A stretch of DNA of 64,000 nt from an uncultured Bacteroidales bacterium (lineage in GTDB: Bacteria > Bacteroidota > Bacteroidia > Bacteroidales > JAADJA01). The stretch spans positions 1,011,336 to 1,075,335 of the forward strand of contig CAVVMO010000001.1 of the NCBI GenBank assembly GCA_963749345.1, written 5' to 3'. This document shows, in pieces, positions 1 through 64,000 of this stretch. The first letter of the stretch is position 1, and each line of letters starts with the position of its first letter. A model generated the notes under the pieces. It saw only the letters and a list, made by a program, of their open reading frames with translations. It did no database searches and was not told where the DNA came from. A program made the position numbers and the translations under genes.

Positions 1-677
1 GTAACGGTATTGTTCCCGCCATGATATGTACCATCAGGATTTGCCAAAGGATTAATATAGATTTCAATATTGTTTATAAGGTTGGCAATGTTTGTGGATG
101 TTGAATAAGTTGTCAGCAACGAATCGATCAATCTTAACATGAGCACATAACCTGTAATCTCATCGCCATGGATACTCGAAGTATAAAAAAACTCAGGCTC
201 TGCCTCATCCGTCAAGACATTATCGGAAATTTTGGCGACCAGTATTTCTCTTCCCTGAATAGATTGACCTATGCTGAACACATCGCATAATCCAGGGTAA
301 TTCGTTTCAAAAGCATACATCATGCTTACATAGGCAGTATAAGTTGGATAAGCATCCCAGGCATCGGTTCCTTTTATAGCTTCATAATCTTTCATCACAG
401 GATTAAATCCTTCATTTGGATGGGGTAGTAAAGTATAGGGAATCCCGGTTACTTCAAAGTCATTCATTTCCTTTTCATTGGCGTAGGCAAAAACGAGGTT
501 GCCGCTGACATTGTCAATCGAGATGATTTTGGTGATCCACGAAATATCTTTTTTATCTGAAACCTGGAATTGAAAATAGACCTCACCATTTTTCTTAAGC
601 ATTTCATCTTTGCTAAACTGGCTAAAACCAATAAAAGCTGACAAAAGGAATACAGCAACAAAAACTAATCTTTTCAT
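1..677 (-). CDS. Zinc carboxypeptidase, peptidase M14 family (N-terminal part; gene runs off the window start)
   Basis: Own translation of the minus strand from the ATG at 675-677. It reads MKRLVFVAVFLLSAFIGFSQ (signal peptide) ... PEFFYTSSIHGDEITGY (M14 HxxE zinc-ligand motif) ... INPLANPDGTYHGGNNTV, with no stop down to position 1. It is absent from the ORF track because it is open-ended. Confidence 0.75.
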   Translation of the reverse strand, partial: MKRLVFVAVFLLSAFIGFSQFSKDEMLKKNGEVYFQFQVSDKKDISWITKIISIDNVSGNLVFAYANEKEMNDFEVTGIPYTLLPHPNEGFNPVMKDYEAIKGTDAWDAYPTYTAYVSMMYAFETNYPGLCDVFSIGQSIQGREILVAKISDNVLTDEAEPEFFYTSSIHGDEITGYVLMLRLIDSLLTTYSTSTNIANLINNIEIYINPLANPDGTYHGGNNTV

Positions 678-712
678 AAAAAAATAAGGATATAAAAACG
701 ACCAAATAAATA

Positions 713-1916
713 CTATTCAAAATCAGGGTAAAGTAAGTACTTTTTCCTGATTTCCTTAAATGCCTGAATATCTTTCTCCCAGCTTTGCCTGATCTCGTCT
801 TCTGTAGATCCGGCAATGATTTGTTTTCGCAGCTGATCTGACCCGGCGAGTTTATCAAAAAAAGGATTGAAAAAATCTTTGCGTTGACTAAAAACCTTAT
901 ACATTTCGAGCAGATAAAACAAGTTCAGTTTCCGAATGGTATCCTGCACATTTTCAGCATACCCAGCAAGGGAGTGTCCATAACAATGAACTCCTTCATA
1001 CGGCGGATCCATTGCCTTACCGGGAATATCTCTGGGAACAAAATCATAACTCCCAACCAAATAATCAGGATGGCCGATAACCTGGAAAGGATTATCAGTA
1101 CCACGTCCGACACTGATAATTGTACCTTCAAAAAAGCAAAGTGAGGGATAAAGTTGGATGGCTGTATTGTTCGGCAAGTTCGGAGAAGGGGGAACCGGCA
1201 ATTCATAGATCGTTTTATGATTGTAATTTTCACAACTTACAATGATCAGGTCGCAACAGGTTATACTGTCCTTTAGCCAATGCTCACCGATTATCATTCT
1301 AGCATATTCCCCGATCGTCATGCCGTAAACAACCGGAACAGGATGCAATCCAACAAATGATGAAAAAGCAGTATTGAGCACAGGACCATCAATATAATCG
1401 CCATGAGGATTTGGACGGTCAAGCACAATCAATGGAATGTTGTTTTCTGCGCAAGCTTCCATCACATAAGTCAGGGTCGAAATATAAGTATAGAACCTTG
1501 CGCCGACATCCTGAATATCGAAGATCATGAGATCGATACCGGCTAAATCTCCAGGAGTCGGTTTCTTGTTTTTACCATACAGTGAAACAACCGGAATGCC
1601 CGTTTTTGGATCAATATTACTTTTGATTTCCTCACCTGCGCCTGCACCTCCCCTGAAACCATGTTCAGGTCCAAAAGCTTTCACCACATTGAAGCCAGCA
1701 AGAATGAGGCTGTCGACGATATGAGTTGTTCTAATTAGTGAGATTCTGGTTGGCAACCACACCGATTCTCTTTCCTTCTAAATCCTTAAAGTAAGTATAT
1801 GTTCGCTCAGCACCAACCATGACAGGCACTTTGGATTCCTGCGCAAAAATGTAGCCCCATTGAGTAACCAGATTAAAAATAGTTATCCAAAAGATGATTG
1901 AAATTCCTGGTCTCAC
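713..1916 (-). pseudogene. DUF1343 / NamZ-like exo-beta-N-acetylmuramidase family gene with a broken reading frame (apparent 1-nt insertion near 1745-1752, or an assembly error)
   Basis: ORFs 1731..2012 and 713..1762 together give one family-typical protein. The join reads ...VMVGAERTYTYFKDLEGKRIGVVANQ | frame change | SLIRTTHIVDSLILAGFNVVKAFGPEHGFRG... The likely start is the GTG at 1914-1916, giving MRPGISIIFWITIFNLV (signal-like). Confidence 0.6.
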
Positions 1917-2088
1917 TCCCCCTTTGAAGGGGGTTGGGGGGATGTTATTTTGCTTTTTCAAGTTCCTCAATTTTTTGCAAGGAGTATCCATTGGAACCAC
2001 GATTAATAACACAAGCGATCTGGCTGCAAAATTAATTTTGTAATTCTTAACCTTAAACCTGCTATCCTTCCGGCGATCACCCTTGGGG

Positions 2089-2123
2089 TGAAACTTGAAA
2101 CTTTGAACTTGAAACCTTGAACT
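2089..2123. repeat. Five tandem degenerate heptamers (TGAAACT TGAAACT TTGAACT TGAAACC TTGAACT) abutting the stop codon of the 2127..5441 gene
   Basis: Direct reading of 2089-2123. The stop codon (tta on the + strand) is at 2127-2129. Confidence 0.8.
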
Positions 2124-2126
2124 AAA

Positions 2127-5100
2127 TTATTCAATATTCCATTCCGGTAACCTTCCGGGTGTCCAGGGTGCTCCAATGCTTTCAAGCTCTTTTTCAATCG
2201 CAGGAAGTTCATTTTCAAAAATATCTTTAAGTTCATTCAGAATCGGCGGGAACTCCTCTTTTAGAATTTCATAACCATCCTTCTGGGTTTGAGTAATTCC
2301 AGACGTAGAACTGTAATGAGTATAAATAATGGAATAAAGCCTGTCGTTGATGGAAGGTATGGCCGGCCAGTTCTCTTCCTGGCTTGCCTTTGCTTCCTGT
2401 CCGTTATATTTCCATAGGATGTTGTCCATTTGTGTCTCCACTTTTTCAATTTTCTTTATCAATTCTATTCCGGCTTCGGGTGTACGTTGTGCTGCTTGCT
2501 TATCGCTTCTGATTCTTTCCATTAGATCGTTGGCAAAATCTTCAGTTCCCCTGATCACGCGGCCGAGTTCTGAAAGCTTTTGCTGGAAAGCAACAAGTTC
2601 TGCCCTGTCTTCTGCAGGAAGCGTTGTATTGTTCAACGGTTTTGCAATAAAATCAACCGGGCCAGCCAGTTCTTTCAACTCACCCCTGAAAACCTGCGCC
2701 ATCGATATCGTATATTTACCGGGAAGAACAAACATTCCATCGCCACCCATACTCATCGGATCAAATTTTTCTTCAACCCTGACCGGTGATGCAGATGGAT
2801 ACCTGAAGTTCCAGGTCAACCGGCTGATGCCTTCGCTTATACTTTTAGTTAGTTTTCTGACAATTTCTCCCTTTTCATCTTTAATCGTAAAAACCAGGTA
2901 GGGTTCTATTTCATTTTCCTCGGCGCGCAACTCATCCATAGTCGGTGTAGGGATGGGCTTTTTATCTTTGGCCAGTTCCTTTTCCTTTTCGCGCCTCTCA
3001 TCCTTCAGGGTTTTTGGTGTTTCCTTCACATAATAGGTAAATGTAGCACCGTATGACGGATTCTCAGCAATATAAAGATTCGAACCACTGCCATAACCAC
3101 CTCTATATTTTTGAACATACATCAATGCATCTTTGATTGGAAAAATATAAGCGGTTGAATCAAGAAGTTCCTTGTTTAATTTTCGCAATGGTGAATAATC
3201 ATCAAGAATGTAAAATCCGCGTCCGAAAGTGGCTAGTACGAGATCACTCTCTCTTTCCTGTATCGCAATGTCTTTAACTGAAACTGCAGGAATTCCCGAT
3301 TTAAGCTGTGTCCAGATTTTACCACCGTCTATTGTAAAGAAACAACCAAACTCGGTTCCCACGAACAATAAATCAGGATTGATGAAATCCTGCTGGATGG
3401 TGTGAACTGTTCCTTTATCAGGAAGATTTCCTGCAATGGATGTCCATGATTTCCCTTTATCTGTGCTTTTCAGCAAATACGGTTTGAAATCATCTCTGAG
3501 AATATTATCAAAGGATGCAAAAACAATGTTTTCATCAAACTTTGAAGCAAGGATATCACTCACATAAGTATTGGCAGGAACACCCGGGAAGGATTCGCAT
3601 TTTCTCCAGCTTCCGCCGGCATCTTCAGTTACCTGGATCAATCCGTCATCAGTTCCGATAAAGAGCAGGTTTTCTTTCACTTTTGATTCATCAATGGAAA
3701 CAGCCATGCCATAAAGCGAGGTCGAAACATCTTTTGCAACAGCATCAATGCTCCAAAACTGATCCATCACTGGCCAGGTATTCCTGTCGATCTTTGCAGT
3801 AATGTCATCACTTATAACTTTCCATGATTGTCCCCGGTCATCGCTCCTGAATATCTTGTTGGCGCCCATGTATAGCCGTGTGGGCGAATGCGGGCTTAGC
3901 ATATAAGGTGTATTCCAGTTCCATTTGTAGCTCTCCTCCCCTTTCCTCGGTTGTGGTTTGATGTTGATTGCTTCCCCGCTCTTCTTATCGTAACGATAAA
4001 TGTTTCCATACTGGTAAGCAGAATAGACAATATCGGGATTTGTAGGCTCGATTGCCTGAAAGAATCCATCGCCACCTAAGGTAGTAACCCATTCGCAACT
4101 GGAAACACCATCAGTATTTATGTTTCGGGAAGGTCCTCCAAAGCTGCTGTTGTCCTGTGTTCCGCCATAAACCCAGTAAAAAGGTTCGGTATTGTCGACT
4201 GCAACCCTGTAAAACTGAGTTACCGGCAGGTTGGTTTTATGAATATAGGTTGCGCCCCTATCAAAAGTTTCATAAACACCACCATCACCCCCGATCATAA
4301 AATGACGGGTATCTGTTGGATCGATCCATAATGCATGGTCATCCACGTGCCGGTCATTATTCCCCATGCTCTGCCATGTTTTACCTCCGTCCTCTGTAAA
4401 AGCCGAAACGGTTTCAGTGGAATAGACTTTATTTGCATTCACTGGGTCGCAATATATTTCATTATAATATTGGCCGGCATCATGATGGTCGCTCATTTTT
4501 TCCCAGGATTCTCCCATATCTGTCGAACGATAGAACCCGCTATTGTCCATGGCTGCTTCAATGATGGCATAAACAATATTGGGATCAACCGGTGAAATAG
4601 CGATTCCCATTCCTCCTTTATCCACTCCCGGAATCCCTGATTCCAGTTTGCGCCAGTTTTTACCGCCGTCTTCTGATTTATAAACGGCTGTTTCGGGTCC
4701 TCCACCAATTTTGGTATGGACATGACTTCTTCTTTGCTCTGAAGTTGCAAACATAATATCCGGATTGCACGGATGAATAATTACATTGTTTACACCTGTA
4801 TGCTCCGAAATATTCAACACCTTTTCCCAGGTTTTTCCGCCATCTGCAGTTTTATAAAGTCCTCTTTCACCACCCGGACCCCAAACGGAGCCTTCAGCTG
4901 CGACAAAAACTATATCTGTATTCCGGGGATCAATGGCAATCATACCGATCTGGCGTGATTCTTTCAAACCCATGTTTTTCCATGATTTGCCGCCGTCAGT
5001 GGTTTTATAAACTCCATCACCATAGCCAAGTGCCCGTTGATGATTATTTTCACCGGTACCAGCCCAAACTACATTTGGATTTTTTGGATCCATCTCCAGA

Positions 5101-5441
5101 CAACCGATCGCATAGGCGCCATAGTTATCAAAGACAGGCTCGAATGTGGTACCGTTATTAACTGTTTTCCAGATATGGCCTGATGCCACTGCCACATAAT
5201 ATTCACTGTGATTTTTTGGATTGACTGCAAAATCAGCAATCCTGCCTGAAGTGAAAGCCGGTCCGATACTGCGGAATTTTAATCCGCTTACATGGCTCGT
5301 TTTTATCGTATCGTTTTTTTTGTCGTCATCTTTTCCTTTTCCGGCAAACAGGGAATTCGACATAAACAGGAATGACAGTAATATAGCCATTCCTAAAGAT
5401 AGGTTAACTAACCTTTGTTTTGATTGTGTTGATTTTTTCAT
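2127..5441 (-). CDS. Secreted BNR/Asp-box repeat protein, sortilin/VPS10-like beta-propeller family
   Basis: 1104-aa ORF with an N-terminal signal peptide. It has many S/T-x-D-x-G-x-[ST]-W boxes (TTDGGKSWK, TADGGKTWE, SEDGGKNWR, STDMGESWE, TEDGGKTWQ, SDDRGQSWK, TEDAGGSWR, STDKGKSWT, TIDGGKIWT). It is a clear paralog of 17086..20178. Confidence 0.8.
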   Translation of the reverse strand: MKKSTQSKQRLVNLSLGMAILLSFLFMSNSLFAGKGKDDDKKNDTIKTSHVSGLKFRSIGPAFTSGRIADFAVNPKNHSEYYVAVASGHIWKTVNNGTTFEPVFDNYGAYAIGCLEMDPKNPNVVWAGTGENNHQRALGYGDGVYKTTDGGKSWKNMGLKESRQIGMIAIDPRNTDIVFVAAEGSVWGPGGERGLYKTADGGKTWEKVLNISEHTGVNNVIIHPCNPDIMFATSEQRRSHVHTKIGGGPETAVYKSEDGGKNWRKLESGIPGVDKGGMGIAISPVDPNIVYAIIEAAMDNSGFYRSTDMGESWEKMSDHHDAGQYYNEIYCDPVNANKVYSTETVSAFTEDGGKTWQSMGNNDRHVDDHALWIDPTDTRHFMIGGDGGVYETFDRGATYIHKTNLPVTQFYRVAVDNTEPFYWVYGGTQDNSSFGGPSRNINTDGVSSCEWVTTLGGDGFFQAIEPTNPDIVYSAYQYGNIYRYDKKSGEAINIKPQPRKGEESYKWNWNTPYMLSPHSPTRLYMGANKIFRSDDRGQSWKVISDDITAKIDRNTWPVMDQFWSIDAVAKDVSTSLYGMAVSIDESKVKENLLFIGTDDGLIQVTEDAGGSWRKCESFPGVPANTYVSDILASKFDENIVFASFDNILRDDFKPYLLKSTDKGKSWTSIAGNLPDKGTVHTIQQDFINPDLLFVGTEFGCFFTIDGGKIWTQLKSGIPAVSVKDIAIQERESDLVLATFGRGFYILDDYSPLRKLNKELLDSTAYIFPIKDALMYVQKYRGGYGSGSNLYIAENPSYGATFTYYVKETPKTLKDERREKEKELAKDKKPIPTPTMDELRAEENEIEPYLVFTIKDEKGEIVRKLTKSISEGISRLTWNFRYPSASPVRVEEKFDPMSMGGDGMFVLPGKYTISMAQVFRGELKELAGPVDFIAKPLNNTTLPAEDRAELVAFQQKLSELGRVIRGTEDFANDLMERIRSDKQAAQRTPEAGIELIKKIEKVETQMDNILWKYNGQEAKASQEENWPAIPSINDRLYSIIYTHYSSTSGITQTQKDGYEILKEEFPPILNELKDIFENELPAIEKELESIGAPWTPGRLPEWNIE

Positions 5442-5530
5442 TGTTTTTTTATTTCGTTATATATTTAAAACTCACCATGCGGTTGGAAAATATTACCAAC
5501 AAAATGAACTGAAATTCCGGAAATCCAATT

Positions 5531-5694
5531 TACCACATTGAATCATGGGATCATAGTTTTCACATAGTCTGGCATTGAATTTAAAATCTAAATATTTGGT
5601 TTTTAGATTTATTGAAACCTATGTGATTGCCTATGTTTCTAATGTGCCTTATGTGGTAAAAAAATTTTCTTGTCTTTTTAAATTTTCACATAGA
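5531..5694. repeat. Composite inverted/direct repeat region built on the CCTATGTG / CACATAGG motif
   Basis: TTTTCACATAG occurs at 5557-5567 and 5684-5694. These copies flank an opposite-orientation array, cctATGTgattgcctATGTttctaATGTgccttATGTggt (5618-5657). ACCACAT (5532-5538) pairs with ATGTGGT (5651-5657). The region lies in the 312-nt spacer upstream of the 2127..5441 gene. Confidence 0.7.
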
Positions 5695-5753
5695 CAAATT
5701 TCAGTGGCTAAAAGTACGGTAATTTTAAAGAAATTTTAATTAACCTGAAAAAA

Positions 5754-7001
5754 TTATTCCTCCATTATTTCCTCGGCCATTAAATATCCGTGAGCGGTGG
5801 CATAAATTATGGAACGAGTGTATCCTGAGCAATCGCCTATAAATTTCAGGTTTGAAAATTCCCGGTTGTTTAAAGTGTTCGAATAAAACTTTATCTCAGG
5901 AGCATAAACCAAATTATCAGGGTGAGTGATCCCAGGAATGACCTTGTTCAGGTTTTCGGCAAAGTCAATAATGCTCTCAATGATCCTCCTTGGATAAGCA
6001 AGGTTAATATCACCCAGTATGTATTTCTCATGCGGGAGTGTCGGCAAAACCCGGTACAAATTTTTGGTTCTCCTTGAATTAACAAAGTGACTATAGGTTT
6101 GAAGGATGACCCGGTTTCCTCCCAGCATATTTGACATTTGAGCAATATTGGAACCATAACCGATGGGGTCATTAAAAGGTTCGGTAAGCTGAACAGTAGT
6201 TAAAATGGCGAAGTTGGTGTTTTTGCTCTTTTCTCTGATTTTGGCATGACCATTTACCGTTGTAAAATCATCGTAATTTTCCGTTACCACATACCCCGAA
6301 GGATTATTGCAAAAGGTCCTGACCATATAACCGGTTTTACTTTTATATTTTATTTTAAATTCGTACATCTCACGGTTAAGGTCTTCGACTATGTGATCCG
6401 GAAGTTCAAAACGGACACCAATATCCACCCTTGTGCTATCCAAAACTAATTTTGGATACTGATTTATGATGGCTTTAATGAGTTTATGTCCGCTTCGCCC
6501 TATTGCTACAACGACCTTGTCGAAATCCTTATCAAATCCTATATCAACTTTATTATCCTTAACCTCAATCCGTGTGACCTCTTTTTCAAAATGAAAATGA
6601 ACTTTTGGTAACGACCGGTATTCCTCATAAATATTGTACAACACCTCTTTCAGTTGGTCCGTTCCCAGGTGATAAAATTCAGAAATGACCGGCAGGAAGC
6701 CTTTTTCATAGAACTTTTTATAATAATCCATGTTGGTAAAGGAGCTGCCTCTTTCGTATTTTCCATTGTCGGTCTTCTCAATCCAGAAATCGACTAATTT
6801 TTTTTGAAGATCCAATTCTACATCCAGCTCACCACCCATTTCCTTTGAAACGAACAACTTTCCATCGGCACGTATACCTGAAATGCTGGATGAGTAAATA
6901 TCTTTGCTTTTTTCAAAGATGTGAATTTCGTGACCTGCGTTTTTAATCCGCTCTATAAAACCCATGGCTGCCGCGCCAAATCCAATGATTGCTATTTTCA
7001 T
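5754..7001 (-). CDS. NAD(P)/FAD-dependent oxidoreductase (COG2509-like uncharacterised FAD-dependent dehydrogenase)
   Basis: 415-aa ORF. It has an N-terminal Rossmann motif (KIAIIGFGAAAMG) and a C-terminal IGDCSGYTRSIIYATAHG. Confidence 0.7.
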   Translation of the reverse strand: MKIAIIGFGAAAMGFIERIKNAGHEIHIFEKSKDIYSSSISGIRADGKLFVSKEMGGELDVELDLQKKLVDFWIEKTDNGKYERGSSFTNMDYYKKFYEKGFLPVISEFYHLGTDQLKEVLYNIYEEYRSLPKVHFHFEKEVTRIEVKDNKVDIGFDKDFDKVVVAIGRSGHKLIKAIINQYPKLVLDSTRVDIGVRFELPDHIVEDLNREMYEFKIKYKSKTGYMVRTFCNNPSGYVVTENYDDFTTVNGHAKIREKSKNTNFAILTTVQLTEPFNDPIGYGSNIAQMSNMLGGNRVILQTYSHFVNSRRTKNLYRVLPTLPHEKYILGDINLAYPRRIIESIIDFAENLNKVIPGITHPDNLVYAPEIKFYSNTLNNREFSNLKFIGDCSGYTRSIIYATAHGYLMAEEIMEE

Positions 7002-7068
7002 AATTTATTTTTCAAGCCTGATAAAATTAATCGTTTTTTAAAATTTATGATAAAATTAAAAACTTATC

Positions 7069-7099
7069 TTGATATGGGCTTTACAATTTCGTATCTTTG
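7069..7099 (+). promoter_or_regulatory. Candidate Bacteroidota sigma-A promoter for the dodecin gene (TTG - 20 nt - TATCTTTG)
   Basis: TATCTTTG at 7092-7099 matches the -7 consensus TAnnTTTG exactly. A TTG lies at 7069-7071, and the start codon is 49 nt downstream of the -7 box. Confidence 0.45.
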
Positions 7100-7133
7100 G
7101 CAAGATCAAAAAACATATTGTTTAATAAAACTT

Positions 7134-7140
7134 AAGGAGG
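7134..7140 (+). promoter_or_regulatory. Strong Shine-Dalgarno sequence AAGGAGG, 7 nt upstream of the dodecin ATG
   Basis: Sequence cttAAGGAGGaaaaacgATG. Confidence 0.6.
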
Positions 7141-7147
7141 AAAAACG

Positions 7148-7360
7148 ATGCCCGATAGTATTTACAAAGTGATCGAACTGATCGGTTCCAGCGATAAAAG
7201 CTGGGAAGACGCCGCCAAAAAAGCCGTTGAAAAGGCCGCCGAAACACTTGAAGACCTTCGCATTGCTGAAGTCTCAGCCATGGACATGAAAATAGAGGAA
7301 GGAAAGGTAGTGGCTTACAGAACAAAGGTAAAATTATCTTTCAGGTTCAGAGAAAGGTAA
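7148..7360 (+). CDS. Dodecin family flavin-binding protein
   Basis: 70-aa ORF MPDSIYKVIELIGSSDKSWEDAAKKAVEKAAETLEDLRIAEV...GKVVAYRTKVKLSFRF, which matches the dodecin size and pattern. Confidence 0.85.
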   Translation: MPDSIYKVIELIGSSDKSWEDAAKKAVEKAAETLEDLRIAEVSAMDMKIEEGKVVAYRTKVKLSFRFRER

Positions 7361-7378
7361 TAGTTAACGTCAGATCAT

Positions 7379-7420
7379 AAAATCCTTTTCGCTCTGTGCG
7401 GGAAGGATTTTTTCATTTTC
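7379..7420 (+). terminator. Rho-independent terminator after the dodecin gene
   Basis: A 9-bp stem (AAAATCCTT at 7379-7387 with AAGGATTTT at 7403-7411) is followed by a T-rich run. Confidence 0.7.
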
Positions 7421-7448
7421 ATGAGAGGAAAAAATTATTTTTGTCCCG

Positions 7449-8018
7449 ATGATTATCATTGATAATACAATTATTTCTGAAGAAATACGGGACATCCATT
7501 TTTGCTGTAACATCGAAAAATGTAAAGGCGCCTGCTGTGTTGAAGGCGATGCAGGAGCCCCGCTTGAGGAAGAAGAGATTTCAGAGTTGGAGGATTACAT
7601 CGACAGGATCAAACCCTTTATGCAAAAGGAAGGGGTAAGTGTTGTTGAAAAATCCGGTGTTTTTGACTACGACATGCATGGTGAATATGTAACTCCGCTT
7701 ATTGCTGATAAAGACTGTGCATTTGTTTATTATGAAAAGGATATTGCAAGATGTGCTATTGAAAAAGCCTATGAAGAAAAGAAAATCGGGTTCAGGAAAC
7801 CGCTTTCCTGCCATCTCTATCCAATAAGAATAAAAAAGCATAATGGTTTCGACGCCGTAAATTATCATAAATGGTCTATCTGTCGGCCGGCCTGTATAAA
7901 TGGAAAAGAAATGAATTTACCTCTTTTCAGATTCTTAAAAGAACCTTTAATCAGGAAGTTTGGTGAGGAATGGTACAAGAAATTATTGAAATCTATTATC
8001 CAGGAGAACCATCCATAA
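7449..8018 (+). CDS. DUF3109 family Cys-rich protein
   Basis: 189-aa ORF with the family-typical N-terminus FCCNIEKCKGACCVEGDAGAPLEEEEISELE. Confidence 0.75.
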   Translation: MIIIDNTIISEEIRDIHFCCNIEKCKGACCVEGDAGAPLEEEEISELEDYIDRIKPFMQKEGVSVVEKSGVFDYDMHGEYVTPLIADKDCAFVYYEKDIARCAIEKAYEEKKIGFRKPLSCHLYPIRIKKHNGFDAVNYHKWSICRPACINGKEMNLPLFRFLKEPLIRKFGEEWYKKLLKSIIQENHP

Positions 8019-8104
8019 AAAATCATTTTCAATGAGATCATTTACCCAAATGATTATAAATGTACATTTGCTAAGTAAATATCAATAGATTTTGATCAAA
8101 AGAC

Positions 8105-8785
8105 ATGTATTATAGTTTTATGAAAGAAAACAATGGTTTGGCCTGGATGTCATTGGTCATTATTACTTTGCTCATTTCTTCGTGTCGTCATGAACCAGTA
8201 TTAATGGAAGGCACGCCTCCAGTTTGTTTCCAGGATCAGGTTTTACCTTTAATCCGATCGAATTGTGCAATTCCGGGTTGTCATGATGCTGGTTCCGATG
8301 AAGGTCCAACACTGACTGATTATGATAATATTTCACAATATGTTGAGCCGGGAAAACCCAATCACAGTGAACTCTATAAAGTGATAACGACTACCTCAGT
8401 GCTGGTAGAATTTATGCCTCCCTCACCCAGGGAACCATTAACCCAAAATCAGATCGACCTTATAAGTATTTGGATTTTACAGGGTGCTGAGAACAATTCC
8501 TGCTTATTATTCCCTTGCGATACACTGAATGTGACTTTTGCAGCAGATATTTTTCCAATTATCGAAAATTATTGCAAAGGTTGTCATAGCGGTAGTAATC
8601 CATCCGGAGGTATTGGCCTCGAAAACTATGATCAAATTGCAGCTGCAGGATTAAATGGCAAACTTTATGGGTCAGTCAGTTTTGCATCCGGATATGTTCC
8701 AATGCCATACCAGGGGGATATGTTACCTGAATGCTATATTGCTATGATAAAAATATGGGTTGATGCAGGAGCACCTAATAATTAA
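8105..8785 (+). CDS. Lipoprotein with two tandem planctomycete-cytochrome-c-like (PSCyt1-type) units
   Basis: Lipobox LLISSC. Two units fit the pattern F..V.P(L/I)I...C..CH....G..L..Y..I...L....MP...L....I..W...GA.NN. Unit 2 has a canonical CKGCH, while unit 1 has CAIPGCH (a C-x4-CH spacing). Confidence 0.55.
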   Translation: MYYSFMKENNGLAWMSLVIITLLISSCRHEPVLMEGTPPVCFQDQVLPLIRSNCAIPGCHDAGSDEGPTLTDYDNISQYVEPGKPNHSELYKVITTTSVLVEFMPPSPREPLTQNQIDLISIWILQGAENNSCLLFPCDTLNVTFAADIFPIIENYCKGCHSGSNPSGGIGLENYDQIAAAGLNGKLYGSVSFASGYVPMPYQGDMLPECYIAMIKIWVDAGAPNN

Positions 8786-8830
8786 TCAAGAACAATTTTT
8801 TTTCTTCACCAATTTCCTGAATATCACAAT

Positions 8831-10138
8831 CTAATTCCCTGAAAGGCCTTTCTTATAAACTGAAATTGCTCTCATTCTGGCAAATTGATGGTCAACAACA
8901 GGATTTGGGTAGGCACTTGTTTGTAATTCAGGAACCCACTTTTTGATATACTTCTTTTCAGCATCAAACTTTTTCATTTGCTCGGTTGGATTAAAAATCC
9001 TGAAATATGGCGCAGCATCACACCCTGTGCCCGCAGCCCACTGCCAGTTACCGTTGTTGGATGATAATTCATAATCCAGCAATTTCCTGGCAAAATAACC
9101 TTCGCCCCAGCGCCAGTCGATCAGCAGATGTTTACAAAGAAAGCTTGCAACAACCATCCGAACCCGGTTGTGCATAAAGCCAGTAGTGTTTAGCGCCCTC
9201 ATTCCGGCATCCACCATAGGATAACCGGTTTTCCCCCCGCACCATTGATGAAATTGATCTTCATCGTTAATCCATTCAATTTTATCATAAGCAGGTTTGA
9301 AACTTTCCCTGACAACTTTGGGAAAGTGATAAAGTATCTGCATGAAAAATTCACGCCACACAAGTTCTTTTAAAAAGGTTCTATTTGCAAAAGAATCTGC
9401 CTTTATGATAAGCTCCCGAATGCTTATCGTCCCGAATCTCAAATGAGTTCCTGCCATCGAAGTTCCATCTATAAAAGGAAAATTCCTGGTTTGTTCGTAC
9501 TTTTCAATCCGGTCGCTATCCAGTCGTGCCTCTGGAATACTTATATCACTTTTAACAAATCCGATTTGCCTCAGTTCAGGAACTTCAGACCAGGGCAATT
9601 GAATAAAGTTTTGAAAATATTTTGCTGTATCAAAAATTCGAACAGGGTTTTCAGAGAGTCTTGACATCCACTTATTCATATAAGGTGTGTAAACCGTATA
9701 AGGCTTTCCATCATCCTTTACTACCTCATCCTTTTCAAAAATCACGTGGTCTTTAAATGTTCGAGAACTTATTTTTTGGGTTTGGAGAAAGTCGAATATT
9801 TGCTGGTCCCTCCTGATTGAATATGGCTCATAATCATGGTTGGTATAGACTTCCAAAATGTCGTATTCATCGACAAGGTTTTTCCAAACGGTAAGAGGTT
9901 CGCCATGTTTTACTATTAAGCGACTTCCAGTGCTTTTTAACTTTTCATTAATCTTTTTAAGTTCTTCGAATATGAAGGTCACCCGCGGATCATTTTTTTC
10001 CAGCTCGTTCAGAATATTCGTATCGAAGACAAAAACCGGTAAAACCGGCAATCCGGATTTCAAAGCATGGAAAAGACCGGCATTATCATTCAACCGCAGA
10101 TCGCGGCGAAACCAGAAAATATTAATGGAATTCTTCAA
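8831..10138 (-). CDS. Deoxyribodipyrimidine photolyase / cryptochrome family protein
   Basis: 435-aa ORF. The N-terminus is INIFWFRRDLRLNDNAGL, and the FAD-binding C-terminus reads GYPMVDAGMRALNTTGFMHNRVRMVVASFL...WGEGYF...LLDYELSSNNGNWQW. Confidence 0.9.
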   Translation of the reverse strand: MKNSINIFWFRRDLRLNDNAGLFHALKSGLPVLPVFVFDTNILNELEKNDPRVTFIFEELKKINEKLKSTGSRLIVKHGEPLTVWKNLVDEYDILEVYTNHDYEPYSIRRDQQIFDFLQTQKISSRTFKDHVIFEKDEVVKDDGKPYTVYTPYMNKWMSRLSENPVRIFDTAKYFQNFIQLPWSEVPELRQIGFVKSDISIPEARLDSDRIEKYEQTRNFPFIDGTSMAGTHLRFGTISIRELIIKADSFANRTFLKELVWREFFMQILYHFPKVVRESFKPAYDKIEWINDEDQFHQWCGGKTGYPMVDAGMRALNTTGFMHNRVRMVVASFLCKHLLIDWRWGEGYFARKLLDYELSSNNGNWQWAAGTGCDAAPYFRIFNPTEQMKKFDAEKKYIKKWVPELQTSAYPNPVVDHQFARMRAISVYKKGLSGN

Positions 10139-10165
10139 ACTAAATAATGATCACAGGTTTTGAAA

Positions 10166-10194
10166 TAAAAAAACCTCCGGTTTAGCAGAGGTTT
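10166..10194 (-). terminator. Rho-independent terminator after the ferritin gene
   Basis: A 7-bp stem (AAACCTC at 10171-10177 with GAGGTTT at 10188-10194) is followed on the minus strand by TTTTTTT (the + strand A-run at 10167-10173). Confidence 0.7.
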
Positions 10195-10225
10195 TGTATT
10201 TTACAATTCAAAATTAATCATTGCC

Positions 10226-10744
10226 TCAAGCAGGAGTTCCGGTCGCAAGTTTTGCTGTGCCAAGCGCATCCAGTTCCTTATCCAGCATAAATAACCCGCC
10301 TTTCTCATTACCTGCCAATCTGAATTTGTCTAGAATACCTTTGAACATGCTTTCCTCCTCAATTTGTTCCATGATATACCATTGCAGGAATTGCCCGGTG
10401 GTGTAATCCTTTTCGGAGAAAGCTGTCTCGTAAAGTTTATTTATGCTCAGCGTAATGAATTCTTCATGTTTGAGAATCTTTTCAAAAATATCAAGCAATG
10501 AATTGTATTTATTATCCGGCATTTCCAAACTCTGCAGAACCCCATAACCTCCTTTATCATTGACATATTTGATAAGCTTGGTCATGTGCAACCGCTCCTC
10601 ATCCGAATGAGCATATAAAAATTTGGCGGCACCCGGAAAACCGTTCACTTCACACCATGAAGCCATGGCCATGTATATCCTGGAAGATTGTTCCTCATAC
10701 TGAATCTGTTTGATGATAACCTTTTCAACTTTTTTTGAGATCAT
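10226..10744 (-). CDS. ftnA: Non-heme ferritin
   Basis: 172-aa ORF with ferroxidase-centre context: QIQYEEQSSRIYMAMASW...AHSDEERLHMTKLIKYV...FLQWYIMEQIEEE. Confidence 0.85.
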   Translation of the reverse strand: MISKKVEKVIIKQIQYEEQSSRIYMAMASWCEVNGFPGAAKFLYAHSDEERLHMTKLIKYVNDKGGYGVLQSLEMPDNKYNSLLDIFEKILKHEEFITLSINKLYETAFSEKDYTTGQFLQWYIMEQIEEESMFKGILDKFRLAGNEKGGLFMLDKELDALGTAKLATGTPA

Positions 10745-10852
10745 ATTTTATAGTGTTTATTGTGTAATATTAATCAGTTGACAAATATACAACAATCAAC
10801 AGGACACCTTTTCAAATTGTTCAAAATTCTTTAACTTTGATTCCAGAAAAAC

Positions 10853-10884
10853 TAAAAACCCTGTTGGGACAGTGCCTGACAGGG
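10853..10884 (-). terminator. Rho-independent terminator after atpG
   Basis: Stem CCCTGT (10859-10864) pairs with ACAGGG (10879-10884). It is followed on the minus strand by TTTTT (the + strand A-run at 10854-10858). Confidence 0.6.
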
Positions 10885-10907
10885 CCATATATTTTTGAAT
10901 AAAAAAA

Positions 10908-11798
10908 TTATCCTTTCAATGCTTCAGCTCCTCCAACAATTTCAAGAATTTCACCGGTAATGGAAGCCTGCCGTGCTTTATTATAAGCCAGATTGAGGTC
11001 CTTGAGAATTTCTTTTGCATTGTCGGTTGCCTGGTGCATTGCCGTCATCCGCGCGCCGTGTTCCGAAGCATATGAATCGAGCAGGGCTTTATAGAATTGT
11101 ATCTTCAGCGATTTTGGAATCAGGTCCAGTACGATCTCCTCTTTGCTGGGTTCAAATATATAATCCACCTTTGAGTTCTTCTTTTTTGTGTCATCCTTTG
11201 CAGGAGGCAATACCGGTAAAAACTGCTCGGCCACGAGTTTCTGTGTAGCAGCATTTTTAAACTGGTTGTAAATTATTTCAATCCGGTCAAAGCTCTTATT
11301 CGAAAACAGGTTCATTACATTCTCCGCAATCACTGAAACATTTTCAAAAGTAAGGTGATTGAAAACATCATCGTGGGATTCGATCACCTTGTAATTCTTT
11401 CTTTTGTAAAATTCAGTTGCCTTTTTTCCAATGGTCATAAGGCTCACATTTCCTTTCTGATGCTGAGCCGCATATTTATCTGCCATCAGGTTGTTAGCCA
11501 TTTTCATCACATTTGCATTGAAAGCACCGCATAACCCACGATTGGAAGTAACTACGACAATCAATACTTTTTCAGGCTGGCGCTGGACAGAATAAACACT
11601 GCTTGAATCACCTGCATCAAGGCTGACCGAAAGGTTTTGCAGAAATTCCTGCAATTTAGCAGCATAAGGGCGCATCCTGATTATAGCAGACTGTGCCCGA
11701 CGCAATTTGGATGCCGCCACCATTTTCATAGCGCTGGTAATCTGCTGGGTTGATTTAACGGATGCTATCCTTATTCTTACTTCCTTTAAATTAGCCAC
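10908..11798 (-). CDS. atpG: F0F1 ATP synthase subunit gamma
   Basis: 296-aa ORF starting MANLKEVRIRIASVKSTQQITSAMKMVAASKLRRAQ and ending ...ITGEILEIVGGAEAL. Confidence 0.95.
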   Translation of the reverse strand: MANLKEVRIRIASVKSTQQITSAMKMVAASKLRRAQSAIIRMRPYAAKLQEFLQNLSVSLDAGDSSSVYSVQRQPEKVLIVVVTSNRGLCGAFNANVMKMANNLMADKYAAQHQKGNVSLMTIGKKATEFYKRKNYKVIESHDDVFNHLTFENVSVIAENVMNLFSNKSFDRIEIIYNQFKNAATQKLVAEQFLPVLPPAKDDTKKKNSKVDYIFEPSKEEIVLDLIPKSLKIQFYKALLDSYASEHGARMTAMHQATDNAKEILKDLNLAYNKARQASITGEILEIVGGAEALKG

Positions 11799-11802
11799 TT
11801 TT

Positions 11803-11837
11803 CGATTTACGATTTACGATTTACAAATTAGGAATTA
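11803..11837. repeat. Five tandem heptamers (CGATTTA x3, CAAATTA, GGAATTA) filling the atpA-atpG spacer
   Basis: Direct reading. The last unit overlaps the atpA stop codon. Confidence 0.8.
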
Positions 11838-13418
11838 AACCTCGAATTTTTTTGCTACTTCCGATGCAACCTGTTCAAGTTTTTTTAATACATCATCCGG
11901 AAATTGTCCTTTTCTTAACGTTTCGAGGACATCCTTATGCTTCTCTTCAAGCTCGTGCAAAAAGAATTCTTCAAAGTCACGAACTTTATTTACCGGGACT
12001 TTTTTAACCAATCCTTTGGTACCGCAATAGATAATGGCAACCTGGTTTTCGACCGGCATGGGCGAATACTGTGGTTGTTTCAAGATCTCCACATTTCTCC
12101 TTCCTTTATCCAGAACCGCAAGGGTGGCAGCATCAAGGTCGGAACCAAATTTCGAGAAAGCTTCCAGCTCACGGAACTGGGCCTGATCGAGTTTCAGGGT
12201 TCCTGCAATTTTCTTCATTGATTTGATCTGAGCATTGCCTCCAACCCTTGACACCGAAATCCCTACGTTAATGGCTGGACGAATACCCGAATTGAACAAG
12301 GTGGTTTCGAGAAATATCTGACCATCGGTAATCGAGATCACATTGGTTGGAATATATGCTGAAACATCGCCTGCCTGTGTTTCGATGATGGGCAGAGCGG
12401 TAAGCGAACCACCTCCCTTAACCAATGGTTTCAACGATTCTGGCAGGTCATTCATTTGAGCTGCAACTTCATTCGATTCGATGATCTTGGCAGCTCTTTC
12501 GAGCAACCTTGAGTGAAGATAGAAAACATCGCCCGGGTAAGCTTCTCGTCCCGGAGGACGGCGCAGCAATAAGGATACTTCACGATATGCAACTGCCTGT
12601 TTCGACAGGTCATCAAAAATAATGAGAGCAGGTCTGCCGGTATCTCTCAAAAATTCACCGATAGCAGCTCCTGCAAAAGGTGCATAAAATTGCATCGCCG
12701 CCGGATCAGAAGCTGTCGCCATAACTACGGTTGTATAAGCCATTGCTCCATTGTCGTCTAAAGTTTTTACGATGTTGGCTACAGAAGATCCCTTTTGTCC
12801 AATAGCCACATAAATACAGAATACCGGTTTCCCTTGTTCGAAACCTTCTTTCTGGTTGATAATAGTATCAATAGCAATAGCGGTTTTACCGGTCTGGCGG
12901 TCACCAATAATCAACTCCCGCTGACCTCGGCCGATGGGTATCATGGCATCAATCGCTTTGATCCCAGTTTGGAGTGGTTCATTTACCGGTTGACGGAATA
13001 TTACACCCGGTGCTTTTCTCTCAAGCGGCATTTCAAATAAGGTTCCTTTGATTTCACCTTTTCCATCAATCGGTTCACCCAGCGTGTTGATCACCCTGCC
13101 AATCAATCCTTCGCCCACATTAATAGAAGCAATCTTACCGGTGCGCTTTACTTTATCACCTTCCAGAATATCATGCGCCTCACCCAATAAAACAGCACCT
13201 ACATTGTCTTGTTCGAGATTAAGCACAATACCTTTCAAACCGGTTTTTTCAAATTCAATCAATTCACCCGACTGCGCATTGTTCAATCCATAGATACGGG
13301 CAATGCCGTCACCGATTTGCAGCACGGTTCCTATTTCCTCAAGTTGAGCGGTATCATTAAACCCTGACAACTGTTGCCTCAATATTGCCGATACTTCCGA
13401 TGGTTTTATTTCTGCCAT
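11835..13418 (-). CDS. atpA: F0F1 ATP synthase subunit alpha
   Basis: 527-aa ORF with Walker A GDRQTGKT and a typical alpha-subunit sequence throughout. Confidence 0.97.
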
Positions 13419-13441
13419 GTTTGGATAATTTGTTATTTCAA

Positions 13442-13999
13442 TTAAAATCCTTTGATGTATAAATTTATATCAAACTCACGCCGCAAATTCTTGATTTGCC
13501 TGATGATGCTTGCGTCATATTGTTTATCCTCGTACGAAAGCACAAACCCGCCGATGATTTCTTCATCTATCTTTTCTTTCAAATCAACCTGTGCACTCGC
13601 TCGTTTTTCGAGCAGGGTCAATATTCTTTTACGAAGTGTCTCATCAATCTGAGCTGCTGTAGTAATTTCAACGGTGATGATATTTTTGTGAATTTTGTAT
13701 ATTTCAATGAATTGGATAAAGATTTCAGGAATCAGTTTTTCCCTTTTGTTTCGGGTAATGATCAATAAAAAATTCAGGGTGATCTCCTGTAAATGCTTAC
13801 TAAAAATTTCTTTAATGACCAGCGCTTTTTTATCAGCTCTGATCACGGGACTGCGGAGCATAAAAACAAAATCCTTATTTGAATTGCAGACCTCATGAAG
13901 CAAAAGTGCATCCTGCCTGACCTTTTCCAAAACATCCATTTCAATGGTCAGATCAAAAAGCGCCTTTGCATACCTGTTGGCTATTTTAGTTTCGTTCAT
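13442..13999 (-). CDS. atpH: F0F1 ATP synthase subunit delta (OSCP)
   Basis: 185-aa ORF. The call rests on its position between atpF and atpA, the N-terminus [12 protein letters not shown] and the C-terminus GGFVL...DASI. Confidence 0.9.
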
Positions 14000-14025
14000 G
14001 CCTCAATCCTCTTTGTTATCCCGAA

Positions 14026-14520
14026 TCAATTTACATTCACCTCATCAATCAGCCTCTGAATAAACTCCTTTTGACTGTCTTTGCCCGACAATTCCTTCTT
14101 AATGATCTTTTCAGCAATTTCGATAGACAAGAGGGCTAACTGGTTTTTCATATCGTGAATGGCTGCTAATTTTTCATTATTGATGGCTTCCCTGGCATTC
14201 TCAATAATGCGGTTTCCCTCTTCATTGGCTTTAATCCTGGCCGCTTCTATGATTGATTCTTTTACTTTTCGGGCATCTCTCAGGATATTATCCCTGTCTT
14301 CTTTAGCTTCCTTCAGTAATTGCTCATTGCTGAACTTTAGAGCTTTCATTTCCTCATGGGCTTTGTTGGCCGTATTCAAAGCCTCCTCAATGGTTTGTTC
14401 ACGTTCTTTCAATCCTTTCATGATGGGTTTCCATGCGAATTTAGCCAGTATCCAAAGCAATAGCGAGAATGCGATGGTCATCCAAATAATGAGGCCTATT
14501 CCGGGTTGTACAAGTTCCAT
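14026..14520 (-). CDS. atpF: F0F1 ATP synthase subunit b
   Basis: 164-aa ORF with a single N-terminal TM segment followed by a long charged helix, in the expected operon position. Confidence 0.9.
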   Translation of the reverse strand: MELVQPGIGLIIWMTIAFSLLLWILAKFAWKPIMKGLKEREQTIEEALNTANKAHEEMKALKFSNEQLLKEAKEDRDNILRDARKVKESIIEAARIKANEEGNRIIENAREAINNEKLAAIHDMKNQLALLSIEIAEKIIKKELSGKDSQKEFIQRLIDEVNVN

Positions 14521-14559
14521 TTTCTATGTTTTAATAATGGTTTCCTGAATTATAAAAGT

Positions 14560-14609
14560 TCAAATAATAAACCTTTACACCACAGCCAACCGCTATGATG
14601 TAAAGGTTT
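14560..14609 (-). terminator. Strong intra-operon hairpin downstream of atpE (possible attenuator or partial terminator)
   Basis: An 11-bp stem (AAACCTTTACA at 14569-14579 with TGTAAAGGTTT at 14599-14609) is followed on the minus strand by TTATTATTTG. Confidence 0.45.
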
Positions 14610-14619
14610 TATGTTGCTG

Positions 14620-14871
<252 letters not shown>

Positions 14872-14885
14872 CTAAATATTAATTA

Positions 14886-14948
14886 AAAACCAAATTCTAA
14901 AACCAAAACTCCAAACCCCGAACATCGAACTTTGAACTTCAAACTGCT
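14886..14948. repeat. Nine tandem degenerate heptamers (AAAACCA AATTCTA AAACCAA AACTCCA AACCCCG AACATCG AACTTTG AACTTCA AACTGCT) filling the atpB-atpE spacer
   Basis: Direct reading. The AAC phase is kept across all units, and the last unit overlaps the atpB stop codon. Confidence 0.8.
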
Positions 14949-16032
14949 AGTGATGTTCCTCCATCGCCATTCCGAAATACAGGGCTGACAATAACGTAAA
15001 TACATACGCCTGGATAAATGCAACCAGCAGTTCGAGCAATCCCATAAAAACGGCGAAGGCAACCGAAACGACAGAAACGCCATAGCCAATGGCAGGATTC
15101 ATATTTCCAAAAATAAAGATTAAACTCATAAAGCCAAGCACGATAATGTGTCCGGCGGTAATGTTTGCAAAAAGACGGACCATGAGAACAAATGGTTTTG
15201 TGAAGACTCCCATTAGTTCAACAACCGGCATCAAAGGCACCGGAATTTTCAGCCACCAGGGTACACCCGGTGTATTCACAATATGGACCCAATAATTCTT
15301 ATTTGCGCTAAATGAAGTTATAATAAAAGTGAACAGAGCCATTACCATGGTCACTCCTATATTCCCGGTCAGGTTAACGCCTCCCGGAAAAAATGGCACC
15401 AATCCCAGCAGATTATTGAAGAAAATAAAGAAAAAGATGGTTAGCAGGTAGGGTAAAAACTTTTCATACTTCTTCTCGCCTATCGAGGTCTTTGCTACAT
15501 CATCGCGGATAAAAAGGATTAATGGCTCCAGCAACGATTGCAAGCCTTTTGGTGGCAGACCTTTCCGTCGCACATAAGATTTCCCTATTGAAATAAATAT
15601 AACAACAATCAGCACCATGCTGATCAGCATGGAAGCAATATTTTTTGTGATCGACAAATCTAAGGGAAGTTCACCGGTCTCTACATTAATGATCTTTCCC
15701 TTGTTCTCTCCTTCAGCCTCAAGCCTGTATCCTTTATAAGCATCATGACCATGATGAAATTTACTTGACAGAAAGACATCAAGCTTACCATTTGAATAAA
15801 GAATCACTGGCAAGGGAATTGAAACATGGGTTTCACCTAAGGTCAGAATATGCCATTCATGAGCGTCGGTTATGTGTTCGATGATCATGGCTCCGGGATC
15901 GAATTCCGATTCCTGGTGACTGACAGTTGTATCATTTTCGGAGGCAGCTGCTACCTGAAAAGTAAAAATGAGTATCCCTGCAATCATTGCTGCCAAAAGC
16001 CTTCTGCCTGACCGACCGTAATTAATGATCAT
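14947..16032 (-). CDS. atpB: F0F1 ATP synthase subunit a
   Basis: 361-aa polytopic ORF with the conserved LMVRLFANITAGH and an N-terminal extension typical of Bacteroidota. Confidence 0.9.
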   Translation of the reverse strand: MIINYGRSGRRLLAAMIAGILIFTFQVAAASENDTTVSHQESEFDPGAMIIEHITDAHEWHILTLGETHVSIPLPVILYSNGKLDVFLSSKFHHGHDAYKGYRLEAEGENKGKIINVETGELPLDLSITKNIASMLISMVLIVVIFISIGKSYVRRKGLPPKGLQSLLEPLILFIRDDVAKTSIGEKKYEKFLPYLLTIFFFIFFNNLLGLVPFFPGGVNLTGNIGVTMVMALFTFIITSFSANKNYWVHIVNTPGVPWWLKIPVPLMPVVELMGVFTKPFVLMVRLFANITAGHIIVLGFMSLIFIFGNMNPAIGYGVSVVSVAFAVFMGLLELLVAFIQAYVFTLLSALYFGMAMEEHH

Positions 16033-16263
16033 TTGAATAAATGCGGTTTTTAAAACGGGTGCAATTTTACAAATAAATACTTAAATAACTAAAAAAAATT
16101 ATCCTCACTTTTTAATATCACGAACCTAATCAAATATTCTCATGAAAATGATTTTAGTATTAAAATCCTGCGAGCTCAAAATTATTTATATTTATTTAAC
16201 ATTTGCCTTAACTTTTTTTGTTTAAGTTTGTTCCATAAAATCAAACATTTAAAATAATACACC

Positions 16264-17001
16264 ATGAAAAAATTAATCAGTCTTATTTTTATCTTCTCAG
16301 TTCTTTTTTCTATTGTCAGGTCGCAGGATCTAACTGAAGTCCTGAACTCCCATTTCAAAGCGATTGGTCAGGAAAAACTGACTGCTGTCAATTCCATGAA
16401 AACGTCAGGTAAGACGATCGCTCAGGGTATGGAACTCGATTTTAACATTTTCACCCAGCGACCCGAAAAATTCAGACTTGAGGTGGATATCCAGGGTGCC
16501 AAAATGATTCAGGCATTTGATGGCGAAAAAGGTTGGTTTGTTGCGCCATGGACAGGCAGTTTGGATCCCATCGAAATTTCAGGTATACAATTGAAGTCGA
16601 TAAAGCAACAGGCCAATATGGATGGCATGCTCTATAACTATGCAGAAAAGGGATACACCACCGAATTGCTGGGCAAGGAGGATATGGAAGGGACAGAAGT
16701 CTTCAAAATTAAACAGACCGATAAGGATGGCGATGTTTACTATTATTTTATTGATGCTGAAAATTTCGTATTGCTGAAAACTTCTTCAAAAGTGAAGATG
16801 GGCGAATCGGAAGTCGAAAGTGAAACCTTTTACAGCAATTACAAGGAATTTGAAGGAATGATGATGGCTTATAGTTTTGAAAGTAAAACCAACGGGCAAA
16901 CAGTCAGCCAGATCAACATCAGTAATATTGAGTTGAATCCTGAAATCGATCCTGCAATCTTTACTATGCCTCCAAAACAGGAAGTCCCTGCTGAAAAATA
17001 A
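16264..17001 (+). CDS. Secreted hypothetical protein, LolA-like / outer-membrane lipoprotein-sorting-like fold suspected
   Basis: 245-aa ORF with a signal peptide. The fold guess rests only on size and a beta-rich pattern. It lies directly upstream of the second BNR/sortilin-like gene. Confidence 0.35.
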   Translation: MKKLISLIFIFSVLFSIVRSQDLTEVLNSHFKAIGQEKLTAVNSMKTSGKTIAQGMELDFNIFTQRPEKFRLEVDIQGAKMIQAFDGEKGWFVAPWTGSLDPIEISGIQLKSIKQQANMDGMLYNYAEKGYTTELLGKEDMEGTEVFKIKQTDKDGDVYYYFIDAENFVLLKTSSKVKMGESEVESETFYSNYKEFEGMMMAYSFESKTNGQTVSQINISNIELNPEIDPAIFTMPPKQEVPAEK

Positions 17002-17085
17002 CCAGCTAAATCAAAATAAGAATTTGAATATTTAACTCCGATAAAGATTACGTCCTCTATTTAAAAATTTATTATTCAAAAAGCC

Positions 17086-20000
17086 ATGAAAAGACCAGGT
17101 TTAGTTTTATCCTTTTTTGCATTGATGTTCGTGACTAATCATACCATTTCACAGACCGAAGGCGAAATCAAGGTAGACGAAAACACATTTGGAGCTATTG
17201 AAGTGCGCCATATAGGCCCTGCTGCCATGAGCGGAAGGATTGCTTCATTGGATGCTGTTCAAAACGATCCCCGCATCATCTATGCCGGAAGCGCAAGTGG
17301 CGGCCTTTGGAAAACGACGAACGGCGGAGTTATTTTCAAACCCATCTTTGATAAATACAATCAAAGCATTGGCGCTATTACTATTGATCAGAACCATCCC
17401 GATACAGTTTGGGTGGGAACAGGAGAGAGCTGGGTCAGAAACAGCACCTCAGTGGGTGATGGGGTTTATAAAACTACGGACGGAGGAGAAAACTGGAAAA
17501 AGGTTGGACTGGAAAACGCAGAACGGATTGGTAAAATTATTGTCCATCCTAAAGATCCAAATATAGTTTATGTAGCTGCCCTGGGTCATCTCTGGAACAG
17601 CAATGAAGAGCGAGGTATTTTTAAAACCACTGATGGTGGCGCTACCTGGGAAAAAATCCTATACATAAATGACAGCACTGGTTGCTCCGATCTGGCGATT
17701 GATCCTGAAAATCCGGAAATCCTTTACGCCGCCATGTGGCAGTTCAGGAGGTATCCCTATTTCTTCAACTCAGGTGGACAAGGAAGCGGCCTCTACATCA
17801 GCCGGGATGGTGGAACCAACTGGTCAAAAGCAACTGAAGGGTTACCAACCGGAACCATCGGGAGGATTGCATTAACTGTATCACCGGCTAAACCGGATAT
17901 TGTTTTTGCAGTTATAGAATCCGAAAAATCCGCACTGTACCGCTCTGATAACAAAGGGATTTCCTGGACGAAAATGAATGATAATCCTGATTTAGGATCC
18001 CGTCCGTTTTACTTCTCATTTTTGCTTGCCGATCCGGTTGACACAAACCGCGTTTATAAACCAGGTTATTACCTAAGTTATAGCGAAGATGGCGGAAAGA
18101 CTTTCAAAGCCACCTATGTTGCCGGAGGTAGCGTCCATAGCGATATTCATCCTATCTGGGTCAGTAAAAAAGATCCAAGCCTGATGTATGTAGGAACAGA
18201 TGGCGGACTGTATGTTTCGAATGACCGTGGAAGTTCGTGGCGGTTCATCCGTAACCTGCCTGTTTCGCAGTTTTATCATGTAACGGTGGATAATAAAAAA
18301 CCTTACTTTGTCTATGGAGGACTTCAGGACAATGGATCCTGGATGGCGCCATCCAAAAGCCCGGGAGGAATAGAAAACCGGGATTGGAGCAACGTGGGTG
18401 GTGGAGATGGATTTTATGTTTTTCCTGATAAGTATGATGAAAACATTATTTACTGGCAATACCAGGGAGGCAACATCATGCGCAAAACAATGGATACCCG
18501 TGAGACCAAAGAAATAAAACCTTTTGCGAAAGAAGGAGAAACAGAATTGCGTTTTCACTGGAATACGCCCGTTGTATTCAGCCCGACAAGAGATGCAATG
18601 TATGTCGGTGCGCAGTATTTATACCGGACTACAACCAAAGGTGACGTATGGGAAAGGATTTCACCCGACCTGACAACCAACAATCCTGAAAAGCTTAAAC
18701 AATTGCAAACCGGTGGAGTAACTATCGATAATACGACTGCTGAAAACCACTGTACAATTTATACGATCAATGAATCTGCCCTCGATCCGGATGTAATCTG
18801 GGTAGGTACTGATGATGGGAACCTTCAGATGACCAAAGATGGAGGCAAATCGTGGATAAATGTTGCAGCCAATGTTTCCGGCCTGCCATCCGGCACATGG
18901 GTAAGTTATGTTTATCCTTCCCGGTTTGATAGGGGGATGTGCTATGTAACTTTCGACGGGCACATGACGGGTGATATGAAGCCCTATTTATTCAAAACAA
19001 TGGATTATGGACAAACCTGGGTTTCGATCGCTGATGAAAACGTCAAAGGTTTTTGTCATGTTATATTAGAAGACCTTGTGAACCCTGAGCTATTATTTTT
19101 AGGTACAGAATTCGGGCTCTTTGTTTCGATTGATGGCGGCAAGGTCTGGTCGCAATTTAAAGGCAACATGCCCAAAGTGCCGGTGCGCGACCTCGTGATA
19201 CAGGAAAGGGAAAACGACCTGGTGATCGGAACTCATGGCAGGGGAATTATGATCATTGACGACATCACACCCTTGCGGCTCCTGTCGGAAGAAATTTTGC
19301 AAAAAGATGTGGCGTTCCTTGACTCACGGCCATTTGAGCTCGGGCATCTCGACTGGGAGCAGGGATGGGCGGGTGATGATGAATTTACCGGCTCTAATCC
19401 TCCCGGATCAACTCTCATTAATTATTACCTTAAAAAACGTCATGTTTTTGGAGATATGTTTATCGAAATTTACAATGATAAAGGTGAAAAAATTAAGGAA
19501 TTACCTGCCGGCAAGAGGAAAGGATTAAACAGGGTATATTGGCAAATGCAGATGAAAGGGCCAAAGGTTCCGCGGTCTCCTTTGCTTTCACCACAGGCCA
19601 TGTATGGCCCAACCTATCCTCCGGGAAAATATACTGTCAAAATTATAAAGGGAGATCAAACCTATGAAGGACAGGTAACGGTAGTATACGACCCGACCAT
19701 TCCGCATAGCATGGCCGACCGTGATAAACGTTACGAAATCCTGATGAAGGCCTACAACCTGCTCGAAGACCTTGCTTATACTGATAAAGTAGTAACCGAA
19801 ATCCGTGACCAGGCAAAGGAAAAATCAGCAAAAGCCAACAATAAATCCTTAGGTAAAAAGCTTACAGTTGTGTCGGAAAGTATGGAAACACTTCACAAAG
19901 AACTTGTCGCTACCAATGTTACTTCTGCCATTACCGGTGAGGAGAAACTCAGGGAAAAGATTGGGGATATTTACAGCGCGGTGAACGGTTACCAGGGACG

Positions 20001-20178
20001 ACCGACGCAAAACCAAATGGACAGGCTGCAAATATTATCAAAACAAGTTACCGAAAAGAAGACAGGGCTTGAACCCATTTTGACAACTGATATTCCCAAC
20101 CTGAATACCCAATTGGAAAAGAAAAAAATCGATCCTTTCAAGCTGACGACAAAGGAAGAATTTCTGAAAGAGGATTAG
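17086..20178 (+). CDS. Secreted BNR/Asp-box repeat protein, sortilin/VPS10-like beta-propeller family (paralog of 2127..5441)
   Basis: 1030-aa ORF with a signal peptide and Asp-boxes (TTDGGENWKK, TTDGGATWEK, SRDGGTNWSK, SNDRGSSWRF, TKDGGKSWIN, SIDGGKVWSQ). Shared blocks include RHIGPAAMSGRIASL versus RSIGPAFTSGRIADF, and LFLGTEFGLFVSIDGGKVW versus LFVGTEFGCFFTIDGGKIW. Confidence 0.8.
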   Translation: MKRPGLVLSFFALMFVTNHTISQTEGEIKVDENTFGAIEVRHIGPAAMSGRIASLDAVQNDPRIIYAGSASGGLWKTTNGGVIFKPIFDKYNQSIGAITIDQNHPDTVWVGTGESWVRNSTSVGDGVYKTTDGGENWKKVGLENAERIGKIIVHPKDPNIVYVAALGHLWNSNEERGIFKTTDGGATWEKILYINDSTGCSDLAIDPENPEILYAAMWQFRRYPYFFNSGGQGSGLYISRDGGTNWSKATEGLPTGTIGRIALTVSPAKPDIVFAVIESEKSALYRSDNKGISWTKMNDNPDLGSRPFYFSFLLADPVDTNRVYKPGYYLSYSEDGGKTFKATYVAGGSVHSDIHPIWVSKKDPSLMYVGTDGGLYVSNDRGSSWRFIRNLPVSQFYHVTVDNKKPYFVYGGLQDNGSWMAPSKSPGGIENRDWSNVGGGDGFYVFPDKYDENIIYWQYQGGNIMRKTMDTRETKEIKPFAKEGETELRFHWNTPVVFSPTRDAMYVGAQYLYRTTTKGDVWERISPDLTTNNPEKLKQLQTGGVTIDNTTAENHCTIYTINESALDPDVIWVGTDDGNLQMTKDGGKSWINVAANVSGLPSGTWVSYVYPSRFDRGMCYVTFDGHMTGDMKPYLFKTMDYGQTWVSIADENVKGFCHVILEDLVNPELLFLGTEFGLFVSIDGGKVWSQFKGNMPKVPVRDLVIQERENDLVIGTHGRGIMIIDDITPLRLLSEEILQKDVAFLDSRPFELGHLDWEQGWAGDDEFTGSNPPGSTLINYYLKKRHVFGDMFIEIYNDKGEKIKELPAGKRKGLNRVYWQMQMKGPKVPRSPLLSPQAMYGPTYPPGKYTVKIIKGDQTYEGQVTVVYDPTIPHSMADRDKRYEILMKAYNLLEDLAYTDKVVTEIRDQAKEKSAKANNKSLGKKLTVVSESMETLHKELVATNVTSAITGEEKLREKIGDIYSAVNGYQGRPTQNQMDRLQILSKQVTEKKTGLEPILTTDIPNLNTQLEKKKIDPFKLTTKEEFLKED

Positions 20179-20233
20179 CTTAACTCAGGATTTTTGATCT
20201 GTTTGGGATTTTTGGGATTTACTGACTGTTCTT

Positions 20234-20974
20234 TCAATCGATTTGTGAGATCAACCAATCATTGAAATTATCATCTTTTGCTTTAACAATAAGTTCTGCT
20301 AATGCAATCCTGTTTGCGAAATACCTGAAGATGTAATGGTACTTCTCATAACTTCCTCTTTCCGGTTCTTTCATCAATTCAATCATTTCATTTTTACCCA
20401 GAATAACCCTGGATTTTTTAAACTGGTCGGCAGCATAAAGGGCGAATCCTTCATAAAACCATACCGGTCCCATGGCTTCTTCGTTGCCGTTTAAAACTCT
20501 GATATGCAACCGGTGAGCTATTTCGTGGGTGAGAAGCTTTTCGTATGAATCTTCTTCAATTCCTTCAGGGTAAACCTGTGCATAAAACTCTGGAGAAACT
20601 GCTACCAAAGTTCGTTTTTCGAGGGCGGCGCAATAAGTGTCGGGTAATTCGATGGATGTGTCGGCTTCTGCAAGTATTAATAAAGCATTATTGAACTCTT
20701 TCTTGCTGTCGAAAATCATCACACTGTCGAAAAAGGATTCTTTGGTCAAATCCTGCCAATTATTCTTTTCCGCAAAACTTCTTATGTTTCTTACCGCTCC
20801 ACCCAGGTAGGTCTGAAACTCAGGCTTTCTTTTTTCCAAGCTTCCTGACAATTTCAATGGTATCGCCTTTTGCTGGCCATTTTGATCCGATCGTTTTTCG
20901 TTTTCTTTATCCTGTGATTGAAAATTACAGGAGACTATTATCACTATAATTAAAGGTATCAGAATTCGTCGCAT
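20234..20974 (-). CDS. Lipoprotein with an HExxH motif (putative zinc metallopeptidase)
   Basis: 246-aa ORF with lipobox IVSC and LLTHEIAHRLH followed by FYEGFALY. No specific family was recognised. Confidence 0.4.
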   Translation of the reverse strand: MRRILIPLIIVIIVSCNFQSQDKENEKRSDQNGQQKAIPLKLSGSLEKRKPEFQTYLGGAVRNIRSFAEKNNWQDLTKESFFDSVMIFDSKKEFNNALLILAEADTSIELPDTYCAALEKRTLVAVSPEFYAQVYPEGIEEDSYEKLLTHEIAHRLHIRVLNGNEEAMGPVWFYEGFALYAADQFKKSRVILGKNEMIELMKEPERGSYEKYHYIFRYFANRIALAELIVKAKDDNFNDWLISQID

Positions 20975-21055
20975 AAATTGAATTTATTCTAAGGCGTAAA
21001 TTTAATTGTAAAGTTACAATTCCGTTTTGCTATTTTTGCTTTTCATTCCCCAATC

Positions 21056-22798
21056 ATGAAAATTAAATATTCTTTTATCGCCTGCTGTATCATCGCTTGC
21101 ATTTTCATTTTCTATCGTTTGAGCTATTCCGAACTGGGTAACAAAGACCGGCTTAAAGTAACCACCTGGGATGCGCTGGGTTATTACATGTACTTGCCAT
21201 CCCTGTTTATTTACCACGACATGAAAGAGTTAAAATGGTTTCCTGCCATCGACAAGGAATATGAAGTATCAGGTGGTTGGTTTTACCAGGCTAATCCTTA
21301 TAAAGACGGCCCTTATGTTTTTAAATATCTGGGTGGTGTGGCAATCCTGGAAATTCCTTTTTTTCTGGCTGGTCATGTTGCTGCCGGTATACTTGGGTAT
21401 AAAACCGATGGGTTCTCACCCCCCTATCAATGGGCAATTGTATCGGGGGCGATTTTCTATTTTATGGTCATGCTATTCTTCCTTAGGAAAATACTGCTGA
21501 AGTTTTTCGACGATCGGACAACGACCCTCGCTCTGTTATTGCTTTGCCTTGCCACCAACATGATCCAGTATGTTTCCATCGACAGCGCTCAAAGTCATTC
21601 ATACATTTTACCATTGTACGCTTTGATCCTTTATACCACCATCAAATGGCATGAAAAACCGAAAATCATCTGGGCAGCCCTTACCGGTTATATCATCGGG
21701 CTGGCAACCATCAGCCGGCCGACAGAAGTCATTATGCTGTTTATCCCACTGCTCTGGAATACCCATACAAAAGAATGCTCAAAGGAGAAATGGAATCTTT
21801 TTAACAAGTACAGGTCACACCTTGCATTTGTGATTCTATCAGGATTTATTGGTATACTGCCTCAACTGATCTACTGGAAATATATCACGGGATCATTTAT
21901 TTACGATGTGGGAAGCAAATGGGACTTCCTCACGCCGCATCTGAGGGTTCTTGTTGGCTGGGAAAAGGGATGGTTCATTTATACACCGGTCACGATTTTT
22001 TTCATCCTCGGGATGTTCTACATCAGGCGGTTTCCATTTAAAAATGCTGCCATTACTTTTTGTCTGCTCAACATTTACATCATCATTTCTTGGCATGTGT
22101 GGAGGTATGGTGGCAGTTATTCCGCCCGTGCCCTGGTTCAAAGCTATCCCATATTTGCCCTGCCATTTGCCGCATTCATCAGCAGGGTAAACCAAACCAA
22201 ATGGCGATATGGGTTTTATATTCTGGGACTGTTTCTCCTGTTTGTGAACCTTTTCCAAATAAGGCAATACAACGATACCATTCTGCATTACGACGACATG
22301 AACCGAAAGTATTACTGCAGCATCTACCTGAACAGTCATCCTACTCCCCTCGACATGAGCCTGCTCGATACACCAGAAATGCTGAAGAGTGAAAAAGGCT
22401 ATAAATCCGAAACAATCCTGTCCGTCGATACGCTTATAAACCTGCAATTTCCGGGTGATGATTCGGCTAAGATGACAGAAATACCCTTGAGCAGGTATTT
22501 CCAAACCGGCTCCAAGGGGGATGCATGGCTGAAGATTGAATCGCAGGTAAAAGTGACCACTGGCTTTCATACAGCATGGCTGAATGCTGAGCTTCGGTCA
22601 GGCGATGCCCTAAAGCAGAATCGTATCCGCCTCTTCAGCCCCATCAGCCAAAAAGGAGCAAGCAATAAATATGAATTTTATGTTAAAGTACCGGCTGGGT
22701 TCCAACCTCCCGTCCTGAAGCTTTTCCTCTCTTCACCTGCCGATTTTGAAGGAGAGGTTGAAATGCTAAAGATTACCCTATTGAAAAAACAGCAGTGA
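21056..22798 (+). CDS. Polytopic membrane protein, GT-C/ArnT-PMT-like glycosyltransferase suspected
   Basis: 580-aa ORF with about 11 hydrophobic segments in the first ~400 aa and a soluble C-terminal domain. The assignment is by architecture only. Confidence 0.35.
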   Translation: MKIKYSFIACCIIACIFIFYRLSYSELGNKDRLKVTTWDALGYYMYLPSLFIYHDMKELKWFPAIDKEYEVSGGWFYQANPYKDGPYVFKYLGGVAILEIPFFLAGHVAAGILGYKTDGFSPPYQWAIVSGAIFYFMVMLFFLRKILLKFFDDRTTTLALLLLCLATNMIQYVSIDSAQSHSYILPLYALILYTTIKWHEKPKIIWAALTGYIIGLATISRPTEVIMLFIPLLWNTHTKECSKEKWNLFNKYRSHLAFVILSGFIGILPQLIYWKYITGSFIYDVGSKWDFLTPHLRVLVGWEKGWFIYTPVTIFFILGMFYIRRFPFKNAAITFCLLNIYIIISWHVWRYGGSYSARALVQSYPIFALPFAAFISRVNQTKWRYGFYILGLFLLFVNLFQIRQYNDTILHYDDMNRKYYCSIYLNSHPTPLDMSLLDTPEMLKSEKGYKSETILSVDTLINLQFPGDDSAKMTEIPLSRYFQTGSKGDAWLKIESQVKVTTGFHTAWLNAELRSGDALKQNRIRLFSPISQKGASNKYEFYVKVPAGFQPPVLKLFLSSPADFEGEVEMLKITLLKKQQ

Positions 22799-22894
22799 TC
22801 ATTTGGTTAAAATTGGTGGCGTTGTAATTGCCTGTTTTCCATTGGGTGGCTGTTGTGTCTTTCGCTACAAATAATAAGCCTGGGCTGCGACGCA

Positions 22895-23242
22895 TTAATC
22901 CAGATCAAGGGAAATGCTTATACATTCTTTAACCAGGCCTATCAAATCATCGGGAAGAGTTCCAATTTTTTTTATCAATCTTTTATTATCAATTGCCCTG
23001 ATCTGATCGATCATTATATCGCAATTCTCCTGCAAATTAGCCATGCCTTTCTTTAAATGCACCCTCAATATATCTGCCTCTTTTTCAATGTTTGTTGTAA
23101 TCGGGCATACGATTGTTGAAGGATGAGGAATTTTATTCAGAAGATTAGTCTGAACAATCAATACAGGTCTTGTTTTTCCGGGTTCAGTTCCTTGTTGCGG
23201 GTTCAAATCGGCAATCCAGATTTCAAATTGTTTAATCGCCAT
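22895..23242 (-). CDS. Type II toxin-antitoxin system toxin, PemK/MazF family
   Basis: 115-aa ORF with the family-typical FEIWIADLNPQQGTEPGKTRPVLIVQTN. It overlaps the upstream antitoxin ORF by 11 nt. Confidence 0.85.
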   Translation of the reverse strand: MAIKQFEIWIADLNPQQGTEPGKTRPVLIVQTNLLNKIPHPSTIVCPITTNIEKEADILRVHLKKGMANLQENCDIMIDQIRAIDNKRLIKKIGTLPDDLIGLVKECISISLDLD

Positions 23243-23462
23243 AATCTAATCTTTCAAATTCATAAAGAACGGCTAAAGAATCCTTTTTCACAAGATCAGA
23301 TTCGCTTTTAAGTTTTTTCTCAAGGATAATTCTTCGCTGATGGCGGTTATAATAGTCGATCGCCTCGTTAATATATCGATTCCTTGTTTTTTTGACCCGG
23401 GTAAGGATTTTCTCAGTTTCCCCAAAGATGGAGTCGTCAATTTTTAATGATACAGTTTTCAT
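23232..23462 (-). CDS. Cognate antitoxin, ribbon-helix-helix-like
   Basis: 76-aa ORF. The N-terminus is a beta-strand plus two helices (KTVSLKIDDSIFGETEKIL...NRYINEAIDYY). It is translationally coupled to the MazF-like gene. Confidence 0.7.
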   Translation of the reverse strand: MKTVSLKIDDSIFGETEKILTRVKKTRNRYINEAIDYYNRHQRRIILEKKLKSESDLVKKDSLAVLYEFERLDYGD

Positions 23463-23650
23463 TGTACAACTTTTATATCACAAAAGTATATCAAAATAGT
23501 ATATAATCAACTATCTATGGCAAATAAAATTTCCAGCATGCGGCACAATAGTGACCTTTTGGTGGCTGGCGGATGAATGGATAGAAGTTTCAAACTTGCG
23601 GTGGCGGAGGGCATATTAATGTACGATAGACATTGCTGTAGGTCGCGTAT

Positions 23651-24238
23651 TTAATCACACTTTACCGTTAACCGGACATCATTAAATATTTTCCATACTG
23701 CATGGTCAAAGGCCTTTGGTGAGATATCGCATTGGATAATTTGTTTATTCCTTTTAGGGCAGAAAGACTCCTTCACCTTGATGTTGAGTGTCATATAATC
23801 CTTGGTAAAAAAGGCATCATACACCCTCATTTTTCCCGAAAAGCCTGCATTGGTTTTGACGAATAAACCGAGCGTTCTTTCCAATGGGTTCGAATTTATG
23901 GTATCTGCCTGATTATTTAAATCTACTCCCATAAGCCCATCATAGTAAAGGTTAAAGGATTCGGTAAGTTTACTTTCTGTCAGGGCTGAATCCATTTCAA
24001 TGTACCAGGCAAAAGAGTAAGCCCAAAATTCCTGACTTGTTGAGTCGGACCATCCCGGAGAAAATCTCAGGTCTTCAAATCCAACAAAATCAATAGCCGG
24101 AGCAAAACTTAAAGGAAAAGGCAATATTTCACGCTGCCAATTATCCGGTGCGCTGAGAATACTTTCATTTTCCTGACCATAAGTGAGCATATTGCCAACT
24201 GTAAATAAAAGTAGAATTAAAACAGACTTTTTGTACAT
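23651..24238 (-). CDS. Secreted hypothetical protein
   Basis: The ORF is trimmed to the internal ATG at 24236-24238, which gives a signal peptide (MYKKSVLILLLFTVGNMLTYGQ). No family was recognised. Confidence 0.5.
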   Translation of the reverse strand: MYKKSVLILLLFTVGNMLTYGQENESILSAPDNWQREILPFPLSFAPAIDFVGFEDLRFSPGWSDSTSQEFWAYSFAWYIEMDSALTESKLTESFNLYYDGLMGVDLNNQADTINSNPLERTLGLFVKTNAGFSGKMRVYDAFFTKDYMTLNIKVKESFCPKRNKQIIQCDISPKAFDHAVWKIFNDVRLTVKCD

Positions 24239-24508
24239 AATGTAATTTTCAAATGATCTATAACTTCTTAGTGTTTTATCCGACGTCCCCCCAAGCCAGC
24301 GGTTCAAAGATAGGGAAAAAGCAGGAAGATGGGGAAATAATTATTAAAATACCACAGCGTGCTTAATTTCACTATGCGGTATTTGTTCTATTGCCTGAAC
24401 ATTCTAATCGCTGATCCATTTAACAATTGAAGTGTAATAAAAATATGTAATTTTGGCTCAATTAATTTGAATCATCAAGCAAATACAAATTATTAAATTC
24501 AAATCATT

Positions 24509-24883
24509 ATGGCACAAAAATCTGAAAGAAAGGTTCCATTGTCAATCCAGTTAGCAATAGTTGCAAATATTTTGCTGTTTTTTTCCTTTGGTATCCGCTA
24601 CCTCATTATTAAAGATACAGGTAACTTTATAGGCTGGATGCTGATCATCGCCGGGTTAACAAATATCATTCTGCTGATATTTAATTTCAACAAGAAGAAT
24701 AAATTTTTTATGGTGCTCAACCTGGTTTATGCGGCTATCACTTTTATTGTCTTAATGGATTTTTGGGATTCAGGCTTTTTCAAGTATCTTTGGCTTATAA
24801 TTACACTATACTATCTAATTTCAGGCCTATATTTGATGTACAAGCTCAATAAGGAAAAGGAAAAGGCCACAACGGCAAGCTAA
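24509..24883 (+). CDS. Small integral membrane protein (4 predicted TM segments), hypothetical
   Basis: 124-aa ORF with four hydrophobic stretches. Confidence 0.5.
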   Translation: MAQKSERKVPLSIQLAIVANILLFFSFGIRYLIIKDTGNFIGWMLIIAGLTNIILLIFNFNKKNKFFMVLNLVYAAITFIVLMDFWDSGFFKYLWLIITLYYLISGLYLMYKLNKEKEKATTAS

Positions 24884-24891
24884 GCATTAGA

Positions 24892-24954
24892 CAGTTGGCA
24901 GTTGGCAGTTGGCAGTCGGCAGTCAGCAATTGGCAATGGACAGTCGGCAATTGG
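24892..24954. repeat. Nine tandem heptamers of the CAGTTGG type
   Basis: The units are CAGTTGG x3, CAGTCGG, CAGTCAG, CAATTGG, CAATGGA, CAGTCGG, CAATTGG. Confidence 0.9.
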
Positions 24955-24961
24955 AAATCCC

Positions 24962-25024
24962 GGAACTCAGAACCCGGAACCTTGAACCTTGAACTTCGAA
25001 CTTTGAACCTCAAACCCTGAACCT
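24962..25024. repeat. Nine tandem heptamers of the NGAACYY type
   Basis: The units are GGAACTC AGAACCC GGAACCT TGAACCT TGAACTT CGAACTT TGAACCT CAAACCC TGAACCT. The array ends 2 nt before the pdxH stop codon. Confidence 0.9.
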
Positions 25025-25026
25025 CC

Positions 25027-25662
25027 TCAAGGCTGTAGTCTTTCAATTTTCCATCCGGTTTCGGTCCGTGAATAGAGTATCCTGTCGTGAAGGCGGTTGG
25101 GCCTGCCCTGCCAGAATTCAATTTTCTCTGGAATAACCCTGTAACCTCCCCAATAATCCGGCCTGGGAATATCCTTATCATAATTTTCTTTCAGGAATTC
25201 CACCCAAAGTTCTTCGAGTTGCTGGCGGCTTTCAACAGGTTGGCTCTGCTTCGAAACGATGGCGCTCATTTTACTTTCCAAAGGACGGGAATTAAAATAT
25301 TCATCCGATTCAACCGCTGATACCTTTTCTACTTTTCCTTCAATCCGGATCTGGCGTTCAAGCTCTTTCCAGAAAATCAGCAATGCGGCAACAGGATTTT
25401 TTTCAATTTCAGTTGCTTTGCGGCCCTTATAATTGGTATAGAAAACGAATCCCTTCTCATCAAATCCTTTCAGAAGCACTGTCCGGGCCGAAGGTTTTCC
25501 ATCAGGAGTAGCCGTTGCCAAAGTCATGGCATTCACTTCTGAAAGTCCGGACTTTACAGCACCTTCAAACCACTGACTAAACAAGATCATTGGATTGGAT
25601 TCCAGCAATTCCTCCTTCAATTCATCTTTACTATATTCGCTCCTTATTTTTTTAATATCCAT
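25027..25662 (-). CDS. pdxH: Pyridoxamine 5'-phosphate oxidase
   Basis: The ORF is trimmed to [10 protein letters not shown]. Conserved blocks are [37 protein letters not shown] and [14 protein letters not shown]. Confidence 0.9.
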
Positions 25663-25712
25663 TCCTCGGGGTAAAATAATAATTTTGAAACCGAAAGTAA
25701 ACAAAATTCCGG

Positions 25713-26375
25713 ATGGGAAAGTTTGCAATTTTTAGAAAAAAAGAGAGATGGTCAACCACATGGCTGGGTAAAGTCCTTATTCTTACATTATTTATCGTTT
25801 TAGCCTGGTTGTTCGTAAAGAATAGTTACTCCTTCCTTGCACAAAATTCACACCTCAACTCCGAAATCATGATCCTGGAAGGATTTCTGCCTGATTTCGC
25901 CATTGAGGAATCCATAAAAATTTTCAATGATGGGAATTACAAGCTTATGATCATAAGTGGTAAGAAGATGATTAAAGGCGCTTCCCTTGTCCCTTATGAA
26001 AACGATGGTTTATACACAGCTGCTATTCTTGTTAAAATGGGATTCGACTCCACCCTGATAAAAGTGATATGTCTTGAAAGCGATGTAATGAAGGACCGTA
26101 CTTATGCTTCTGCAACAGCTATAACGGATTGGATGAGCCAAAATGGATTGAACCCTGAAACCGTAAATGTTGTTTCACTCGGTTGCCATTCGCGGCGAAG
26201 CCGGTTGCTGTTTGAAAAAGCTTTTAAAGACGAAATTAAAATCGGAATTATCTCTGTTCAGGATATTGGTTATGACCCGGAAGTTTGGTGGAAATCAAGC
26301 TATGGGTTTAAAACTGTATTAAATGAAGTATTTGCTTTGACTTATACCTATTTGTTTTTCCGGCCACCGGATTAA
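25713..26375 (+). CDS. DUF218 (YdcF/SanA/ElyC) family protein
   Basis: 220-aa ORF with an N-terminal TM anchor and a DUF218-like core (...[19 protein letters not shown]...). Confidence 0.6.
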
Positions 26376-26485
26376 CTAGGAATAATTCTTTTGTTACTTT
26401 TGCGCACCTTTGAAGAAAGAGAAGAAATGCTGAATTACTGATTTTGAATAATGATTCCTGATCCCTAAAACTCTTAACCTGAGAA

Positions 26486-26932
26486 TTGGATAACAAGATA
26501 AAAATAAAGAATAAAAAAGCCTTTTTCGAATATTTTATATCTGATAAATTCGTAGCAGGCATAGTCCTGACAGGCACTGAAATAAAATCCATTCGTGAAG
26601 GCAAGGTGAGTCTTGAGGAAGCCTATTGCGCGTTTAAAGAGGATGAGCTTTTTGTGATCAATATGCACATTGCAGAATATAAATTCGGAACTTACAACAA
26701 CCATGAGCCTAAACATGATAGAAAATTGCTTTTAAACCGGAAGGAATTAAAAAAACTTAATAATAAGATTAAAGAAAAAGGATTTACCATCATTCCGACG
26801 GTTCTTTTCGTTAACGAAAAAGGACTGGCCAAACTTGAAATCGGCCTGGCGAAAGGTAAAAAGCTTTATGACAAACGGGAATCCATCAAAACAAAAGATA
26901 ACAAAAGAGATTTGGAACGAGGCAGGTTTTAA
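26486..26932 (+). CDS. smpB: SsrA-binding protein
   Basis: 148-aa ORF containing [32 protein letters not shown]...[11 protein letters not shown]. Confidence 0.95.
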
Positions 26933-27052
26933 GCAATGTGTTTCTCTTAATCCCTTTGATATAAAGCATTTGAGTGTTAAATAATGTTAAAAGAAAATAG
27001 TCGGTTTGTTTAATTAGACTTTGATACTTTTCTTTGCAAAAAATTTGAACCT

Positions 27053-27982
27053 ATGGATATAGTAGTAGAAAATCTGACAAAACGATTTGGTGCCCAGAGA
27101 GCCGTGGACAATATCTCGTTCAAGGTGAAAACAGGCGAAATTCTTGGTTTTTTAGGACCCAACGGTGCCGGGAAGACCACCACGATGAAAGCCATCGTCA
27201 CTTACCTTACACCCAACGAAGGTGATATTCATGTGGGAAATTTTTCAATTCATCAAAACCCTGATGAAATTAAAAAGCTGATCGGTTACCTGCCGGAGAA
27301 TAATCCGCTCTATGTCGATATGCCCGTGATCGATTACCTGAGATTTGTAGCAGAATTACAGGGAATTGAAAAATCAAAGATTAAGGATAAAATCCTTGAA
27401 ATGATTACCACCTGCGGCCTTGAGGGTGAAAAACACAAGAAGATCGGTGAACTCTCGAAGGGATACAAGCAGCGCGTGGGTCTTGCACAGGCACTGATCC
27501 ATAATCCGCAGGTACTTATCCTCGACGAGCCTACTTCAGGTCTTGACCCAAACCAGATCGTTGAGATCCGTGAGCTTATAAAAAAGATCGGGAGAGAAAA
27601 AACCGTAATCCTCAGTTCACATATCCTGGCCGAAGTGGAAGCTACCTGCGACCGCATTCTTATTATCAACAAAGGAAAGATCGTTGCTGATGGCACATCA
27701 AAAGATTTGCGGAAGCAATCGGAAGGACGAGAAATACTGAAGGTGAAAATTGAGGATGGAGACAAGAATGATATATTCAAATCATTGCAGGGACTGAGTT
27801 CAATAGGTATAGTCGATTTTATGAAAAAGGACGAAAGTGCTTTTGAAATTCAAAGCAAACCGGGAATCTCATCAAGGAAGGAGATATTCAAACTTTGTGT
27901 TGGAAAAGGCTGGACCCTGACTGAGATGACTCCTATTGAAACCAAGCTTGAAGATATCTTCCGTGAGTTGACTATGAATTAA
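27053..27982 (+). CDS. gldA: ABC transporter ATP-binding protein (GldA-like)
   Basis: Walker A GPNGAGKTT, signature LSKGYKQR and Walker B LILDEPTSGLD. It is the first gene of the ATPase / ABC-2 permease / GldG / DUF4340 cassette. Confidence 0.7.
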   Translation: MDIVVENLTKRFGAQRAVDNISFKVKTGEILGFLGPNGAGKTTTMKAIVTYLTPNEGDIHVGNFSIHQNPDEIKKLIGYLPENNPLYVDMPVIDYLRFVAELQGIEKSKIKDKILEMITTCGLEGEKHKKIGELSKGYKQRVGLAQALIHNPQVLILDEPTSGLDPNQIVEIRELIKKIGREKTVILSSHILAEVEATCDRILIINKGKIVADGTSKDLRKQSEGREILKVKIEDGDKNDIFKSLQGLSSIGIVDFMKKDESAFEIQSKPGISSRKEIFKLCVGKGWTLTEMTPIETKLEDIFRELTMN

Positions 27983-28035
27983 TTAATTGAATGATCCGAA
28001 AAAGTAAAAACTAAAAAATTTCAAAATATTCTTTT

Positions 28036-28755
28036 ATGAAAGCAATTTGGACAATCACCCGGCGAGAGCTGCAATCGTTCTTCGATTCGCTGATGGCTTA
28101 CATTATGCTGATCGCATTCTTAGGCTTCAGCGGATTTTTCACCTGGCTGTTCGGCGCCGATATCTTTTTTGTTAAGCAGGCAAGTCTACAGTCTTTTTTC
28201 AGCATTGCCTACTGGACACTGTTCTTCTTTATTCCAGCGTTGACCATGCGCCAGTTTGCTGAAGAAAACCGTGCCGGCACACTGGAACTTTTATTAACCA
28301 AACCTGTAAGCGACTGGCAGGTGGTACTTGGAAAGTTTATGTCAACTTTTGTCCTGATTCTGATTGCACTTGCATTGACTCTGCCTTATTACATCACAGT
28401 AGCAACGTTAGGACCGATCGATCATGGGGCTGTGTGGTCAGGTTATTTAGGACTGATCCTGATGAGCGCAGCCTATATCAGCATTGGTATTTTTACCAGC
28501 AGCATTTCCAATAACCAGATTGTAAGTTACCTTCTTGCTTTGTTTATCGGAATCTTTTTCCAGATCATTTTTTCTCTGCTATCAAGCAATTTTGGTGGCT
28601 TCATTGGTGAGGTGCTCAACTTCTTTAGTGTATCCACTCATTTCGATTCCATTTCCAGGGGAGTAATCGACACCAAGGATCTTTTATTCTTCTTTTCATT
28701 GATATTTTTAGGGTTGATCCTTACAGAGGCCAACCTTTCTAAAAAAAGACTTTAA
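28036..28755 (+). CDS. gldF: ABC-2 type permease (GldF-like)
   Basis: 239-aa ORF with six hydrophobic segments, in the expected cassette position. Confidence 0.65.
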   Translation: MKAIWTITRRELQSFFDSLMAYIMLIAFLGFSGFFTWLFGADIFFVKQASLQSFFSIAYWTLFFFIPALTMRQFAEENRAGTLELLLTKPVSDWQVVLGKFMSTFVLILIALALTLPYYITVATLGPIDHGAVWSGYLGLILMSAAYISIGIFTSSISNNQIVSYLLALFIGIFFQIIFSLLSSNFGGFIGEVLNFFSVSTHFDSISRGVIDTKDLLFFFSLIFLGLILTEANLSKKRL

Positions 28756-28786
28756 CCTGAAACCCGATTAAGATAATTTATTCAAT

Positions 28787-30301
28787 ATGAAAAACAGAAA
28801 ATCAATAACGACACAGATTTTATTAATCATTGCAGTATTAGTGGTGATCAATATTTTGTCGGAACGGTTTTTCTTCCGGCTCGATTTTACCGAAGATGGC
28901 CGTTATACCCTTAGCAAGGCTACCAAAGATATTTTGAAACAACTGGAAGAACCTGTTACAGTGACGGCCTATTTTACAGAAGAGCTGCCACCGGATCTCT
29001 CGGTTACGAGAAATGATTTTAAAGACTTGCTGGTAGAATATGCCAATATTTCGAAAGGCAAGGTATTGTACGAATTTATCGATCCCAACAAAGATCAGGC
29101 TACCGAGCAAAAGGCATTCCAGGCAGGGGTTCAGCCGGTACTGGTAAGTACGCGTGAAAAGGATGAATCTACTCAGAAGAAAGTCTTTATGGGTGCACTG
29201 GTTCAACTGGGCAACGACAAAGAGGTTATCCCCTTCATGCAACCCGGTGCAGCCATGGAATATTCCCTTTCGACCAGCATTAAAAAGCTGTCAGTCGCCA
29301 ATAAACCACAGATAGGTCTGTTGCAGGGACATGGTGAACCCGGTGTAGCTTCCATGAGTCAGGTAATGCAATCACTCGCAGTGCTTTACCAGGTAGTTCC
29401 TGTTTACCTAAAAGACAGCGACAATTTGAACCAGTATAAAACCATTGTCATTATTTCTCCAAAAGATACCATCCCGTCCGGTCATTTTCAATTGCTCGAT
29501 AATTACCTGGCACAGGGTGGAAACTTAGTTATAGCAATGGATCGTGTGGATGGTGACTTTTCAACGGTTCAGGGAAAATCAGTTGAAACCGGGCTGGAGC
29601 GCTGGCTGAGCGAGAAGGGAATGGTGGTTGAGAATAACTTTGTTGTGGATGCTAATTGTGGAAGTGTGGGTGTCCAGCAGCGTCAGGGGGTTTTCAACTT
29701 CACTACCAATGTTAAGTTCCCCTTTCTTCCCATCATCAATTCTTTCGAAGTTCATCCCATTACGAAAGGCCTTGAACAGGTATTACTGCCTTTTGCAAGT
29801 TCCATTACCTATACAGGCGACGCTTCAAAAACTTTTATTCCTTTGGCTAAAAGTTCGGATAAATCGGGAACATTATCACCACCCCTTTACTTTGATGTGA
29901 ATAAAAAATGGAATGACGCAGATTTTCCATTGTCAAAACTAACCGTTGGCGCTTTATTAAGCGGTAAACTATCAGGAAGTGCTGAATCAAATATCGTGGT
30001 TTTTTCAGATGGCCAGTTCTGCATTAATGGAGAAGGGCAGCAGGCGCAGCAGTTATCACCCGACAACATTAGTCTCATGGTAAACTCTATTGATTTTCTC
30101 TCGGATGATACCGGCTTAATCGATCTGAGGACAAAAGGTGTAACATCCCGCCCGCTCGATCAGATTGAAGATGGAAAGAAGGCTTTCCTGAAATGGTTAA
30201 ACTTCCTGTTGCCTATTATCCTAATTCTGATCTACGGAATTTTCAGGATGCAGCAAAAAAGAAACCTGCGGGTAAAAAGAATGGAACAAGGGTATGTTTG
30301 A
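28787..30301 (+). CDS. gldG: GldG-type ABC transporter auxiliary component
   Basis: 504-aa ORF with N- and C-terminal TM anchors and a large external domain, in the expected cassette position. Confidence 0.65.
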   Translation: MKNRKSITTQILLIIAVLVVINILSERFFFRLDFTEDGRYTLSKATKDILKQLEEPVTVTAYFTEELPPDLSVTRNDFKDLLVEYANISKGKVLYEFIDPNKDQATEQKAFQAGVQPVLVSTREKDESTQKKVFMGALVQLGNDKEVIPFMQPGAAMEYSLSTSIKKLSVANKPQIGLLQGHGEPGVASMSQVMQSLAVLYQVVPVYLKDSDNLNQYKTIVIISPKDTIPSGHFQLLDNYLAQGGNLVIAMDRVDGDFSTVQGKSVETGLERWLSEKGMVVENNFVVDANCGSVGVQQRQGVFNFTTNVKFPFLPIINSFEVHPITKGLEQVLLPFASSITYTGDASKTFIPLAKSSDKSGTLSPPLYFDVNKKWNDADFPLSKLTVGALLSGKLSGSAESNIVVFSDGQFCINGEGQQAQQLSPDNISLMVNSIDFLSDDTGLIDLRTKGVTSRPLDQIEDGKKAFLKWLNFLLPIILILIYGIFRMQQKRNLRVKRMEQGYV

Positions 30302-30345
30302 TTTTAGATTTACGATTTTTGGTTTGAAATAAAAAATTTATTAAC

Positions 30346-31341
30346 ATGCTATCAAAATTTTTAAATACAAAGACATTAATCATTTTACTGGTTGTTTTAG
30401 GATTGGTTTATCTTATCTCCAAACTAACGGAAAGAGAAGAAAGAACCTTTAAAAGTGAAATGGTATCCATTGATACTGCAGTTGTGACTAAAATGATCAT
30501 CCACCCCAAACTTGGGGATCAGGGGAAAGAGGTAACCTTTACTAAAACAGGTGCAGAGTGGAAACTGGAATCGGATATGAAATCTTATAAACCGGATCCG
30601 ACATCAGTTAAAAATATCCTATCTGAATTGGTCAGGATGAAGTCGGAGAGAGTTGCAGCTACAGAGGAAGCAAAATGGAAAGAATTTGAAGTAACGGATT
30701 CAACTGCCACCCGGATTATGCTTTACAACGATAGTAAATTACTCGCTGATCTTTATGTTGGAAAGTTCAATTATGTGCAGCCACCGCAGGGACAGGGTCA
30801 GCAAAACCCATATCAGCAGCAAAGCAAAGGCAAGATGTCAACCTATGTGAGACCGGCAGGTGATAAGGAGGTTTATGTGGTGGATGGGTTTATAAAAATG
30901 AGTATTCAGGCCAATGTGAACGCATACAGGGATAAGACTTTGTTTGCCTGCAACAAGGATGACCTGACAAAAATTGCCTTTAATTATCCGAACAATGAAA
31001 GTTTCGTGTTAGGCAAAGAAGGAACGAAATGGTTCCTCAATGGTCAACCCACCGACTCAACAAAAACAGCAAAATACCTAAATAAGCTTGCACGCATAAC
31101 CAGCTCAAACTTCATTGATGAGGTGATTCCGCTTACCAGCTCTCCCACCCATCAGGTAAAGTTTGAAGGGAACAACCTAATACCTTCCGAAATTAACGCA
31201 TTTCCTGCTGATTCGGTTAACCAGTTTGTAGTTACATCATCACTTGTTCCTGATGCAAAATACAGCGGTTCTAAATCAGGCTTGTTCGAAAGGGTTTTTG
31301 CTAAAAGCAGTGAGTTTTTTGCAGACGAGAAGAAAGATTAA
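30346..31341 (+). CDS. DUF4340-like protein (fourth gene of the GldG cassette)
   Basis: 331-aa ORF with an N-terminal TM anchor. It occupies the usual position downstream of GldG-type genes. Confidence 0.55.
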   Translation: MLSKFLNTKTLIILLVVLGLVYLISKLTEREERTFKSEMVSIDTAVVTKMIIHPKLGDQGKEVTFTKTGAEWKLESDMKSYKPDPTSVKNILSELVRMKSERVAATEEAKWKEFEVTDSTATRIMLYNDSKLLADLYVGKFNYVQPPQGQGQQNPYQQQSKGKMSTYVRPAGDKEVYVVDGFIKMSIQANVNAYRDKTLFACNKDDLTKIAFNYPNNESFVLGKEGTKWFLNGQPTDSTKTAKYLNKLARITSSNFIDEVIPLTSSPTHQVKFEGNNLIPSEINAFPADSVNQFVVTSSLVPDAKYSGSKSGLFERVFAKSSEFFADEKKD

Positions 31342-31394
31342 GAAGGAAATTTGAAAATTGAAATTTGAGGTCACTGCAAAAAATAGTCCCTTCA

Positions 31395-31429
31395 AACTTT
31401 GAACTTTGAACCCTGAACTTTAAACCCTT
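31395..31429. repeat. Five tandem heptamers (AACTTTG AACTTTG AACCCTG AACTTTA AACCCTT) abutting the start of the next gene
   Basis: Direct reading. They are the same motif type as at 14921-14948 and 24962-25024. Confidence 0.8.
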
Positions 31430-31977
31430 TGTCCTTTCCACAATATATCCGACAGAATGATACTGTTTTCCTCGGCGATAGCCTGACTGAAAGCTTTGAC
31501 CTGCAAAAGCATTTTGGGAGGAATGATCTCAGGAACCGTGGAATGAGCGGCGACCTTACGGATCATGTTCTTTACCGGCTGGAAGAAATAACCAACGTAA
31601 AGCCGGCAAAAGTTTTCCTGATGATCGGCATCAATGATATTTATCAGGGGTACGAACCGGATCACATCCTTTCGAACATTGAAAGGATCATAACTGAATT
31701 CCGCCAGAAAACTCCTGATACCAATTTATTGGTTCAAAGCATTCTTCCTATTAATCACAGCAAACTTTTCATTGAAAAATCAGTCAATACTAAAATTTAC
31801 CAAATCAATCTTCGGTTAAAATCCATTTGCGAAAATAAACAAGTGACCTTTATCGACATCCATCCTGATTTTCTGAATAATGAAGGTGAAATGGACGAAG
31901 GTTATACTTATGATGGTGTTCATTTGTCGGAAGCGGGATATATCCATTGGGCTGAGCTAATCCAGAGCTACTTTTGA
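31429..31977 (+). CDS. SGNH/GDSL hydrolase family protein
   Basis: 182-aa ORF with an apparent TTG start. It has block I (VFLGDSLTE) and the catalytic end motif DGVHLSEAGY. Confidence 0.8.
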   Translation: MSFPQYIRQNDTVFLGDSLTESFDLQKHFGRNDLRNRGMSGDLTDHVLYRLEEITNVKPAKVFLMIGINDIYQGYEPDHILSNIERIITEFRQKTPDTNLLVQSILPINHSKLFIEKSVNTKIYQINLRLKSICENKQVTFIDIHPDFLNNEGEMDEGYTYDGVHLSEAGYIHWAELIQSYF

Positions 31978-32084
31978 TGGAAGAATTTCTCTAAAGCCTT
32001 GAAAATACCTTTGTTAAAAAGTTTTTATAGCCTTATATTGTGACCATTTGGTGTTTTATCTATTTTTACCGCAAATTCAAGATT

Positions 32085-32312
32085 ATGCCTGCTATAAAAC
32101 GGATAAAACACCGCAAGAAAGTACGCTATTCCAAGTTTACCATCAAGTTGAGCACAAGACAAAAAAGGTCACTCGAAAACTATTGTACCGCCCGAAAAAC
32201 AACACCCACTAAGCTGATCAAAAAAATGATTCACCGGTATATCAATGGTTTTGACAAACTGGTACCTGATGAATATTTTGTAAGCGAAAAACAGCTTGAA
32301 TTATTTAACTAA
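32085..32312 (+). CDS. Small basic hypothetical protein
   Basis: The ORF is trimmed to the ATG at 32085 (MPAIKRIKHRKKVRYSKFTIKLSTRQKRSLENYC...). No family was recognised. Confidence 0.45.
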   Translation: MPAIKRIKHRKKVRYSKFTIKLSTRQKRSLENYCTARKTTPTKLIKKMIHRYINGFDKLVPDEYFVSEKQLELFN

Positions 32313-32464
32313 TAATCCCTGTTGGTAGGAATATTTCCCGATTGATTATCTATAAAATTGAGCGGCGTTAAATTTTGTATCAAATCGGTTTTCACAGGAA
32401 CCGGGTTAATCACTTCAAATTAAAATCAAGCGCAGGACAATGGCATTCAAATTCTGATTTGTAA

Positions 32465-32950
32465 TCAGATTCCATTCTTTTTTATGAGGACTACTGCATA
32501 AGCAGCGATTCCTTCTTCGCGGCCTGTAAAACCAAGCTTCTCAGTGGTGGTTGCTTTGATTGAAATATCTTCTTCGTTCAGGCAGCTTACTGAAGCAAGT
32601 GTTTTTTTCATCCGGGGAATGTATTCTGATATCTTGGGCTTCTCAAGACAAAGTGTAGAATCAATGTTATTAACCGTATACTTATGTTCCCTTACCATAT
32701 CGCAAACTTTCTCGAGGAGTTTCATGCTTTCAATACCTTTATATTTGGGATCGGTATTCGGAAAATGAAAACCAATATCCCTTAGATTTAAAGCGCCAAG
32801 AATGGCATCACATATAGCATGAATTAATACATCCGCATCAGAGTGGCCAATGGCTCCTTTTTCGGAAGGAATATTTACGCCTCCGATCCAGAGAGGTTCA
32901 CCCTCTTTCAGTTTATGAACATCAAACCCAAATCCAACTTTAATTTTCAT
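32465..32950 (-). CDS. ispF: 2-C-methyl-D-erythritol 2,4-cyclodiphosphate synthase
   Basis: Contains KVGFGFDVHKL...GHSDADVLIHAICDAILGA and KATTTEKLGF. Confidence 0.95.
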   Translation of the reverse strand: MKIKVGFGFDVHKLKEGEPLWIGGVNIPSEKGAIGHSDADVLIHAICDAILGALNLRDIGFHFPNTDPKYKGIESMKLLEKVCDMVREHKYTVNNIDSTLCLEKPKISEYIPRMKKTLASVSCLNEEDISIKATTTEKLGFTGREEGIAAYAVVLIKKNGI

Positions 32951-33080
32951 AAGCATACCCAAGTTTATTCTTTACCTGATAATAGTGCATTTCAAACATG
33001 AAATGTATCGCCATTAAAAAAGGCTCATGCCATTGTACGCACAAGCCTCAAAATCGTTATCTGAATTTTTAGTTTTATAC

Positions 33081-34274
33081 TTAATTGCTTTGTTTCTTAA
33101 ATCCGTCAAAATCGAAAACAAGTGTGAATCGAAGTGTATTTGCAAGTGGATTTTGTTGTTCTGTCGGGATCAGGTATGAAAAATCAAGGCCAAAAACATT
33201 GTACCTTAATCCAACACCCAAAGTGAAGAATTGTCTGCCACCTTTCATGGTACTTTCATGGAAATATCCGCCTCTCACGCTGAACTGCTTGGCATACCAG
33301 TATTCTACACCGAGTACCCAAATGATTTCTTTCAGCTCCTCGCTGAATCCACCCGGAGCATCATAAAAGGACTGCACCATTCCTTTGGGAACCGATACAT
33401 TATCGTCCATTCCATCATAGATGACATAGTTTCCTGAAGCATCAACAGAATCAGGATACAGAATGGGTGGCGTGGGCACAAGAAGTTTATCCAGGTCGAT
33501 TGAAAAACGAAAGGAATTAAATTCGTCAATGTTCATGAGCCAGGAGGGTCCGATCCGTAAATTTGTAGGAATAAAATCTTTATTTAGGTCATCAACTGAA
33601 TAAGACATTTTTGCACCGATGTTGGTAATTGCAGCTCCAAATGCAAGCTTTGATGATTCAAGCCAGGGGATGCTCAGATCACTGGTATAAAAAAAAGTGA
33701 CATCAGCAGCAACAGATGTTCCGGCTTTTGTTGTAGTACCTTCAACTTCCTGCCCTGCAGTAAGGTTTGAGTATATGAACCGGGCAGCTATAGCGCCTGA
33801 AATTTTCTGAGAGAATTTCCTGGAATAGGCTCCGTCAAGTGAAAATTCACTTGGGCGGACATTCATATAATTATAGCCTGTTATATCAGTAAAAGCAATT
33901 TCACCCAATGAGAAAAATTTAAGTGAACCCGCTACCGCTGAACGGTCATCAATTTTTGCATATCCTGTAAGATAAGCAAGGTTGATATCAGGTACCAGCT
34001 TTTTCAGCCAGGGGCTATAACTCACTGAGAATCCAAATTGTTTATCGATAAAGGCATATTTAGCAGCATTCCAATGCATGGAATTTGCATCCGGTTCGGT
34101 AGCAGCCCCTAATTCTCCCATTCCTCCCGATCGTGCATCAGGACCGATGCCTAAAAATGGAACAGCCGTTGTAATTGTATTGGTTGAATTTTGCCCGATT
34201 AAAGTTTCGTCCTGAGATTGTAAAATACCAATGGCTAAAAAAAGCCCGGAAATAATTAAAGAAAGTCTCTTCAT
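33081..34274 (-). CDS. porV: Type IX secretion system outer-membrane protein PorV (LptO)
   Basis: 397-aa ORF with a signal peptide, the PorV-typical block ITTAVPFLGIGPDARSGGMGELGAATEPDANSMHWNAAKYAF and a beta-barrel-like C-terminus (RFTLVFDF). Confidence 0.85.
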   Translation of the reverse strand: MKRLSLIISGLFLAIGILQSQDETLIGQNSTNTITTAVPFLGIGPDARSGGMGELGAATEPDANSMHWNAAKYAFIDKQFGFSVSYSPWLKKLVPDINLAYLTGYAKIDDRSAVAGSLKFFSLGEIAFTDITGYNYMNVRPSEFSLDGAYSRKFSQKISGAIAARFIYSNLTAGQEVEGTTTKAGTSVAADVTFFYTSDLSIPWLESSKLAFGAAITNIGAKMSYSVDDLNKDFIPTNLRIGPSWLMNIDEFNSFRFSIDLDKLLVPTPPILYPDSVDASGNYVIYDGMDDNVSVPKGMVQSFYDAPGGFSEELKEIIWVLGVEYWYAKQFSVRGGYFHESTMKGGRQFFTLGVGLRYNVFGLDFSYLIPTEQQNPLANTLRFTLVFDFDGFKKQSN

Positions 34275-34641
34275 AAAAAATTTTCGAAAATGTTAAAGAT
34301 TAAAAAAAGTTTGCAAAGTTAACGATATTTTGGAGATAATATTGCCAAATTTTTCTATTCCTAATGATATTATATGCCATACCAATTAAGAATAACTTCA
34401 CCCTTCAAACTAAACAGACATAAAAACTTAAACAAACCTATATTATTGTATTCACAACAATAATTTGAAAATTCCGTATTTATAAACCAATATAAAATTC
34501 AAAATAGCCCATTTTCCAGTCCTTAGTTTTTGGAATCTCTTTTCAATATATTGACCATCAAAATCAATAATTTGAAAAGTAATTGTTCAGTCGCACTAAC
34601 AATTTTTCCTAATTTAGCGGCAGTTTTTAAAACTTACTTTT

Positions 34642-36111
34642 ATGCATTTCGATAAAGATAAATTTGCTGGTGAAGGACTTACCTACGATGATGTTTTGCT
34701 GCTACCGGCGTACTCTGAAGTATTGCCCCGCGGGGTTGATACAACCACACTTTTTACAAAAACCATCAGGCTTAACATCCCTATCGTGTCAGCAGCTATG
34801 GATACTGTGACCGAACATAAAATGGCGATAGCTTTGGCTCAGGAAGGAGGCATCGGGGTAATTCATAAAAATATGACCATTGAGGAACAGGCCAGTGAAG
34901 TGCGAAGGGTAAAGCGAGCTGAAAACGGGATGATACTGGATCCTATCACCATCGAAAAGGATGCACTTGTCGGAGACGCTTTGAGGTTAATGAGCGAATA
35001 CGGAATTGGGGGGATCCCGGTGGTAGATAAAAAGAATGTCCTTGTTGGAATTGTTACTAACCGCGATTTAAGATTTGAAAAAAATCCTGATAAACCTGTT
35101 GATGAGGTAATGACCAAAGAGAATCTTATCACGACTACCGAATTTACAGATTTTGAGAAAGCAGGCGATATTCTTCAGCAATATAAAATTGAAAAATTAC
35201 CGGTTGTCGATAGCAATTATAAATTGGTGGGATTAATCACCTATAAAGATATTATTAAAATAAAGGAAAGGCCCAATGCCTGCAAGGACAGCAGGGGACG
35301 ATTAAGGGTAGCCGCCGCTGTTGGAGTTACCGGAGATACCCTTGATAGGGTGAGCGCATTGATTGAATCTCAGGTAGATGCCATTGTGATCGATACGGCT
35401 CATGGTTTTTCAAAAGGAGTCATGATTATGGCAAAGGAAGTAAAAAAACGCTACCCGGACTTGCAGTTGATCGTCGGGAATATCGGTACTTCAGATGCCG
35501 CTGAAACCCTGGCAAAGATTGGAGTGGATGCAGTAAAGGTTGGGATTGGGCCAGGCTCCATTTGCACTACCCGTGTAATTGCCGGGATTGGGATTCCTCA
35601 GCTTACTGCGATTCATGAAGTATCGAAAGGGCTTAAGGGAAGCGGAATTCCGCTTATTGCAGATGGTGGTATACGATACACCGGCGATATTGTGAAAGCT
35701 ATCGCGGCCGGGGCGGACAGCATCATGGCCGGGTCCTTATTTGCAGGGGTTGATGAATCTCCGGGTGAAACCATCATCTTTGAAGGAAGGAAATTCAAAA
35801 CCTACAGGGGAATGGGATCCATCGAAGCGATGCAAAAAGGCTCTAAGGACAGGTACTTCCAGGATGTAGAAGACGATATTAGAAAGCTTGTTCCGGAAGG
35901 AATTGTGGGGAGGGTTCCGTTTAAAGGCGGATTATCAGAAGTGATTCATCAAATGGTTGGAGGGTTAAGAGCCGGGATGGGTTACACCGGTTCAGCTAAT
36001 ATCCAGCAATTGCAAAAGGCCAAGTTCATTAAGATTACTTCGGCAGGAATGATCGAAAGCCATCCCCACGACATAACCATTACACGGGAAGCTCCAAATT
36101 ACAGCCGGTAG
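34642..36111 (+). CDS. guaB: IMP dehydrogenase
   Basis: 489-aa ORF with a CBS pair, catalytic [11 protein letters not shown] and GGIRYTGD. Confidence 0.97.
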
Positions 36112-36230
36112 AAAAGTTAAAATTTCTAAAAACCGTTATTTATTGCCTAAAAGCGGCTTTTGATTCTTCCAGATGTATTACTAATTAAATTATCTTTGCC
36201 CCTTGTAAATAAATTTTAATCCGAAATATA

Positions 36231-38222
36231 ATGATTATGAGTAGTTTAAGAAAATTTTTAACGATTTGCATGTTAACTTTAGCAGTATTTGAATTATCTG
36301 CCCAGGATAAACGTTCCCTTATTAATATTGCAGGGGAAGATGTAACTGTGGATGATTTTATGTATGTTTATAAGAAGAACAATACTCAGGGGAACATCAC
36401 CGATAAAAAATCAATTGAAGAATACCTGGGGCTGTATATCAACTTTAAATTGAAGGTTAAAGAAGCCGAAGCGCTGGGATATGACACCGTTACAGCATTT
36501 ATAAAGGAGCTTGCCGGTTACCGTGAACAATTAGCTGAGCCTTATTTTGTGAATGAAGAAATAACGGAGGCATTATTAAAAGAGGCCTATGAAAGGTATA
36601 AGGAGGATATCAGGGCCAGTCATATTTTAATAAAGGTAGGTCCTGCTGCTATGCCTGCCGATACATTGGTAGCATATAATAAAATGATGTCAGCCAAAAA
36701 CCGGATTGCCAATGGGGAATCGTTTGAAATGGTTGCTAAAGATGTTTCGGATGATCCATCAGCCCGCGACAGGATGTCACCGAAGAATAAAACAATGCCC
36801 GGCAATGGAGGCGACCTTGGATATTTTACAGTATTTGATATGGTTTATCCATTTGAAACCGGAGCCTATACCACTCAAACCGGTAACGTTTCCAAACCGG
36901 TCCGTTCCGATTTTGGTTACCATCTAATAAAAGTAACCGACCGGATTCCGGCTCAGGGATCCATTGAGGTGGCTCATCTTTTCCTTCAGATGCCGGAAAA
37001 TGCTACACATGAAGATTCATTGAATATCCATTTAAGAGTTGATTCTTTATATCAGAGAATTCAAATTGGAGAAAACTTTGAAGATCTTGTTAAGCAATAT
37101 TCTGATGATAAAGGTTCAGCCCAGAGAGGAGGAATGCTCCCAAAATTCAATGTCAACCGAATGGTTCCTGAGTTTATACAGACAATCAATTCCCTTAGCG
37201 ATTCAGGTGATATTTCAAATCCGGTGCAGACATATTACGGATGGCATATCATAAAATTGTATAGCAAGTCGGGGATTAATTCATTTGATGAAGAGAAGGA
37301 AAACCTGGGTAAAAGAATAAAAAAAGATAGTCGTGCACAAAAAAGTAAAGATGTAATCATAAGTGACATCAAAAAAGAATACGGATATAAAGTCAATGAA
37401 AAGGGATTAAATAAAATGTACAGCCTCTTCGATTCAACAATATACCAGGGCAAATGGACTGTTCCGGCTGGTGAGGCGTTGAGTAGTGCAGTGTTTACCC
37501 TCGATAAGCAACCCTTTACCCAAAAACAATTTGCTGAGTTTATTGCCGCTGATCAGAATATTGCCAAAGAGGAAAGCATCAACGAGTTTGTAAATAAGAA
37601 ATTTGCTGAATTTTCAAATAAGGAATGTAAAGCCTACGAGGATAAACATCTGGAAGAAAAGTATCCTGAATTCAAGGCTATCACGAAAGAATACCGTGAT
37701 GGTATCCTTTTATTCGAATTGACTAACGACAAAATCTGGACTTATGCCACTAAAGATACAACCGGATTAAAGAACTACTATGACCAGCACAGTTCTGATT
37801 TTATGTGGGATACCCGTCTTGATGCTTCCATATACACTTTCAGCGATACATCTTATGTCCGGCTAGCAAGGACTTTGGCTAATGAAGGAAAATCGGATGA
37901 GGAAGTACTGACAGCTATCAATAATGACTCATTGAATGTTTTAAAAATAGAGAGAAAAAAATTCCAGAGCAAGGACAACAGCCTCATAGATTCGATAAAA
38001 TGGAAAAAAGGAATTTCTGAGAATAAGATAGAAAAAGGAAAGACTGTTTTTGTTGTCGTTCATGACAAAGTTGAACCAGAGCCTAAAACTTTTGATGAGG
38101 CCAGAGGATTAATTACTGCAGGCTATCAGGAATACCTGGAGAAAGAATGGATAAAGGAATTAAAAGCCAAATATCCAGTGGTGATTCATGAGGATGTTTT
38201 GGCCTCATTGACCAAGAAATAA
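36231..38222 (+). CDS. Peptidyl-prolyl cis-trans isomerase, parvulin-domain (PpiC-type) periplasmic chaperone
   Basis: 663-aa ORF with a signal peptide and two parvulin-like cores (ASHILIK..., GGDLGYF...FGYHLIKV and GGMLPKF...YGWHIIKL). Confidence 0.8.
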   Translation: MIMSSLRKFLTICMLTLAVFELSAQDKRSLINIAGEDVTVDDFMYVYKKNNTQGNITDKKSIEEYLGLYINFKLKVKEAEALGYDTVTAFIKELAGYREQLAEPYFVNEEITEALLKEAYERYKEDIRASHILIKVGPAAMPADTLVAYNKMMSAKNRIANGESFEMVAKDVSDDPSARDRMSPKNKTMPGNGGDLGYFTVFDMVYPFETGAYTTQTGNVSKPVRSDFGYHLIKVTDRIPAQGSIEVAHLFLQMPENATHEDSLNIHLRVDSLYQRIQIGENFEDLVKQYSDDKGSAQRGGMLPKFNVNRMVPEFIQTINSLSDSGDISNPVQTYYGWHIIKLYSKSGINSFDEEKENLGKRIKKDSRAQKSKDVIISDIKKEYGYKVNEKGLNKMYSLFDSTIYQGKWTVPAGEALSSAVFTLDKQPFTQKQFAEFIAADQNIAKEESINEFVNKKFAEFSNKECKAYEDKHLEEKYPEFKAITKEYRDGILLFELTNDKIWTYATKDTTGLKNYYDQHSSDFMWDTRLDASIYTFSDTSYVRLARTLANEGKSDEEVLTAINNDSLNVLKIERKKFQSKDNSLIDSIKWKKGISENKIEKGKTVFVVVHDKVEPEPKTFDEARGLITAGYQEYLEKEWIKELKAKYPVVIHEDVLASLTKK

Positions 38223-38230
38223 CATTTCAC

Positions 38231-39067
38231 TTGAACAAGTTTTTATTGCCGGGATTGATTTTATTAACTTCTTGTTTTAATGGTATGGACAAGAATAATG
38301 AATCTCTGGCAAGGGTAAATAATGATTATCTTTATAAATCGGAACTTAAGAATATTGTTCCGGAAGGGACATCAGGACGAGATAGTATTTTAATTGTCCA
38401 AAATTTTGTCAATAACTGGGTAACTGAAAAGCTTATCCTTAATAAAGCACAAAAAAACCTGAGGAAGGCAGACATACAGTTTGAAAAACAATTAGAAGAG
38501 TACAGAAATTCACTCATTATTTATAAATACGAATCTCAACTGATCAACCAAACTTTGGATACGATAGTTTCTGCTGCGGAAATTGAAAAGTTTTACTACG
38601 ACAACATCAGCAATTTTCAATTGAAAGACAATATCATTAAAGTGTATTATGCCCGGTTCGACAGCAATCTCCCTGAATTTAATAAGATCAGGAGATTTTT
38701 TTATTCCGATACACCTGAACACAGAGACTCACTGCAGAAATACGTTGAAAAATATTCCGATCTTTACTACAGGGATGATGAAACCTGGATTTTATTTGAT
38801 GATTTAATTAAATACATCCCCATCAATACATACAACCAGGAATCGTATTTGCAAAATCACCGGAAAATAGAAATCAACGACGATCCGATGGTTTATTTTG
38901 TCAATTTTACAGATTTTAAGATCAAAGATGGGGAGTCGCCCCTGAGTTTTGAAAAAGAGAATATAAGGCAAATCATTATTAATAAAAGAAAGTTGAAAAT
39001 TATAAGCCAGATGCGTGAAAATGTATTTCAGGCGGCATTAAAAGAGAACAGTTTTGAAATATATTAA
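38231..39067 (+). CDS. Hypothetical lipoprotein, SurA-N-like chaperone domain suspected
   Basis: 278-aa ORF with a TTG start and lipobox LLTSC. It sits between two PPIase genes. Confidence 0.4.
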   Translation: MNKFLLPGLILLTSCFNGMDKNNESLARVNNDYLYKSELKNIVPEGTSGRDSILIVQNFVNNWVTEKLILNKAQKNLRKADIQFEKQLEEYRNSLIIYKYESQLINQTLDTIVSAAEIEKFYYDNISNFQLKDNIIKVYYARFDSNLPEFNKIRRFFYSDTPEHRDSLQKYVEKYSDLYYRDDETWILFDDLIKYIPINTYNQESYLQNHRKIEINDDPMVYFVNFTDFKIKDGESPLSFEKENIRQIIINKRKLKIISQMRENVFQAALKENSFEIY

Positions 39068-39161
39068 GGCCTTCATGTACTTTTTGTAAGCTTTGTTTGT
39101 TATATATTTTCGAATTGTGATTCATCAGCATCTGTGACACAGCATTTATCATTCAAAAATT

Positions 39162-40520
39162 ATGTTTTTTAAGATTAACAAAATTTTCCTGACGCTATTC
39201 TGTTTAACTGTTTATCCTTTACTATTTGCCCAGGAGCAGGGAAAAATAATTGATCAGGTGATTGCTGTGGTAGGAGGACACATTATTCTTGAATCAGATG
39301 TTGAGGCACAATACATGCAATACCGCATGCAGGAAGAAATTACCGGTAGCAGCTCAACGGTAAAATGCGAGATGCTTGAGTCAATGCTTTACCAGAAATT
39401 GTTGCTAAACCAGGCTGAACTCGACAGTATTGAAGTAACGGATTCGCAAGTTGAAGCCACCCTGGACCAAAGGCTCCGATACTATATTGGATTACTTGGT
39501 TCGCCTGAAAAATTTGAAGAATACTATCAAAAAACCATTGAAGAATTTAAGGATGAACTCAGAGAACAGGTTAAAGAGCTATTGCTGGTTGAAAGTGTTC
39601 AGGAAAAAATAACCGGAGACGTTAAAATAACGCCTACAGAAGTTAAGGCTTTCTTTAAGAAAATACCCGAGGACAGTATTCCATTTGTGAATTCTGAGGT
39701 TGAGTTAGCTCAGATTGTTAAGCTCCCCCCCATCAATCGGGAGGAAACCGAAAAAGTTAAAAATAAGCTGCAGGAACTTAGATACCGGGTATTGAACGGG
39801 GAGAATTTTGCTACACTGGCCATCCTGTATTCTGAAGATCCGGGATCAGCAAAGAATGGCGGAGAACTTGGATTATTTGGCAGGGGAGAAATGTACCCGG
39901 CTTTCGAGGCTGCTGCTTTCAGTGTTGAAAAAGGTACTGTTTCCGAAATTGTTGAAACTGAGGCTGGTTTTCATATCCTGCAGCTGATCGAGCGAAGGGG
40001 AGAATACGTTAATGTGCGTCACATTTTGCTGCGTCCTAAAGTATCACCCTTCGACCTTGCCCGCGCTAAGGTTCAGCTCGACAGCATAGCCAATCTGATC
40101 GCTGAAAAAAAATACACTTTCGATGAAGCCATTATTAAATTTTCAGATGATCCCAGCAAAAACAACGGAGGTCTTTTGATCAATCAAATGACCAAAACTT
40201 CGCTATTCGAGATGGATCAGCTAGATCCGAAAGTTTCGTTTGTCATTGCTAAACTTGAAGTGGGTGAAATATCTGCACCGGTGCAGTTTCAGACACTAGA
40301 TACGAAAGATGCCTACCGGATTTTATACCTGAAAAAGAGGACTGAACCTCATCAGGCTAACTTAAAACAGGACTACGATCGTATTCAGGAATCTGCGATG
40401 GCAAATAAGAAACAGCAGGTGATTAATGACTGGATTGAAGATAAGGCAAGTCAGACCTACGTCAGAATTAATGACAGTTATAAAGATTGTAATTTTATCA
40501 ACCAATGGGCTAATAAATAA
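39162..40520 (+). CDS. SurA-like periplasmic chaperone / peptidyl-prolyl isomerase
   Basis: 452-aa ORF with a signal peptide, a SurA N-terminal-type region and a parvulin core (GGELGLF...EAGFHILQL). Confidence 0.8.
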   Translation: MFFKINKIFLTLFCLTVYPLLFAQEQGKIIDQVIAVVGGHIILESDVEAQYMQYRMQEEITGSSSTVKCEMLESMLYQKLLLNQAELDSIEVTDSQVEATLDQRLRYYIGLLGSPEKFEEYYQKTIEEFKDELREQVKELLLVESVQEKITGDVKITPTEVKAFFKKIPEDSIPFVNSEVELAQIVKLPPINREETEKVKNKLQELRYRVLNGENFATLAILYSEDPGSAKNGGELGLFGRGEMYPAFEAAAFSVEKGTVSEIVETEAGFHILQLIERRGEYVNVRHILLRPKVSPFDLARAKVQLDSIANLIAEKKYTFDEAIIKFSDDPSKNNGGLLINQMTKTSLFEMDQLDPKVSFVIAKLEVGEISAPVQFQTLDTKDAYRILYLKKRTEPHQANLKQDYDRIQESAMANKKQQVINDWIEDKASQTYVRINDSYKDCNFINQWANK

Positions 40521-40576
40521 GCCACACTATTATCTATTAAAAACTTAAAATAACTTTTAAACCTGAAAATTCAGAT

Positions 40577-41539
40577 ATGTACAAGAATGACGTTGAAGCG
40601 GTAGATGCATTCGTTGAAAAATATAAAACACTGCGTACGGAAATTGCCAAAGTAATTGTGGGGCAGGATCGGGTGGTTGAAGATGTCCTCATTGCAATAT
40701 TCAGTAAAGGACATGGATTGCTGGTGGGTGTTCCCGGGCTCGCAAAGACTTTGCTCGTGAATACCATTTCAAAAGTACTGGGATTAAGTTACAAAAGGAT
40801 CCAGTTCACCCCCGACCTTATGCCATCGGATATTTTAGGAACTGAAATTCTGGATGAGAACAGGCGGTTCAGGTTTATCAAAGGTCCGGTGTTTGCAAAT
40901 ATCATCCTCGCTGATGAAATAAACCGTACCCCCCCGAAAACACAGGCAGCATTGCTTGAAGCTATGCAGGAAAAAGCTGTAACTGTAGCCGGTGAAAGGT
41001 ATATTTTGGAAGAGCCATTTTTTGTTTTGGCCACTCAGAACCCTATTGAACAGGAAGGAACTTATCCTCTGCCTGAAGCACAACTCGATCGCTTCATGTT
41101 TAACATTTGGCTTGATTACCCTTCTTTTGAAGAAGAGATTAAAGTGGTAAAAACCACCACTACTGAGTATGAACCCGATCCGAAAGTTGTAATAACCGGT
41201 GCTGAAATACTTTACTTTCAGAACCTGATCAGGAAGATACCTGTTCCTGATAATGTATTTGAATATGCAGTAAAATTATCGGCAAAGACCCGGCCAGGCG
41301 TCAACGGATCGCATCAGTGGGCTGATAACTACCTGACCTGGGGAGCCGGTCCAAGATCTTCCCAATATCTGATCATTGGTGCAAAATGTTACGCTGTGAT
41401 CCATGGGAAATATTCACCCGACATCGAAGATGTGAAAGCAGTAGCTGCCAATGTATTGCGGCATCGTATCATCCGAAATTATAAAGCTGAAGCCGAAGGA
41501 ATTAAAGTTGAAGATATTATTCGTCAGTTGATCAGCTAA
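40577..41539 (+). CDS. MoxR-family AAA+ ATPase
   Basis: Contains GHGLLVGVPGLAKT (Walker A), ILADEINR (Walker B) and ATQNPIEQEGTYPLPEAQLDRF. Confidence 0.92.
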   Translation: MYKNDVEAVDAFVEKYKTLRTEIAKVIVGQDRVVEDVLIAIFSKGHGLLVGVPGLAKTLLVNTISKVLGLSYKRIQFTPDLMPSDILGTEILDENRRFRFIKGPVFANIILADEINRTPPKTQAALLEAMQEKAVTVAGERYILEEPFFVLATQNPIEQEGTYPLPEAQLDRFMFNIWLDYPSFEEEIKVVKTTTTEYEPDPKVVITGAEILYFQNLIRKIPVPDNVFEYAVKLSAKTRPGVNGSHQWADNYLTWGAGPRSSQYLIIGAKCYAVIHGKYSPDIEDVKAVAANVLRHRIIRNYKAEAEGIKVEDIIRQLIS

Positions 41540-41654
41540 AAATCTTCATCTGCTTTCGCCGGAAACCGAAATCCAAATTGATGGTCATCCTATATTCTGT
41601 ATTGGAAATTCTTTTACATTTGCATCAAATGAAATCAAAATTAAAAGAGGTAAT

Positions 41655-42668
41655 ATGATAGATTTATCAACGAAGTATTTAGGTCTGACGCTCACCAATC
41701 CAATAATCGTTGGAAGTTCAGGGCTTACTGATTCTCCTGAAAAAATCCAAAAACTCGAGGAAAATGGTGCTGCTGCTGTTGTTTTGAAATCAATTTTTGA
41801 AGAAGAAATCACCCATGAGTATGAAAAAATTGTAGCCGAAGAAGCTTCAAAGCGTTACAAGGATGAATTTCTTGATTACCTGGATTACCGTATAAAGTCT
41901 GAAAATATTGACAAGTATATCAAGCTGATCACCGGAGCAAAAAAGGTGGCCGGAATCCCGGTTATAGCAAGCGTAAATTGTGCTTCGAAACATGAGTGGA
42001 CCAATTTTGCTAAAGCTTTTGAGGATGCCGGAGCAGATGCTCTTGAGGTAAATCTTTTTATATTACCCTCCAACTTAACCAAAAGTCCCGAAGAAATCGA
42101 AAAAACATATTTTGAGATTGTGAGCAAGCTGAAAGAAAAGATAAAGATCCCCATTGCTTTGAAAATCAGTTATTATTTTACTTCCCTGGCGCAAACCATT
42201 CAAAAATTGTCATCATCTGGCGTTTCCGGCCTTGTGTTATTCAACAGGTTTTACAGCCCTGATATTGACATCGAAAAAATGACCATCACTTCCTCCAATG
42301 TTTTCAGCCAGCCCGATGAATTATCCATTTCACTCAGATGGATCGCCATTATGTCGAACCGGGTGAGTTGTGACCTGGCGGCTTCAACAGGAATTCATGA
42401 CGGCGGAGCAATAATCAAACAATTGCTGGCAGGTGCAAATGCTGTCCAGGTGGTTTCTTCCATTTACAATAAAGGTCCCGAAAAAATTCAAAACATGCTT
42501 AAGGATTTGAAAAAGTGGATGATCAGTAATAATTACACCTCCATCGATCAGTTCAGGGGAAAACTCAGCCAGGATAAAAGCGTAAATCCGGCCATTTACG
42601 AGCGGGTTCAGTTTATGAAGTATTTCAGCGACAGAGATAAGGGTTCCAGTCTGGAAGTTAGTTCCTGA
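41655..42668 (+). CDS. Dihydroorotate dehydrogenase-like (PyrD family) flavoprotein
   Basis: 337-aa ORF. The N-terminus is LSTKYLGLTLTNPIIVGSSGLT, followed by a TIM-barrel-like pattern. Confidence 0.7.
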   Translation: MIDLSTKYLGLTLTNPIIVGSSGLTDSPEKIQKLEENGAAAVVLKSIFEEEITHEYEKIVAEEASKRYKDEFLDYLDYRIKSENIDKYIKLITGAKKVAGIPVIASVNCASKHEWTNFAKAFEDAGADALEVNLFILPSNLTKSPEEIEKTYFEIVSKLKEKIKIPIALKISYYFTSLAQTIQKLSSSGVSGLVLFNRFYSPDIDIEKMTITSSNVFSQPDELSISLRWIAIMSNRVSCDLAASTGIHDGGAIIKQLLAGANAVQVVSSIYNKGPEKIQNMLKDLKKWMISNNYTSIDQFRGKLSQDKSVNPAIYERVQFMKYFSDRDKGSSLEVSS

Positions 42669-43110
42669 GTCTTACATCAATATAACCACCCTTGAAATAG
42701 TAACATTCCTTATCACAATCTTTGATGTTTTTCTTCATCTTCAGTTTATCACCATCAACAGCAAAAATAGTTTTACCACCATCTTTATATTCTGCAGTCA
42801 CTGAGTAGTATTTATCTGGTGGCACATCCACCGTGTATTCGGAACTGTAGGCTATGTCCATGTATTCGATTTCGTTACTCTCAATATCTCCCCTGTAAAT
42901 TACAAGCGGCACAGAGGGATTTTCGTTATTGATGGTTACCTTAATTTGAAGCGGGCCCCAGTCAGGCTTATCCTGATAACAGGTCGCACAGTCGAAAGAT
43001 TCCAATGGTTCATTTCTCTCACAACCTGCAAGAAATACAAGCGAAAAAATAAGAACTACAAATGACCATTTATTTACTAATTTTAAACCTGTAATAAAAT
43101 GATTACTCAT
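42658..43110 (-). CDS. Small lipoprotein, hypothetical
   Basis: The ORF is trimmed to the ATG at 43108-43110, giving a signal peptide plus lipobox (FLAGC). It is the last gene of the 45683 -> 42658 minus-strand cluster. Confidence 0.5.
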   Translation of the reverse strand: MSNHFITGLKLVNKWSFVVLIFSLVFLAGCERNEPLESFDCATCYQDKPDWGPLQIKVTINNENPSVPLVIYRGDIESNEIEYMDIAYSSEYTVDVPPDKYYSVTAEYKDGGKTIFAVDGDKLKMKKNIKDCDKECYYFKGGYIDVRLRN

Positions 43111-43160
43111 ATATTGCACTGTATAAATAACAAAATTTAAAAGTAAATATTCTAAAAACC

Positions 43161-44585
43161 TCACCACACCGGCTCCTCCTTCAGGGCTATTTTTCCTTTT
43201 CCCGAATTTATATTAAAACCAAACGAAAAGTTGATCCGGTTTCTCGATACATTCGGATTTTTCAGATTCATATATTCATAATTCAACTTTACATTGAAAG
43301 ACTGTGAACTCCAAAAAACACCAGCTTTTGGAACCAGCAAAAATGCATCTTCCGGTTTCCTTTCTGATCCCCGAAAATTCCCGTATGTATAGGCAATATT
43401 TAGCCCTGCGAATACTCCACTTTTCTTCCGAACCGTTTTTTTAATAACTGAAAATAATTTATTCGCTCCCACATGCATAACCGACCTGCTTTCCCAGAAC
43501 TGGTAATAAGTAGTTGGATTTATTTCGTAAAGAATAGTTCTTACCCCTGTTCTTGTTTTGTACCCCGCTTGAAACTCAATACCATATTTTGTTGAAGCAA
43601 AACCCAGGGTGCCACCGATCATAAAATCATCAAAATTTCCATTAAGATCCAAATTAACCATGACCCGGTCAACAAAAGGTGCCGGAAGATTACTTGCACC
43701 TTTTAGCTGAAGCAATTGCAGCATCTCGTTATCTGCAAATTCTTGTGCAAGGGTGTATTGATTTCTGGTACCCGAAATCTTATGGTCTGGATTAGCACCG
43801 CTTTGTATGAGCAATTCAGCTGTTTCATGGTGACGGTTGATAATAGCAAAAGACAACGCTGTCAGGTTGTCTTCATTCACGGTATCAACGACTGCACCGT
43901 TTTGTATATAAAGATCAGCCAGGTAACTGTAGCCTTTTTGAGCGGCAATCATCAATGGTGTAAATCCTTTGTTGTCACCCACGTTTGTTTTAGCCTGCTT
44001 TTCAATCAGCAACTCAGAGACTCCTGATGAGCCATAATAACTAGCATAATGCACAGCTGTGTTCCCCTTAACATCCTGCTTATTCAGATCAGCCTTGTAA
44101 AAGATCAGCATATCTGCCATGAGGGAATCGTTATAAGTGGCTGCTATCATAAGAGGTGTGATTCCATCCAAGTTTTTTGTGTTTACATCGGCTCCATTCA
44201 GGATAAGCGTATCTGCAATATACACATGACCAAACATACAGGCACCCAGCAATGCGCTGACATGATTTACCGGCAAAGTATTTTCATTTGCACCCTTGTG
44301 AAGGAGTATTCTTACCGTTTCCAGATGCCCGTTTTGTGCTGCATACATCAAGGGTGTCACTCCTTCATAGGAGGATTTGCAATTTACATCTGCACCTTTT
44401 TCAATCCATTTAATGACTTTGGTTGTATCTCCTTCACTTGAAGCCAGCAACAATTCCAGATTCGGATCGGGGATAGTTTGCGAAGTATCCGCTTCCGCAA
44501 TTTTATCATCATTCTGGGCAATACATATTACGGAGGTAAAAGTTAGTAAAAAAGCTGCAATAAGATTTACATCTACATACTTCAT
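43161..44585 (-). CDS. Ankyrin-repeat protein with a predicted C-terminal outer-membrane beta-barrel-like domain
   Basis: 474-aa ORF with a signal peptide and about 8 ankyrin repeats (for example GVTPLMYAAQNGHLETVRILLHKGANEN, GITPLMIAATYNDSLMADMLIFYKADLN, GFTPLMIAAQKGYSYLADLYIQNGAVVD). The last ~190 aa show an alternating hydrophobic beta-strand pattern ending in RINFSFGFNIN. Confidence 0.7.
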   Translation of the reverse strand: MKYVDVNLIAAFLLTFTSVICIAQNDDKIAEADTSQTIPDPNLELLLASSEGDTTKVIKWIEKGADVNCKSSYEGVTPLMYAAQNGHLETVRILLHKGANENTLPVNHVSALLGACMFGHVYIADTLILNGADVNTKNLDGITPLMIAATYNDSLMADMLIFYKADLNKQDVKGNTAVHYASYYGSSGVSELLIEKQAKTNVGDNKGFTPLMIAAQKGYSYLADLYIQNGAVVDTVNEDNLTALSFAIINRHHETAELLIQSGANPDHKISGTRNQYTLAQEFADNEMLQLLQLKGASNLPAPFVDRVMVNLDLNGNFDDFMIGGTLGFASTKYGIEFQAGYKTRTGVRTILYEINPTTYYQFWESRSVMHVGANKLFSVIKKTVRKKSGVFAGLNIAYTYGNFRGSERKPEDAFLLVPKAGVFWSSQSFNVKLNYEYMNLKNPNVSRNRINFSFGFNINSGKGKIALKEEPVW

Positions 44586-44663
44586 TTGCCCGTGAATTAA
44601 GTTCTACAACATCAATAACGTGGCAGATTTAAAGGTTCTTATTAAGGTTTGTTTTCAGCTTGA

Positions 44664-45683
44664 TTATTCATTACGCCAGGTATTTTTGTCGAATGTCACC
44701 CAATAAATATTCCCCAGGCCATTTTTAATTCCATCAGCCATTTGAAGGATAAGGCTCAATTTTCTGTGAGTTTTAACGGTGAATTCATCGCTTTTGCGCT
44801 GACTCGTAAAAAACAGGTATTTGCCGTCAGAAGAAACAAAAGGACAATAATCCAGTTCATTGGAATTGATAGCCTTACCTAAATTTACAGGCTTTGTCCA
44901 TGAATTATCCTCCGACCTATAAGCAATATAGAGATCGCCTCCACCCATGTCATCTTCCCTTCCAAGGGAGGAAAAAATCAGGTAGCTTTCATCAGGCGCA
45001 ATAAAAGCATTAAATTCATAAAAGGAAGAGTTAATCGATTCTCCCAGATTAATTGGTTGGGTATAGCTGCCGCTTTCGAACCGCGAAAAGTAAATGTCTT
45101 CCAGCCCAAAGGAATCGCTGTATTTGGCTGTGAAATAAAGGTTACCGTTAGATGCTATTGAGGGGAAATATTCATCTTCATCTGAATTAACCGGTGAACC
45201 AAGATTAATAGCATTTTCCCATCCCTTTTCAGGTTCAACATACCAGATGTCATAATCTCTTTTTTCAACACTCCCCGAAACAGGTCTTTTTGAAACAAAG
45301 AAAAGCTTTTTACCGTCAGGCGAAAAGGCTGGTTCCAGGTCTTTATATGCTCCTGAGAATGCCGCTGTTTCAGGCTCCGACCAGAAGAAACCATCAAAGG
45401 CCAGATAGGCTATCAGACTTAAATTGTTTGCCGGCATCACAATACTGTAAAACATCACATTTCCCGCAGGTGAAATTGTAAAGTCCCTTTCATTCCTCGA
45501 TGTCGAAACAATATCTGGCGAAAACACCTGGGGTACATTTCCGGGAGAAGCAAGCCCAAAATACTGCCAGTCAGTATCGCCTTTATGGGCCGGTGGTACT
45601 TTTTTTTGTGAAGGATCACAAGATAGGATGACAAAGGTTAGAGTAACTATCGACAACCACCACCTTAAACGATTTAAAATCAT
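44664..45683 (-). CDS. TolB-like / PD40 (WD40-like) beta-propeller lipoprotein
   Basis: The ORF is trimmed to the ATG at 45681-45683, giving lipobox ILSC. It has repeated PD40-type units (EPAFSPDGKKLFFVS, YFPSIASNGNLYFTA, AFIAPDESYLIFSS, CPFVSSDGKYLFFTS). Confidence 0.7.
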   Translation of the reverse strand: MILNRLRWWLSIVTLTFVILSCDPSQKKVPPAHKGDTDWQYFGLASPGNVPQVFSPDIVSTSRNERDFTISPAGNVMFYSIVMPANNLSLIAYLAFDGFFWSEPETAAFSGAYKDLEPAFSPDGKKLFFVSKRPVSGSVEKRDYDIWYVEPEKGWENAINLGSPVNSDEDEYFPSIASNGNLYFTAKYSDSFGLEDIYFSRFESGSYTQPINLGESINSSFYEFNAFIAPDESYLIFSSLGREDDMGGGDLYIAYRSEDNSWTKPVNLGKAINSNELDYCPFVSSDGKYLFFTSQRKSDEFTVKTHRKLSLILQMADGIKNGLGNIYWVTFDKNTWRNE

Positions 45684-45870
45684 AAAAATAATTTTTATTA
45701 TTACTAACAAAAATACGAAAGTAATATGAATTCAAACGCTCAAGGAATATTAAAGCTAAATCTCATTTTTGATGTGCTGTTAGTGAAATGATTTTGAATT
45801 TTTATGCACTATTCAACCTGATTTTATCAGTTTTGGAATAATCATTATTTTTGCAAGAGAAGAATTTATT

Positions 45871-45932
45871 AGCCCGTAGGGCTTCAATATCAATAGGATC
45901 AATAATCAAAAGAATTTTATTGTCCGTAGGAC
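45871..45932. repeat. Two REP-like hairpin units upstream of the RAYT gene
   Basis: AGCCC-GTA-GGGCT (45871-45883) and GTCC-GTA-GGAC (45922-45932). Each is preceded by AGAATTT(T)ATT and followed by (T/A)TCAA. Confidence 0.75.
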
Positions 45933-45953
45933 ATCAACAAAAACCAGAAAAAA

Positions 45954-46415
45954 ATGGCTAATACCCATACCCAACTGTATGTTCATTATGTTTTTGCTGT
46001 ACAGGACCGATTATGCCTCATCAATAATAAATGGCAGGATAACCTATACAAGTATATAAATGGTATTATTGATCAACAAGGACATAAGTTGTATGTGATA
46101 AACGGCATGAACGATCATATTCACATTTTAATAAGCATGACCCCAAAACAGGCTCCTTCCGATTTAATGTATCATTTGAAAAGAAGTTCATCATTGTGGA
46201 TAAACCAAAGCCGGCTATCGGCAGGGAAGTTTTCGTGGCAAGAGGGTTTTGGAGCCTTTTCTCTTGGGAAATCACAATTGCCCGAAAAAATAAAATACAT
46301 TGAAGACCAACAGCAGCACCATAAAAAAGAATCCTTTAGAGAAGAATACCTGAAGTTTCTTACAGAGAATGATATCGAATATGATGAACGCTACATTTTC
46401 AAGCCTGTTGAATAA
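45954..46415 (+). CDS. REP-associated tyrosine transposase (RAYT) / IS200-like Y1 transposase
   Basis: 153-aa ORF with an HUH motif (DHIHILIS) and the C-terminal YIEDQQQHH block typical of Bacteroidota IS200-like/RAYT proteins. Confidence 0.8.
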   Translation: MANTHTQLYVHYVFAVQDRLCLINNKWQDNLYKYINGIIDQQGHKLYVINGMNDHIHILISMTPKQAPSDLMYHLKRSSSLWINQSRLSAGKFSWQEGFGAFSLGKSQLPEKIKYIEDQQQHHKKESFREEYLKFLTENDIEYDERYIFKPVE

Positions 46416-46453
46416 ATATTGATTTTCCTGATTAAATTTGGGGCTATTGTTTA

Positions 46454-46516
46454 TTCCCTAAGGGAAAATGATCAAACGGAAAACTAATTGCTATGAATAT
46501 AAATGCCCTACGGGCA
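46454..46516. repeat. Two REP-like hairpin units downstream of the RAYT gene (inverted relative to the upstream ones)
   Basis: TTCCC-TAA-GGGAA (46454-46466) and TGCCC-TAC-GGGCA (46504-46516). GCCCTACGGGC is the reverse complement of the upstream GCCCGTAGGGC. Confidence 0.75.
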
Positions 46517-46706
46517 AGGGAATCAAACCTAATTACAATATATTTAAACCCTCTGAAATCCAGTCAAAATTATCACAGCACATCAAATTAGAATTCTGCC
46601 AATATTAACTTTTAGATCAATTTACACTGTATTTACTAACAATTAATTTCAGGCAATTTAGTCACTGCCTTAGTAACATTCTCCCTACTTTTGAAAAAAA
46701 TTAAGA

Positions 46707-49091
46707 ATGGCTCAGCCTTGTATTCATTGTGGGGAAGATTGTGGAAACTATCCGGTAATGTGGAATGATAAACCCTTTTGTTGCAATGGATGCAAAACCG
46801 TTTACCAGATCCTGAATGAAAAAGACCTCAAGCAATATTATGAAATTGCACCCATGCCGGGCATCAGGGTTGAAACCCAGGAGCAGGGAGAAAAATACGC
46901 CTATCTCGATCTTGATGAGATCAAAACCAAATTACTCGATTTCTCGGATGGAGGGATCAGCAAAATTACCTTCTTTGTTCCAGCCATTCATTGCGCTTCC
47001 TGCATTTGGCTGCTCGAACACCTCAGTATATTAAATCCTTCCATCACCCAATCCTTTGTTAATTTTCCAAAGAAAGAAGTCGTCATTAATTTTAAAGATA
47101 ATGAAATAACCCTTCGGGAAATTGTTGAATTGCTGGCTTCTATTCACTACATACCTGAAATAACCCTTGACCATCTCCAAAAAAGAAAAAAAACAAAAGG
47201 AAACAAGCAACTCATATTAAAGATAGGCATCACAGGCTTCGTGCTCATGAATGTGATGATGTATAATTTTCCCGAATACCTGCCGGGCGGGGAGTTACTC
47301 GAACCAGGATTTAAAAAGTTTTTTGGCTGGCTGAGTCTTATATTATCCATTCCTGTTGTTGTTTATTGCGCCAATGATTATTTCTTATCTTCCGTTAAAA
47401 GCCTCCGTCACAAAATCATCAGCATCGACCTGCCTATTGCTTTAGGAATATTAGCGCTTTTCCTTCAGAGTGCTTTTGACATTGTAACTGAGCAGGGAAC
47501 CGGTTACCTCGATTCCCTTTCAGGGCTTGTTTTTTTTATGCTGGTCGGAAAATGGTACCAGGGTAAAACTTACCAGGCACTATCGTTCGAGCGGGATTAT
47601 AAATCCTATTTTCCGGTGGCTGTAACTAAAATTGAACACGGGAAAGAATTTGTCATACCTCTTAATGAACTCAAAACCGGCGATCATATCCTCATCCGCA
47701 ATAAGGAGCTAATACCCGCTGATTCAAAGATTGTCGCGGGTGATGGTAATATTGATTATAGTTTTGTTACCGGCGAATCGCTTCCGGTTCGGAAGAACAA
47801 AGGGGATACGGTTTTTGCAGGCGGACGGCAGGCAGGAAGTTCAGTTGAACTGGAAATCATAAAAGTAGTGGAACAAAGCTATTTAACCCAGCTATGGAAC
47901 CAGGACAACAAAAGTGGCAAAGATGATCCGGGGATGAAAAGGATCATTGACGGGGTCAGTCAGTATTTCACTGTCATAATCCTTATTATCGCCGTAGCCG
48001 CAGGTATTTACTGGTTGTTCAACGACCCGTCCAAAGCTATCTTTGCTTTTACTTCGGTGTTGATTGTAGCCTGTCCGTGTGCCCTTGCTCTTACCCTGCC
48101 TTTTACCTTCGGGAGTACCATGCGTTATTTTGGACGGAACGGTTTCTACCTGAAAAAAACCCAGGTTGTTGAAGAGCTTTTCAAGGCCAACACCATTGTA
48201 TTTGACAAAACAGGTACCATCACCCATACCAAATCTATGGAAATTGATTTTGTTGGGCAATCACTTACAACGGACCAGATACGAATGATCAAATCCCTCG
48301 TCAGGCATTCAACCCATCCTTTAAGCGCTGCACTGTTTCAAAAGCTCGACGGAGATCAATATTATTCGGTGGATCATTTTAAGGAAATCCCTGGACTTGG
48401 CATTACGGGTGAAATAAATGGAGTAAAGATCAATGTGGGTTCACACAAGTTTGTCACCGGGAAGGAAGATGAAGAAAAAGGTCTTAAAACCCAGGTCTAT
48501 ATTTTTATAGGTGATAAGGTTCTCGGCTACTTCCAGCTTGAGAACAGTTACCGCAAAGGACTCAAAGAAATGATCACCCGCTTTTCCAAAAAATACGACC
48601 TCCATTTGTTAACAGGCGACAATGAAGCTGAAAAGACAAACCTTTTGCCATTGTTTCTGGTGGAAGACCGCATCCATTTTAACCAGTCACCCACCGACAA
48701 GCTGGCTTATGTAAAAAACCTTAAGAGTCAGGGCAAAAAAGTTTTGATGATCGGCGACGGGCTGAATGATGCCGGCGCTCTCAACGAAAGCAATGTGGGC
48801 ATCACCATTGCCGATGATGTGTATCATTTCTCCCCTGCCTGCGATGCCATCCTCGAATCATCAGGATTTGGTAAGCTCGAAAAATTTATCCGATTTACCC
48901 ACACCAGCATGAACATTGCCTATATCAGTTTCACGCTTTCTTTCATCTACAATGTTTTTGGCCTCTGGTTCGCGGTTCAGGGGTTGCTAACACCCATCTT
49001 CGCTGCTATCCTTATGCCCATCAGTTCTGTTTCGGTTGTAGCTTTTGCTACCCTTTCGATTGCTTTCCTTTCAAAGAGATCGCTGAAATAA
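46707..49091 (+). CDS. ccoI: Heavy-metal (copper) translocating P-type ATPase, CcoI/FixI type
   Basis: 794-aa ORF. The N-terminal Cys box is CIHCGEDCG...FCCNGCKTVYQIL. It also has CPC (VACPCALAL), DKTGT, HP (STHPLS) and GDGLNDAGAL. Confidence 0.85.
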   Translation: MAQPCIHCGEDCGNYPVMWNDKPFCCNGCKTVYQILNEKDLKQYYEIAPMPGIRVETQEQGEKYAYLDLDEIKTKLLDFSDGGISKITFFVPAIHCASCIWLLEHLSILNPSITQSFVNFPKKEVVINFKDNEITLREIVELLASIHYIPEITLDHLQKRKKTKGNKQLILKIGITGFVLMNVMMYNFPEYLPGGELLEPGFKKFFGWLSLILSIPVVVYCANDYFLSSVKSLRHKIISIDLPIALGILALFLQSAFDIVTEQGTGYLDSLSGLVFFMLVGKWYQGKTYQALSFERDYKSYFPVAVTKIEHGKEFVIPLNELKTGDHILIRNKELIPADSKIVAGDGNIDYSFVTGESLPVRKNKGDTVFAGGRQAGSSVELEIIKVVEQSYLTQLWNQDNKSGKDDPGMKRIIDGVSQYFTVIILIIAVAAGIYWLFNDPSKAIFAFTSVLIVACPCALALTLPFTFGSTMRYFGRNGFYLKKTQVVEELFKANTIVFDKTGTITHTKSMEIDFVGQSLTTDQIRMIKSLVRHSTHPLSAALFQKLDGDQYYSVDHFKEIPGLGITGEINGVKINVGSHKFVTGKEDEEKGLKTQVYIFIGDKVLGYFQLENSYRKGLKEMITRFSKKYDLHLLTGDNEAEKTNLLPLFLVEDRIHFNQSPTDKLAYVKNLKSQGKKVLMIGDGLNDAGALNESNVGITIADDVYHFSPACDAILESSGFGKLEKFIRFTHTSMNIAYISFTLSFIYNVFGLWFAVQGLLTPIFAAILMPISSVSVVAFATLSIAFLSKRSLK

Positions 49092-49284
49092 GTAACCGCT
49101 GAATCGCTATGAAGATGTTGCACTGCAAGTAATCTATTGCAAGTTTAAAAATAGGCGCTATCCGTGTCATAAAAATATGGATAAAATAAAATGCAACTTA
49201 TTAATTAGTGCAAATCCAGAATTTAGTTGATACTGATTTTTCTTTATTAGCGTGCATTCTATCAAAATGCCAAAACCATATTTG

Positions 49285-49326
49285 AAAGAAAAAACAAAGC
49301 GTGCAGCTACAATCCACACGCTTTTG
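49285..49326 (-). terminator. Rho-independent terminator downstream of the 1405-aa gene (hairpin usable in both directions)
   Basis: Stem AAGCGTG (49297-49303) pairs with CACGCTT (49317-49323). It is followed on the minus strand by TGTTTTTTCTTTC and on the plus strand by TTG. Confidence 0.6.
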
Positions 49327-49377
49327 TCTACTTTATAAAGTCTTCGCACTTTTATTTAGGCATTTATAATTTTTACT

Positions 49378-52300
49378 TTAATCTTTAATACAACGAACAA
49401 CAAAACCATGTACTTTGGTTTCATAAGATCGTCCATATCCTCCACTTGATTTGTTAAGGTTTCGATAAATTGATTGTGTTTCCGAAAATTCAGTCGAAGT
49501 CCAGATATAGGTTGATAATTTTATCTCAGCAAAAACAGGACCAATAGGACTTACTTGACGACTTAAACCTGCACCAAGGAAAGATAAACCACTTGAGTTT
49601 GTTGCTCCAGTATTTGGCTCATCCCAATGTAAATATCCAGTTTCTTTAATCATCCCGCCTACATTACTTCCTGCCGGCCAACCCCAAGAATAACATTCTA
49701 AAGTCGGATCAAGAAAAGTCATTAAAGTGCAATATTCGTCATCAGTTGGCATATGCCAGCCTTCAGGACAAATTCCAACATTACTCTCACCTGTACTATA
49801 TTGCATTGCTTCATTCCATTGATATAATCCGCCATAAATCAAACAATTATTTTCATTATTTTCATAACAATACTTTTGGATTATACCATCATCTGATTGA
49901 TCAATTGGGAAATCAATCATGGTTCCGATATTCATGTTTTCAGCCATCCAGCATTGAGTTCCTATTTGGACAGTTGAATAAGATTGGCCATCACGAATGT
50001 CAATAATTCCTTCACCACAAGGTACAGATGGAATTGTAACTGTTATAATAATACCTTTCCCACTATTAGGTTTCCACTTAATAATTTTATCATCAATTTC
50101 TACCTGGCTGTTCATATTATAGTCTCCATTATAGTAACCTGTTAAACCCAATTGGGTAAGCCATACATCATTTTTATCCAGGTTATTTATCAGTCCGTCG
50201 GAATTTCCATCAGCAGCGATCATACCCCAAACATTTGGAGTTAGCTGACTTTGCGAATGAGAACCGCCAAGACCAGTGTTTGAAGAAACTGTAAAATCAT
50301 AATTATAAATACCGGCTGATCCTGTAATAGGAAAAGAAGATATAATCGGCAAATGATTCCGATGAATGACCCTCAGATAAAAATTTTCCGGCGGTAATTC
50401 AGGAAAATCTAGAGGAGAGGTTCCGTCAATATCCCTTACGACTCCATCATTAAATACAAATGCAGCTTTTCGGCTTATTGCAACATAATTTGTATCATTG
50501 CCTGAGATTAATTTTTGAAGTATTTCAATAAGCACCCAGTCGATAATATTAACGGATGGGATATTTATTACAGATTCATTTCCCAGGTATTGCCATGGCG
50601 CTGAATTATATGGCTGATCTAACGGTAAATATCCTAATGCATTTAAGAAGTTTGACATTTGACCGCTGAAATATGGCCCCTCAAGAAAAACTTTAATATT
50701 TATTGCTTTTGAAAGGGTGGTAAATGTATACGGACCTACCCATGCACTATTGCCATAGTTATTACTACAATTAGCTCTAACATAAAAATCATATTCAGTG
50801 TTTGCTAATAAGTTATTATAGTTGTATGGATTAGATGAAATATTGGATGCTGTTGGCACACCTGTTGGTATGAAACCAGCAGTGTCCAATTCAATTTCCC
50901 ATGTTGCAGCACTTCCGTTCTCTATCCAACCTAAGTTTGCAGAATAATGAGTTATGTTGGTAACAAACAAGTTAGAAGGTTCGGGACAAATACCTTCATC
51001 AACTGAAATGTTGTCAATAAATAGGTCAGAGCCAAAACCGGATATTCCATTACACTTTATTAAAATATTATCCCCAAAAGAAGAAAGATCAATAATTCCT
51101 GAAGAAATAAAGCTACCAGGTATCTGGTATGCTGCACCATCATTTGAATTAAAGTCCGGACCTCCAAGCGACCAAACTTTCGACCAACTAAAAGCATTGT
51201 CATCTGAAACAAAAACTTCTAAAGAATCATTCAATAACGTAGGATAGGGTATGTGAGACCAGAAAAATTCAAGTGAAGGAGTTTCTAGAGCTGATATATC
51301 AATAGTGTTTGTTATCATTAAACAATTATTGTTTTGATTGACAGACCAGAAGTTTGCTAATGCACTTCCTTGGGTAGAGGAAGGGGCATAATGCATCCAA
51401 CAAAAGGACCCTCCACTGAGGTCGAAACATAGTGGTGGCCAGGTAGAAAATGTTTCATAAAATGGTGCTATGAAAGAAGGGCCTTTGGTTGAAAATGACT
51501 TTGGTCCCGACCAAAAACTGGTTTCCTCCTCAGTGCAGACGGACCTAACATAAAAATCATAATTTGTACATGAAGTCAAATTTTCATAATTATATGAATT
51601 TGATTGCACACCGGTAACTGTTGGGATTCCTGTAGGAATAAAACCTATAGGTCCAAATTCTATATCCCATGATGTAGCTGAACCGGTTTCTAACCATTGA
51701 AGAGTTGCTGTTGTTTCCATCACATCAATGGCATCAAGTTCAATTGGAGCAGAACATGAATAAAAAGAAATATTGTCTAAAAGAAGATAAACTTGATTTG
51801 GTTCGCTGTAACCGTGAAAACCGATAAAATATACACCGCTGGTAGTGGGTGTAATTGTGCCAGTTCCATCATGCCATACATTGCTATATTGAATTGCTGC
51901 ATCATTGAAAATGGGACCATTAGTCATTGCTACTGAATTCGCTTCTAATCCCCACTTTACTTCTAATTTCTCAAAATAAATTGAAGAATTGTTTGTATAT
52001 TTAAAATTCAAAGTATATGTTGTTCCAGATGAAAGCCAGAATCCTGGGGTAAAGAACCAGTCATCCATTGCCAGGGAGGAATTATATCTCACATACAAAA
52101 CATTCGGTAAAGAAGGGGGATTTAATGCATTTGCATATGTTTGCCAGTAATAGGGATCTATATTGGTATTTTCATAGGTTGTGCAATTCGGTAACGCAGG
52201 TGCTGTTACCGAATCGAAATTCTGGAAATAGGGAAGCGAGACTATCTGACATATCGTAATGAAAGTCCATACAGGTCCATTTGTTGTAAGAGTACCATTG

Positions 52301-53595
52301 TGCTCAATAACCTGCCATTGATATGTGCTACCATAATCTGCTGTATATGTGTAGGAGCCAGTAGAACCAGCAATACCACCAGTAACAACCTGAACCATGC
52401 TTCCAGGATGCCCGAATTTAAGATCATAGGTTACAGTATTTGCTCCAAATGACCATGTTAAATTACCACTAATTTCAATATTTGCTGCTCCATCCGCTGG
52501 ACTGGGATTGAATGGATCAAAGGGAGTTCCCCCAACAGGTGGTATATAAGTAAAGATCAATCCACTGCTAGGATATACCGTGTTTGACATTATGCATGAT
52601 GCTGTATTGGAAGTACCTGCGGTCGTGGATGACCAGTTTGTAGTTGTAGTTCTATTATTATAATCATTATTATTTGCTCCTCTAATTCCAACCTGACCGG
52701 TTGTTAAAGCTGAATACCCAACATGATTACCATAGACAATTTCAGCTTTATTGGATGTTTCGTAAAGTTTGATTTGGAAATTATATAGTTCTCCATAATA
52801 AGTAGACCCATATCTTTTGAAATTTTTGAACTGAATTACATGAATCCGATTTGGGGAAGAACCCAAAGTTTGCGTTCTGATTTCAGCAGTATAAGCAATA
52901 CAGGTTTGCAAAGTACCTGTCGCTGTGGCATTGGCAGATAAAGTGATTGTCTGTGCTCCCGCGTTAAATGAAACAATGGTGGCGCCTGCTGGTATATTTG
53001 CAGAGGTAACTTGTTTCCCTACAACAATACCACCAAAATGAGATACAGACGACAGAACAGGGCTTCCCAAAGTTGTGGTTGCCTGGAAAACAAAACGGCC
53101 ATCATTATCCCGACTAAAAGCAGCGATTGCACCAGCATAATCTGTGGTCGCTGATATTGCCGTATAATTGTTATTAAGTGGAAGAGTTGTGCCAAATGTT
53201 ATATAACCATTAGAATTTATATTAAAATTAGTGTACGGCAAATCATTAAAAGTAAATGTAAATGGTATCGTTTGCATAGAATAATTAACATCATCCAAGT
53301 AATTAGTTCCACTGCCAGGAATTGAACTAGCAACCACAGTTCCTCCTGTAATTAGAGTATAAGTACCCAATGATTGACTAAATGTGTAGCTGGTGGCAGC
53401 ATCAGAGGGATAATCTATTTTAATGATTAAACCAGTTGTATTCTCAATAGAATTCAGTGTTGAATTTTCTATTATTTTATCATTGCCTGAATTTTGATAA
53501 TCTTTATATACGTCATTTTGAGCTTGAATTGTAATAATTGATAAAATGACCATTACCAAAAACGAAACAAGTGATAGCTTTAAAAGTTTTTTCAT
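49378..53595 (-). CDS. Giant secreted multidomain surface protein: two adhesin-like modules each followed by an FN3-like domain, a dockerin-like module and a C-terminal FISUMP (Fibrobacter succinogenes major paralogous, TIGR02145-like) domain
   Basis: 1405-aa ORF with a signal peptide. Two ~90-aa FN3-like repeats are present: CSAPIELDAIDVMETTATLQWLETGSATSWDIEFGPIGFIPTG...YDFYVRSVC at nt ~51487-51756, and CPEPSNLFVTNITHYSANLGWIENGSAATWEIELDTAGFIPTG...YDFYVRANC at nt ~50716-50988. The dockerin-type loops are DGNSDGLINNLD and DYNMNSQVEIDD. The C-terminus (DGQSYSTVQIGTQCWMAENMNIG...YGGLYQWNEAM...CPEGWHMPTDDEY...ATNSSGLSFLGAG...IWTSTE...HGFVVRCIKD) matches the FISUMP pattern. Confidence 0.8.
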   Translation of the reverse strand: MKKLLKLSLVSFLVMVILSIITIQAQNDVYKDYQNSGNDKIIENSTLNSIENTTGLIIKIDYPSDAATSYTFSQSLGTYTLITGGTVVASSIPGSGTNYLDDVNYSMQTIPFTFTFNDLPYTNFNINSNGYITFGTTLPLNNNYTAISATTDYAGAIAAFSRDNDGRFVFQATTTLGSPVLSSVSHFGGIVVGKQVTSANIPAGATIVSFNAGAQTITLSANATATGTLQTCIAYTAEIRTQTLGSSPNRIHVIQFKNFKRYGSTYYGELYNFQIKLYETSNKAEIVYGNHVGYSALTTGQVGIRGANNNDYNNRTTTTNWSSTTAGTSNTASCIMSNTVYPSSGLIFTYIPPVGGTPFDPFNPSPADGAANIEISGNLTWSFGANTVTYDLKFGHPGSMVQVVTGGIAGSTGSYTYTADYGSTYQWQVIEHNGTLTTNGPVWTFITICQIVSLPYFQNFDSVTAPALPNCTTYENTNIDPYYWQTYANALNPPSLPNVLYVRYNSSLAMDDWFFTPGFWLSSGTTYTLNFKYTNNSSIYFEKLEVKWGLEANSVAMTNGPIFNDAAIQYSNVWHDGTGTITPTTSGVYFIGFHGYSEPNQVYLLLDNISFYSCSAPIELDAIDVMETTATLQWLETGSATSWDIEFGPIGFIPTGIPTVTGVQSNSYNYENLTSCTNYDFYVRSVCTEEETSFWSGPKSFSTKGPSFIAPFYETFSTWPPLCFDLSGGSFCWMHYAPSSTQGSALANFWSVNQNNNCLMITNTIDISALETPSLEFFWSHIPYPTLLNDSLEVFVSDDNAFSWSKVWSLGGPDFNSNDGAAYQIPGSFISSGIIDLSSFGDNILIKCNGISGFGSDLFIDNISVDEGICPEPSNLFVTNITHYSANLGWIENGSAATWEIELDTAGFIPTGVPTASNISSNPYNYNNLLANTEYDFYVRANCSNNYGNSAWVGPYTFTTLSKAINIKVFLEGPYFSGQMSNFLNALGYLPLDQPYNSAPWQYLGNESVINIPSVNIIDWVLIEILQKLISGNDTNYVAISRKAAFVFNDGVVRDIDGTSPLDFPELPPENFYLRVIHRNHLPIISSFPITGSAGIYNYDFTVSSNTGLGGSHSQSQLTPNVWGMIAADGNSDGLINNLDKNDVWLTQLGLTGYYNGDYNMNSQVEIDDKIIKWKPNSGKGIIITVTIPSVPCGEGIIDIRDGQSYSTVQIGTQCWMAENMNIGTMIDFPIDQSDDGIIQKYCYENNENNCLIYGGLYQWNEAMQYSTGESNVGICPEGWHMPTDDEYCTLMTFLDPTLECYSWGWPAGSNVGGMIKETGYLHWDEPNTGATNSSGLSFLGAGLSRQVSPIGPVFAEIKLSTYIWTSTEFSETQSIYRNLNKSSGGYGRSYETKVHGFVVRCIKD

Positions 53596-53650
53596 TGATT
53601 TATAAAATTTATTGATTTAAAAATAAAAAAAAGTCTATCATCTTAAAATT

Positions 53651-53683
53651 CATCCTACCCACTTTTGTAAGTAGGGTAGGATA
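53651..53683 (-). terminator. Strong hairpin between the small ORF and the giant gene (weak U-tract; possible terminator)
   Basis: ATCCTACCCACT (53652-53663) pairs with AGTAGGGTAGGAT (53670-53682), giving 12 bp with one bulged A. On the minus strand it is followed by GAATTTTAAG. Confidence 0.4.
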
Positions 53684-53735
53684 AAAAGTAGTTATTATTT
53701 GCGAAGAATGTTTGCTATATATCATTTAAAACATT

Positions 53736-53981
53736 TTAAATGCTTATTTCACCTCCACCATAAATCCCCTTCAAGCTTGCATCCGGATTGTAAACCATGA
53801 GGAATGTATTACCGGCAGCGCCAAGCTGGGCAGGGGTAAATTCATCTTCTTTGCCGGGCTGAAGTTCGGGGGCGGTTTCAGGTACAGGATTATCTGCCTT
53901 GGCAGCAGTGTAGAAGCGCAACGGGGCATCACCAGTGTTTTCGACGGTAAATACTGAGGCTGCAGTAAACCCGTCTTTCAT
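53736..53981 (-). CDS. Small acidic orphan protein (81 aa from the ATG at 53981), GC-rich; possibly the 3' remnant of a larger gene
   Basis: Sequence MKDGFTAASVFTVENTGDAPLRFYTAAKADNPVPETAPELQPGKEDEFTPAQLGAAGNTFLMVYNPDASLKGIYGGGEISI. By hand count, 122 of 246 nt are G+C (about 50%), against visibly AT-richer flanks. The supplied ORF extends to 54233 through AT-rich sequence. Confidence 0.4.
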   Translation of the reverse strand: MKDGFTAASVFTVENTGDAPLRFYTAAKADNPVPETAPELQPGKEDEFTPAQLGAAGNTFLMVYNPDASLKGIYGGGEISI

Positions 53982-54269
53982 GATGATCACCTTTGCGGCA
54001 GAATTTACGGAACCGGAGAATGCAAGGACACATTGAGGGTTTTTTATAGTATTGCAGATATTAAAATTATGGGTTATCAATGTTTTAAATTTGATGCAAG
54101 TAAAATTATAATCGAAAAATTGCTTAAAAACAATATGATCAAACTGGTGTAGGAAGGGCATGAATTTTTTGAGGAAATGATGTGTTTGGATTAGGAAACT
54201 ATTGATTATTTTTAAACCCGGTAAATAAATCATGATTCTGAATCCATTTATTTAAATAAAAATCATTCG

Positions 54270-56369
54270 GTGACGGAAGGAAAACATAATTCGGGAAGTT
54301 GGCCTATACTTATCAATCCTTATATATTGGCATTGGTGGCTTCCTTAATAATTATTTTGCTTCTGCCAATGGACTTCCCTAAATATAAAATTGAAATAAT
54401 TGATAACCAGGTGCATCAAAGTAATAATTTCAGGATTTTTGATGATCTGGATAATAATGGTTATAGCGATGAAATAAACCTTGCGAACAACTTTATCGGC
54501 TCAACCGGATTATCCGTCAGATTTAATCCACACAACATAATAGAACAATGGAATTTTCAGGGAAGCAATATTTTTGTTTCTAAGGAAAACTTAATTATTG
54601 GTGACTTTGATAACAATTTGATTAAAGAAATATATGGTTTTACAATTTCAAACGACAGTATTTTTCTAAACTGGGTACCAAATATTACAGGTAAGGAAGT
54701 CAAACAGAGATTCATCACTAAGGTGCGTATAAAAAAAGGTAAATGCGACCCGGTTAATATTCCTCTTGAAATGGACGACCTGGATGGAGATGGTTACAAG
54801 GAATTGCTTTTTGGCATCAATACCGGATTTTCAGTTCAGCCTAGAAATGTTTTTGCATATAACATTGTAAGCGACTCATTGAAACAAAGCCCCAAAAGTG
54901 CAGCTGCATTCATAGATATATTTCAGTACGATGTTACCGGTGATGGCTTGAATGAAATATTACTTTATACTTATTCTCCTGAAAATCTGCACGACACAGG
55001 ATATCAATACCACGACAGCAGCGCCTGGATGATGGTTCTTGACAGAAAACTGGAATATTTATTTCCCCCAATTGAGATCAAAGGACGCTGGGGAACAGTC
55101 ATGCCGATAATTTTCAGAAATACAGGTTTACAGCTGATCTTCGGAGCAATGCATTATTGGCGCGACACTAATCATATTGGAATGAAAATGATGCTGCTTG
55201 ACACAATAGGCAACATTATAAAAGAACAGGTTTGTGACCCAGTGCCACCCAATGCAACAATTAAATTTTTCCAAACCTTTAGCAAAAGAGGAGATTACGC
55301 AGTAATTTCAACCGGAAATGAAATTCGTATTTATGATCAGTTCCTTGATCTTGATAGGGAAATTCCCTTAAACCAAAGGATATCTTGTCAGCATCAAATG
55401 GATCTGGATTTGGATGGCAGCAATGAAATACTATTGTATGCTACCGATAATAAATTGAGAATTTTCAGAGAAAATATGAAGCATCCTGCGATAATAGATA
55501 TAAGTAATATGGCCGATGAATATAACACTGCATTTTCATTAGTTAAAGTACCCGGCTTGCTGCCATTAATTTCGATTTTTTCTAATAATAAATGGTATTT
55601 GATTTCGTATGCCCTTAATCATATGTTTTATTGGCGGTGGGCAATCTATGCTGCCATATATTTAAGTGTTTTAGTATTTACTTTATTCGTACAGAAAATC
55701 CAGCGTATTCAACTCCAGAGCAAGTACAATACCGAAAAGAAAATTACTGAGTTGCAGCTAAAGATTATAAAAAACCAGCTCGACCCGCATTTCGTACTCA
55801 ATGCCATTAATTCAATCACCAGTTCGGTTTCCAACCAAAAAAAGGAAGAAGCTACTGAACATTTGCAGCAATTCTCTCAAATGTACCGGTCGCTGGTTTT
55901 GTCATCGGACAAGATCACACGCACATTGACTGAGGAGATTGCTTTTACTGAAAACTACCTGAAAATGGAGCAGTTCAGGTTTAGCATGAAGTTTCAATAT
56001 TCCATTGTTATTGATCCGGCCATTGATACAACAATTGAAGTCCCCAAGATGATCGTTCAGTCGTACACTGAGAATGCCATTAAGCATGGATTGGCAGGCA
56101 GAAAGGAAGGAGGAGGCATACTTGAAATAATGGCTAAGCAATTTGACCAAAAGTTAATCCTTACCATCAAAGACAATGGAGGTGGAAGAAAAGAATCTGC
56201 ACAGGCAGGATCTACTTCAACCGGCAAAGGCGTTGAAATGATGAACAACCTCTACGATCTGTACTATAAAATAACCAACAGAAAAATTACGGGTGAAATA
56301 GTGGATTTATATGACGATGAAGAGAAATCAGCGGGAACAAGCGTTATCGTAACAATTCCAATTAATTAA
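54270..56369 (+). CDS. Sensor histidine kinase, LytS/His_kinase (PF06580-like) type, with an extracytoplasmic FG-GAP/VCBS-like beta-propeller sensor domain
   Basis: 699-aa ORF with a GTG start and a first TM segment. The ~400-aa external region carries Ca-binding-type loops (DDLDNNGYSDEINL, GDFDNNLIKEIY, DDLDGDGYKELLF, DVTGDGLNEILLY, DLDLDGSNEILLY). A second TM segment (WAIYAAIYLSVLVFTLFV) follows, then the H-box (LKIIKNQLDPHFVLNAINSI) and the ATPase domain (ENAIKHG, DNGGG, STGKGVEMMN). Confidence 0.8.
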   Translation: MTEGKHNSGSWPILINPYILALVASLIIILLLPMDFPKYKIEIIDNQVHQSNNFRIFDDLDNNGYSDEINLANNFIGSTGLSVRFNPHNIIEQWNFQGSNIFVSKENLIIGDFDNNLIKEIYGFTISNDSIFLNWVPNITGKEVKQRFITKVRIKKGKCDPVNIPLEMDDLDGDGYKELLFGINTGFSVQPRNVFAYNIVSDSLKQSPKSAAAFIDIFQYDVTGDGLNEILLYTYSPENLHDTGYQYHDSSAWMMVLDRKLEYLFPPIEIKGRWGTVMPIIFRNTGLQLIFGAMHYWRDTNHIGMKMMLLDTIGNIIKEQVCDPVPPNATIKFFQTFSKRGDYAVISTGNEIRIYDQFLDLDREIPLNQRISCQHQMDLDLDGSNEILLYATDNKLRIFRENMKHPAIIDISNMADEYNTAFSLVKVPGLLPLISIFSNNKWYLISYALNHMFYWRWAIYAAIYLSVLVFTLFVQKIQRIQLQSKYNTEKKITELQLKIIKNQLDPHFVLNAINSITSSVSNQKKEEATEHLQQFSQMYRSLVLSSDKITRTLTEEIAFTENYLKMEQFRFSMKFQYSIVIDPAIDTTIEVPKMIVQSYTENAIKHGLAGRKEGGGILEIMAKQFDQKLILTIKDNGGGRKESAQAGSTSTGKGVEMMNNLYDLYYKITNRKITGEIVDLYDDEEKSAGTSVIVTIPIN

Positions 56370-56377
56370 ACTGAAAT

Positions 56378-57127
56378 ATGCAAAACCGGCAACTAAGGAC
56401 AATTATAGTAGATGATGAGGAAAAGGCAATAAATAATCTGGAAACCCTATTGAATAATTTCCCGCAGGTTCAGATCATAGATAAATCAACAGATCCTGAA
56501 AAGGCATTGGGTAAAATACTGCTCCAAAAACCCGATTTACTATTTATGGATATTCAAATGCCGGATAAAACAGGGTTTGAAATCGTATCAGAAGTTTATC
56601 GGAGTGGATTAAGACCCGACATTATATTTGTAACAGCTTTTGATAAGTATGCCATCACTGCCATTCGTTATGCTGCATTCGATTACCTGCTGAAACCAGT
56701 TAACAAGGAAGAACTTAAAGATGCGTTGGAACGGTTACTGAAAAAAACAACTGAAACAGATAAGGAGGAACAGATTAAAATACTTATCGAGAAAACGAGT
56801 AGACATAAAATCAAATTCTCAAATGCAGGCGGATTCATTCTTATTAAACCCGAGGATATTATTTACATCGAGGCCGACTGGAATTATTCCGAAATTTATT
56901 TCAGCAAGGAAATAAAGGAAGTCGTTACAATGAATATCGGAAGTGTTGAAGAACTATTACCAAAAGAAGATTTTTACAGGATCAATCGTTCAATAATCAT
57001 TAATATTAACTACCTTTCGAGGGTAATTCGTAAAAAGCTTTTGGCCATACTTATTAAAGATGGCCAGGAATACCAGTTCAAAATACCAATATTAAAAATC
57101 CGGGGACTGGAAAGGTTTTTAGCTTAA
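56378..57127 (+). CDS. LytTR-family (LytR/AlgR) response regulator
   Basis: 249-aa ORF. The receiver domain reads IIVDDEEKAI...DLLFMDIQMPDKTGFE...FVTAFDKYA, and the LytTR domain reads IIYIEADWNYSEIYF...FYRINRSIIININYL. It starts 8 nt after the kinase stop codon. Confidence 0.9.
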   Translation: MQNRQLRTIIVDDEEKAINNLETLLNNFPQVQIIDKSTDPEKALGKILLQKPDLLFMDIQMPDKTGFEIVSEVYRSGLRPDIIFVTAFDKYAITAIRYAAFDYLLKPVNKEELKDALERLLKKTTETDKEEQIKILIEKTSRHKIKFSNAGGFILIKPEDIIYIEADWNYSEIYFSKEIKEVVTMNIGSVEELLPKEDFYRINRSIIININYLSRVIRKKLLAILIKDGQEYQFKIPILKIRGLERFLA

Positions 57128-57322
57128 GGAATAATATTAATCTATCAGATCCTGTAACTTCCCTAGCAGCCGCAAGTTTATAACTTTTATCAATAAGTAA
57201 CTTATTTTCCTTTATTTAAAACAAATTATGTTTTGGTTAATAATTATTTTTCAAATCACTAATTCTTAATTGAATGATGATTTGTTAGATTGTTAAAATC
57301 TAATTTTTGGAAGACTTTTTAT

Positions 57323-57358
57323 GAAAAAAAAGAGACTACCTTTGTCAGGTAATCTCTT
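57323..57358 (-). terminator. Strong Rho-independent terminator immediately 3' of the tRNA-like gene
   Basis: On the minus strand, AAGAGATTACC-tgacaaa-GGTAGTCTCTT forms an 11-bp stem with one G-U pair, followed by TTTTTTTT. Confidence 0.75.
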
Positions 57359-57362
57359 GTTA

Positions 57363-57435
57363 GCAGGGAGGAGGGGCTCGAACCCTCATCAGTCTAGTTA
57401 GTTCTAGAATATCTATCCAGTTGACTACTTCCTGC
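57363..57435 (-). tRNA. tRNA-like sequence, non-canonical (probable tRNA pseudogene or relic, or an atypical tRNA-derived RNA)
   Basis: Minus-strand sequence: GCAGGAAGTAGTCAACTGGATAGATATTCTAGAACTAACTAGACTGATGAGGGTTCGAGCCCCTCCTCCCTGC. The T arm is perfect (GAGGG-TTCGAGC-CCCTC), and U8/A9/A14/GG-like positions are present if G1 is treated as a -1 base. The acceptor helix is 8 bp with one A-C mismatch and the D stem has only 3 bp. The only good anticodon stem (TCTAG/CTAGA) encloses a 6-nt loop, AACTAA, which contains CTA. No CCA is encoded. Confidence 0.45.
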
Positions 57436-57440
57436 TTGTT

Positions 57441-57465
57441 AGGACTGCAGCAACAGTCCTTTTTT
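57441..57465 (+). terminator. Hairpin plus T-run (plus-strand terminator-like), 5 nt from the 5' end of the tRNA-like gene
   Basis: AGGACTG-cagcaa-CAGTCCT followed by TTTTT. Confidence 0.5.
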
Positions 57466-58129
57466 AATCCAAAACAAAAGTACTATCAGTCAAAGGTACA
57501 ATGCAACTTCATTTATAAACATTTGATTGTTGTTAAAATGCTATCCCCTTGAATTCAACTGAAGTAGATTGCGGAAAGATGATTTAGTAACAATGTATTG
57601 ATAAAAAAATGAGGCTTTCGTATAATTGAATAATGATATACCAAAGTCAGGCAGCCAAGGCCTTCCATGAATTTTTGTTTGGACAAGAATGTAATGACTA
57701 TAATTAAATTTTTTCAAAAATCAATAAAAACATATAAAATTTAATGACGGGGTTATTTAATAGTTCCTTTTTTATTCGTAATAAAATCTCCCCGTGTCAC
57801 CGCAAGTTTGTAATTTGTTGCAAGAAATACCAGCGCCTGTGTATGTCACATAGGATCCCCCCGCTGGCGCAAGCATCTCCCCCTTTAACATTAAAATATT
57901 TCCTCATTAAATTCAAATATTCTTAAATTTGCCTTACTCAAAAGCAGGAAATGAAGCAACGAACCTTTTCATACTTTTTAATTTCACTAAGGGAAAATGT
58001 AAATTTTATTCCCGTTTACACACCTGTATGGAACAAAAACGGGAATAAAGTTCATGTTATAGTAACGTAAACGTTCATTGTAAAAAAAGACAACAGACAA
58101 AAATAAATTAACCATTTAATTGTATAATT

Positions 58130-58930
58130 ATGAAAAAGAACTACAGAATTTGGATTTACTCATTAACATTAGTGGGTTTTATATTAGTTCTTGCAATTGG
58201 TTGTAAGAAAGATGAATCGCCATCAAAGAAAACTCCATTAATCACCTGGGCAAATCCTGAAGATATTGTTTATGGTACCTTGCTAAGCGCGACCCAGCTA
58301 AACGCCACAGCTGATGTAGAAGGTACCTTTTCTTACACTCCCCAGATTGGCACATTACTGGATGCAGGCGCTAATCAGGTTTTGAAAGTGTCCTTTACGC
58401 CAGCCGATGCCGAAGCCAACGATACCGCAAGCAAAACAGTGAAAATTAATGTACTTTATATAGGCGATAGCTATAGAGGTGGTAAAGTAGCCTATATTTT
58501 ACAAGCAGGAGACCCAGGCTATGCAGCTGCAGAAGCACACGGTTTAATAGCCGCACCAGGCGACCAAAGTACAGGCATACAATGGTATAATGGAAGCTAT
58601 ACAACAACAGGAGCAACTGCAACAGCATTAGGCACGGGGAATGACAACACAGCCACTATTGTTGCCAGTCAGGGAGCAGGCAGCTATGCAGCGAAATTGT
58701 GTTCTGATTTGGTATTAGGTGGCTATTCCGACTGGTTTTTACCCAGTAAAGATGAGTTAAATAAGCTCTACATAAACAGAGCAGCGATTGGTGGTTTTGC
58801 TAATGAAAACTATTGGAGTTCCAGCGAGGCCGGCACCAACGCCGCATGGAAGCAGAGCTTCACCACTGGCATGCAGGGTGGCCTCTATAAAAACAACGAC
58901 TACTATGTGCGCTCGGTTCGGGCTTTTTAA
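58130..58930 (+). CDS. Lipoprotein with an Ig-like N-terminal region and a C-terminal DUF1566 (Lcl C-terminal-like) domain
   Basis: 266-aa ORF with lipobox LAIGC. The C-terminus (GGYSDWFLPSKDELNKLY...NYWSSSE...AWKQSF...YYVRSVRAF) fits the DUF1566 pattern. Confidence 0.75.
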   Translation: MKKNYRIWIYSLTLVGFILVLAIGCKKDESPSKKTPLITWANPEDIVYGTLLSATQLNATADVEGTFSYTPQIGTLLDAGANQVLKVSFTPADAEANDTASKTVKINVLYIGDSYRGGKVAYILQAGDPGYAAAEAHGLIAAPGDQSTGIQWYNGSYTTTGATATALGTGNDNTATIVASQGAGSYAAKLCSDLVLGGYSDWFLPSKDELNKLYINRAAIGGFANENYWSSSEAGTNAAWKQSFTTGMQGGLYKNNDYYVRSVRAF

Positions 58931-59195
58931 CTATTTAACTATTTTGTGTTTTCAAGGAAACTGTAATTGCAGTTTTACGCTCGCATCCAGCCCGTCAGCC
59001 AACTGGCAAATTATTTAATTTGCACATTGAACAATCAGCACATTGATTAAACCGTTTTGTGACATCAAAAATGTAATTAGCTAATTTTGTTCATTGTTAA
59101 ATTCATGGGATTTAAATTGTAAAAAACCTCACTGCTTCAAGCCCTTGCTTGTACAGTAACATAACTCGTACTGTTAAAGTCCCTTATTTGTCTTT

Positions 59196-59245
59196 CCTCC
59201 GTGTTCCTCCGTGTCCCTCCATGCTCTCTGTATCTCGGTGGTTTT
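59196..59245. repeat. Five tandem ~10-nt units of the C-rich/GTG family (CCTCCGTGTT CCTCCGTGTC CCTCCATGCT CTCTGTATCT CGGTGGTTTT)
   Basis: Direct reading. The array ends 57 nt upstream of the IS3 left end. Confidence 0.8.
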
Positions 59246-59344
59246 CTTGTCTGATTATTATTTCCATTCCTCTGCTGATTTTAGATTATTGTGTTTGTCC
59301 ATGACTGAAATAGGTTGACCAAAAATAAGATAAAAAGTCAACTT

Positions 59345-59767
59345 ATGGAAACAAAGCAAAAAGGGAAAAAGGGGTTAAGGCTCCGACGTCATTTCAGTGT
59401 AGGGATAAAGAAACAAGTAGTAAGGGATATTGAAAAAGGAAAGTGTACTGTATTGGAAGCCAGTCGTGAGTTGGGAGTAAGTTTTCAAACTGTGTACCTC
59501 TGGCTTTATAAGTATAGTTTATATTTGCAAAAAAACAAGATACTTATAGTGGAAGATAAAAGCGAAGCCTATCGCAGCAAAGACCTTGAGAAACGGATAT
59601 TAGAATTGGAAGCTGTTTTGGGGCGCAAGCAAATGGAAATTGATTTGCTCAACAAAGTAATTGAACTGGCCAACGGAGAATACAAGACAGATTTAAAAAA
59701 AAGCATGTTAAAGAAGCCCTTGGATGGTTCCGGCTCAATAAAGGGATCAAGCACTTCTACAAGATGA
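59345..59767 (+). CDS. IS3 transposase OrfA (HTH plus leucine-zipper region)
   Basis: METKQKGKKGLRLRRHFSVGIKKQVVRDIEKGKCTVLEASRELGVSFQTVYLWLYKY..., followed by a coiled-coil region. The ATG at 59345 is preferred over the TTG at 59315, which lies inside IRL. Confidence 0.8.
   Translation: METKQKGKKGLRLRRHFSVGIKKQVVRDIEKGKCTVLEASRELGVSFQTVYLWLYKYSLYLQKNKILIVEDKSEAYRSKDLEKRILELEAVLGRKQMEIDLLNKVIELANGEYKTDLKKSMLKKPLDGSGSIKGSSTSTR
59695..59701 (+). promoter_or_regulatory. Programmed -1 ribosomal frameshift heptamer A_AAA_AAA in orfA
   Basis: The orfA frame reads TTA AAA AAA AGC. The -1 frame is open from here (KKHVKEALGWFRLNKGIKHFYK) into the orfB ATG at 59764, which would give an OrfAB fusion. 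Confidence 0.6.
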
Positions 59768-60696
59768 AAGAGTTATATTCGATAGCCAACATAAGTAAGC
59801 AGGCACTGTGGAAGCATGACAGGCGGCAGGAAACAGTCACAGCAATCACAGGGCAGATGGTAGATATAATGGAAGACATCAGACAACGACATAAACGTAT
59901 GGGATGCAGGCGGATGTACTATGCGACTCAGGGAACTTTACCTGTAGGCAGGGATCTGTTCGAGAAAATCGGTTTTGCCAATGGTTTCAAGTTGCGGCGT
60001 AAACCAAATACAATAAAAACCACCTGGGGTCAAAGAGTAGAGGTTCATCCCAACCTGATCGAAGGCAAAATACTCACTGACATCAACCAGGTGTGGCAAA
60101 GCGACATTTTCTACATCAAGATAGAAGGAAAAGACTATTACGGAGTAAGCATAGAAGATGTATACTCAAGAAAAATGCTATCCATGCACATTTCAAAAAG
60201 CCTGCAGGCAGAACAAGTTGAGAACGCCTTAAAAAAGGCAATCAAAGTAAGAAAGAACATGGATTTAACCGGCTGTATCTTTCATTCGGACCGTGGCAGC
60301 CAATACATCAGTACCCGGATAAAAAAACTCTTGCGCGACACACAAATGCAAATCAGTATGTGCAAAATACCGCAGGAGAATGCCTATGTCGAACGTGTGC
60401 AGGGAACCCTCAAGTACGAATACTTGTATGAATTTGATTTAACCGAAAAGAATTTGCCTAACACGATTCGTAAAATACTGGAATATTATAACAAGGAGCG
60501 CCCTCATAGTAACTTAAAGATGAATAATCCTGAAAGATTTGAATTAGAAGTTGAAAAGCTTGTTGAAAAACAACGTCCAAAACTCCAGATATACAAATGG
60601 ACTCATGGGGTATCAACAAAAGAAGATGATATTAACAAAAAAGAAAAAAGTAGCAAAAAAGAAAAAATGAATACAATAAAAACAAATAGTATTTAA
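59764..60696 (+). CDS. IS3 transposase OrfB (rve/DDE integrase core)
   Basis: 310-aa ORF containing WQSDIFYI (D), FHSDRGSQYIS (D) and ENAYVERVQGTLKYE (E). Its ATG overlaps the orfA stop (ATGA). Confidence 0.9.
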   Translation: MKELYSIANISKQALWKHDRRQETVTAITGQMVDIMEDIRQRHKRMGCRRMYYATQGTLPVGRDLFEKIGFANGFKLRRKPNTIKTTWGQRVEVHPNLIEGKILTDINQVWQSDIFYIKIEGKDYYGVSIEDVYSRKMLSMHISKSLQAEQVENALKKAIKVRKNMDLTGCIFHSDRGSQYISTRIKKLLRDTQMQISMCKIPQENAYVERVQGTLKYEYLYEFDLTEKNLPNTIRKILEYYNKERPHSNLKMNNPERFELEVEKLVEKQRPKLQIYKWTHGVSTKEDDINKKEKSSKKEKMNTIKTNSI

Positions 60697-60805
60697 TTGA
60701 AAAAAGTCAACCTATTTCAGGCAAGTACAGTTAATCAGATTTCATATATCCTATTTCGGATTTCAAAATTTATTTTACTTTTGCCACGTATTCAGGTCGA
60801 AAAAT

Positions 60806-62431
60806 ATGCGTCGTTTACTTACATTGCTTGCAGTGTTATTGTGTTTTGTTGGTTTTACCCAAACCGATACGGCAACTGTCATGTATTACAATGTTCTTAA
60901 CTATCCAGGTAGCACCGGGTCGCGGGTTCAGTATTTCAGAAAAATTAATCAATACATCAAACCCGATTTCGTTTTGATTACCGAATTGGTTTCTAACGCC
61001 GGAGCAGTCACCCTTCTGCAGGATGGCTTAAACGTTTTTGGCGAAACAAAGTATCAAAAAGCAACTTTCATTGATGGCCCCGATACCGACAACATGCTTT
61101 TCTACAATAGTGATAAGTTTACCCTCTATTCACAGGATACCATCGGAACCTTGCCCCGCAGGATGAATGAATATGTTCTCTATTACAACTTACAGCAACC
61201 GGCAGAAGATACTGTATTTTTCTATTTCTATGTGGCCCATCTGAAAGCCAGTACTGGGTTTGAATCTGAGCGCCTGGAAGAAGTCATGAAGTTTAAAAAT
61301 TATGTCAACAGCAAACTCAACATTGAAAACATGATTTTCGGTGGCGACCTGAACTTTTACAATGCTTCATCTGAGCCGGCTTACTGGGCCCTTATCAACG
61401 ATGGATTATACCCCCTCAATGATGTTTTGCCCGCAGGCGACTGGCACGAAGATCCTGCTTATGCATCTATTCATACCCAAAGTCCCAGGACAGCATCATT
61501 TGGCGGTGGGGCAAATGGCGGAATGGATGACCGTTTTGATTTTATGTTATTCACGGATGACATTCTTTCAGGATCAAACAATTTAAGTTACATTAATAAT
61601 TCCATTACTGCATTTGGTAACGATGGCCAGCATTTTAATGTGGCGCTTACTGATTCCCCGGTAAATACTTCACTTCCCGATTCCATAATTCAGGCTCTGT
61701 ACTATATGTCCGACCACCTGCCCGTTTTCAGCAAATTTATTATCCAGCCTGATGTTGTTTTTCAGAATTACGAACTTTCCTTAAAGGTATTTCTGGAAGG
61801 CCCTTTCAATGGTTCAGAAATGAGTACCGGCATAAATCCTGTTTTGCCACTAAGCGATCCCTATGTTGGAGCGCCCTGGTACGCAACCGACAGTGAACCT
61901 GTTGTCAGCATTCCAAACTCTGATATTGTCGATTGGGTTTTAGCTGAACTAAGGGATGCTCCCGATGCTGTATCTGCCGGTTCTGGAACAATCATCAGCC
62001 GGCAAACAGGATTTTTATTAAGGGATGGTACAATAAAAGGATTGGATGGCATGTCAAATCTACAATTCAACAATTCAATAATTCATCAATTATTTCTTGT
62101 CATCTGGCACCGAAATCACCTCGGAGTGATGAGCGCTTTCCCTCTCAGTTTGACAGGTAATTTCTTTAATTACGACTTTACAACCGGCACAGACAAAGCC
62201 TACCTCAACGGACAGAAACAGCTGGCTCCCGGAATTTGGGGGATGATTGCCGGCGATTGCGATGCCAACAGTGTGGTGAATGAAAATGACAAATCCTTAA
62301 TCTGGAAAAATCAAGGGGGGAATGCAGGTTATCTGCCTGGCGATCTTAATTTCAACGGGCAGGCTAACAATCCGGATAAAAACGAATTTATAATTATCAA
62401 CTTTCTGAATCACTCCAAAATTCCTCAGTAG
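60806..62431 (+). CDS. Secreted endonuclease/exonuclease/phosphatase (EEP) fold protein with a C-terminal dockerin-like module shared with the 1405-aa protein
   Basis: 541-aa ORF with a signal peptide. EEP-type blocks are VMYYNVLNYPG, FVLITEL, YVAHLKAS, IFGGDLNF, GGMDDRFDFML and MSDHLPVF. The C-terminal ~215 aa (nt ~61772-62428) begin KVFLEGPF and contain DCDANSVVNEND and DLNFNGQANNPD. Confidence 0.75.
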   Translation: MRRLLTLLAVLLCFVGFTQTDTATVMYYNVLNYPGSTGSRVQYFRKINQYIKPDFVLITELVSNAGAVTLLQDGLNVFGETKYQKATFIDGPDTDNMLFYNSDKFTLYSQDTIGTLPRRMNEYVLYYNLQQPAEDTVFFYFYVAHLKASTGFESERLEEVMKFKNYVNSKLNIENMIFGGDLNFYNASSEPAYWALINDGLYPLNDVLPAGDWHEDPAYASIHTQSPRTASFGGGANGGMDDRFDFMLFTDDILSGSNNLSYINNSITAFGNDGQHFNVALTDSPVNTSLPDSIIQALYYMSDHLPVFSKFIIQPDVVFQNYELSLKVFLEGPFNGSEMSTGINPVLPLSDPYVGAPWYATDSEPVVSIPNSDIVDWVLAELRDAPDAVSAGSGTIISRQTGFLLRDGTIKGLDGMSNLQFNNSIIHQLFLVIWHRNHLGVMSAFPLSLTGNFFNYDFTTGTDKAYLNGQKQLAPGIWGMIAGDCDANSVVNENDKSLIWKNQGGNAGYLPGDLNFNGQANNPDKNEFIIINFLNHSKIPQ

Positions 62432-62550
62432 AAGTAAAATAGATTTGCACCCAACTTCTTTTTCTCCCTTTGTTCGTAAGTTCATTTGTTAAAAATTTGT
62501 TAAATTTCCGGATAAATTTATTTTTGTATCGAAATATTTAAATAAATTTA

Positions 62551-62784
62551 ATGTCTGTCATTTATTTTCTTATTGGGGTTGGAGTTTTAGTAGCCGGAGG
62601 ATTTTTGTTTGCCTTTATCTGGGCTGTAAAATCAGGGCAATATGATGATGACTACACCCCTTCCGTTCGAATCCTGTTCGACAATTTTAAAACTGACAAC
62701 CAAGAGCCGGAGAAGCAAAATTCAGATCAACCGGTAAATGGAAAAAGCAAAGAGATGGAAAAATCCAATAATAACAAATCCTGA
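62551..62784 (+). CDS. ccoS: cbb3-type cytochrome oxidase assembly protein CcoS
   Basis: 77-aa ORF: MSVIYFLIGVGVLVAGGFLFAFIWAVKSGQYDDDYTPSVRILFDN, followed by a K/N/E-rich tail. Confidence 0.85.
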   Translation: MSVIYFLIGVGVLVAGGFLFAFIWAVKSGQYDDDYTPSVRILFDNFKTDNQEPEKQNSDQPVNGKSKEMEKSNNNKS

Positions 62785-62788
62785 ATTT

Positions 62789-64000
62789 ATGGCAATAGAG
62801 AAATTTACGTACGACAACAAAATTGCAAAGTACTTCGCAAACGCAACCATTGTATGGGGTGTTGTAGCTTTCCTGGTGGGATTAATAGCGGCTTTAGAGC
62901 TGATTTTCCCCGCCTTTAGCCTGAACCTTCAATACATTACCTTTGGCAGACTGAGACCTTTGCACACCAATGCTGCTATTTTTGCATTCGTTGGTAATGG
63001 CATCTTTGCAGCAATTTATTATTCAACCCCCCGGCTGCTTAAGACTCCAATGTTCAGCAAAACATTGAGTTTAATTAATTTCTGGGGATGGCAGCTGATC
63101 ATTGTCCTGGCAGCGGTTACCTTGCTTGCAGGGTTTACCACAGGAAAAGAATATGCCGAACTGGAATGGCCGGTCGATATTCTGATCGCTATCGTCTGGG
63201 TGATTTTCGGCTGGAACCTTATCGGCACCATGCTGCAACGGCGGACCAAACACATTTATGTGGCGATTTGGTTTTATATAGCCACGTTTGTCACGGTAGC
63301 CGTTCTCCACATTGTGAATTCTATTGAATTGCCGGTGTCTGTTTTAAAAAGTTATCCGGTGTATGCCGGCGTTCAGGACGCCCTTGTGCAATGGTGGTAT
63401 GGCCATAATGCGGTAGCGTTTTTCCTCACAACCCCGGTTTTGGGTTTAATGTACTATTTTATTCCCAAAGCTGCAAACCGTCCGGTTTATTCTTATAAGC
63501 TTTCGATCATTCACTTCTGGTCTTTGATCTTTCTTTATATCTGGGCAGGGCCGCATCACCTGTTATATTCCTCCACTCCTGATTGGGCTCAGGCATTGGG
63601 TGTTGTGTTTTCAATAGCTCTTATTGCACCGTCCTGGGGAGGTATGATCAATGGTTTGCTAACCCTGAGAGGAGCCTGGGATAAAGTCCGTGAGGACCCG
63701 GTTTTAAAAATGTTTGTTGTTGGCATCACAGCTTATGGTATGTCGACTTTTGAAGGTCCTTTGCTTTCATTAAAAAGCGTAAATGCCATCAGCCATTTTA
63801 CTGATTGGACCATTGCACATGTGCACATTGGAACTTTGGGCTGGAACGGGATGCTGATGTTCGGGATGCTTTACTGGTTGTATCCGCGTTTTTACAAAGT
63901 AAAATTATATTCAAAATCATGGGCCAATACCCATTTCTGGTTGGCTACATTAGGCATGCTTTTCTTTGCAATTCCACTCTATTTTGCTGGATTTACACAG
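62789..64000 (+). CDS. ccoN: cbb3-type cytochrome c oxidase subunit I (CcoN or fused CcoNO), N-terminal part; gene runs off the window end
   Basis: Own translation from the ATG at 62789: MAIEKFTYDNKIAKYF...RLRPLHTNAAIFAFVGN...VQWWYGHNAVAFFLTTP...GPHHLLYS...IAHVHIGTLGWNG... There is no stop up to position 64000. It is not in the ORF track because it is open-ended. Confidence 0.9.
   Translation, partial: MAIEKFTYDNKIAKYFANATIVWGVVAFLVGLIAALELIFPAFSLNLQYITFGRLRPLHTNAAIFAFVGNGIFAAIYYSTPRLLKTPMFSKTLSLINFWGWQLIIVLAAVTLLAGFTTGKEYAELEWPVDILIAIVWVIFGWNLIGTMLQRRTKHIYVAIWFYIATFVTVAVLHIVNSIELPVSVLKSYPVYAGVQDALVQWWYGHNAVAFFLTTPVLGLMYYFIPKAANRPVYSYKLSIIHFWSLIFLYIWAGPHHLLYSSTPDWAQALGVVFSIALIAPSWGGMINGLLTLRGAWDKVREDPVLKMFVVGITAYGMSTFEGPLLSLKSVNAISHFTDWTIAHVHIGTLGWNGMLMFGMLYWLYPRFYKVKLYSKSWANTHFWLATLGMLFFAIPLYFAGFTQ

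Follow-up and report, generated by a model that had tools for sequence, protein, structure and literature searches.

The 143-nt spacer between pdxH and its convergent neighbor (positions 24884-25026 of the window, the whole 64-kb stretch of DNA analysed here) is most probably, at roughly 70%, a compound heptanucleotide simple-sequence repeat, that is, a VNTR or microsatellite of the class of the cyanobacterial STRRs and the heptameric long SSRs. To our knowledge, heptanucleotide tandem repeats have been known since 1990, and we know of no function or generating rule established for them. The repeat class, comprising heptanucleotide SSRs and STRR-like arrays, has already been described (PMC4679880, PMC4692102).

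Organization of the spacer and its two arrays

The spacer extends from the TAA stop codon of the plus-strand ORF 24509..24883 to the TGA stop codon (25027-25029) of the minus-strand pdxH (25027..25662). The former encodes a 124-aa predicted membrane protein that matched no Pfam family, and the latter encodes pyridoxamine 5'-phosphate oxidase, identified from the exact protein by the PNPOx domains PF01243/PF10590/PF12766. The two genes stay adjacent in the relatives L001, L081, L082, L174-L177 and L447. The plus strand of the spacer opens with an 8-nt non-repeat linker, GCATTAGA (24884..24891), which is kept in L081 and L170 and is replaced by GCAATAGA in L082 and L176. The remainder was analysed with TRF and by reading the units in register. 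The sequence-only reading had described nine CAGTTGG-type heptamers followed by nine NGAACYY heptamers that nearly fill the spacer, and we recovered both: array A (24892..24954, plus strand) consists of nine CA[R]T[Y]GG units, and array B (24962..25024, plus strand) consists of nine NGAACYY units and is preceded by a transition unit, AAATCCC, at the junction (24955..24961, plus strand). TRF assigned array A a period of 7, 9.0 copies, 78% matches, a score of 63 and the consensus CAGTTGG, and reported array B at 24959-25024 with a period of 7/14, the consensus GAACCTT and about 10 copies. Both arrays can be read in one register, but this shared 7-nt phase is uninformative as a sign of mechanism because any second period-7 motif can be rotated into register.

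The two motifs stand tail to tail. Each convergent gene has one array next to its stop codon, and that array is G-rich in the sense of the gene. Array A, G-rich in the sense of the 124-aa gene (CCAACTG in the pdxH sense), begins 8 nt past the stop of that gene, and array B, composed of AGGTTCA-type units in the pdxH sense, begins 2 nt past the pdxH stop. The units on the ORF side are the cleanest, and decay is most advanced at the inner junction. Variation in array A is limited to unit positions 3 and 5. Positions 3 and 5 of the AGGTTCA unit never vary in seven alleles. The GTTC core and the CA.T.GG positions are conserved over 53 and 52 units, respectively, in the same seven alleles; these conserved positions are not independent evidence, because the units are copies of one another. 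As a by-product, the stop-free repeat units yield a 41-aa ORF (24895..25020, plus strand) and a 111-aa ORF (24846..25181, minus strand).

The focal spacer is the sole site in the window with a lag-7 match fraction of 0.72 over 56 nt and, among the other lags from 4 to 15, only lag 14 also attains that fraction anywhere in the window. Degenerate three-unit patterns matched the window 17 times for GAACYY (0.05 expected from dinucleotide shuffles) and nine times for CARTYGG (0.02 expected), and none of the 100 shuffles equalled the observed counts. Chance does not produce the two arrays, and the spacer thus carries several copies of a tandem 7-nt unit beyond chance expectation.

Length polymorphism in orthologous spacers

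We compared the alleles of the spacer in independent metagenome assemblies (JGI, ENA and Logan), which contain eight orthologous spacers with the arrays. The units were aligned by hand; MAFFT placed a single 7-nt gap, giving spurious substitutions. Copy number differs among seven of the eight spacers, with 5-10 GGTTCA-type units (the transition unit included) and 0-12 CCAACTG-type units. In the pdxH sense, the counts of the two types are 10+9 in the window, 8+12 in L081 and L170, 9+12 in L082, 9+5 in L176, 5+about 6 in L174 and 7+0 in L177, and in L175 an IS3-family insertion at the array junction separates 5 from 9 units. The three closest alleles have spacers of 143, 150 and 157 nt, which differ by exact multiples of 7, indicating slippage and excluding both a coding function and an assembly artefact; the independence of the assemblies likewise argues against the latter. 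With seven distinct alleles, the spacer is polymorphic in length by whole units among related genomes. Slippage, which the sequence-only reading had listed among its candidate mechanisms, is therefore supported, and the comparison of array lengths across strains that it had suggested revealed VNTR behavior in 7-nt steps.

All lineages between 100% and 85% pdxH identity keep the GGTTCA array at the pdxH stop, and the junction GGGATTT/CCAATTG (pdxH sense) is shared by the window, L081, L082 and L176. In L177, a non-repeat tract that is strongly C/T-rich in the pdxH sense stands in place of the CCAACTG array. In L447, with a pdxH identity of 78%, the composite is amplified to a spacer of 650 nt in which the junction is still recognisable. 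Over the whole series, from 100% to 73% pdxH identity, some spacers lack the arrays or keep vestiges of them, others have 5-12 units, one is split by an IS and one has expanded to the 650-nt satellite; the best species-representative genome match, an uncultured Bacteroidales MAG, lies at the 73% end.

Between the window and L082, the GGTTCA-type array carries one substitution in 65 alignable nt, versus a divergence of 19% at fourfold sites and 21.7% in the last 60 nt of pdxH. The deficit relative to fourfold sites is significant (P about 1e-4 to 2e-5). The contrast between the array and other intergenic DNA in the closest relative, L081, is not significant (P = 0.09), and the divergence along the spacer region forms a mosaic. 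For these two reasons, we do not claim purifying selection from the substitution counts, and recent recombinational transfer of the spacer is a possible alternative source of the low array divergence. The low substitution, the retention, the invariance of positions 3 and 5 of the AGGTTCA unit and the recurrence of the motif at ORF ends described below suggest constraint, counting against neutral slippage alone. The composite itself reappears at 78% pdxH identity.

Heptamer arrays elsewhere in the window

Further heptamer arrays were predicted to exist elsewhere in the genome, and the 64-kb window bore this out, with three more GAACYY arrays and several arrays of other heptamers. The GAACYY motif occurs at four loci, all on the plus strand and with an ORF boundary 0-2 nt away. 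Besides array B, about five units at 2089..2124 (TRF and pattern scan) end 2 nt short of the stop of a minus-strand BNR/sortilin-domain gene (2127..5441). Eight units that decay into GTTTT lie inside the atp operon (14891..14946) and abut the atpB stop (14947); the other 22 nt of this region, up to the atpE start, form a conserved leader. Five units at 31394..31428 (pattern scan), identical in L174 and L175, directly abut the TTG start (31429) of a GDSL-lipase gene. Three of the four arrays hence follow a stop codon in the sense orientation and one precedes a start codon in antisense. That all four lie on one strand has a chance of about 1 in 8, and the GC skew over the 64 kb follows gene orientation and is uninformative on the leading and lagging strands. 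The recurrence of one motif at four loci, on one strand and flush with ORFs, is not what purely random seeding predicts.

The last of these arrays shares its spacer with a GAAATTT array of 3.3 units (31346..31368, plus strand; TRF) located 4 nt past the stop of a DUF4340 gene. Another array, of TTTACGA type on the plus strand (11799..11834; TRF) and TAAATCG in the gene sense, fills the gap from the atpA stop to the atpG start. Its motif recurs in degenerate form at 30302-30330, and L174/L175 have 5.9 units of it at the orthologous site. In total, at least four heptamer arrays accompany the four GAACYY loci of the window, dispersed over intergenic DNA, and all but one of the period-7 arrays in the window and the relatives are intergenic; no second CAGTTGG array was found within the 64 kb. 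The intergenic autocorrelation at lags 7, 14 and 21 is elevated even when the focal spacer is left out, so the intergenic repeat search proposed in the sequence-only reading gave a positive answer on the scale of the window. The atpB-atpE spacer itself turns over in relatives, measuring 41, 54-55, 67 or 78 nt and containing AAAAGTW-type, AAGTTCR-type or no units.

RNA structure and transcription termination

The lack of a classical terminator was upheld by our scan, which detected no hairpin/T-tract (intrinsic) terminator in 24884-25026 on either strand, and strong terminators of this kind are present at other gene ends in the window. The spacer RNA of both strands folds worse than 200 of 200 shuffles (z = +2.6). 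Pairing between arrays A and B into a hidden hairpin terminator was rejected, since the RNA is less structured than all of the shuffles and contains no terminator-like site. At the array junction, the MFE and centroid structures of the pdxH-sense RNA include a weak 10-pair hairpin, AGGUUCCGGG-loop-UCCGGGAUUU (24955..24982, minus strand), which is followed by no U-tract and is missing in some alleles: the hairpin-forming block GGGTTCT GAGTTCC is deleted in L081/L170 and absent from L174/L175. A search of Rfam 15 at the gathering threshold detected no family anywhere in the 64-kb window.

Because one array of the GAACYY family lies inside the atp operon and another directly before a start codon, the arrays are probably not dedicated terminators, and the proposal of an unconventional terminator or insulator was not supported as a general function. 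The other motifs, or missing arrays, in the atp gap of relatives whose AtpE is identical and the tolerance of the IS3-family insertion in L175 point the same way. This particular spacer might load Rho or bind a protein.

Origin of the arrays and alternative explanations

Under the simple-sequence repeat interpretation, slipped-strand mispairing at replication would create and renew the arrays, joined in one relative by unequal recombination of the entire composite. The arrays may persist because the DNA just beyond an ORF boundary tolerates them, and their transcripts would form a 3'-UTR or intercistronic tract devoid of structure. Any function would most likely be generic, that of an unstructured single-stranded spacer and possibly a loading platform for single-strand-binding factors.

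The spacer might instead act as a bidirectional, hairpin-free Rho-dependent terminator, which we consider unlikely. Each transcript would cross its own G-rich array and then the complement of the other array, with YC every 7 nt, and this distal, C-rich and G-poor array would be a candidate rut site that blocks antisense read-through. Bacteroidota have Rho, and the spacer is consistent with such a role in that it contains no intrinsic terminator though other gene ends of the window have strong ones, in that its RNA is so poorly structured, and in that the distal arrays contain 32-37% C and 16-19% G over 63 nt, a compositional layout that the C/T-rich tract of L177 keeps even without the repeat. 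However, the C-G skews of the distal arrays, at the 95th and 2nd percentiles of the 63-nt windows of the stretch, are not extreme, some alleles have arrays of as few as 5 units (35 nt), and the IS interrupts the element in L175. Termination is also disfavored by the arrays of the same family that lie inside the atp operon and before a start codon. As far as we know, cyanobacteria have no Rho. Since their heptamer arrays obey the same position and strand rule (PMC4692102), Rho cannot explain the heptamer class. We assign a similarly low probability to a multivalent platform in 7-nt register, on the mRNA 3'-UTR or on transient single-stranded DNA, for a single-strand-binding protein of the cold-shock/OB-fold, S1-like or RRM-1 families, which would affect mRNA stability, the translation of neighboring cistrons or local DNA transactions. 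The persistence of the GTTC core and the CA.T.GG positions would fit such a platform, but the units are copied from each other and the conserved positions may represent a few amplified founder variants. The low substitution rate of the GGTTCA array, the unstructured RNA and the ORF-flush recurrence of one motif at four loci also agree with it, as do precedents for the proteins: CspB is cited in PMC4679880 as binding heptamer repeats with one protein per unit, and RbpB, an RRM-1 protein of Bacteroides, binds single-stranded regions (PMC11697453). Against a platform, relatives whose AtpE protein is identical have another motif, or no array at all, in the atpB-atpE gap, and the differing orientation among the loci (three stop/sense, one start/antisense) argues against a single reader at the RNA level.

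Very unlikely, in our estimation, is the formation of weak two-quartet G-quadruplexes by the ORF-proximal (GG N5)n arrays on the sense strand. Two-quartet G-quadruplexes with 5-nt loops are marginally stable, and related arrays of the same lineage, AAAAGTA, TAAATCG and GAAATTT, are without any GG. Both focal arrays do present GG every 7 nt on the sense strand of the adjacent gene, following the position and strand rule of the published G-quadruplex-forming heptamers (PMC4692102), but the published class requires G3-G4 tracts, at least three G per unit in four or more units, and the consensus units here have GG only. As for an assembly artefact, or the coding of a small repetitive peptide or a read-through extension, the 41-aa and 111-aa ORFs do span the arrays and one short-read contig breaks 48 nt past the pdxH stop; this explanation, whose probability we regard as negligible, was refuted by the allele comparison, as the same arrays occur in at least eight independent assemblies and the 7- or 14-nt differences between alleles would shift any reading frame.

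There is also an outside chance that the spacer is a selected, hairpin-free polar element, anchored to the ORFs, that a single-strand-binding factor reads in 7-nt register and that insulates each convergent gene against read-through from the other. The reader would be Rho on the C-rich strand, or an OB-fold or RRM protein on the G/U-rich strand. If this were true, the ORF-flush and strand-polar placement of bacterial heptamer repeats would gain a functional basis, and the retention from 100% to 78% pdxH identity, the few substitutions versus about 19% at neutral sites and the 650-nt amplification would be signs of selection.

The locus provides a clean natural series, in which one orthologous convergent spacer is traced across lineages. 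Its regularities, namely turnover in 7-nt steps, ORF-flush position, fixed G-rich polarity and the freshest units facing the ORFs, constrain any model of origin, and they open the terminator and binding-platform ideas to testing in a relative that can be cultivated. Annotators should mark spacers of this kind as VNTRs and not as terminators or small ORFs; they are useful strain markers and break short-read assemblies.

Relation to known heptamer repeats

Mazel and colleagues reportedly described the cyanobacterial STRR sequences, short tandemly repeated repetitive heptanucleotides, in 1990. The STRR1-3 motifs are CCCCAGT, TTGGTCA and CAACAGT. The focal arrays share with the STRRs and long SSRs the intergenic tandem 7-nt units, the few motif families at many loci, the strain-variable copy number and the lack of an established function. 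Unlike the STRRs, they belong to an uncultured Bacteroidales host and combine two different motifs into one conserved composite at one locus. Because the host is not cyanobacterial and the motifs, CAGTTGG and TGAACCT, differ from those of STRR1-3, we filed the element as STRR-like and not as STRR1-3. In the summary given in PMC4679880, Mrazek et al. 2007 surveyed the heptameric long SSRs of prokaryotes, and the heptamer is the commonest long-SSR unit.

Rehm 2015 (PMC4692102) described the G-rich heptamers GGGAATC of Xanthomonas and GGGGA(C/T)T of Nostoc, located on the coding strand within 50 bp of stop codons. The focal arrays resemble them in being overwhelmingly intergenic and paired between convergent ORFs, in their presumed transcription within UTRs, and in obeying the same positional rule, lying 8 and 2 nt past the stops and G-rich in sense. 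The two differ in that the Rehm 2015 repeats have G3-G4 tracts, form G-quadruplexes in vitro and, where paired, are hairpin-capable inverted copies of one motif, whereas the focal units have at most GG and the two arrays are unrelated motifs that do not pair. MacGregor 2015 (PMC4679880) reported TAACTGA direct repeats in Beggiatoaceae, cyanobacteria and five Bacteroidetes; the arrays of Gramella, Aequorivita and Elizabethkingia are long and mixed with other heptamers in one spacer, the arrays are missing from the orthologous spacers of close relatives, and strain indels occur in 7-nt increments. The focal arrays are likewise intergenic heptamer direct repeats, with a different motif, and those of the window mostly follow stops, whereas the TAACTGA repeats of Beggiatoaceae are mostly in forward orientation just upstream of start codons, suggesting a translational role (PMC4679880). 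With phase-variation contingency loci, the spacer shares slippage-prone tandem repeats and strain-variable copy number. Unlike these loci, the focal arrays sit between two stop codons, outside any promoter spacer, 5'-UTR or reading frame, so that a change in length cannot switch either gene in known ways.

The focal arrays fit into a broader pattern. TRF analysis of 80 genome loci gave the heptamer as the commonest period, and all of the heptamer arrays in unrelated genomes (64/64) are intergenic. Among the 62 arrays with a G/C skew in these genomes, 43 are nearer to the ORF 5' of the G-rich strand and 19 to that on the other side, which reproduces the positional rule of Rehm 2015; the same position and strand rule is seen in cyanobacteria. 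Scans of viral contigs detected GAACYY at 120 or more loci, and the permuted control AGCAYY x4 also matched at least 120 loci. The idea of GAACYY as a special, widely conserved motif was thus rejected; arrays of heptamers are common for many different motifs. We also rejected a dispersed or mobile module as the nature of the composite, since GAACYY arrays are absent from the vicinity of the CARTYGG x4 arrays in all 28 viral contigs that have them, and the window contains no second CAGTTGG array. In these viral contigs, CARTYGG x4 usually occurs as inverted pairs.

Composition of the spacer

The spacer separating the 124-aa ORF (24509..24883, plus strand) from pdxH (25027..25662, minus strand; the exact protein carries Pfam PNPOx domains) runs 143 nt from stop codon to stop codon (24884-25026), in a window of 39.4% G+C. 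A non-repeat start, GCATTAGA, precedes nine CAGTTGG-type heptamers (array A, 24892-24954), and a single junction unit, AAATCCC, leads into nine NGAACYY heptamers (array B, 24962-25024), followed by CC. Tandem Repeats Finder assigned period 7 to both arrays, one with 9.0 copies and 78% matches and the other with ~10 copies. In a lag scan of the 64 kb, a lag-7 match fraction of 0.72 over 56 nt was reached in this spacer only, and nowhere at the other lags from 4 to 15, 14 excepted. Three-unit degenerate patterns gave 17 and 9 matches, versus 0.05 and 0.02 expected, and none of 100 shuffles matched these counts. The register reading, Tandem Repeats Finder, lag scan and shuffles thus bear out the sequence-only reading of a convergent-gene spacer built of heptamers, and the feature is genuine. 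A 7-nt phase common to both arrays carries no evidential weight, since rotation will bring any second motif into the register of the first.

Orthologous spacers form an allele series

Orthologous spacers were recovered from independent assemblies by metagenome and exact-protein look-ups. Among species-representative genomes, the best match came from a MAG of an uncultured Bacteroidales bacterium (L001), at 73% pdxH identity. Its gene order is that of the window: the 124-aa gene and pdxH converge, and smpB and an ABC transporter are also present. Counted in pdxH sense as GGTTCA-type (array B) plus CCAACTG-type (array A) units, the window allele (pdxH 100%) is 10 + 9, those of L081 and L170 from two different samples (97%) 8 + 12, L082 (93%) 9 + 12, and L176 (92%) 9 + 5. 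L174 (92%) has 5 + about 6 with a non-repeat junction, L175 (91%) has 5 + 9 with an IS3-family element in the non-repeat junction, and L177 (85%) has 7 + 0, with a non-repeat C/T-rich tract in place of the CCAACTG array. At 78% identity, the L447 allele is amplified into a spacer of ~650 nt, with the composite present in three to four higher-order copies, and L446, where the downstream neighbour differs, has no units; L001 has about four degenerate TGGTTYR units directly after the stop. The three closest alleles measure 143, 150 and 157 nt. Copy number therefore shifts in 7-nt steps, demonstrating slipped-strand gain and loss, as the sequence-only reading had proposed among its candidates, and the differing unit numbers between relatives constitute the VNTR behaviour that it suggested looking for.

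The L447 spacer (8545-9196; JGI 3300042991) consists almost wholly of copies of a GGTTYCA array, junction, TGCCRAC array and connector. The composite copies (8546-8652, 8725-8831 and 8939-9045) share 87-93% identity, and the amplified spacer forms a small satellite flanked by the convergent genes. In L175 (10678-12250; ENA ERZ25039459 contig_56647), the IS3-family element lies exactly at the array-array junction, with rve transposase and HTH_Tnp_1 ORFs, a 3-bp target duplication (TAT) and terminal inverted repeats TGACCTATCATGA.../...TCATGATAGGxCA; the site without this insertion is visible in L174.

In nearly all alleles, the ORF-adjacent units are consensus and the inner-junction units are the most decayed. 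Unit variation is confined mainly to a few positions and consists mostly of transitions: positions 3 and 5 of AGGTTCA are invariant and nearly all changes in CCAACTG fall at its positions 3 and 5, although these per-position counts are non-independent, as the units are copies of one another. Between the window and L082, the GGTTCA array shows 1 substitution in 65 alignable nt, versus 19% difference at fourfold sites and 21.7% over the last 60 nt of pdxH, which, for the few lineages compared, suggests possible constraint. Divergence from L082 across 24200-27040 is mosaic, with 8.5% in pdxH, 26% in orf220, 21% in smpB, 0/50 differences in the pdxH/orf220 intergenic stretch and an unalignable region upstream of the 124-aa gene; this pattern suggests that lineages may have recombined around pdxH. 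The mosaic, the small number of lineages and the comparison with L081, in which conservation of the array did not significantly exceed that of other intergenic DNA (P = 0.09), weaken the apparent constraint.

Heptamer arrays are dispersed and abut ORFs

The GAACYY pattern of array B was found at four places in the window, each time on the plus strand. The first array (2089-2124) stops 2 nt short of the stop codon of a minus-strand gene (2127..5441), and the second (14891-14946) directly adjoins the stop codon of atpB within the atp operon. The third is array B itself (24962-25024), 2 nt from the stop codon of pdxH, and the fourth (31394-31428) borders directly on the TTG start codon of a GDSL-lipase gene. 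Further heptamer arrays occupy the space between atpA and atpG (11799-11834) and lie behind the stop codon of the DUF4340 gene (31346-31368), and a degenerate one lies at 30302-30330. In the intergenic autocorrelation proposed as a check, lags 7, 14 and 21 were still raised when the focal spacer was excluded (0.306, 0.299 and 0.303 versus a baseline of ~0.287); lags 6, 15 and 16 were about equally high (0.305, 0.298 and 0.302). Coding DNA showed a period-3 signal only.

In both focal arrays, the G-rich strand corresponds to the sense strand of the preceding gene. The window contains six G/C-skewed arrays, and every one of them abuts an ORF at the 5' side of its G-rich strand, the boundary being a stop codon in sense in five and a start codon in antisense in one. 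This placement rule has been published for Xanthomonas and Nostoc heptamer repeats (PMC4692102). Retested on arrays of four or more units at 160 unrelated pdxH loci, where 64/64 arrays were intergenic, it held for 43 of 62 skewed arrays; the other 19 lay nearer the ORF on the other side. Several unrelated loci (e.g. L116, L142 and L151) have two-array convergent spacers with the same strand switch. Among loci L001-L160, several unrelated lineages have an array directly behind the stop codon of pdxH (Coleofasciculus L009 and L015; Bacteroidales L063, ATAAAGT x12; L043, L091 and L094, AATTACG; L019), by a rough estimate at most a mild excess over the prediction from intergenic array density.

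Across nine relatives with identical AtpE, the atpB-atpE gap is array-free where it measures 41 nt, has AAAAGTW units where it measures 54-55 or 67 nt and AAGTTCR units where it measures 78 nt, and the last 22 nt ahead of the atpE start are conserved in all compared relatives. Arrays thus grow from local seeds, are dispensable at a given site and occur between co-transcribed genes, which argues against the dedicated role as an unconventional termination element that had been suggested.

The spacer lacks structure

On either strand, the spacer folds less well than 200/200 dinucleotide shuffles (z = +2.6), and the two motifs are mutually non-complementary. The only local fold, in pdxH sense, is a hairpin of 10 pairs where the two arrays meet (24955-24982); no U-tract follows it, and some alleles lack it through deletion. 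No Rfam match was found across the whole window, and no hairpin/T-tract site in the spacer. Since other gene ends in the window have convincing intrinsic terminators (for example 14609-14569, 10195-10170, 33049-33020, 49324-49296 and 57358-57330), the absence noted from the sequence is real and not an organism-wide trait.

Unlike these unpaired arrays, CAGTCGG/CAATTGG arrays in high-G+C viral contigs (L299, L300, L304, L306-L308, L313, L317 and L322) are typically followed after 20-90 nt by an inverted array (CCGACTG...), building long hairpins, often at gene ends.

Origin and possible roles

We consider the spacer a compound heptanucleotide VNTR of the STRR (short tandemly repeated repetitive)/long-SSR class (probability about 0.7). 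It shows the features that define a heptanucleotide SSR/VNTR, and lacks those of STRR1-3 sensu stricto, G4-forming repeats, intrinsic terminators and contingency loci. The arrays would be born and renewed through replication slippage, with unequal exchange of the whole composite in L447, may be tolerated because they sit just outside ORF boundaries, and would be transcribed as unstructured UTR. Slippage, dispersal, placement flush with ORFs and lack of structure are demonstrated here, and that the arrays have no specific function is our inference.

A selected, hairpin-free polar insulator or terminator is unlikely. Its Rho-dependent form, in which the spacer is a bidirectional Rho-loading site, would suit the missing hairpin, the unstructured RNA and a distal array that is C-rich for each transcript, but the skew is only at the 95th/2nd percentile, the array family also occurs inside an operon, and the same placement rule holds in cyanobacteria, which to our knowledge lack Rho; we regard it as improbable. 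A multivalent single-strand-binding platform would draw on the conserved unit cores, on the binding of heptamer repeats by CspB, one protein per unit, as cited in PMC4679880, and on Bacteroides RRM-1 proteins, which bind single-stranded RNA (PMC11697453); the non-uniform orientation of arrays relative to genes makes this, too, doubtful. A two-quartet G4 is very improbable, and an artefact or coding sequence is scarcely credible: the arrays are present in eight independent assemblies, and a reading frame through them is rejected, since neither 7 nor 14 is divisible by 3.

The VNTR reading fits earlier descriptions. Intergenic heptamer direct repeats are known from Beggiatoaceae, cyanobacteria and five Bacteroidetes, where one spacer can hold long arrays mixed with other heptamer repeats, and repeats can be missing from the orthologous spacer of close relatives, with indels in 7-nt increments (MacGregor 2015, PMC4679880). 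Heptanucleotides are the most abundant long SSR unit, according to the summary of Mrazek 2007 in that paper, and heptamer repeats lie near stop codons on the coding strand, their functional role still to be elucidated (Rehm 2015, PMC4692102). To this, our analysis adds an allele series at a single orthologous locus, evidence for two arrays acting as one amplifiable composite, and an ORF-flush polarity with the youngest units toward the ORFs.

Neighbouring genes

In three ENA assemblies (L161, L163 and L164), atpA and other genes, intact in L162, L165, L168 and the window, are broken into several called ORFs, probably through assembly frameshift errors; small indels there need care. A very strong 18-pair hairpin with a T-rich tail (14569-14609, minus strand), just downstream of atpE and ahead of atpF, looks like an internal terminator or attenuator within the atp operon. 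L081 carries an extra ~1.08 kb (4892-5970; compare window 24265-24294), absent from the window, between the upstream region of the 124-aa gene and a 218-aa ORF, encoding a 291-aa FRG-domain protein (Pfam PF08867, E = 1.6e-20). A PemK/MazF-type toxin gene (22895-23462, minus strand; Pfam E = 1.4e-29) overlaps an upstream 76-aa ORF, likely its antitoxin; together they would make up a toxin-antitoxin pair of type II, at a distance of 1.4 kb from the spacer.

Follow-up and report, generated by a model that had tools for sequence, protein, structure and literature searches.

Why the cbb3 oxidase maturation gene ccoI lies so far from ccoS-ccoN, and whether the DNA between them arrived as one unit, is the question raised by this locus. 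In the window (the whole 64-kb stretch of DNA that was analysed) the two are separated by 13.4 kb; a first-pass annotation had described this split, and its coordinates and gene content are confirmed. Its statement that ccoI-ccoS-ccoN is usually contiguous is true of the wider family: in 66 of the 72 informative relatives the gap between ccoI and ccoS is 98-388 bp (median 168 bp), and against this the separation in the window is far beyond chance. The features of the locus are collected in Table 1. All comparison sequences are metagenome assemblies, with two close genomes sampled (L068 and L166).

Table 1 Features of the ccoI to ccoN interval and its surroundings (window coordinates)
Feature	Position	Strand	Details
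IS200/IS605-type insertion	45737..46603	+	TnpA ORF 45954-46415; NCBIfam transpos_IS200 E 1e-18, above cut-off
ccoI/fixI, copper-translocating P-type ATPase	46707..49091	+	Pfam E1-E2_ATPase, Hydrolase, ATPase-cat_bd (N-terminal), HMA
Variable slot	49092..60744	.	ccoI stop codon to ~60 nt before p541; different content in each lineage examined
8.8-kb module, probable gain	49092..57857	.	right end 57857 against L068, 57909 against L166
Terminator-like hairpin and T-run	49296..49324	-	after the 1405-aa gene; 11-pair stem, 5 G-C
1405-aa secreted or surface protein	49378..53595	-	signal peptide, two fn3, C-terminal Fib_succ_major/FISUMP (E 2e-38)
orf165 (165-aa ORF), remnant	53736..54233	-	no family match
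Three TTCCT motifs, candidate LytTR binding sites	54151..54197	-	exact 21-nt spacing, in 200-nt non-coding block
Sensor histidine kinase	54270..56369	+	His_kinase (PF06580), HATPase_c
Response regulator	56378..57127	+	receiver and LytTR DNA-binding domain
Terminator-like hairpin with T8 run	57330-57358	-	flanks tRNA-like relic
tRNA-like relic	57362-57435	-	ARAGORN relaxed thresholds only; 6-nt anticodon loop
Hairpin	57441-57460	-	flanks tRNA-like relic
Older layer, DUF1566/Lcl_C lipoprotein gene and flanks	57858..59295	+	gene 58130-58930; lipobox LAIGC
Intact IS3-family element	59296..60729	+	1434 bp; orfA 59315-59767, orfB 59764-60696
p541, 541-aa secreted EEP-fold enzyme	60806..62431	+
Putative recombination junction patch	62258..62507	.	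~250 bp; three-way identity profile
Conserved ccoS upstream block, candidate promoter	62470..62550	+	TTGTTAAAAATTTGTTAAAT ... TATTTTTGTATCGAAATA; conserved in 16 lineages, irrespective of the upstream content
ccoS/FixS	62551-62784	+	family match E 3e-22
ccoN, 5' part	~62789 to window end (64000)	+	with ccoS, right core flank

Results

ccoI, 95.5% identical at the nucleotide level to its counterpart in L068 and 77% to that in L171, is the left core anchor of a variable slot, and divergence starts right at its stop codon in all lineages. On the other side ccoS has a fixed neighbour, p541, and the true slot therefore begins at the stop codon of ccoI and ends at the promoter-like block of p541. 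It holds 11.65 kb in the window, ~1.5 kb in L068 (the DUF1566 gene only), ~3.6 kb in L166 (a private 2-kb insert and the DUF1566 gene) and 5.6 kb in L171, where a Type III restriction-modification system (MTase_III 1e-197, REase_III 2e-299) is followed by p541-ccoS. One relative probably holds ~18 kb of metabolic genes in the slot, as implied by stitching the collinear loci L001 and L172, a join of two different organisms. Comparison with the closest genomes, which the first-pass annotation had proposed, finds a different gene set in L068 and L166, lacking both the 8.8-kb block and the IS3 element, at a left-flank nucleotide identity to the window of about 94-96%. Reading frames in these two genomes look broken, probably through sequencing errors. 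Just 5' of ccoI, outside the 13.4-kb segment and in the same unstable neighbourhood, the window carries an 867-bp IS200/IS605-type insertion that is absent from both.

The product of p541 had been called a secreted EEP-fold enzyme, and this is upheld. The protein has no Pfam match above threshold, and its AlphaFold2 model (pLDDT 90) matches EEP structures, among them TDP2, nocturnin, 3MPR and DNase I (Foldseek E ~1e-12); its homologues carry PF03372. Its assignment to the acquired cargo fails, as ccoS lies directly downstream in all eight informative loci with a p541 orthologue (57-96% identity, cut-off at least 57%). A conserved promoter-like block lies ~60 nt upstream. Conserved across the clade, p541 anchors the slot on the right and is not recent cargo; ccoI and ccoS are therefore never strictly adjacent in the immediate clade.

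This synteny, together with the placement of the slot between a maturation gene and structural genes, is what would be expected if the inserted genes were tied to the cbb3 oxidase (the kinase sensing oxygen or copper for cco, p541 acting in biogenesis) and their position had been selected. We consider such a link very unlikely. The cco locus of the 66 relatives looks functional without any of the inserted genes, ccoS retains a conserved upstream block of its own, and the kinase-regulator module elsewhere adjoins genes for secreted proteins, never cco genes. Structural matches to nucleases and phosphatases indicate that p541 is a secreted EEP hydrolase, and we know of no such enzyme in cbb3 biogenesis. 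Synteny within one family-level clade can, moreover, simply reflect descent.

The largest component of the slot is the 8.8-kb block, which blastn does not find in L068 or L166. The empty site is imprecise, in that those genomes have, in place of the block, 94-178 bp unrelated to it. A compositional comparison, also proposed by the first-pass annotation, marks the block as deviant: its GC content of 35.8% compares with 40.0 +/- 1.8% in the background, and its tetranucleotide distance lies 3-6 SD above the mean, beyond every background window. Part of this departure may come from a single giant gene with an unusual amino-acid composition. No sequence was found that holds the block between ccoI-like and Lcl-like flanks. 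Its gene plan, a histidine kinase and LytTR regulator divergent from a truncated small gene and the 1405-aa gene, recurs in non-cco contexts with different secreted proteins: a FISUMP protein in L163, a Por_Secre_tail protein in L164 and a Laminin_G_3 protein in L169 and L170.

The kinase consists of an N-terminal transmembrane segment, a ~420-aa outer domain, a membrane region, His_kinase and HATPase_c. Of its description as an FG-GAP histidine kinase, the kinase domains stand; FG-GAP_3 scores below threshold (E 0.008), though it is present in homologues. Among 5.8 billion proteins, its closest homologue reaches no more than 52% identity. On the divergent side, the 1405-aa protein is alone in its cluster in the protein collection and shares a ~200-aa domain (its residues 965-1170) with p541, where that domain is C-terminal. 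The small gene beside it had been listed as a GC-rich orphan ORF; it indeed matches no family, the GC-rich part is confined to the last 80 codons (49.8%), and it is not an orphan gene. Its last 87 residues share 75% amino-acid identity with the C-terminus of a 325-aa ORF in L163, and ~1.1 kb present in L163 has no counterpart at this point. On this alignment orf165 is what a deletion has left of a larger gene, with the remainder being conserved non-coding upstream region that is read through. That upstream region includes a 200-nt block that is 78% nucleotide-identical between modules whose kinases share only 52% protein identity. The positions and 21-nt spacing of its three TTCCT repeats are conserved in L163, and these repeats are candidate LytTR sites.

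The module might instead be ancestral to this species group and have been deleted in the lineage of L068 and L166, the window then preserving the older state. The imprecise empty sites would suit this order of events, as would the decay of the module, whose 1.1-kb internal deletion (giving orf165) suggests that it is not brand new, and just two close genomes bear on the matter. Four observations make the proposal unlikely: (i) the composition of the block departs from the host background; (ii) in the next outgroup, L171, the slot holds other cargo and the module is wholly absent; (iii) no kinase homologue is closer than 52%; (iv) deletion leaves the unrelated 94-178 bp of the relatives unexplained.

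The gene-free stretch of ~1 kb noted earlier is real (57128-58129, downstream of the regulator) and contains the tRNA-like relic. ARAGORN misses the relic at default settings, and a search against every Rfam family, including that of tRNA, yields no tRNA at its position even at E<=10. At relaxed thresholds it is the sole ARAGORN match in the 64-kb window, compared with one match in ten shuffles of the window, and the region from 57330 to 57460 has a fold z-score of -6.55. The description as a degenerate tRNA-like sequence can stay, at relaxed ARAGORN settings. Its reading as an island marker cannot: the relic sits 420-500 bp inside the 8.8-kb block, away from its borders, and since it is internal and accompanied by neither integrase nor att site, it marks no classical tRNA-targeted island.

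These findings bear on whether all 13.4 kb came in as a single integrative island, inserted by site-specific recombination where ccoI and ccoS had once been contiguous, with the tRNA relic and the IS as its remains. Deviant composition of the 8.8-kb block, sporadic distribution among relatives and a tRNA-like sequence inside the region are shared with tRNA-linked islands. The region here differs from them in that the tRNA-like sequence is internal and degenerate, and in being a composite of separate events. Among the segment ORFs scanned no integrase domain was found, the sole recombinases being IS transposases, and border-to-border alignments score at the level of shuffled sequence, so the lack of convincing direct repeats remarked on earlier holds for att-like repeats at the borders. 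p541 is moreover conserved across the clade. The layers of the segment differ in age and distribution, which largely refutes a single island, and we find that account hardly credible.

Instead of a single accessory unit, as the first-pass annotation had it, the segment is the product of at least four events that differ in age. The DUF1566 layer is common to the window, L068 and L166 alone (89-94% nucleotide identity) and is absent from L171. Directly downstream of it lies the IS3 element, and the earlier call of an intact copy is borne out by 24-nt inverted repeats (TG...CA, 88% complementary), a 3-bp target duplication (GTT at 59293-59295 and 60730-60732) and a precise empty site in L068 with both flanks contiguous. 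orfA encodes HTH_Tnp_1; orfB, with rve and a transpos_IS3 match (E 1e-48), lies in the -1 frame, open from 59665, across an A8 run at 59695-59702. The element shares with the IS3 family the TG...CA repeats, the 3-bp duplication, the orfA (HTH) and orfB (DDE rve) genes in 0 and -1 frames and the A-run slippery site, and is an ordinary member with no notable difference. It is a late passenger in the slot and not the cause of the slot.

At the p541/ccoS boundary the relative that the window matches best changes abruptly. To the left of a short patch the window resembles L068 (92-96%), and to the right it resembles L083 (96-100%). Identity to L083 climbs from 58-82% at about 62258, identity to L068 falls to 42-82% at 62508, and within the patch all three sequences agree. 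With L171 as outgroup, the ccoS-N of L068 and L166 is the outlier (74.9% vs 87.6% for the window). The switch fits a hot spot that is free of mobile elements and diversified by recombination in its flanks.

Such a switch could also betray a chimeric join, at the IS or within the conserved cco genes. The relatives are MAGs, the IS3 transposase occurs on three contigs, and many near-identical relatives lie on short contigs that end at it. Nevertheless, the p541-ccoS-ccoN junction of the window recurs at 94-97% in two independent samples (L081 and L082), and L083 carries a ccoS-ccoN 99% identical to that of the window behind a divergent p541. The IS has its target duplication and, in relatives, a precise empty site with contiguous flanks. 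A short-read contig from another assembly carries an identical Lcl gene and 420 bp upstream, by position spanning the right end of the block. We see scarcely the faintest chance of an assembly artefact.

Discussion

The reading of the interval as an acquired or variable region is supported by contiguity in relatives, by the different content of close genomes and by deviant composition. Very probably, the interval is a permissive hot spot of the chromosome, flanked by core genes that are transcribed independently, with turnover of content, and not one mobile element. Hot spots without mobile elements have been described by Oliveira, Touchon, Cury & Rocha (2017, Nat Commun 8:841; PMC5635113), who defined them statistically over many complete genomes of one species. 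Shared with these are the same bounding core genes with different accessory genes in each genome, rapid turnover, the lack of an integrase, and incongruent flanking core genes with recombination junctions; the identity mosaic at 62.3-62.5 kb is as predicted by that model. The cargo is also alike: one relative carries a defence system, and the present genome has strain-specific surface proteins. The present case differs in comprising about eight metagenome-derived loci from more than one species, and in having one border that coincides with a conserved promoter patch.

The observations (presence and absence patterns, borders, IS3 hallmarks, composition, mosaic identity and conserved module architecture) allow us to infer a direction of events. 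The starting point would be the arrangement of the wider family, with ccoS-ccoN within ~170 bp of ccoI. Within the clade to which this genome belongs, p541 would then have been fixed as the immediate 5' neighbour of ccoS, and the slot between ccoI and p541 would next have been filled with lineage-specific cargo. In this genome at least three more steps would have followed: gain of the DUF1566 gene, then of the 8.8-kb foreign module, then IS3 transposition. Cargo was most likely exchanged through recombination in the conserved flanks, without an integrase. For the 8.8-kb module this route of entry is suggested because no alternatives were seen and because the other border is a mosaic.

The module may be a self-contained sensor-effector cassette, in which the membrane kinase with its large outer domain would phosphorylate the LytTR regulator. 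The latter probably binds the three TTCCT repeats and would thereby drive the divergent operon, which now holds the truncated small gene and the gene for the 1405-aa FISUMP surface protein. AgrA-type sites consist of a 9-bp repeat and a 12-bp spacer, and the candidate direct repeats upstream of the divergent operon, 21 nt from start to start, match this plan. Regulators of the AgrA type bind direct repeats (PMC4227749). The kinase core and regulator domains match those of LytS/LytR and YehU/YehT (PF06580 kinase and LytTR), whereas the sensor part, a single N-terminal transmembrane segment and a ~420-aa FG-GAP-like outer domain, differs from the multi-pass 5TM-Lyt domain of LytS. The putative target, a giant FISUMP surface protein, differs as well.

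The flanking genes belong to the same families as those of proteobacterial fixGHIS/ccoGHIS and ccoNOQP clusters (ccoI/fixI, ccoS/fixS and ccoN, and in relatives also ccoO, Q, P, G and H). In this Bacteroidales group, unlike the proteobacterial clusters, the order is ccoI, ccoS, fused ccoNO, Q, P, G, H, and ccoI and ccoS are separate units with the cargo in their intergenic gap. The block immediately upstream of ccoS would be, to judge by its conservation, an autonomous ccoS-ccoN promoter. Since this block lies downstream of the slot, the cbb3 genes are probably unaffected by what the slot contains. The 13.4 kb is a lineage-specific patchwork of genes, probably gained, a well-known and ordinary form of bacterial variation and not a new system.

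Results

Separation of ccoI from the oxidase genes

ORF mapping and domain scans bear out the gene inventory and coordinates of the first-pass annotation. CcoI (FixI) is a P1B-type ATPase with an ATPase-cat_bd domain and CcoS (FixS) is a FixS protein whose gene adjoins ccoN. The features discussed here are collected in the table.

Features of the window between the gene 5' of ccoI and ccoN, and their state in the closest lineage (loci L068 and L166)
Feature	Position (strand)	Character	L068/L166
Gene 5' of ccoI	44664-45710		
IS200/IS605-type element	45737-46603	153-aa TnpA, transpos_IS200 E 1e-18; between PD40/OmpA-like gene and ccoI	absent
ccoI	46707-49091 (+)	P-type ATPase, ATPase-cat_bd N-terminal domain	
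8.8-kb block	49092-57857 (57909 against L166)		absent; 94-178 bp of unrelated sequence in place
1405-aa protein	49378-53595	secreted; two fn3 domains; C-terminal FISUMP domain	
165-aa ORF (orf165)	53736-54233 (-)		
Conserved non-coding block	54021-54219 (-)		
tRNA-like relic	57362-57435 (-)		
Interval with the DUF1566 gene	57858-59295	DUF1566/Lcl_C lipoprotein (Lcl), lipobox LAIGC	common
IS3	59296-60729	24-nt inverted repeats (88%); GTT target duplication	absent; precise empty site
p541, ccoS, ccoN	60730 onward		common
p541	60806-62431 (+)	541-aa secreted protein	
ccoS upstream block	62470-62550		
ccoS (FixS)	62551-62784 (+)	FixS domain protein next to ccoN	
ccoN	from about 62789 (+)		

The expectation that ccoI and ccoS are usually contiguous is correct for the wider family. 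A one-genome-per-species scan gave 80 loci with ccoI relatives, 72 of them with enough downstream DNA to judge, and the gap between ccoI and ccoS is 98-388 bp (median 168 bp) in 66 of the 72. One further locus, L068 (MAG CAVPJF01), has a gap of 3.3 kb; ccoS/ccoN was not found downstream of ccoI in five, where 10 kb could be searched in three and 1.7-3.9 kb in two. No ccoS lies within 10 kb of ccoI in L001 or L015, two loci where ccoI is followed by genes for a PolB-like exonuclease, an MnmC-like methyltransferase and a PMT_2 glycosyltransferase (L001 4336-14289; L015 12637-22312), their order being inverted between the two. In L172 metabolic genes precede p541-ccoS, and its 5' end is collinear with the 3' end of L001, where other metabolic genes come after ccoI. 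Stitching these two organisms together suggests that the spacing in this lineage is about 18 kb.

The same sequence of roughly 75 nt precedes ccoS in 16 lineages, regardless of what stands 5' of it. It reads TTGTTAAAAATTTGTTAAAT ... TATTTTTGTATCGAAATACCTAAAT; besides the window, it occurs in L002-L013, L068, L083, L085, L092, L093 and L166, where the CcoI proteins are only about 70% identical. This block is probably a cbb3 promoter with a regulator site.

Borders and contents of the slot

The comparison sequences are metagenome assemblies throughout, and exact-protein look-ups with ccoS, the regulator and Lcl matched short contigs only. The closest relatives are L068 and, from the same lineage, the ENA contig L166; both are 91-96% identical to the window over the gene just 5' of ccoI and ccoI itself, and for L068 identity is 93.9% across the 10 kb upstream of ccoI. 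The window, L068, L166 and the more distant L171 share the flanking core genes, ccoI on the left and p541-ccoS-ccoN on the right. All lineages differ directly after the ccoI stop codon and reconverge about 60 nt 5' of p541, where they share a conserved TAnnTTTG-type block, so the true variable slot is 49092-60744.

Four kinds of content were found in this slot. The window has 11.65 kb there, L068 has the DUF1566 gene alone, L166 has that gene together with a 2-kb insert, and L171 carries a Type III restriction-modification system. The last of these is complete (L171 3851-9278; MTase_III, 1e-197; a PDC-S13/Bro-N protein; REase_III, 2e-299) and stands beside a ccoI with 77% nucleotide identity to that of the window. 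The private insert of L166 (5994-8036) lies slightly further right in the slot, 5' of the DUF1566 gene, with an imperfect 38-nt direct repeat (79%) on its two sides; a 135-aa ORF inside it matched neither PHROGs nor PADLOC.

Lcl was rejected as a stable orthologue marker, as the family has paralogues and an 80%-identical homologue occurs in an unrelated context (L165); only copies of at least 90% identity were used. In L068 and L166, Lcl and p541 are each broken into two ORFs (as at L166 8132-8933 and 9181-10938), with tblastn identities far below the nucleotide identity. These splits are consistent with frameshift errors of assembly, not real pseudogenes.

p541 belongs to the right flank

In each of the eight informative loci (L068, L166, L171, L172, L083, L085, L092 and L093) an orthologue of p541 (at least 57% identity) immediately precedes ccoS, and more distant family members (55% or less) never do; p541 is thus a clade-level fixture. 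The first-pass reading of the segment as acquired or variable stands, with the correction that its right-most gene is a fixed neighbour of ccoS in the clade.

The protein had been labelled a secreted enzyme of the EEP fold. p541 itself has no Pfam match above threshold, its homologues carry PF03372, and a PDB sequence search returned only spurious matches to designer PPR proteins; the fold was settled by Foldseek instead. An AlphaFold2 model built on 46 homologues (pLDDT 90.4) matches TDP2, nocturnin, the Bacteroides protein 3MPR and DNase I at E about 1e-12, with target-normalised TM-scores of up to 0.76. The label is correct, since the model matches EEP enzymes and the homologues carry the family domain. 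The catalytic motifs GGDLNF and SDHLPV are present and invariant in the 46 homologues.

p541 (residues 324-525) and the 1405-aa protein (residues 965-1170) share a domain of roughly 200 aa (39% identity, E 1e-41) for which Pfam gave no match. It starts VFLEGP(Y/F), ends in dockerin-like D/N-rich loops, and occurs as stand-alone and tandem copies in loci L086-L091.

The 8.8-kb module

The block directly after ccoI deviates in composition. Its GC content is 35.8%, against 40.0 ± 1.8% in 3-kb background windows, and its tetranucleotide distances lie 3-6 SD above the mean, a level that no background window reaches; the windows over p541 and ccoS-N show no such deviation.

Within the block a PF06580 His_kinase with HATPase_c adjoins a regulator with receiver and LytTR domains, the arrangement of a LytTR two-component system. 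Of the earlier description, an FG-GAP histidine kinase, the kinase is sound and the FG-GAP match itself is below threshold. The closest homologue of the kinase is only 52% identical. The same architecture, a kinase and LytTR regulator divergent from a large secreted protein, recurs in unrelated genomic contexts with different partners: a FISUMP/PKD protein in L163, a Por_Secre_tail protein in L164 and a Laminin_G_3 protein in L169 and L170. We infer that the module is a sensor-to-adhesin cassette. The gene for its 1405-aa protein terminates, towards ccoI, at a strong terminator-like hairpin.

The space between the divergent genes contains a 200-nt non-coding block with 78% identity to L163 (3883-4081), compared with kinases only 52% identical in protein. 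In both of these two sequences, three TTCCT motifs stand exactly 21 nt apart. AgrA-type sites have a 9+12-bp spacing. LytTR regulators, AgrA among them, recognise direct repeats that lie upstream of the promoters they control (PMC4227749). The TTCCT repeats are candidate LytTR sites with a putative regulatory role. A '156-aa ORF' beside the block in L163 repeats every 14 aa (42 nt), a periodicity that suggests further repeats instead of a real gene.

The 165-aa ORF, previously described as a GC-rich orphan, is present and has no family match, but can now be explained as a remnant. Its last 87 codons correspond to the C-terminus of a 325-aa gene in L163 (75% identity); relative to L163, about 1.1 kb has been deleted, the remainder of the ORF being the conserved control region read through. 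Given this deletion, the cassette is already in partial decay.

Mobile elements and the search for an island

The element next to p541 has both hallmarks of the IS3 family, a DDE (rve) transposase encoded by two ORFs in the 0/-1 frames across a slippery A8 run, and inverted repeats with a 3-bp duplication. The IS200/IS605-type element is window-specific, being missing from L068 and L166, so that two different young IS insertions flank ccoI. A composite transposon was rejected: the IS3 and IS200 elements are single, unrelated copies in the window, with no pair of the same IS around the cargo. A phage origin was rejected likewise, PHROGs having matched only transposases and, for Lcl, a family of unknown function. 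The window cargo had no significant PADLOC match that would indicate a defence function.

Pfam and NCBIfam scans of the segment ORFs found no integrase or recombinase besides the IS3 and IS200 transposases. A repeat finder and local alignments under two scoring schemes, with shuffled-sequence controls, gave no att-like repeats above chance, either for 49092 against 57857/57909 or for the two outer borders. At best, left/right matches score as shuffled sequence does, in agreement with the earlier failure to see convincing direct repeats at the borders; the match GTAATYTRTTGCAAG (13/15) was rejected as an att site on these grounds.

The supposed degenerate tRNA gene is a tRNA-like sequence at relaxed thresholds only, and standard models miss it: neither ARAGORN at default settings nor Rfam at curated (gathering) thresholds reports any tRNA or RNA family in the window. 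It is the sole relaxed hit in 64 kb, compared with one in ten shuffles of the window. The T arm is intact, the acceptor stem has 8 pairs (one A-C mismatch), the D stem 3 pairs and the anticodon loop 6 nt, whereas a tRNA gene would be expected to have a 7-nt loop and to be detected by standard models. A hairpin precedes it and a terminator-like hairpin with a T8 run follows (57330-57460, -); the fold z-score over 141 nt is -6.55. A tRNA origin was rejected: Rfam gives no tRNA match there even at E≤10, and none of the 8 tRNAs found in the fetched loci exceeds 61% identity to it. The T-arm/acceptor sequence has no exact match in the 168 fetched loci or the viral collection. The relic travelled with the 8.8-kb block.

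Mosaic flanks

Nucleotide identity (%) of the window to three comparison loci; blank cells, not covered by L083
Locus	Gene 5' of ccoI	ccoI	p541	ccoS-N
L068	93.9	95.5	90.3	74.7
L171	72.4	77.0	77.6	87.5
L083			77.7	99.1

In a three-way profile of the window, L068 and L083 in 50-nt steps, the window resembles L068 up to about 62257 and L083 from 62508 on. All three agree over 62258-62507, a patch covering the 3' end of p541 and the ccoS promoter block, and are identical over 62458-62507. L171, used as an outgroup, has 87.6% ccoS-N identity to the window, 88.1% to L083 and 74.9% to L068, which marks the oxidase genes of L068/L166 as the outlier. The p541 of L083 is nearer to that of L171 (84%) than to that of the window. 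These patterns are best explained by two or more replacement events whose junctions fall within one and the same 250-bp patch.

In L068 (15681-17125) and L166 (11059-12505) ccoS-ccoN is 74-75% identical to the window beside a left flank of 94-96%, and is as distant from the window's copy as those of far relatives. This points to xenologous replacement, in which the oxidase operon of L068/L166 would have been exchanged for a foreign copy. The p541-ccoS-ccoN junction of the window recurs in two independent samples at 94-97% identity, and is therefore not a chimera.

Discussion

The reading of the segment as an acquired or variable region is supported, in the form of a nested composite within a core-gene-flanked hot spot; no self-mobile island is present. 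An integrase-mediated island would differ from what is found here: the segment has no integrase and no att repeats and does not lie at the 3' end of a tRNA or tmRNA gene. The slot is bordered by the ccoI stop codon and the p541 promoter, and the tRNA-like relic is internal. Hot spots that match an integrase-free segment with mosaic flanks have been described by Oliveira et al. 2017 (PMC5635113), and three of their features are seen at this locus: (i) shared core flanks; (ii) varied cargo; (iii) incongruent flanking genes, ccoI being 95.5% and ccoS-N 74.7% identical to L068 in a locus-level comparison. The match rests on the missing integrase, borders at chance level, unrelated single ISs and the mosaic flanks. 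The segment is a fresh instance of a well-described phenomenon, and no new principle is involved.

Its position between independent transcription units is probably what makes the site permissive, as the ccoS block, the p541 block and the terminator-like hairpin of the 1405-aa gene mark separate units; promoter roles for the two blocks are putative.

A more far-reaching proposal, which we regard as improbable, is that the ccoI-p541 gap is a dedicated, integrase-free slot for swapping defence systems and sensor-controlled adhesin cassettes across this Bacteroidales clade, with exchange guided by short conserved promoter patches, and that the unit of kinase, LytTR regulator and giant surface protein is an undescribed portable 'sense-and-stick' cassette. 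Were this true, the Type III system of L171 and the adhesin cassette of the window would be the swapped cargo; the 250-bp p541/ccoS patch, site of two independent junctions, would be the guiding promoter patch; and the cassette would comprise kinase, LytTR regulator and giant surface protein with the conserved control region bearing three TTCCT motifs. The preferred reading remains textbook hot-spot turnover by recombination in flanking core genes, and the importance of the locus is modest.

Small leads are the kinase-LytTR-FISUMP cassette and the strict p541-ccoS linkage, and the ccoS upstream block could help to find the oxygen-responsive regulator of the group. The locus also shows that a maturation gene and its oxidase operon can sit 13 kb apart without apparent harm; both units retain a conserved control region of their own. 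This advises care when the cbb3 genes of Bacteroidota are annotated from operon structure. For this uncultured Bacteroidales clade, the slot is a concrete place for strain-specific surface and defence genes.

Follow-up and report, generated by a model that had tools for sequence, protein, structure and literature searches.

The question raised by this locus is why a giant adhesin/lectin-like protein and a protein with an endonuclease/exonuclease/phosphatase (EEP) fold should carry the same module of about 220 residues, and what that module would bind. Both genes lie in a 64-kb stretch of DNA from an uncultured Bacteroidales bacterium, the whole of which is called the window here. BLASTP comparison of the 1405-aa and 541-aa open reading frames, with composition-based statistics, gives a single strong alignment, in which residues 965–1170 of the giant protein match residues 324–525 of the EEP protein over 207 columns (39% identity, 58% positives, E = 1e-41). 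The sharing of a module by the two proteins, claimed in an earlier note made from the sequence alone, is thereby borne out. The motifs listed in that note (KVFLEGPY/F, DWVL.E, HRNHL, NYDFT, WGMIA.D and four Asp/Asn-rich loops) are all present. The copy in the giant gene had rightly been placed on the minus strand, but at 50080–50710, which is out of frame; the actual segment is 50050–50703. By tblastn there are exactly two copies in the window. Since their identity is only 39%, they are old paralogues and not the products of a recent duplication. The features are listed in Table 1.

Table 1. Positions of the two module copies, their carrier genes and the intervening features in the 64-kb window
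Feature	Position	Strand	Basis or remark
Gene for giant secreted protein, 1405 aa	49378–53595	−	ORF list, translation, Pfam/TIGR matches
FISUMP (Fib_succ_major) domain after copy 1	49381–50007	−	PF09603, TIGR02145
Module copy 1	50050–50703	−	Giant protein residues 965–1182; internal, followed by FISUMP; family HMM 292 bits
Copy 1, dockerin-like half, two loop–helix motifs	50050–50220	−	AF2 helices; PDB profile matches mostly dockerins
Copy 1, putative Ca-loop 2, DYNMNSQVEIDD	50089–50124	−	Family-conserved Asp
Copy 1, putative Ca-loop 1, DGNSDGLINNLD	50176–50211	−	Positions 1, 3, 5, 9 and 12 fit the EF-hand/dockerin pattern
Copy 1, β-sandwich half, ~160 aa	50221–50703	−	AF2 strands; motifs FLEGP, QPY..PW.Y.G.E, DWVL.E.R and HRNH near-invariant
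Small ORF	53736–54233	−	Probably over-called
LytTR two-component pair	54270–57127		Between the two module genes
Lcl_C lipoprotein gene	58130–58930		Between the two module genes
IS3 element	59296–60729		Between the two module genes
Gene for secreted protein with EEP-fold domain and C-terminal module, 541 aa	60806–62431	+	ORF; homologues
EEP domain	60866–61771	+	Weak window matches, homologue profile; SDHLPV motif at 61709–61726
Module copy 2	61775–62428	+	EEP protein residues 324–541; extreme C-terminus, ends ...SKIPQ; family HMM 301 bits
Copy 2, putative Ca-loop 1, DCDANSVVNEND	62255–62290	+	Family conservation
Copy 2, putative Ca-loop 2, DLNFNGQANNPD	62342–62377	+	Family conservation

The giant protein has a type I signal peptide, an unannotated N-terminal region, two fn3 domains (Pfam, E = 1.2e-12), the module and a C-terminal FISUMP domain, in that order. 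The FISUMP domain is above the curated cut-offs of PF09603 (E = 6.6e-28; 98.7 bits, cut-off 33.9) and TIGR02145 (E = 1.9e-38; 132.9 bits, cut-off 41.65). The order module-then-FISUMP recurs in eight of the ten scanned relatives with an internal module. The EEP domain of the second carrier scores below threshold when taken from the window alone (Exo_endo_phos2, E = 0.19; MnuA, E = 6e-7). A profile of its homologues matches DNase gamma (E = 8e-5) and nocturnin (E = 0.02), and the homologue at locus L056, 55% identical to the window protein, reaches 31.7 bits with PF03372, for which the cut-off is 24.5. Designed PPR repeat proteins, returned by phmmer as PDB matches of the EEP domain, were set aside as spurious and the profile search was used instead. 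The EEP-plus-module architecture is also found at loci L047 and L056.

The two module genes had been described as lying on either side of an IS3 element. The IS3 is indeed between them but is not the sole intervening element, as the small ORF, the LytTR pair and the Lcl_C gene are there too. Nothing evident connects it with the module.

AF2 predicts each copy as a confident single globule (pLDDT 92.8 and pTM 0.91 for copy 1; pLDDT 95.8 and pTM 0.92 for copy 2, in which the C-terminal tail is ordered). In both models, a β-sandwich of about 160 residues is followed by two loop–helix motifs, with a helix after each loop; in copy 1 the strands fall within residues 2–164 and the helices span residues 177–187 and 206–216. 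When the copy 1 model is compared with the PDB by Foldseek, the nine best matches are all chains containing a type II X-module–dockerin (XDoc), including 4u3s_B (E = 5e-4), 2b59_B, 5m0y_B, 4wi0_B, 5g5d_B, 3kcp_A and 4fl4, and the next matches have E > 0.1. For copy 2, XDoc dyads are eight of the nine top matches. The target-normalised TM-scores to XDoc chains of about 156 residues are 0.52–0.63 for copy 1 and 0.52–0.68 for both copies, and the alignments of both cover 170–230 columns. A TM-score of 0.52–0.63 is too high for a dockerin of about 60 residues alone. The similarity of fold is moderate, with modest Foldseek E-values of 5e-4 to 0.1 and rmsd values of 5–8 Å. The models thus support a match to X-module–dockerin dyads, and in them the Ig-like β-sandwich and the dockerin form one predicted structural unit, as in type II XDoc. 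Profile searches of PDB sequences return dockerins as 14 of 18 matches for the whole module and 19 of 28 for its C-terminal 63 residues, at marginal E-values in both cases; outside the dockerin part, they find no sequence similarity between the β-sandwich and any PDB X-module.

The C-terminal part had been called dockerin type I. It is dockerin-like, having two 12-residue EF-hand-type loops, a helix after each and Ca-ligand positions that are conserved throughout the family. The type I label fails, since PF00404 (Dockerin_1) misses both window copies, at E ≤ 1 and at E ≤ 10, and the whole unit of about 220 residues resembles a type II XDoc dyad. PF00404 matches five of 32 family members, none significantly (best E = 0.036), and an hhalign comparison with one Pfam-annotated dockerin gives a probability of 47% with a single repeat aligned. 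The module and type I dockerins have in common the two loops of about 12 residues, with Asp or Asn at positions 1, 3, 5, 9 and 12. Unlike a type I dockerin, the module always has a conserved β-sandwich in front. Among 205 family copies, the segment D-x-N-x-D-G-x-[IV]-N-N-x-D-K-N-D-x-W is duplicated at a distance of 29 residues, and the Asp residues at loop positions 1 and 12 are conserved at 96% (D167), 99% (D178), 98% (D196) and 98% (D207). We infer that the two loops bind calcium. To our knowledge, the DKNDxW signature of the helix does not obviously match the pattern of recognition residues in type I dockerins.

The closest structural match to both copies is type II XDoc, as found in C. thermocellum ScaA/CipA and CipB and in A. 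cellulolyticus ScaA (2b59, 5k39, 5m0y, 4u3s); the dyad of clostridial scaffoldins has been described (PMC5141474). In XDoc and in our module, a β-sandwich is fused straight to a dockerin of two calcium loop–helix motifs to give one rigid unit, and this unit stands at the C-terminus of multi-cohesin scaffoldins, for the module in relatives. In both, the segments are duplicated, from which two symmetric faces for binding may be supposed. The differences are considerable. An X-module is expected to have about 100 residues (98 in XDoc) in seven strands, whereas the sandwich of the module has about 160 and includes a conserved, irregular arm of about 45. The sequence of the module escapes PF00404. 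Besides scaffoldins, its carriers include enzymes and adhesins, its host is a diderm, its anchoring scaffolds carry a type IX secretion (T9SS) CTD and its cargo is mostly not carbohydrate-active. In clostridial cellulosomes the anchors are SLH modules. Across the 205 copies, the sandwich residues W39, Y41, E45, D57-W58 and H116-R117-N118-H119 are all at least 90% conserved; we know of no such strong conservation noted for cellulosomal X-modules. The sandwich exceeds the cellulosomal X-module by about 60 residues and is much better conserved (HRNH, DW, FLEGP), a hint that it has a further function or a different one.

The module had also been thought uncommon. On the contrary, a profile search at E ≤ 1e-3 finds the family in 16,169 clusters at 50% identity, although no Pfam or NCBIfam model covers it and we found no description of it in the literature, where the nearest precedent is in Cloacimonadota. 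The carriers are mostly large secreted proteins of uncultured Bacteroidales with the module at the extreme C-terminus; this is its position in 130 of the 148 top representatives and in 92 of 105 ORFs of genomic loci. Up to five copies may stand in tandem. A type I signal peptide without a lipobox is the rule among the carriers, and a T9SS sorting domain almost never occurs in them. The passenger domains include Peptidase_C25, GEVED, MAM, β-helix, LamG and the "choice-of-anchor" domains Q, J and D, and the module is often paired with lectin-like FISUMP domains.

If the module is a plug, cohesins are expected somewhere. No cohesin of the window is detected by HMMs built from 3 and from 18 seeds (best E = 2.5). 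An ORF of 165 aa that lies upstream of the giant gene had been a candidate, but its N-terminal half looks non-coding and it shows no similarity to cohesins, and it was rejected. With the same HMMs, only one of 79 module-centred loci, L056, has a cohesin neighbour. There, a secreted cohesin of 167 aa (PF00963, 29.8 bits) lies directly upstream of the EEP+LTD+PKD+module homologue of the window gene in that MAG. A search of the indexed protein database with a cohesin profile gives only six matches, which are uninformative. Among 194 module proteins, 11 carry one to four N-terminal cohesins, and PF00963 is above its cut-off in six of the eight cohesin-module proteins tested. These relatives are scaffoldin-like, of the form (cohesin-Ig)x3–4 plus module, whereas the two proteins of the window are of the cargo type. 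At L083, more genes with the module come after a scaffoldin gene, that of a C10 peptidase among them. In cohesin-centred metagenome loci, 12 cohesin proteins end in the module and about 27, by a count of C-terminal motifs, have T9SS-CTD-like tails; Por_Secre_tail was confirmed by Pfam in all seven of the latter that were tested. The two scaffoldin classes, ending in the module or in a T9SS type A CTD, share 53% identity over 900 aa, the C-terminal domain being their only difference. A cohesin-like partner encoded outside the window, as the earlier note suggested, is thus plausible from the cohesins that are fused to the module or adjoin it in relatives, although none is detectable in the window itself. 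Such fusion and neighbourhood give indirect support to the idea that the module may bind a cohesin in a calcium-dependent manner.

We propose, as the rather more probable reading, that the module is a divergent docking unit of the XDoc type, by which cargo is plugged onto cohesin scaffolds encoded elsewhere in the genome. An enlarged Ig/transthyretin-like β-sandwich of about 160 aa would pack on a divergent dockerin to give a compact dyad of about 220 residues, the calcium-dependent counterpart of the cellulosomal type II XDoc. In this window, the adhesin/lectin-like giant protein and the EEP nuclease/phosphodiesterase would be the docked carriers. The four-cohesin scaffolds of related uncultured Bacteroidales, ending in the module or in a T9SS type A sorting domain, would be fixed to the cell surface by the latter. 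The cargo would be non-cellulolytic: C25, C10 and C1 peptidases, nucleases, β-helix proteins, lectin domains and adhesins. The system would therefore follow the logic of the cellulosome, with a cohesin scaffold that is anchored, cargo that docks and scaffolds that act as adaptors. The carriers are presumably located at the cell surface, and a route across the outer membrane must be supposed for them. It is tempting, if rather speculative, to imagine that cargo with a Sec signal and without a T9SS sorting domain binds scaffoldins in the periplasm and crosses the outer membrane folded, carried piggy-back by the scaffoldin CTD through the T9SS, which would give branched surface assemblies of proteases, nucleases and adhesins; we consider this improbable.

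That the similarity of the two copies is due to chance, to low complexity or to a recent IS3-associated duplication without functional meaning can be taken as already refuted. The Asn/Asp-rich loops could inflate similarity and the IS3 does separate the two genes, but the E-value over 207 columns was obtained with composition-based statistics, there are thousands of homologues with conserved positions, 39% identity indicates an ancient duplication, and the EEP-plus-module architecture is kept in other MAGs without an IS at that position. The module might instead be a C-terminal export or anchoring signal, an alternative to the T9SS CTD that would be recognised not by cohesins but by a machinery for secretion or attachment; we regard this as unlikely. 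The T9SS type A CTD and the module do occupy the same niche, as the last domain of large secreted multidomain Bacteroidota proteins, and they are interchangeable on the otherwise 53%-identical scaffoldins. The prevalent C-terminal position, the type I signal peptides of carriers that almost never have a T9SS CTD, and the passengers typical of T9SS cargo also favour an export role, as do the "choice-of-anchor" domains, so named for preceding alternative C-terminal anchoring signals. However, the extreme C-terminal position that is obligatory for a T9SS CTD is not kept by the module, which is internal in the giant protein and in 18 of the 148 representatives (about 12%) and may be in tandem. It is also three times larger than a T9SS CTD, and its fold and calcium-loop helices point to docking. 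Neither window protein matches TIGR04183 or PF18962, and homology of the β-sandwich to T9SS CTDs was rejected, as the family alignment gave an hhalign probability of 0.3% against 12 of them. One family member, P0053, has the module alongside a genuine T9SS CTD. The terminal QVPx was rejected as a free-C-terminus sorting signal, the tail being predicted as ordered; because internal copies keep QVP, it marks a domain boundary.

It is likewise doubtful that the module is a calcium-dependent lectin or a binder of the cell envelope (e.g., of LPS or a capsular glycan) that tethers its carriers directly and uses the loops in sugar binding. Such a role would fit the conserved aromatic, His and acidic residues of the sandwich half, the frequent pairing with FISUMP and the usual absence of a partner gene nearby. 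The transthyretin-like and CBM-like Foldseek matches of the β-sandwich, which would also fit, are weak and non-significant in both copies (E > 0.07, TM < 0.3). Moreover, protein–protein docking predicts just such scaffoldin architectures, in which the module is repeatedly fused to tandem cohesins, and the DKNDxW helix residues after both loops are conserved as for a protein interface.

The docking reading has a precedent outside the Firmicutes. Cloacimonadota are diderm bacteria of the FCB group. For 'Ca. Stygibacter' of that phylum, a cellulosome-like system was inferred, with C-terminal dockerins on signal-peptide enzymes that include a C25 gingipain-like peptidase (Williams et al. 2021, PMC8542988). 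Those dockerins were found with standard InterPro models, and no β-sandwich of the X type was reported (PMC8542988). In contrast, the dyad described here escapes Pfam and has multiplied massively in Bacteroidales, and its scaffoldins have either a T9SS CTD or the module itself at their end.

If our proposal is true, cohesin–dockerin assembly is not confined to cellulolytic Firmicutes. A domain that occurs in more than 16,000 protein clusters, yet has no entry in present libraries, receives a name, a partner that can be tested and a connection with cohesin scaffolds anchored by the T9SS; how cargo lacking a T9SS signal leaves a diderm cell becomes a concrete question. Protein engineering could also gain an orthogonal docking pair from the module and its cohesins. 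For the environmental Bacteroidales lineage that carries it, the module would be a principal means, as yet without annotation, of organising peptidases, nucleases, lectins and adhesins.

The giant protein and the EEP protein share a module. Residues 965–1170 of the former align with residues 324–525 of the latter at 39% identity and 58% positives over 207 columns (BLASTP, E=1e-41), which bears out the sharing claimed in an earlier note; the minus-strand coordinates given there were out of frame and are corrected in the table. By tblastn, the window contains exactly two copies. Their 39% identity argues that they are old paralogues without connection to the IS3 element, and chance similarity or an IS artefact is refuted as the explanation. 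Outside the module, Pfam and NCBIfam models place two fn3 domains in the giant protein and a FISUMP domain at its C-terminus. The N-terminal domain of the EEP protein is EEP-like: library matches are weak for the window protein alone, a profile built from its homologues finds DNase gamma (E=8e-5) as well as nocturnin, and a 55%-identical homologue passes the PF03372 cut-off. The module itself has no Pfam or NCBIfam model.

AlphaFold2 models based on family alignments (pLDDT 92.8 and pTM 0.91 for copy 1; 95.8 and 0.92 for copy 2) have a ~160-residue beta-sandwich, including an irregular but highly conserved arm of ~45 residues, followed by two helices, with an Asp/Asn-rich loop ahead of each. 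In 205 module copies, the C-terminal part consists of a 17-residue segment that occurs twice, 29 residues apart, and reads D-x-N-x-D-G-x-[IV]-N-N-x-D-K-N-D-x-W, with Asp 96–99% conserved at loop positions 1 and 12; judged by its sequence, it fits the EF-hand/dockerin calcium-loop pattern. Where the earlier note spoke of dockerin type I or EF-hand-like loops, the loop pattern stands and the type I assignment is not supported, as Dockerin_1 has no match at E<=1 in either window protein. The sandwich carries near-invariant L-E-G-P, Q-P, P-W-x-Y-x-G-x-E, D-W, and H-R-N-H residues in the same copies, with H-R-N-H, D-W, F-L-E-G-P, and P-W-x-Y-x-G-x-E at least 90% conserved. This is far above expectation for a spacer-like X-module, and the residues may form a dockerin clasp, a second binding site, or a metal site. 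The terminal QVPx was considered as a free-end signal and rejected: it is predicted to be ordered and is kept in many internal copies, and therefore marks the domain end.

The nine best PDB matches of copy 1 are all chains containing the type II X-module–dockerin dyad (XDoc) of C. thermocellum and A. cellulolyticus scaffoldins (E 5e-4 to 1e-2, probability 1.0; later matches E>0.1), with TM 0.52–0.63 normalised to the ~156-residue XDoc chains. For copy 2, XDoc makes up eight of the nine top fold matches. Since a 60-residue dockerin alone could not raise the TM above ~0.4 when the target has 156 residues, the sandwich is aligned too. In XDoc, a seven-stranded X-module packs intimately against a dockerin made up of two calcium loop-helix motifs, and is reported to stabilise it and to help contact the cohesin (PMC5141474); that X-module has 98 residues, whereas our sandwich has ~160. 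Sequence profiles support the dockerin likeness only weakly. Dockerins are the majority of matches of the module profile to PDB sequences, but at E 0.003–1.7; Dockerin_1 matches 5 of 32 family members, all non-significantly, and hhalign against a Pfam-annotated dockerin gives 47% probability, covering one repeat.

The module had been called uncommon, a description that did not survive. An indexed search gave 46 relatives, nearly all of them proteins without a name from uncultured Bacteroidales, and when 1.84 billion cluster representatives were searched exhaustively with a profile, 16,169 proteins matched at E<=1e-3 (5,407 at E<=1e-30). Two narrow peptide patterns, run against GTDB species genomes, yielded 503 confirmed matches. 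Of the best 80, 79 come from Bacteroidales MAGs and one from a Chlorobiota MAG, and several single MAGs each supply 6 to 14 of those 80 loci. The window itself is Bacteroidales-like (its ATP synthase alpha is 81–86% identical to Bacteroidales MAG counterparts) and encodes a protein with ABC_transp_aux and DUF7088 domains, read as GldG-like.

The module is the last domain in 130 of 148 best representatives and in 92 of 105 ORFs of genomic loci; where it is internal, the next domain is FISUMP in 8 of 10 cases, an order that the giant protein shares. Passenger domains in 53 module proteins include FISUMP, beta-helix/NosD, cohesin, LamG, GEVED, PKD, LTD, FG-GAP, Peptidase_C25, C1, MAM, CotH, and 'choice-of-anchor' Q, J, and D. 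Of the 29 families matched, the 25 commonest do not include the T9SS C-terminal sorting domain (CTD), which leaves room for no more than one CTD carrier among the 53 proteins. Type I signal peptides occur in 112 of 194 module proteins, and a lipobox-like Cys in only 8. Recurrent among the first 46 relatives are proteins of ~296 aa (P0008, P0010, P0012, and others) with a signal peptide, a ~55-residue domain with motifs SWTLGE...TQGFQQP and no library match, and the module.

As the earlier note had suggested, a cohesin-like partner is not recognisable within the window (best E=2.5). Elsewhere, 11 of the 194 module proteins have one to four cohesins N-terminal to the module (Pfam Cohesin above cut-off in 6 of 8 tested), an arrangement whose domain order is that of a scaffoldin. 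With these cohesins as seeds, a metagenome scan gave 68 loci, in which 12 cohesin ORFs end in the module (L080–L088, for example, with four cohesin-Ig units plus module, ~1160 aa) and about 27, by motif count, have CTD-like C-termini; in seven of the latter tested, Cohesin was above cut-off in six and Por_Secre_tail in all. Module-ended and T9SS-ended scaffoldins are 53% identical over 900 residues, the last domain being the sole difference. At locus L056 (MAG CSMAG_450), a 167-aa stand-alone secreted cohesin (3005-3508; PF00963, 29.8 bits) lies directly upstream, at a distance of 219 bp, of an EEP+LTD+PKD+module homologue of the window EEP gene, and a T9SS-CTD beta-helix protein comes next. 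At L083, more module genes, a C10 peptidase among them, come after a scaffoldin that ends in the module.

Features of the window around the module genes
Feature	Positions	Strand	Remark
Ankyrin-repeat protein, 474 aa	43161-44585	minus	Ank_2 E=1e-52
IS200/IS605-type Y1 transposase	45954-46415	plus	second mobile element near giant gene
P-type ATPase	46707-49091	plus	ATPase-cat_bd; upstream of giant gene
Giant protein ORF, 1405 aa	49378-53595	minus	
Module copy 1	50050-50703		giant protein
H-R-N-H region, copy 1	50350-50364	minus	
165-aa ORF	53736-54233	minus	just upstream of giant gene
AT-rich gap, ~1 kb	57127-58130		31% GC vs 39% window
Lcl_C/DUF1566 lipoprotein	58130-58930	plus	LAIGC lipobox; between module genes
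IS3-family element	59296-60729		between giant and EEP genes
IS3 terminal inverted repeats	59296-59319, 60706-60729		24-nt, 88% complementary
IS3 orfA	59315-59767		
IS3 orfB	59764-60696		
EEP protein ORF, 541 aa	60806-62431	plus	
Module copy 2	61775-62428		EEP protein
H-R-N-H region, copy 2	62108-62122	plus	
Heme-copper oxidase subunit I	62738-64000	plus	runs past window end

The position upstream of the EEP gene holds IS3 in the window, ending 77 bp before the ATG, and the small cohesin gene in L056; no cohesin remnant is detectable there in the window. The oxidase (CcoN-like by eye) and the P-type ATPase (read as CcoI-like) set the module genes amid housekeeping respiratory genes. The ankyrin-repeat protein is unusual for a bacterial chromosome. 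The Lcl_C/DUF1566 domain of the lipoprotein is a lectin-like relative of the giant protein's FISUMP domain. The 165-aa ORF, without family match, looks over-called, its coding-like part being the last ~81 residues from an ATG near 53979. The gap has no ORF of at least 80 aa, and neither an Rfam family match nor a tRNA occurs anywhere in the window.

We lean towards the module being a divergent XDoc-type docking module that would plug the giant protein and the EEP enzyme onto cohesin scaffolds whose genes lie elsewhere. If the module were instead a new C-terminal domain for sorting or anchoring, used in place of the CTD, this would account for the shared niche and for the domain swap between the two, but it is unlikely given internal and tandem module copies, one relative that combines the module with a genuine CTD, and an hhalign probability of 0.3% between module and CTDs. 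The conserved His/Trp/Tyr cluster would suit a calcium-dependent glycan- or envelope-binding domain, a role that the scaffoldin architectures make equally doubtful.

Cohesin–dockerin modules are known outside cellulosomes, and rumen Bacteroidetes are reported to have dockerins (PMC6487960); in Cloacimonadota, dockerin enzymes and a cohesin scaffoldin with a conserved C-terminal surface-attachment domain have been inferred (PMC8542988). Our literature search found no description of a Pfam-invisible sandwich-plus-dockerin dyad, of its scale in Bacteroidales, or of paired module-terminated and T9SS-terminated scaffoldins.

Under the docking reading, some scaffolds would be fixed to the surface through T9SS, and the carriers plugged onto them would be the adhesin/lectin-like giant protein and the EEP enzyme. 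It is tempting to speculate that cargo with only a Sec signal is exported piggy-back on CTD-bearing scaffoldins. Tandem module arrays occur in the relatives P0050 (five copies), P0047 (three), and P0049 (two), and if the docking reading is true, these would be multivalent 'multi-plug' proteins.
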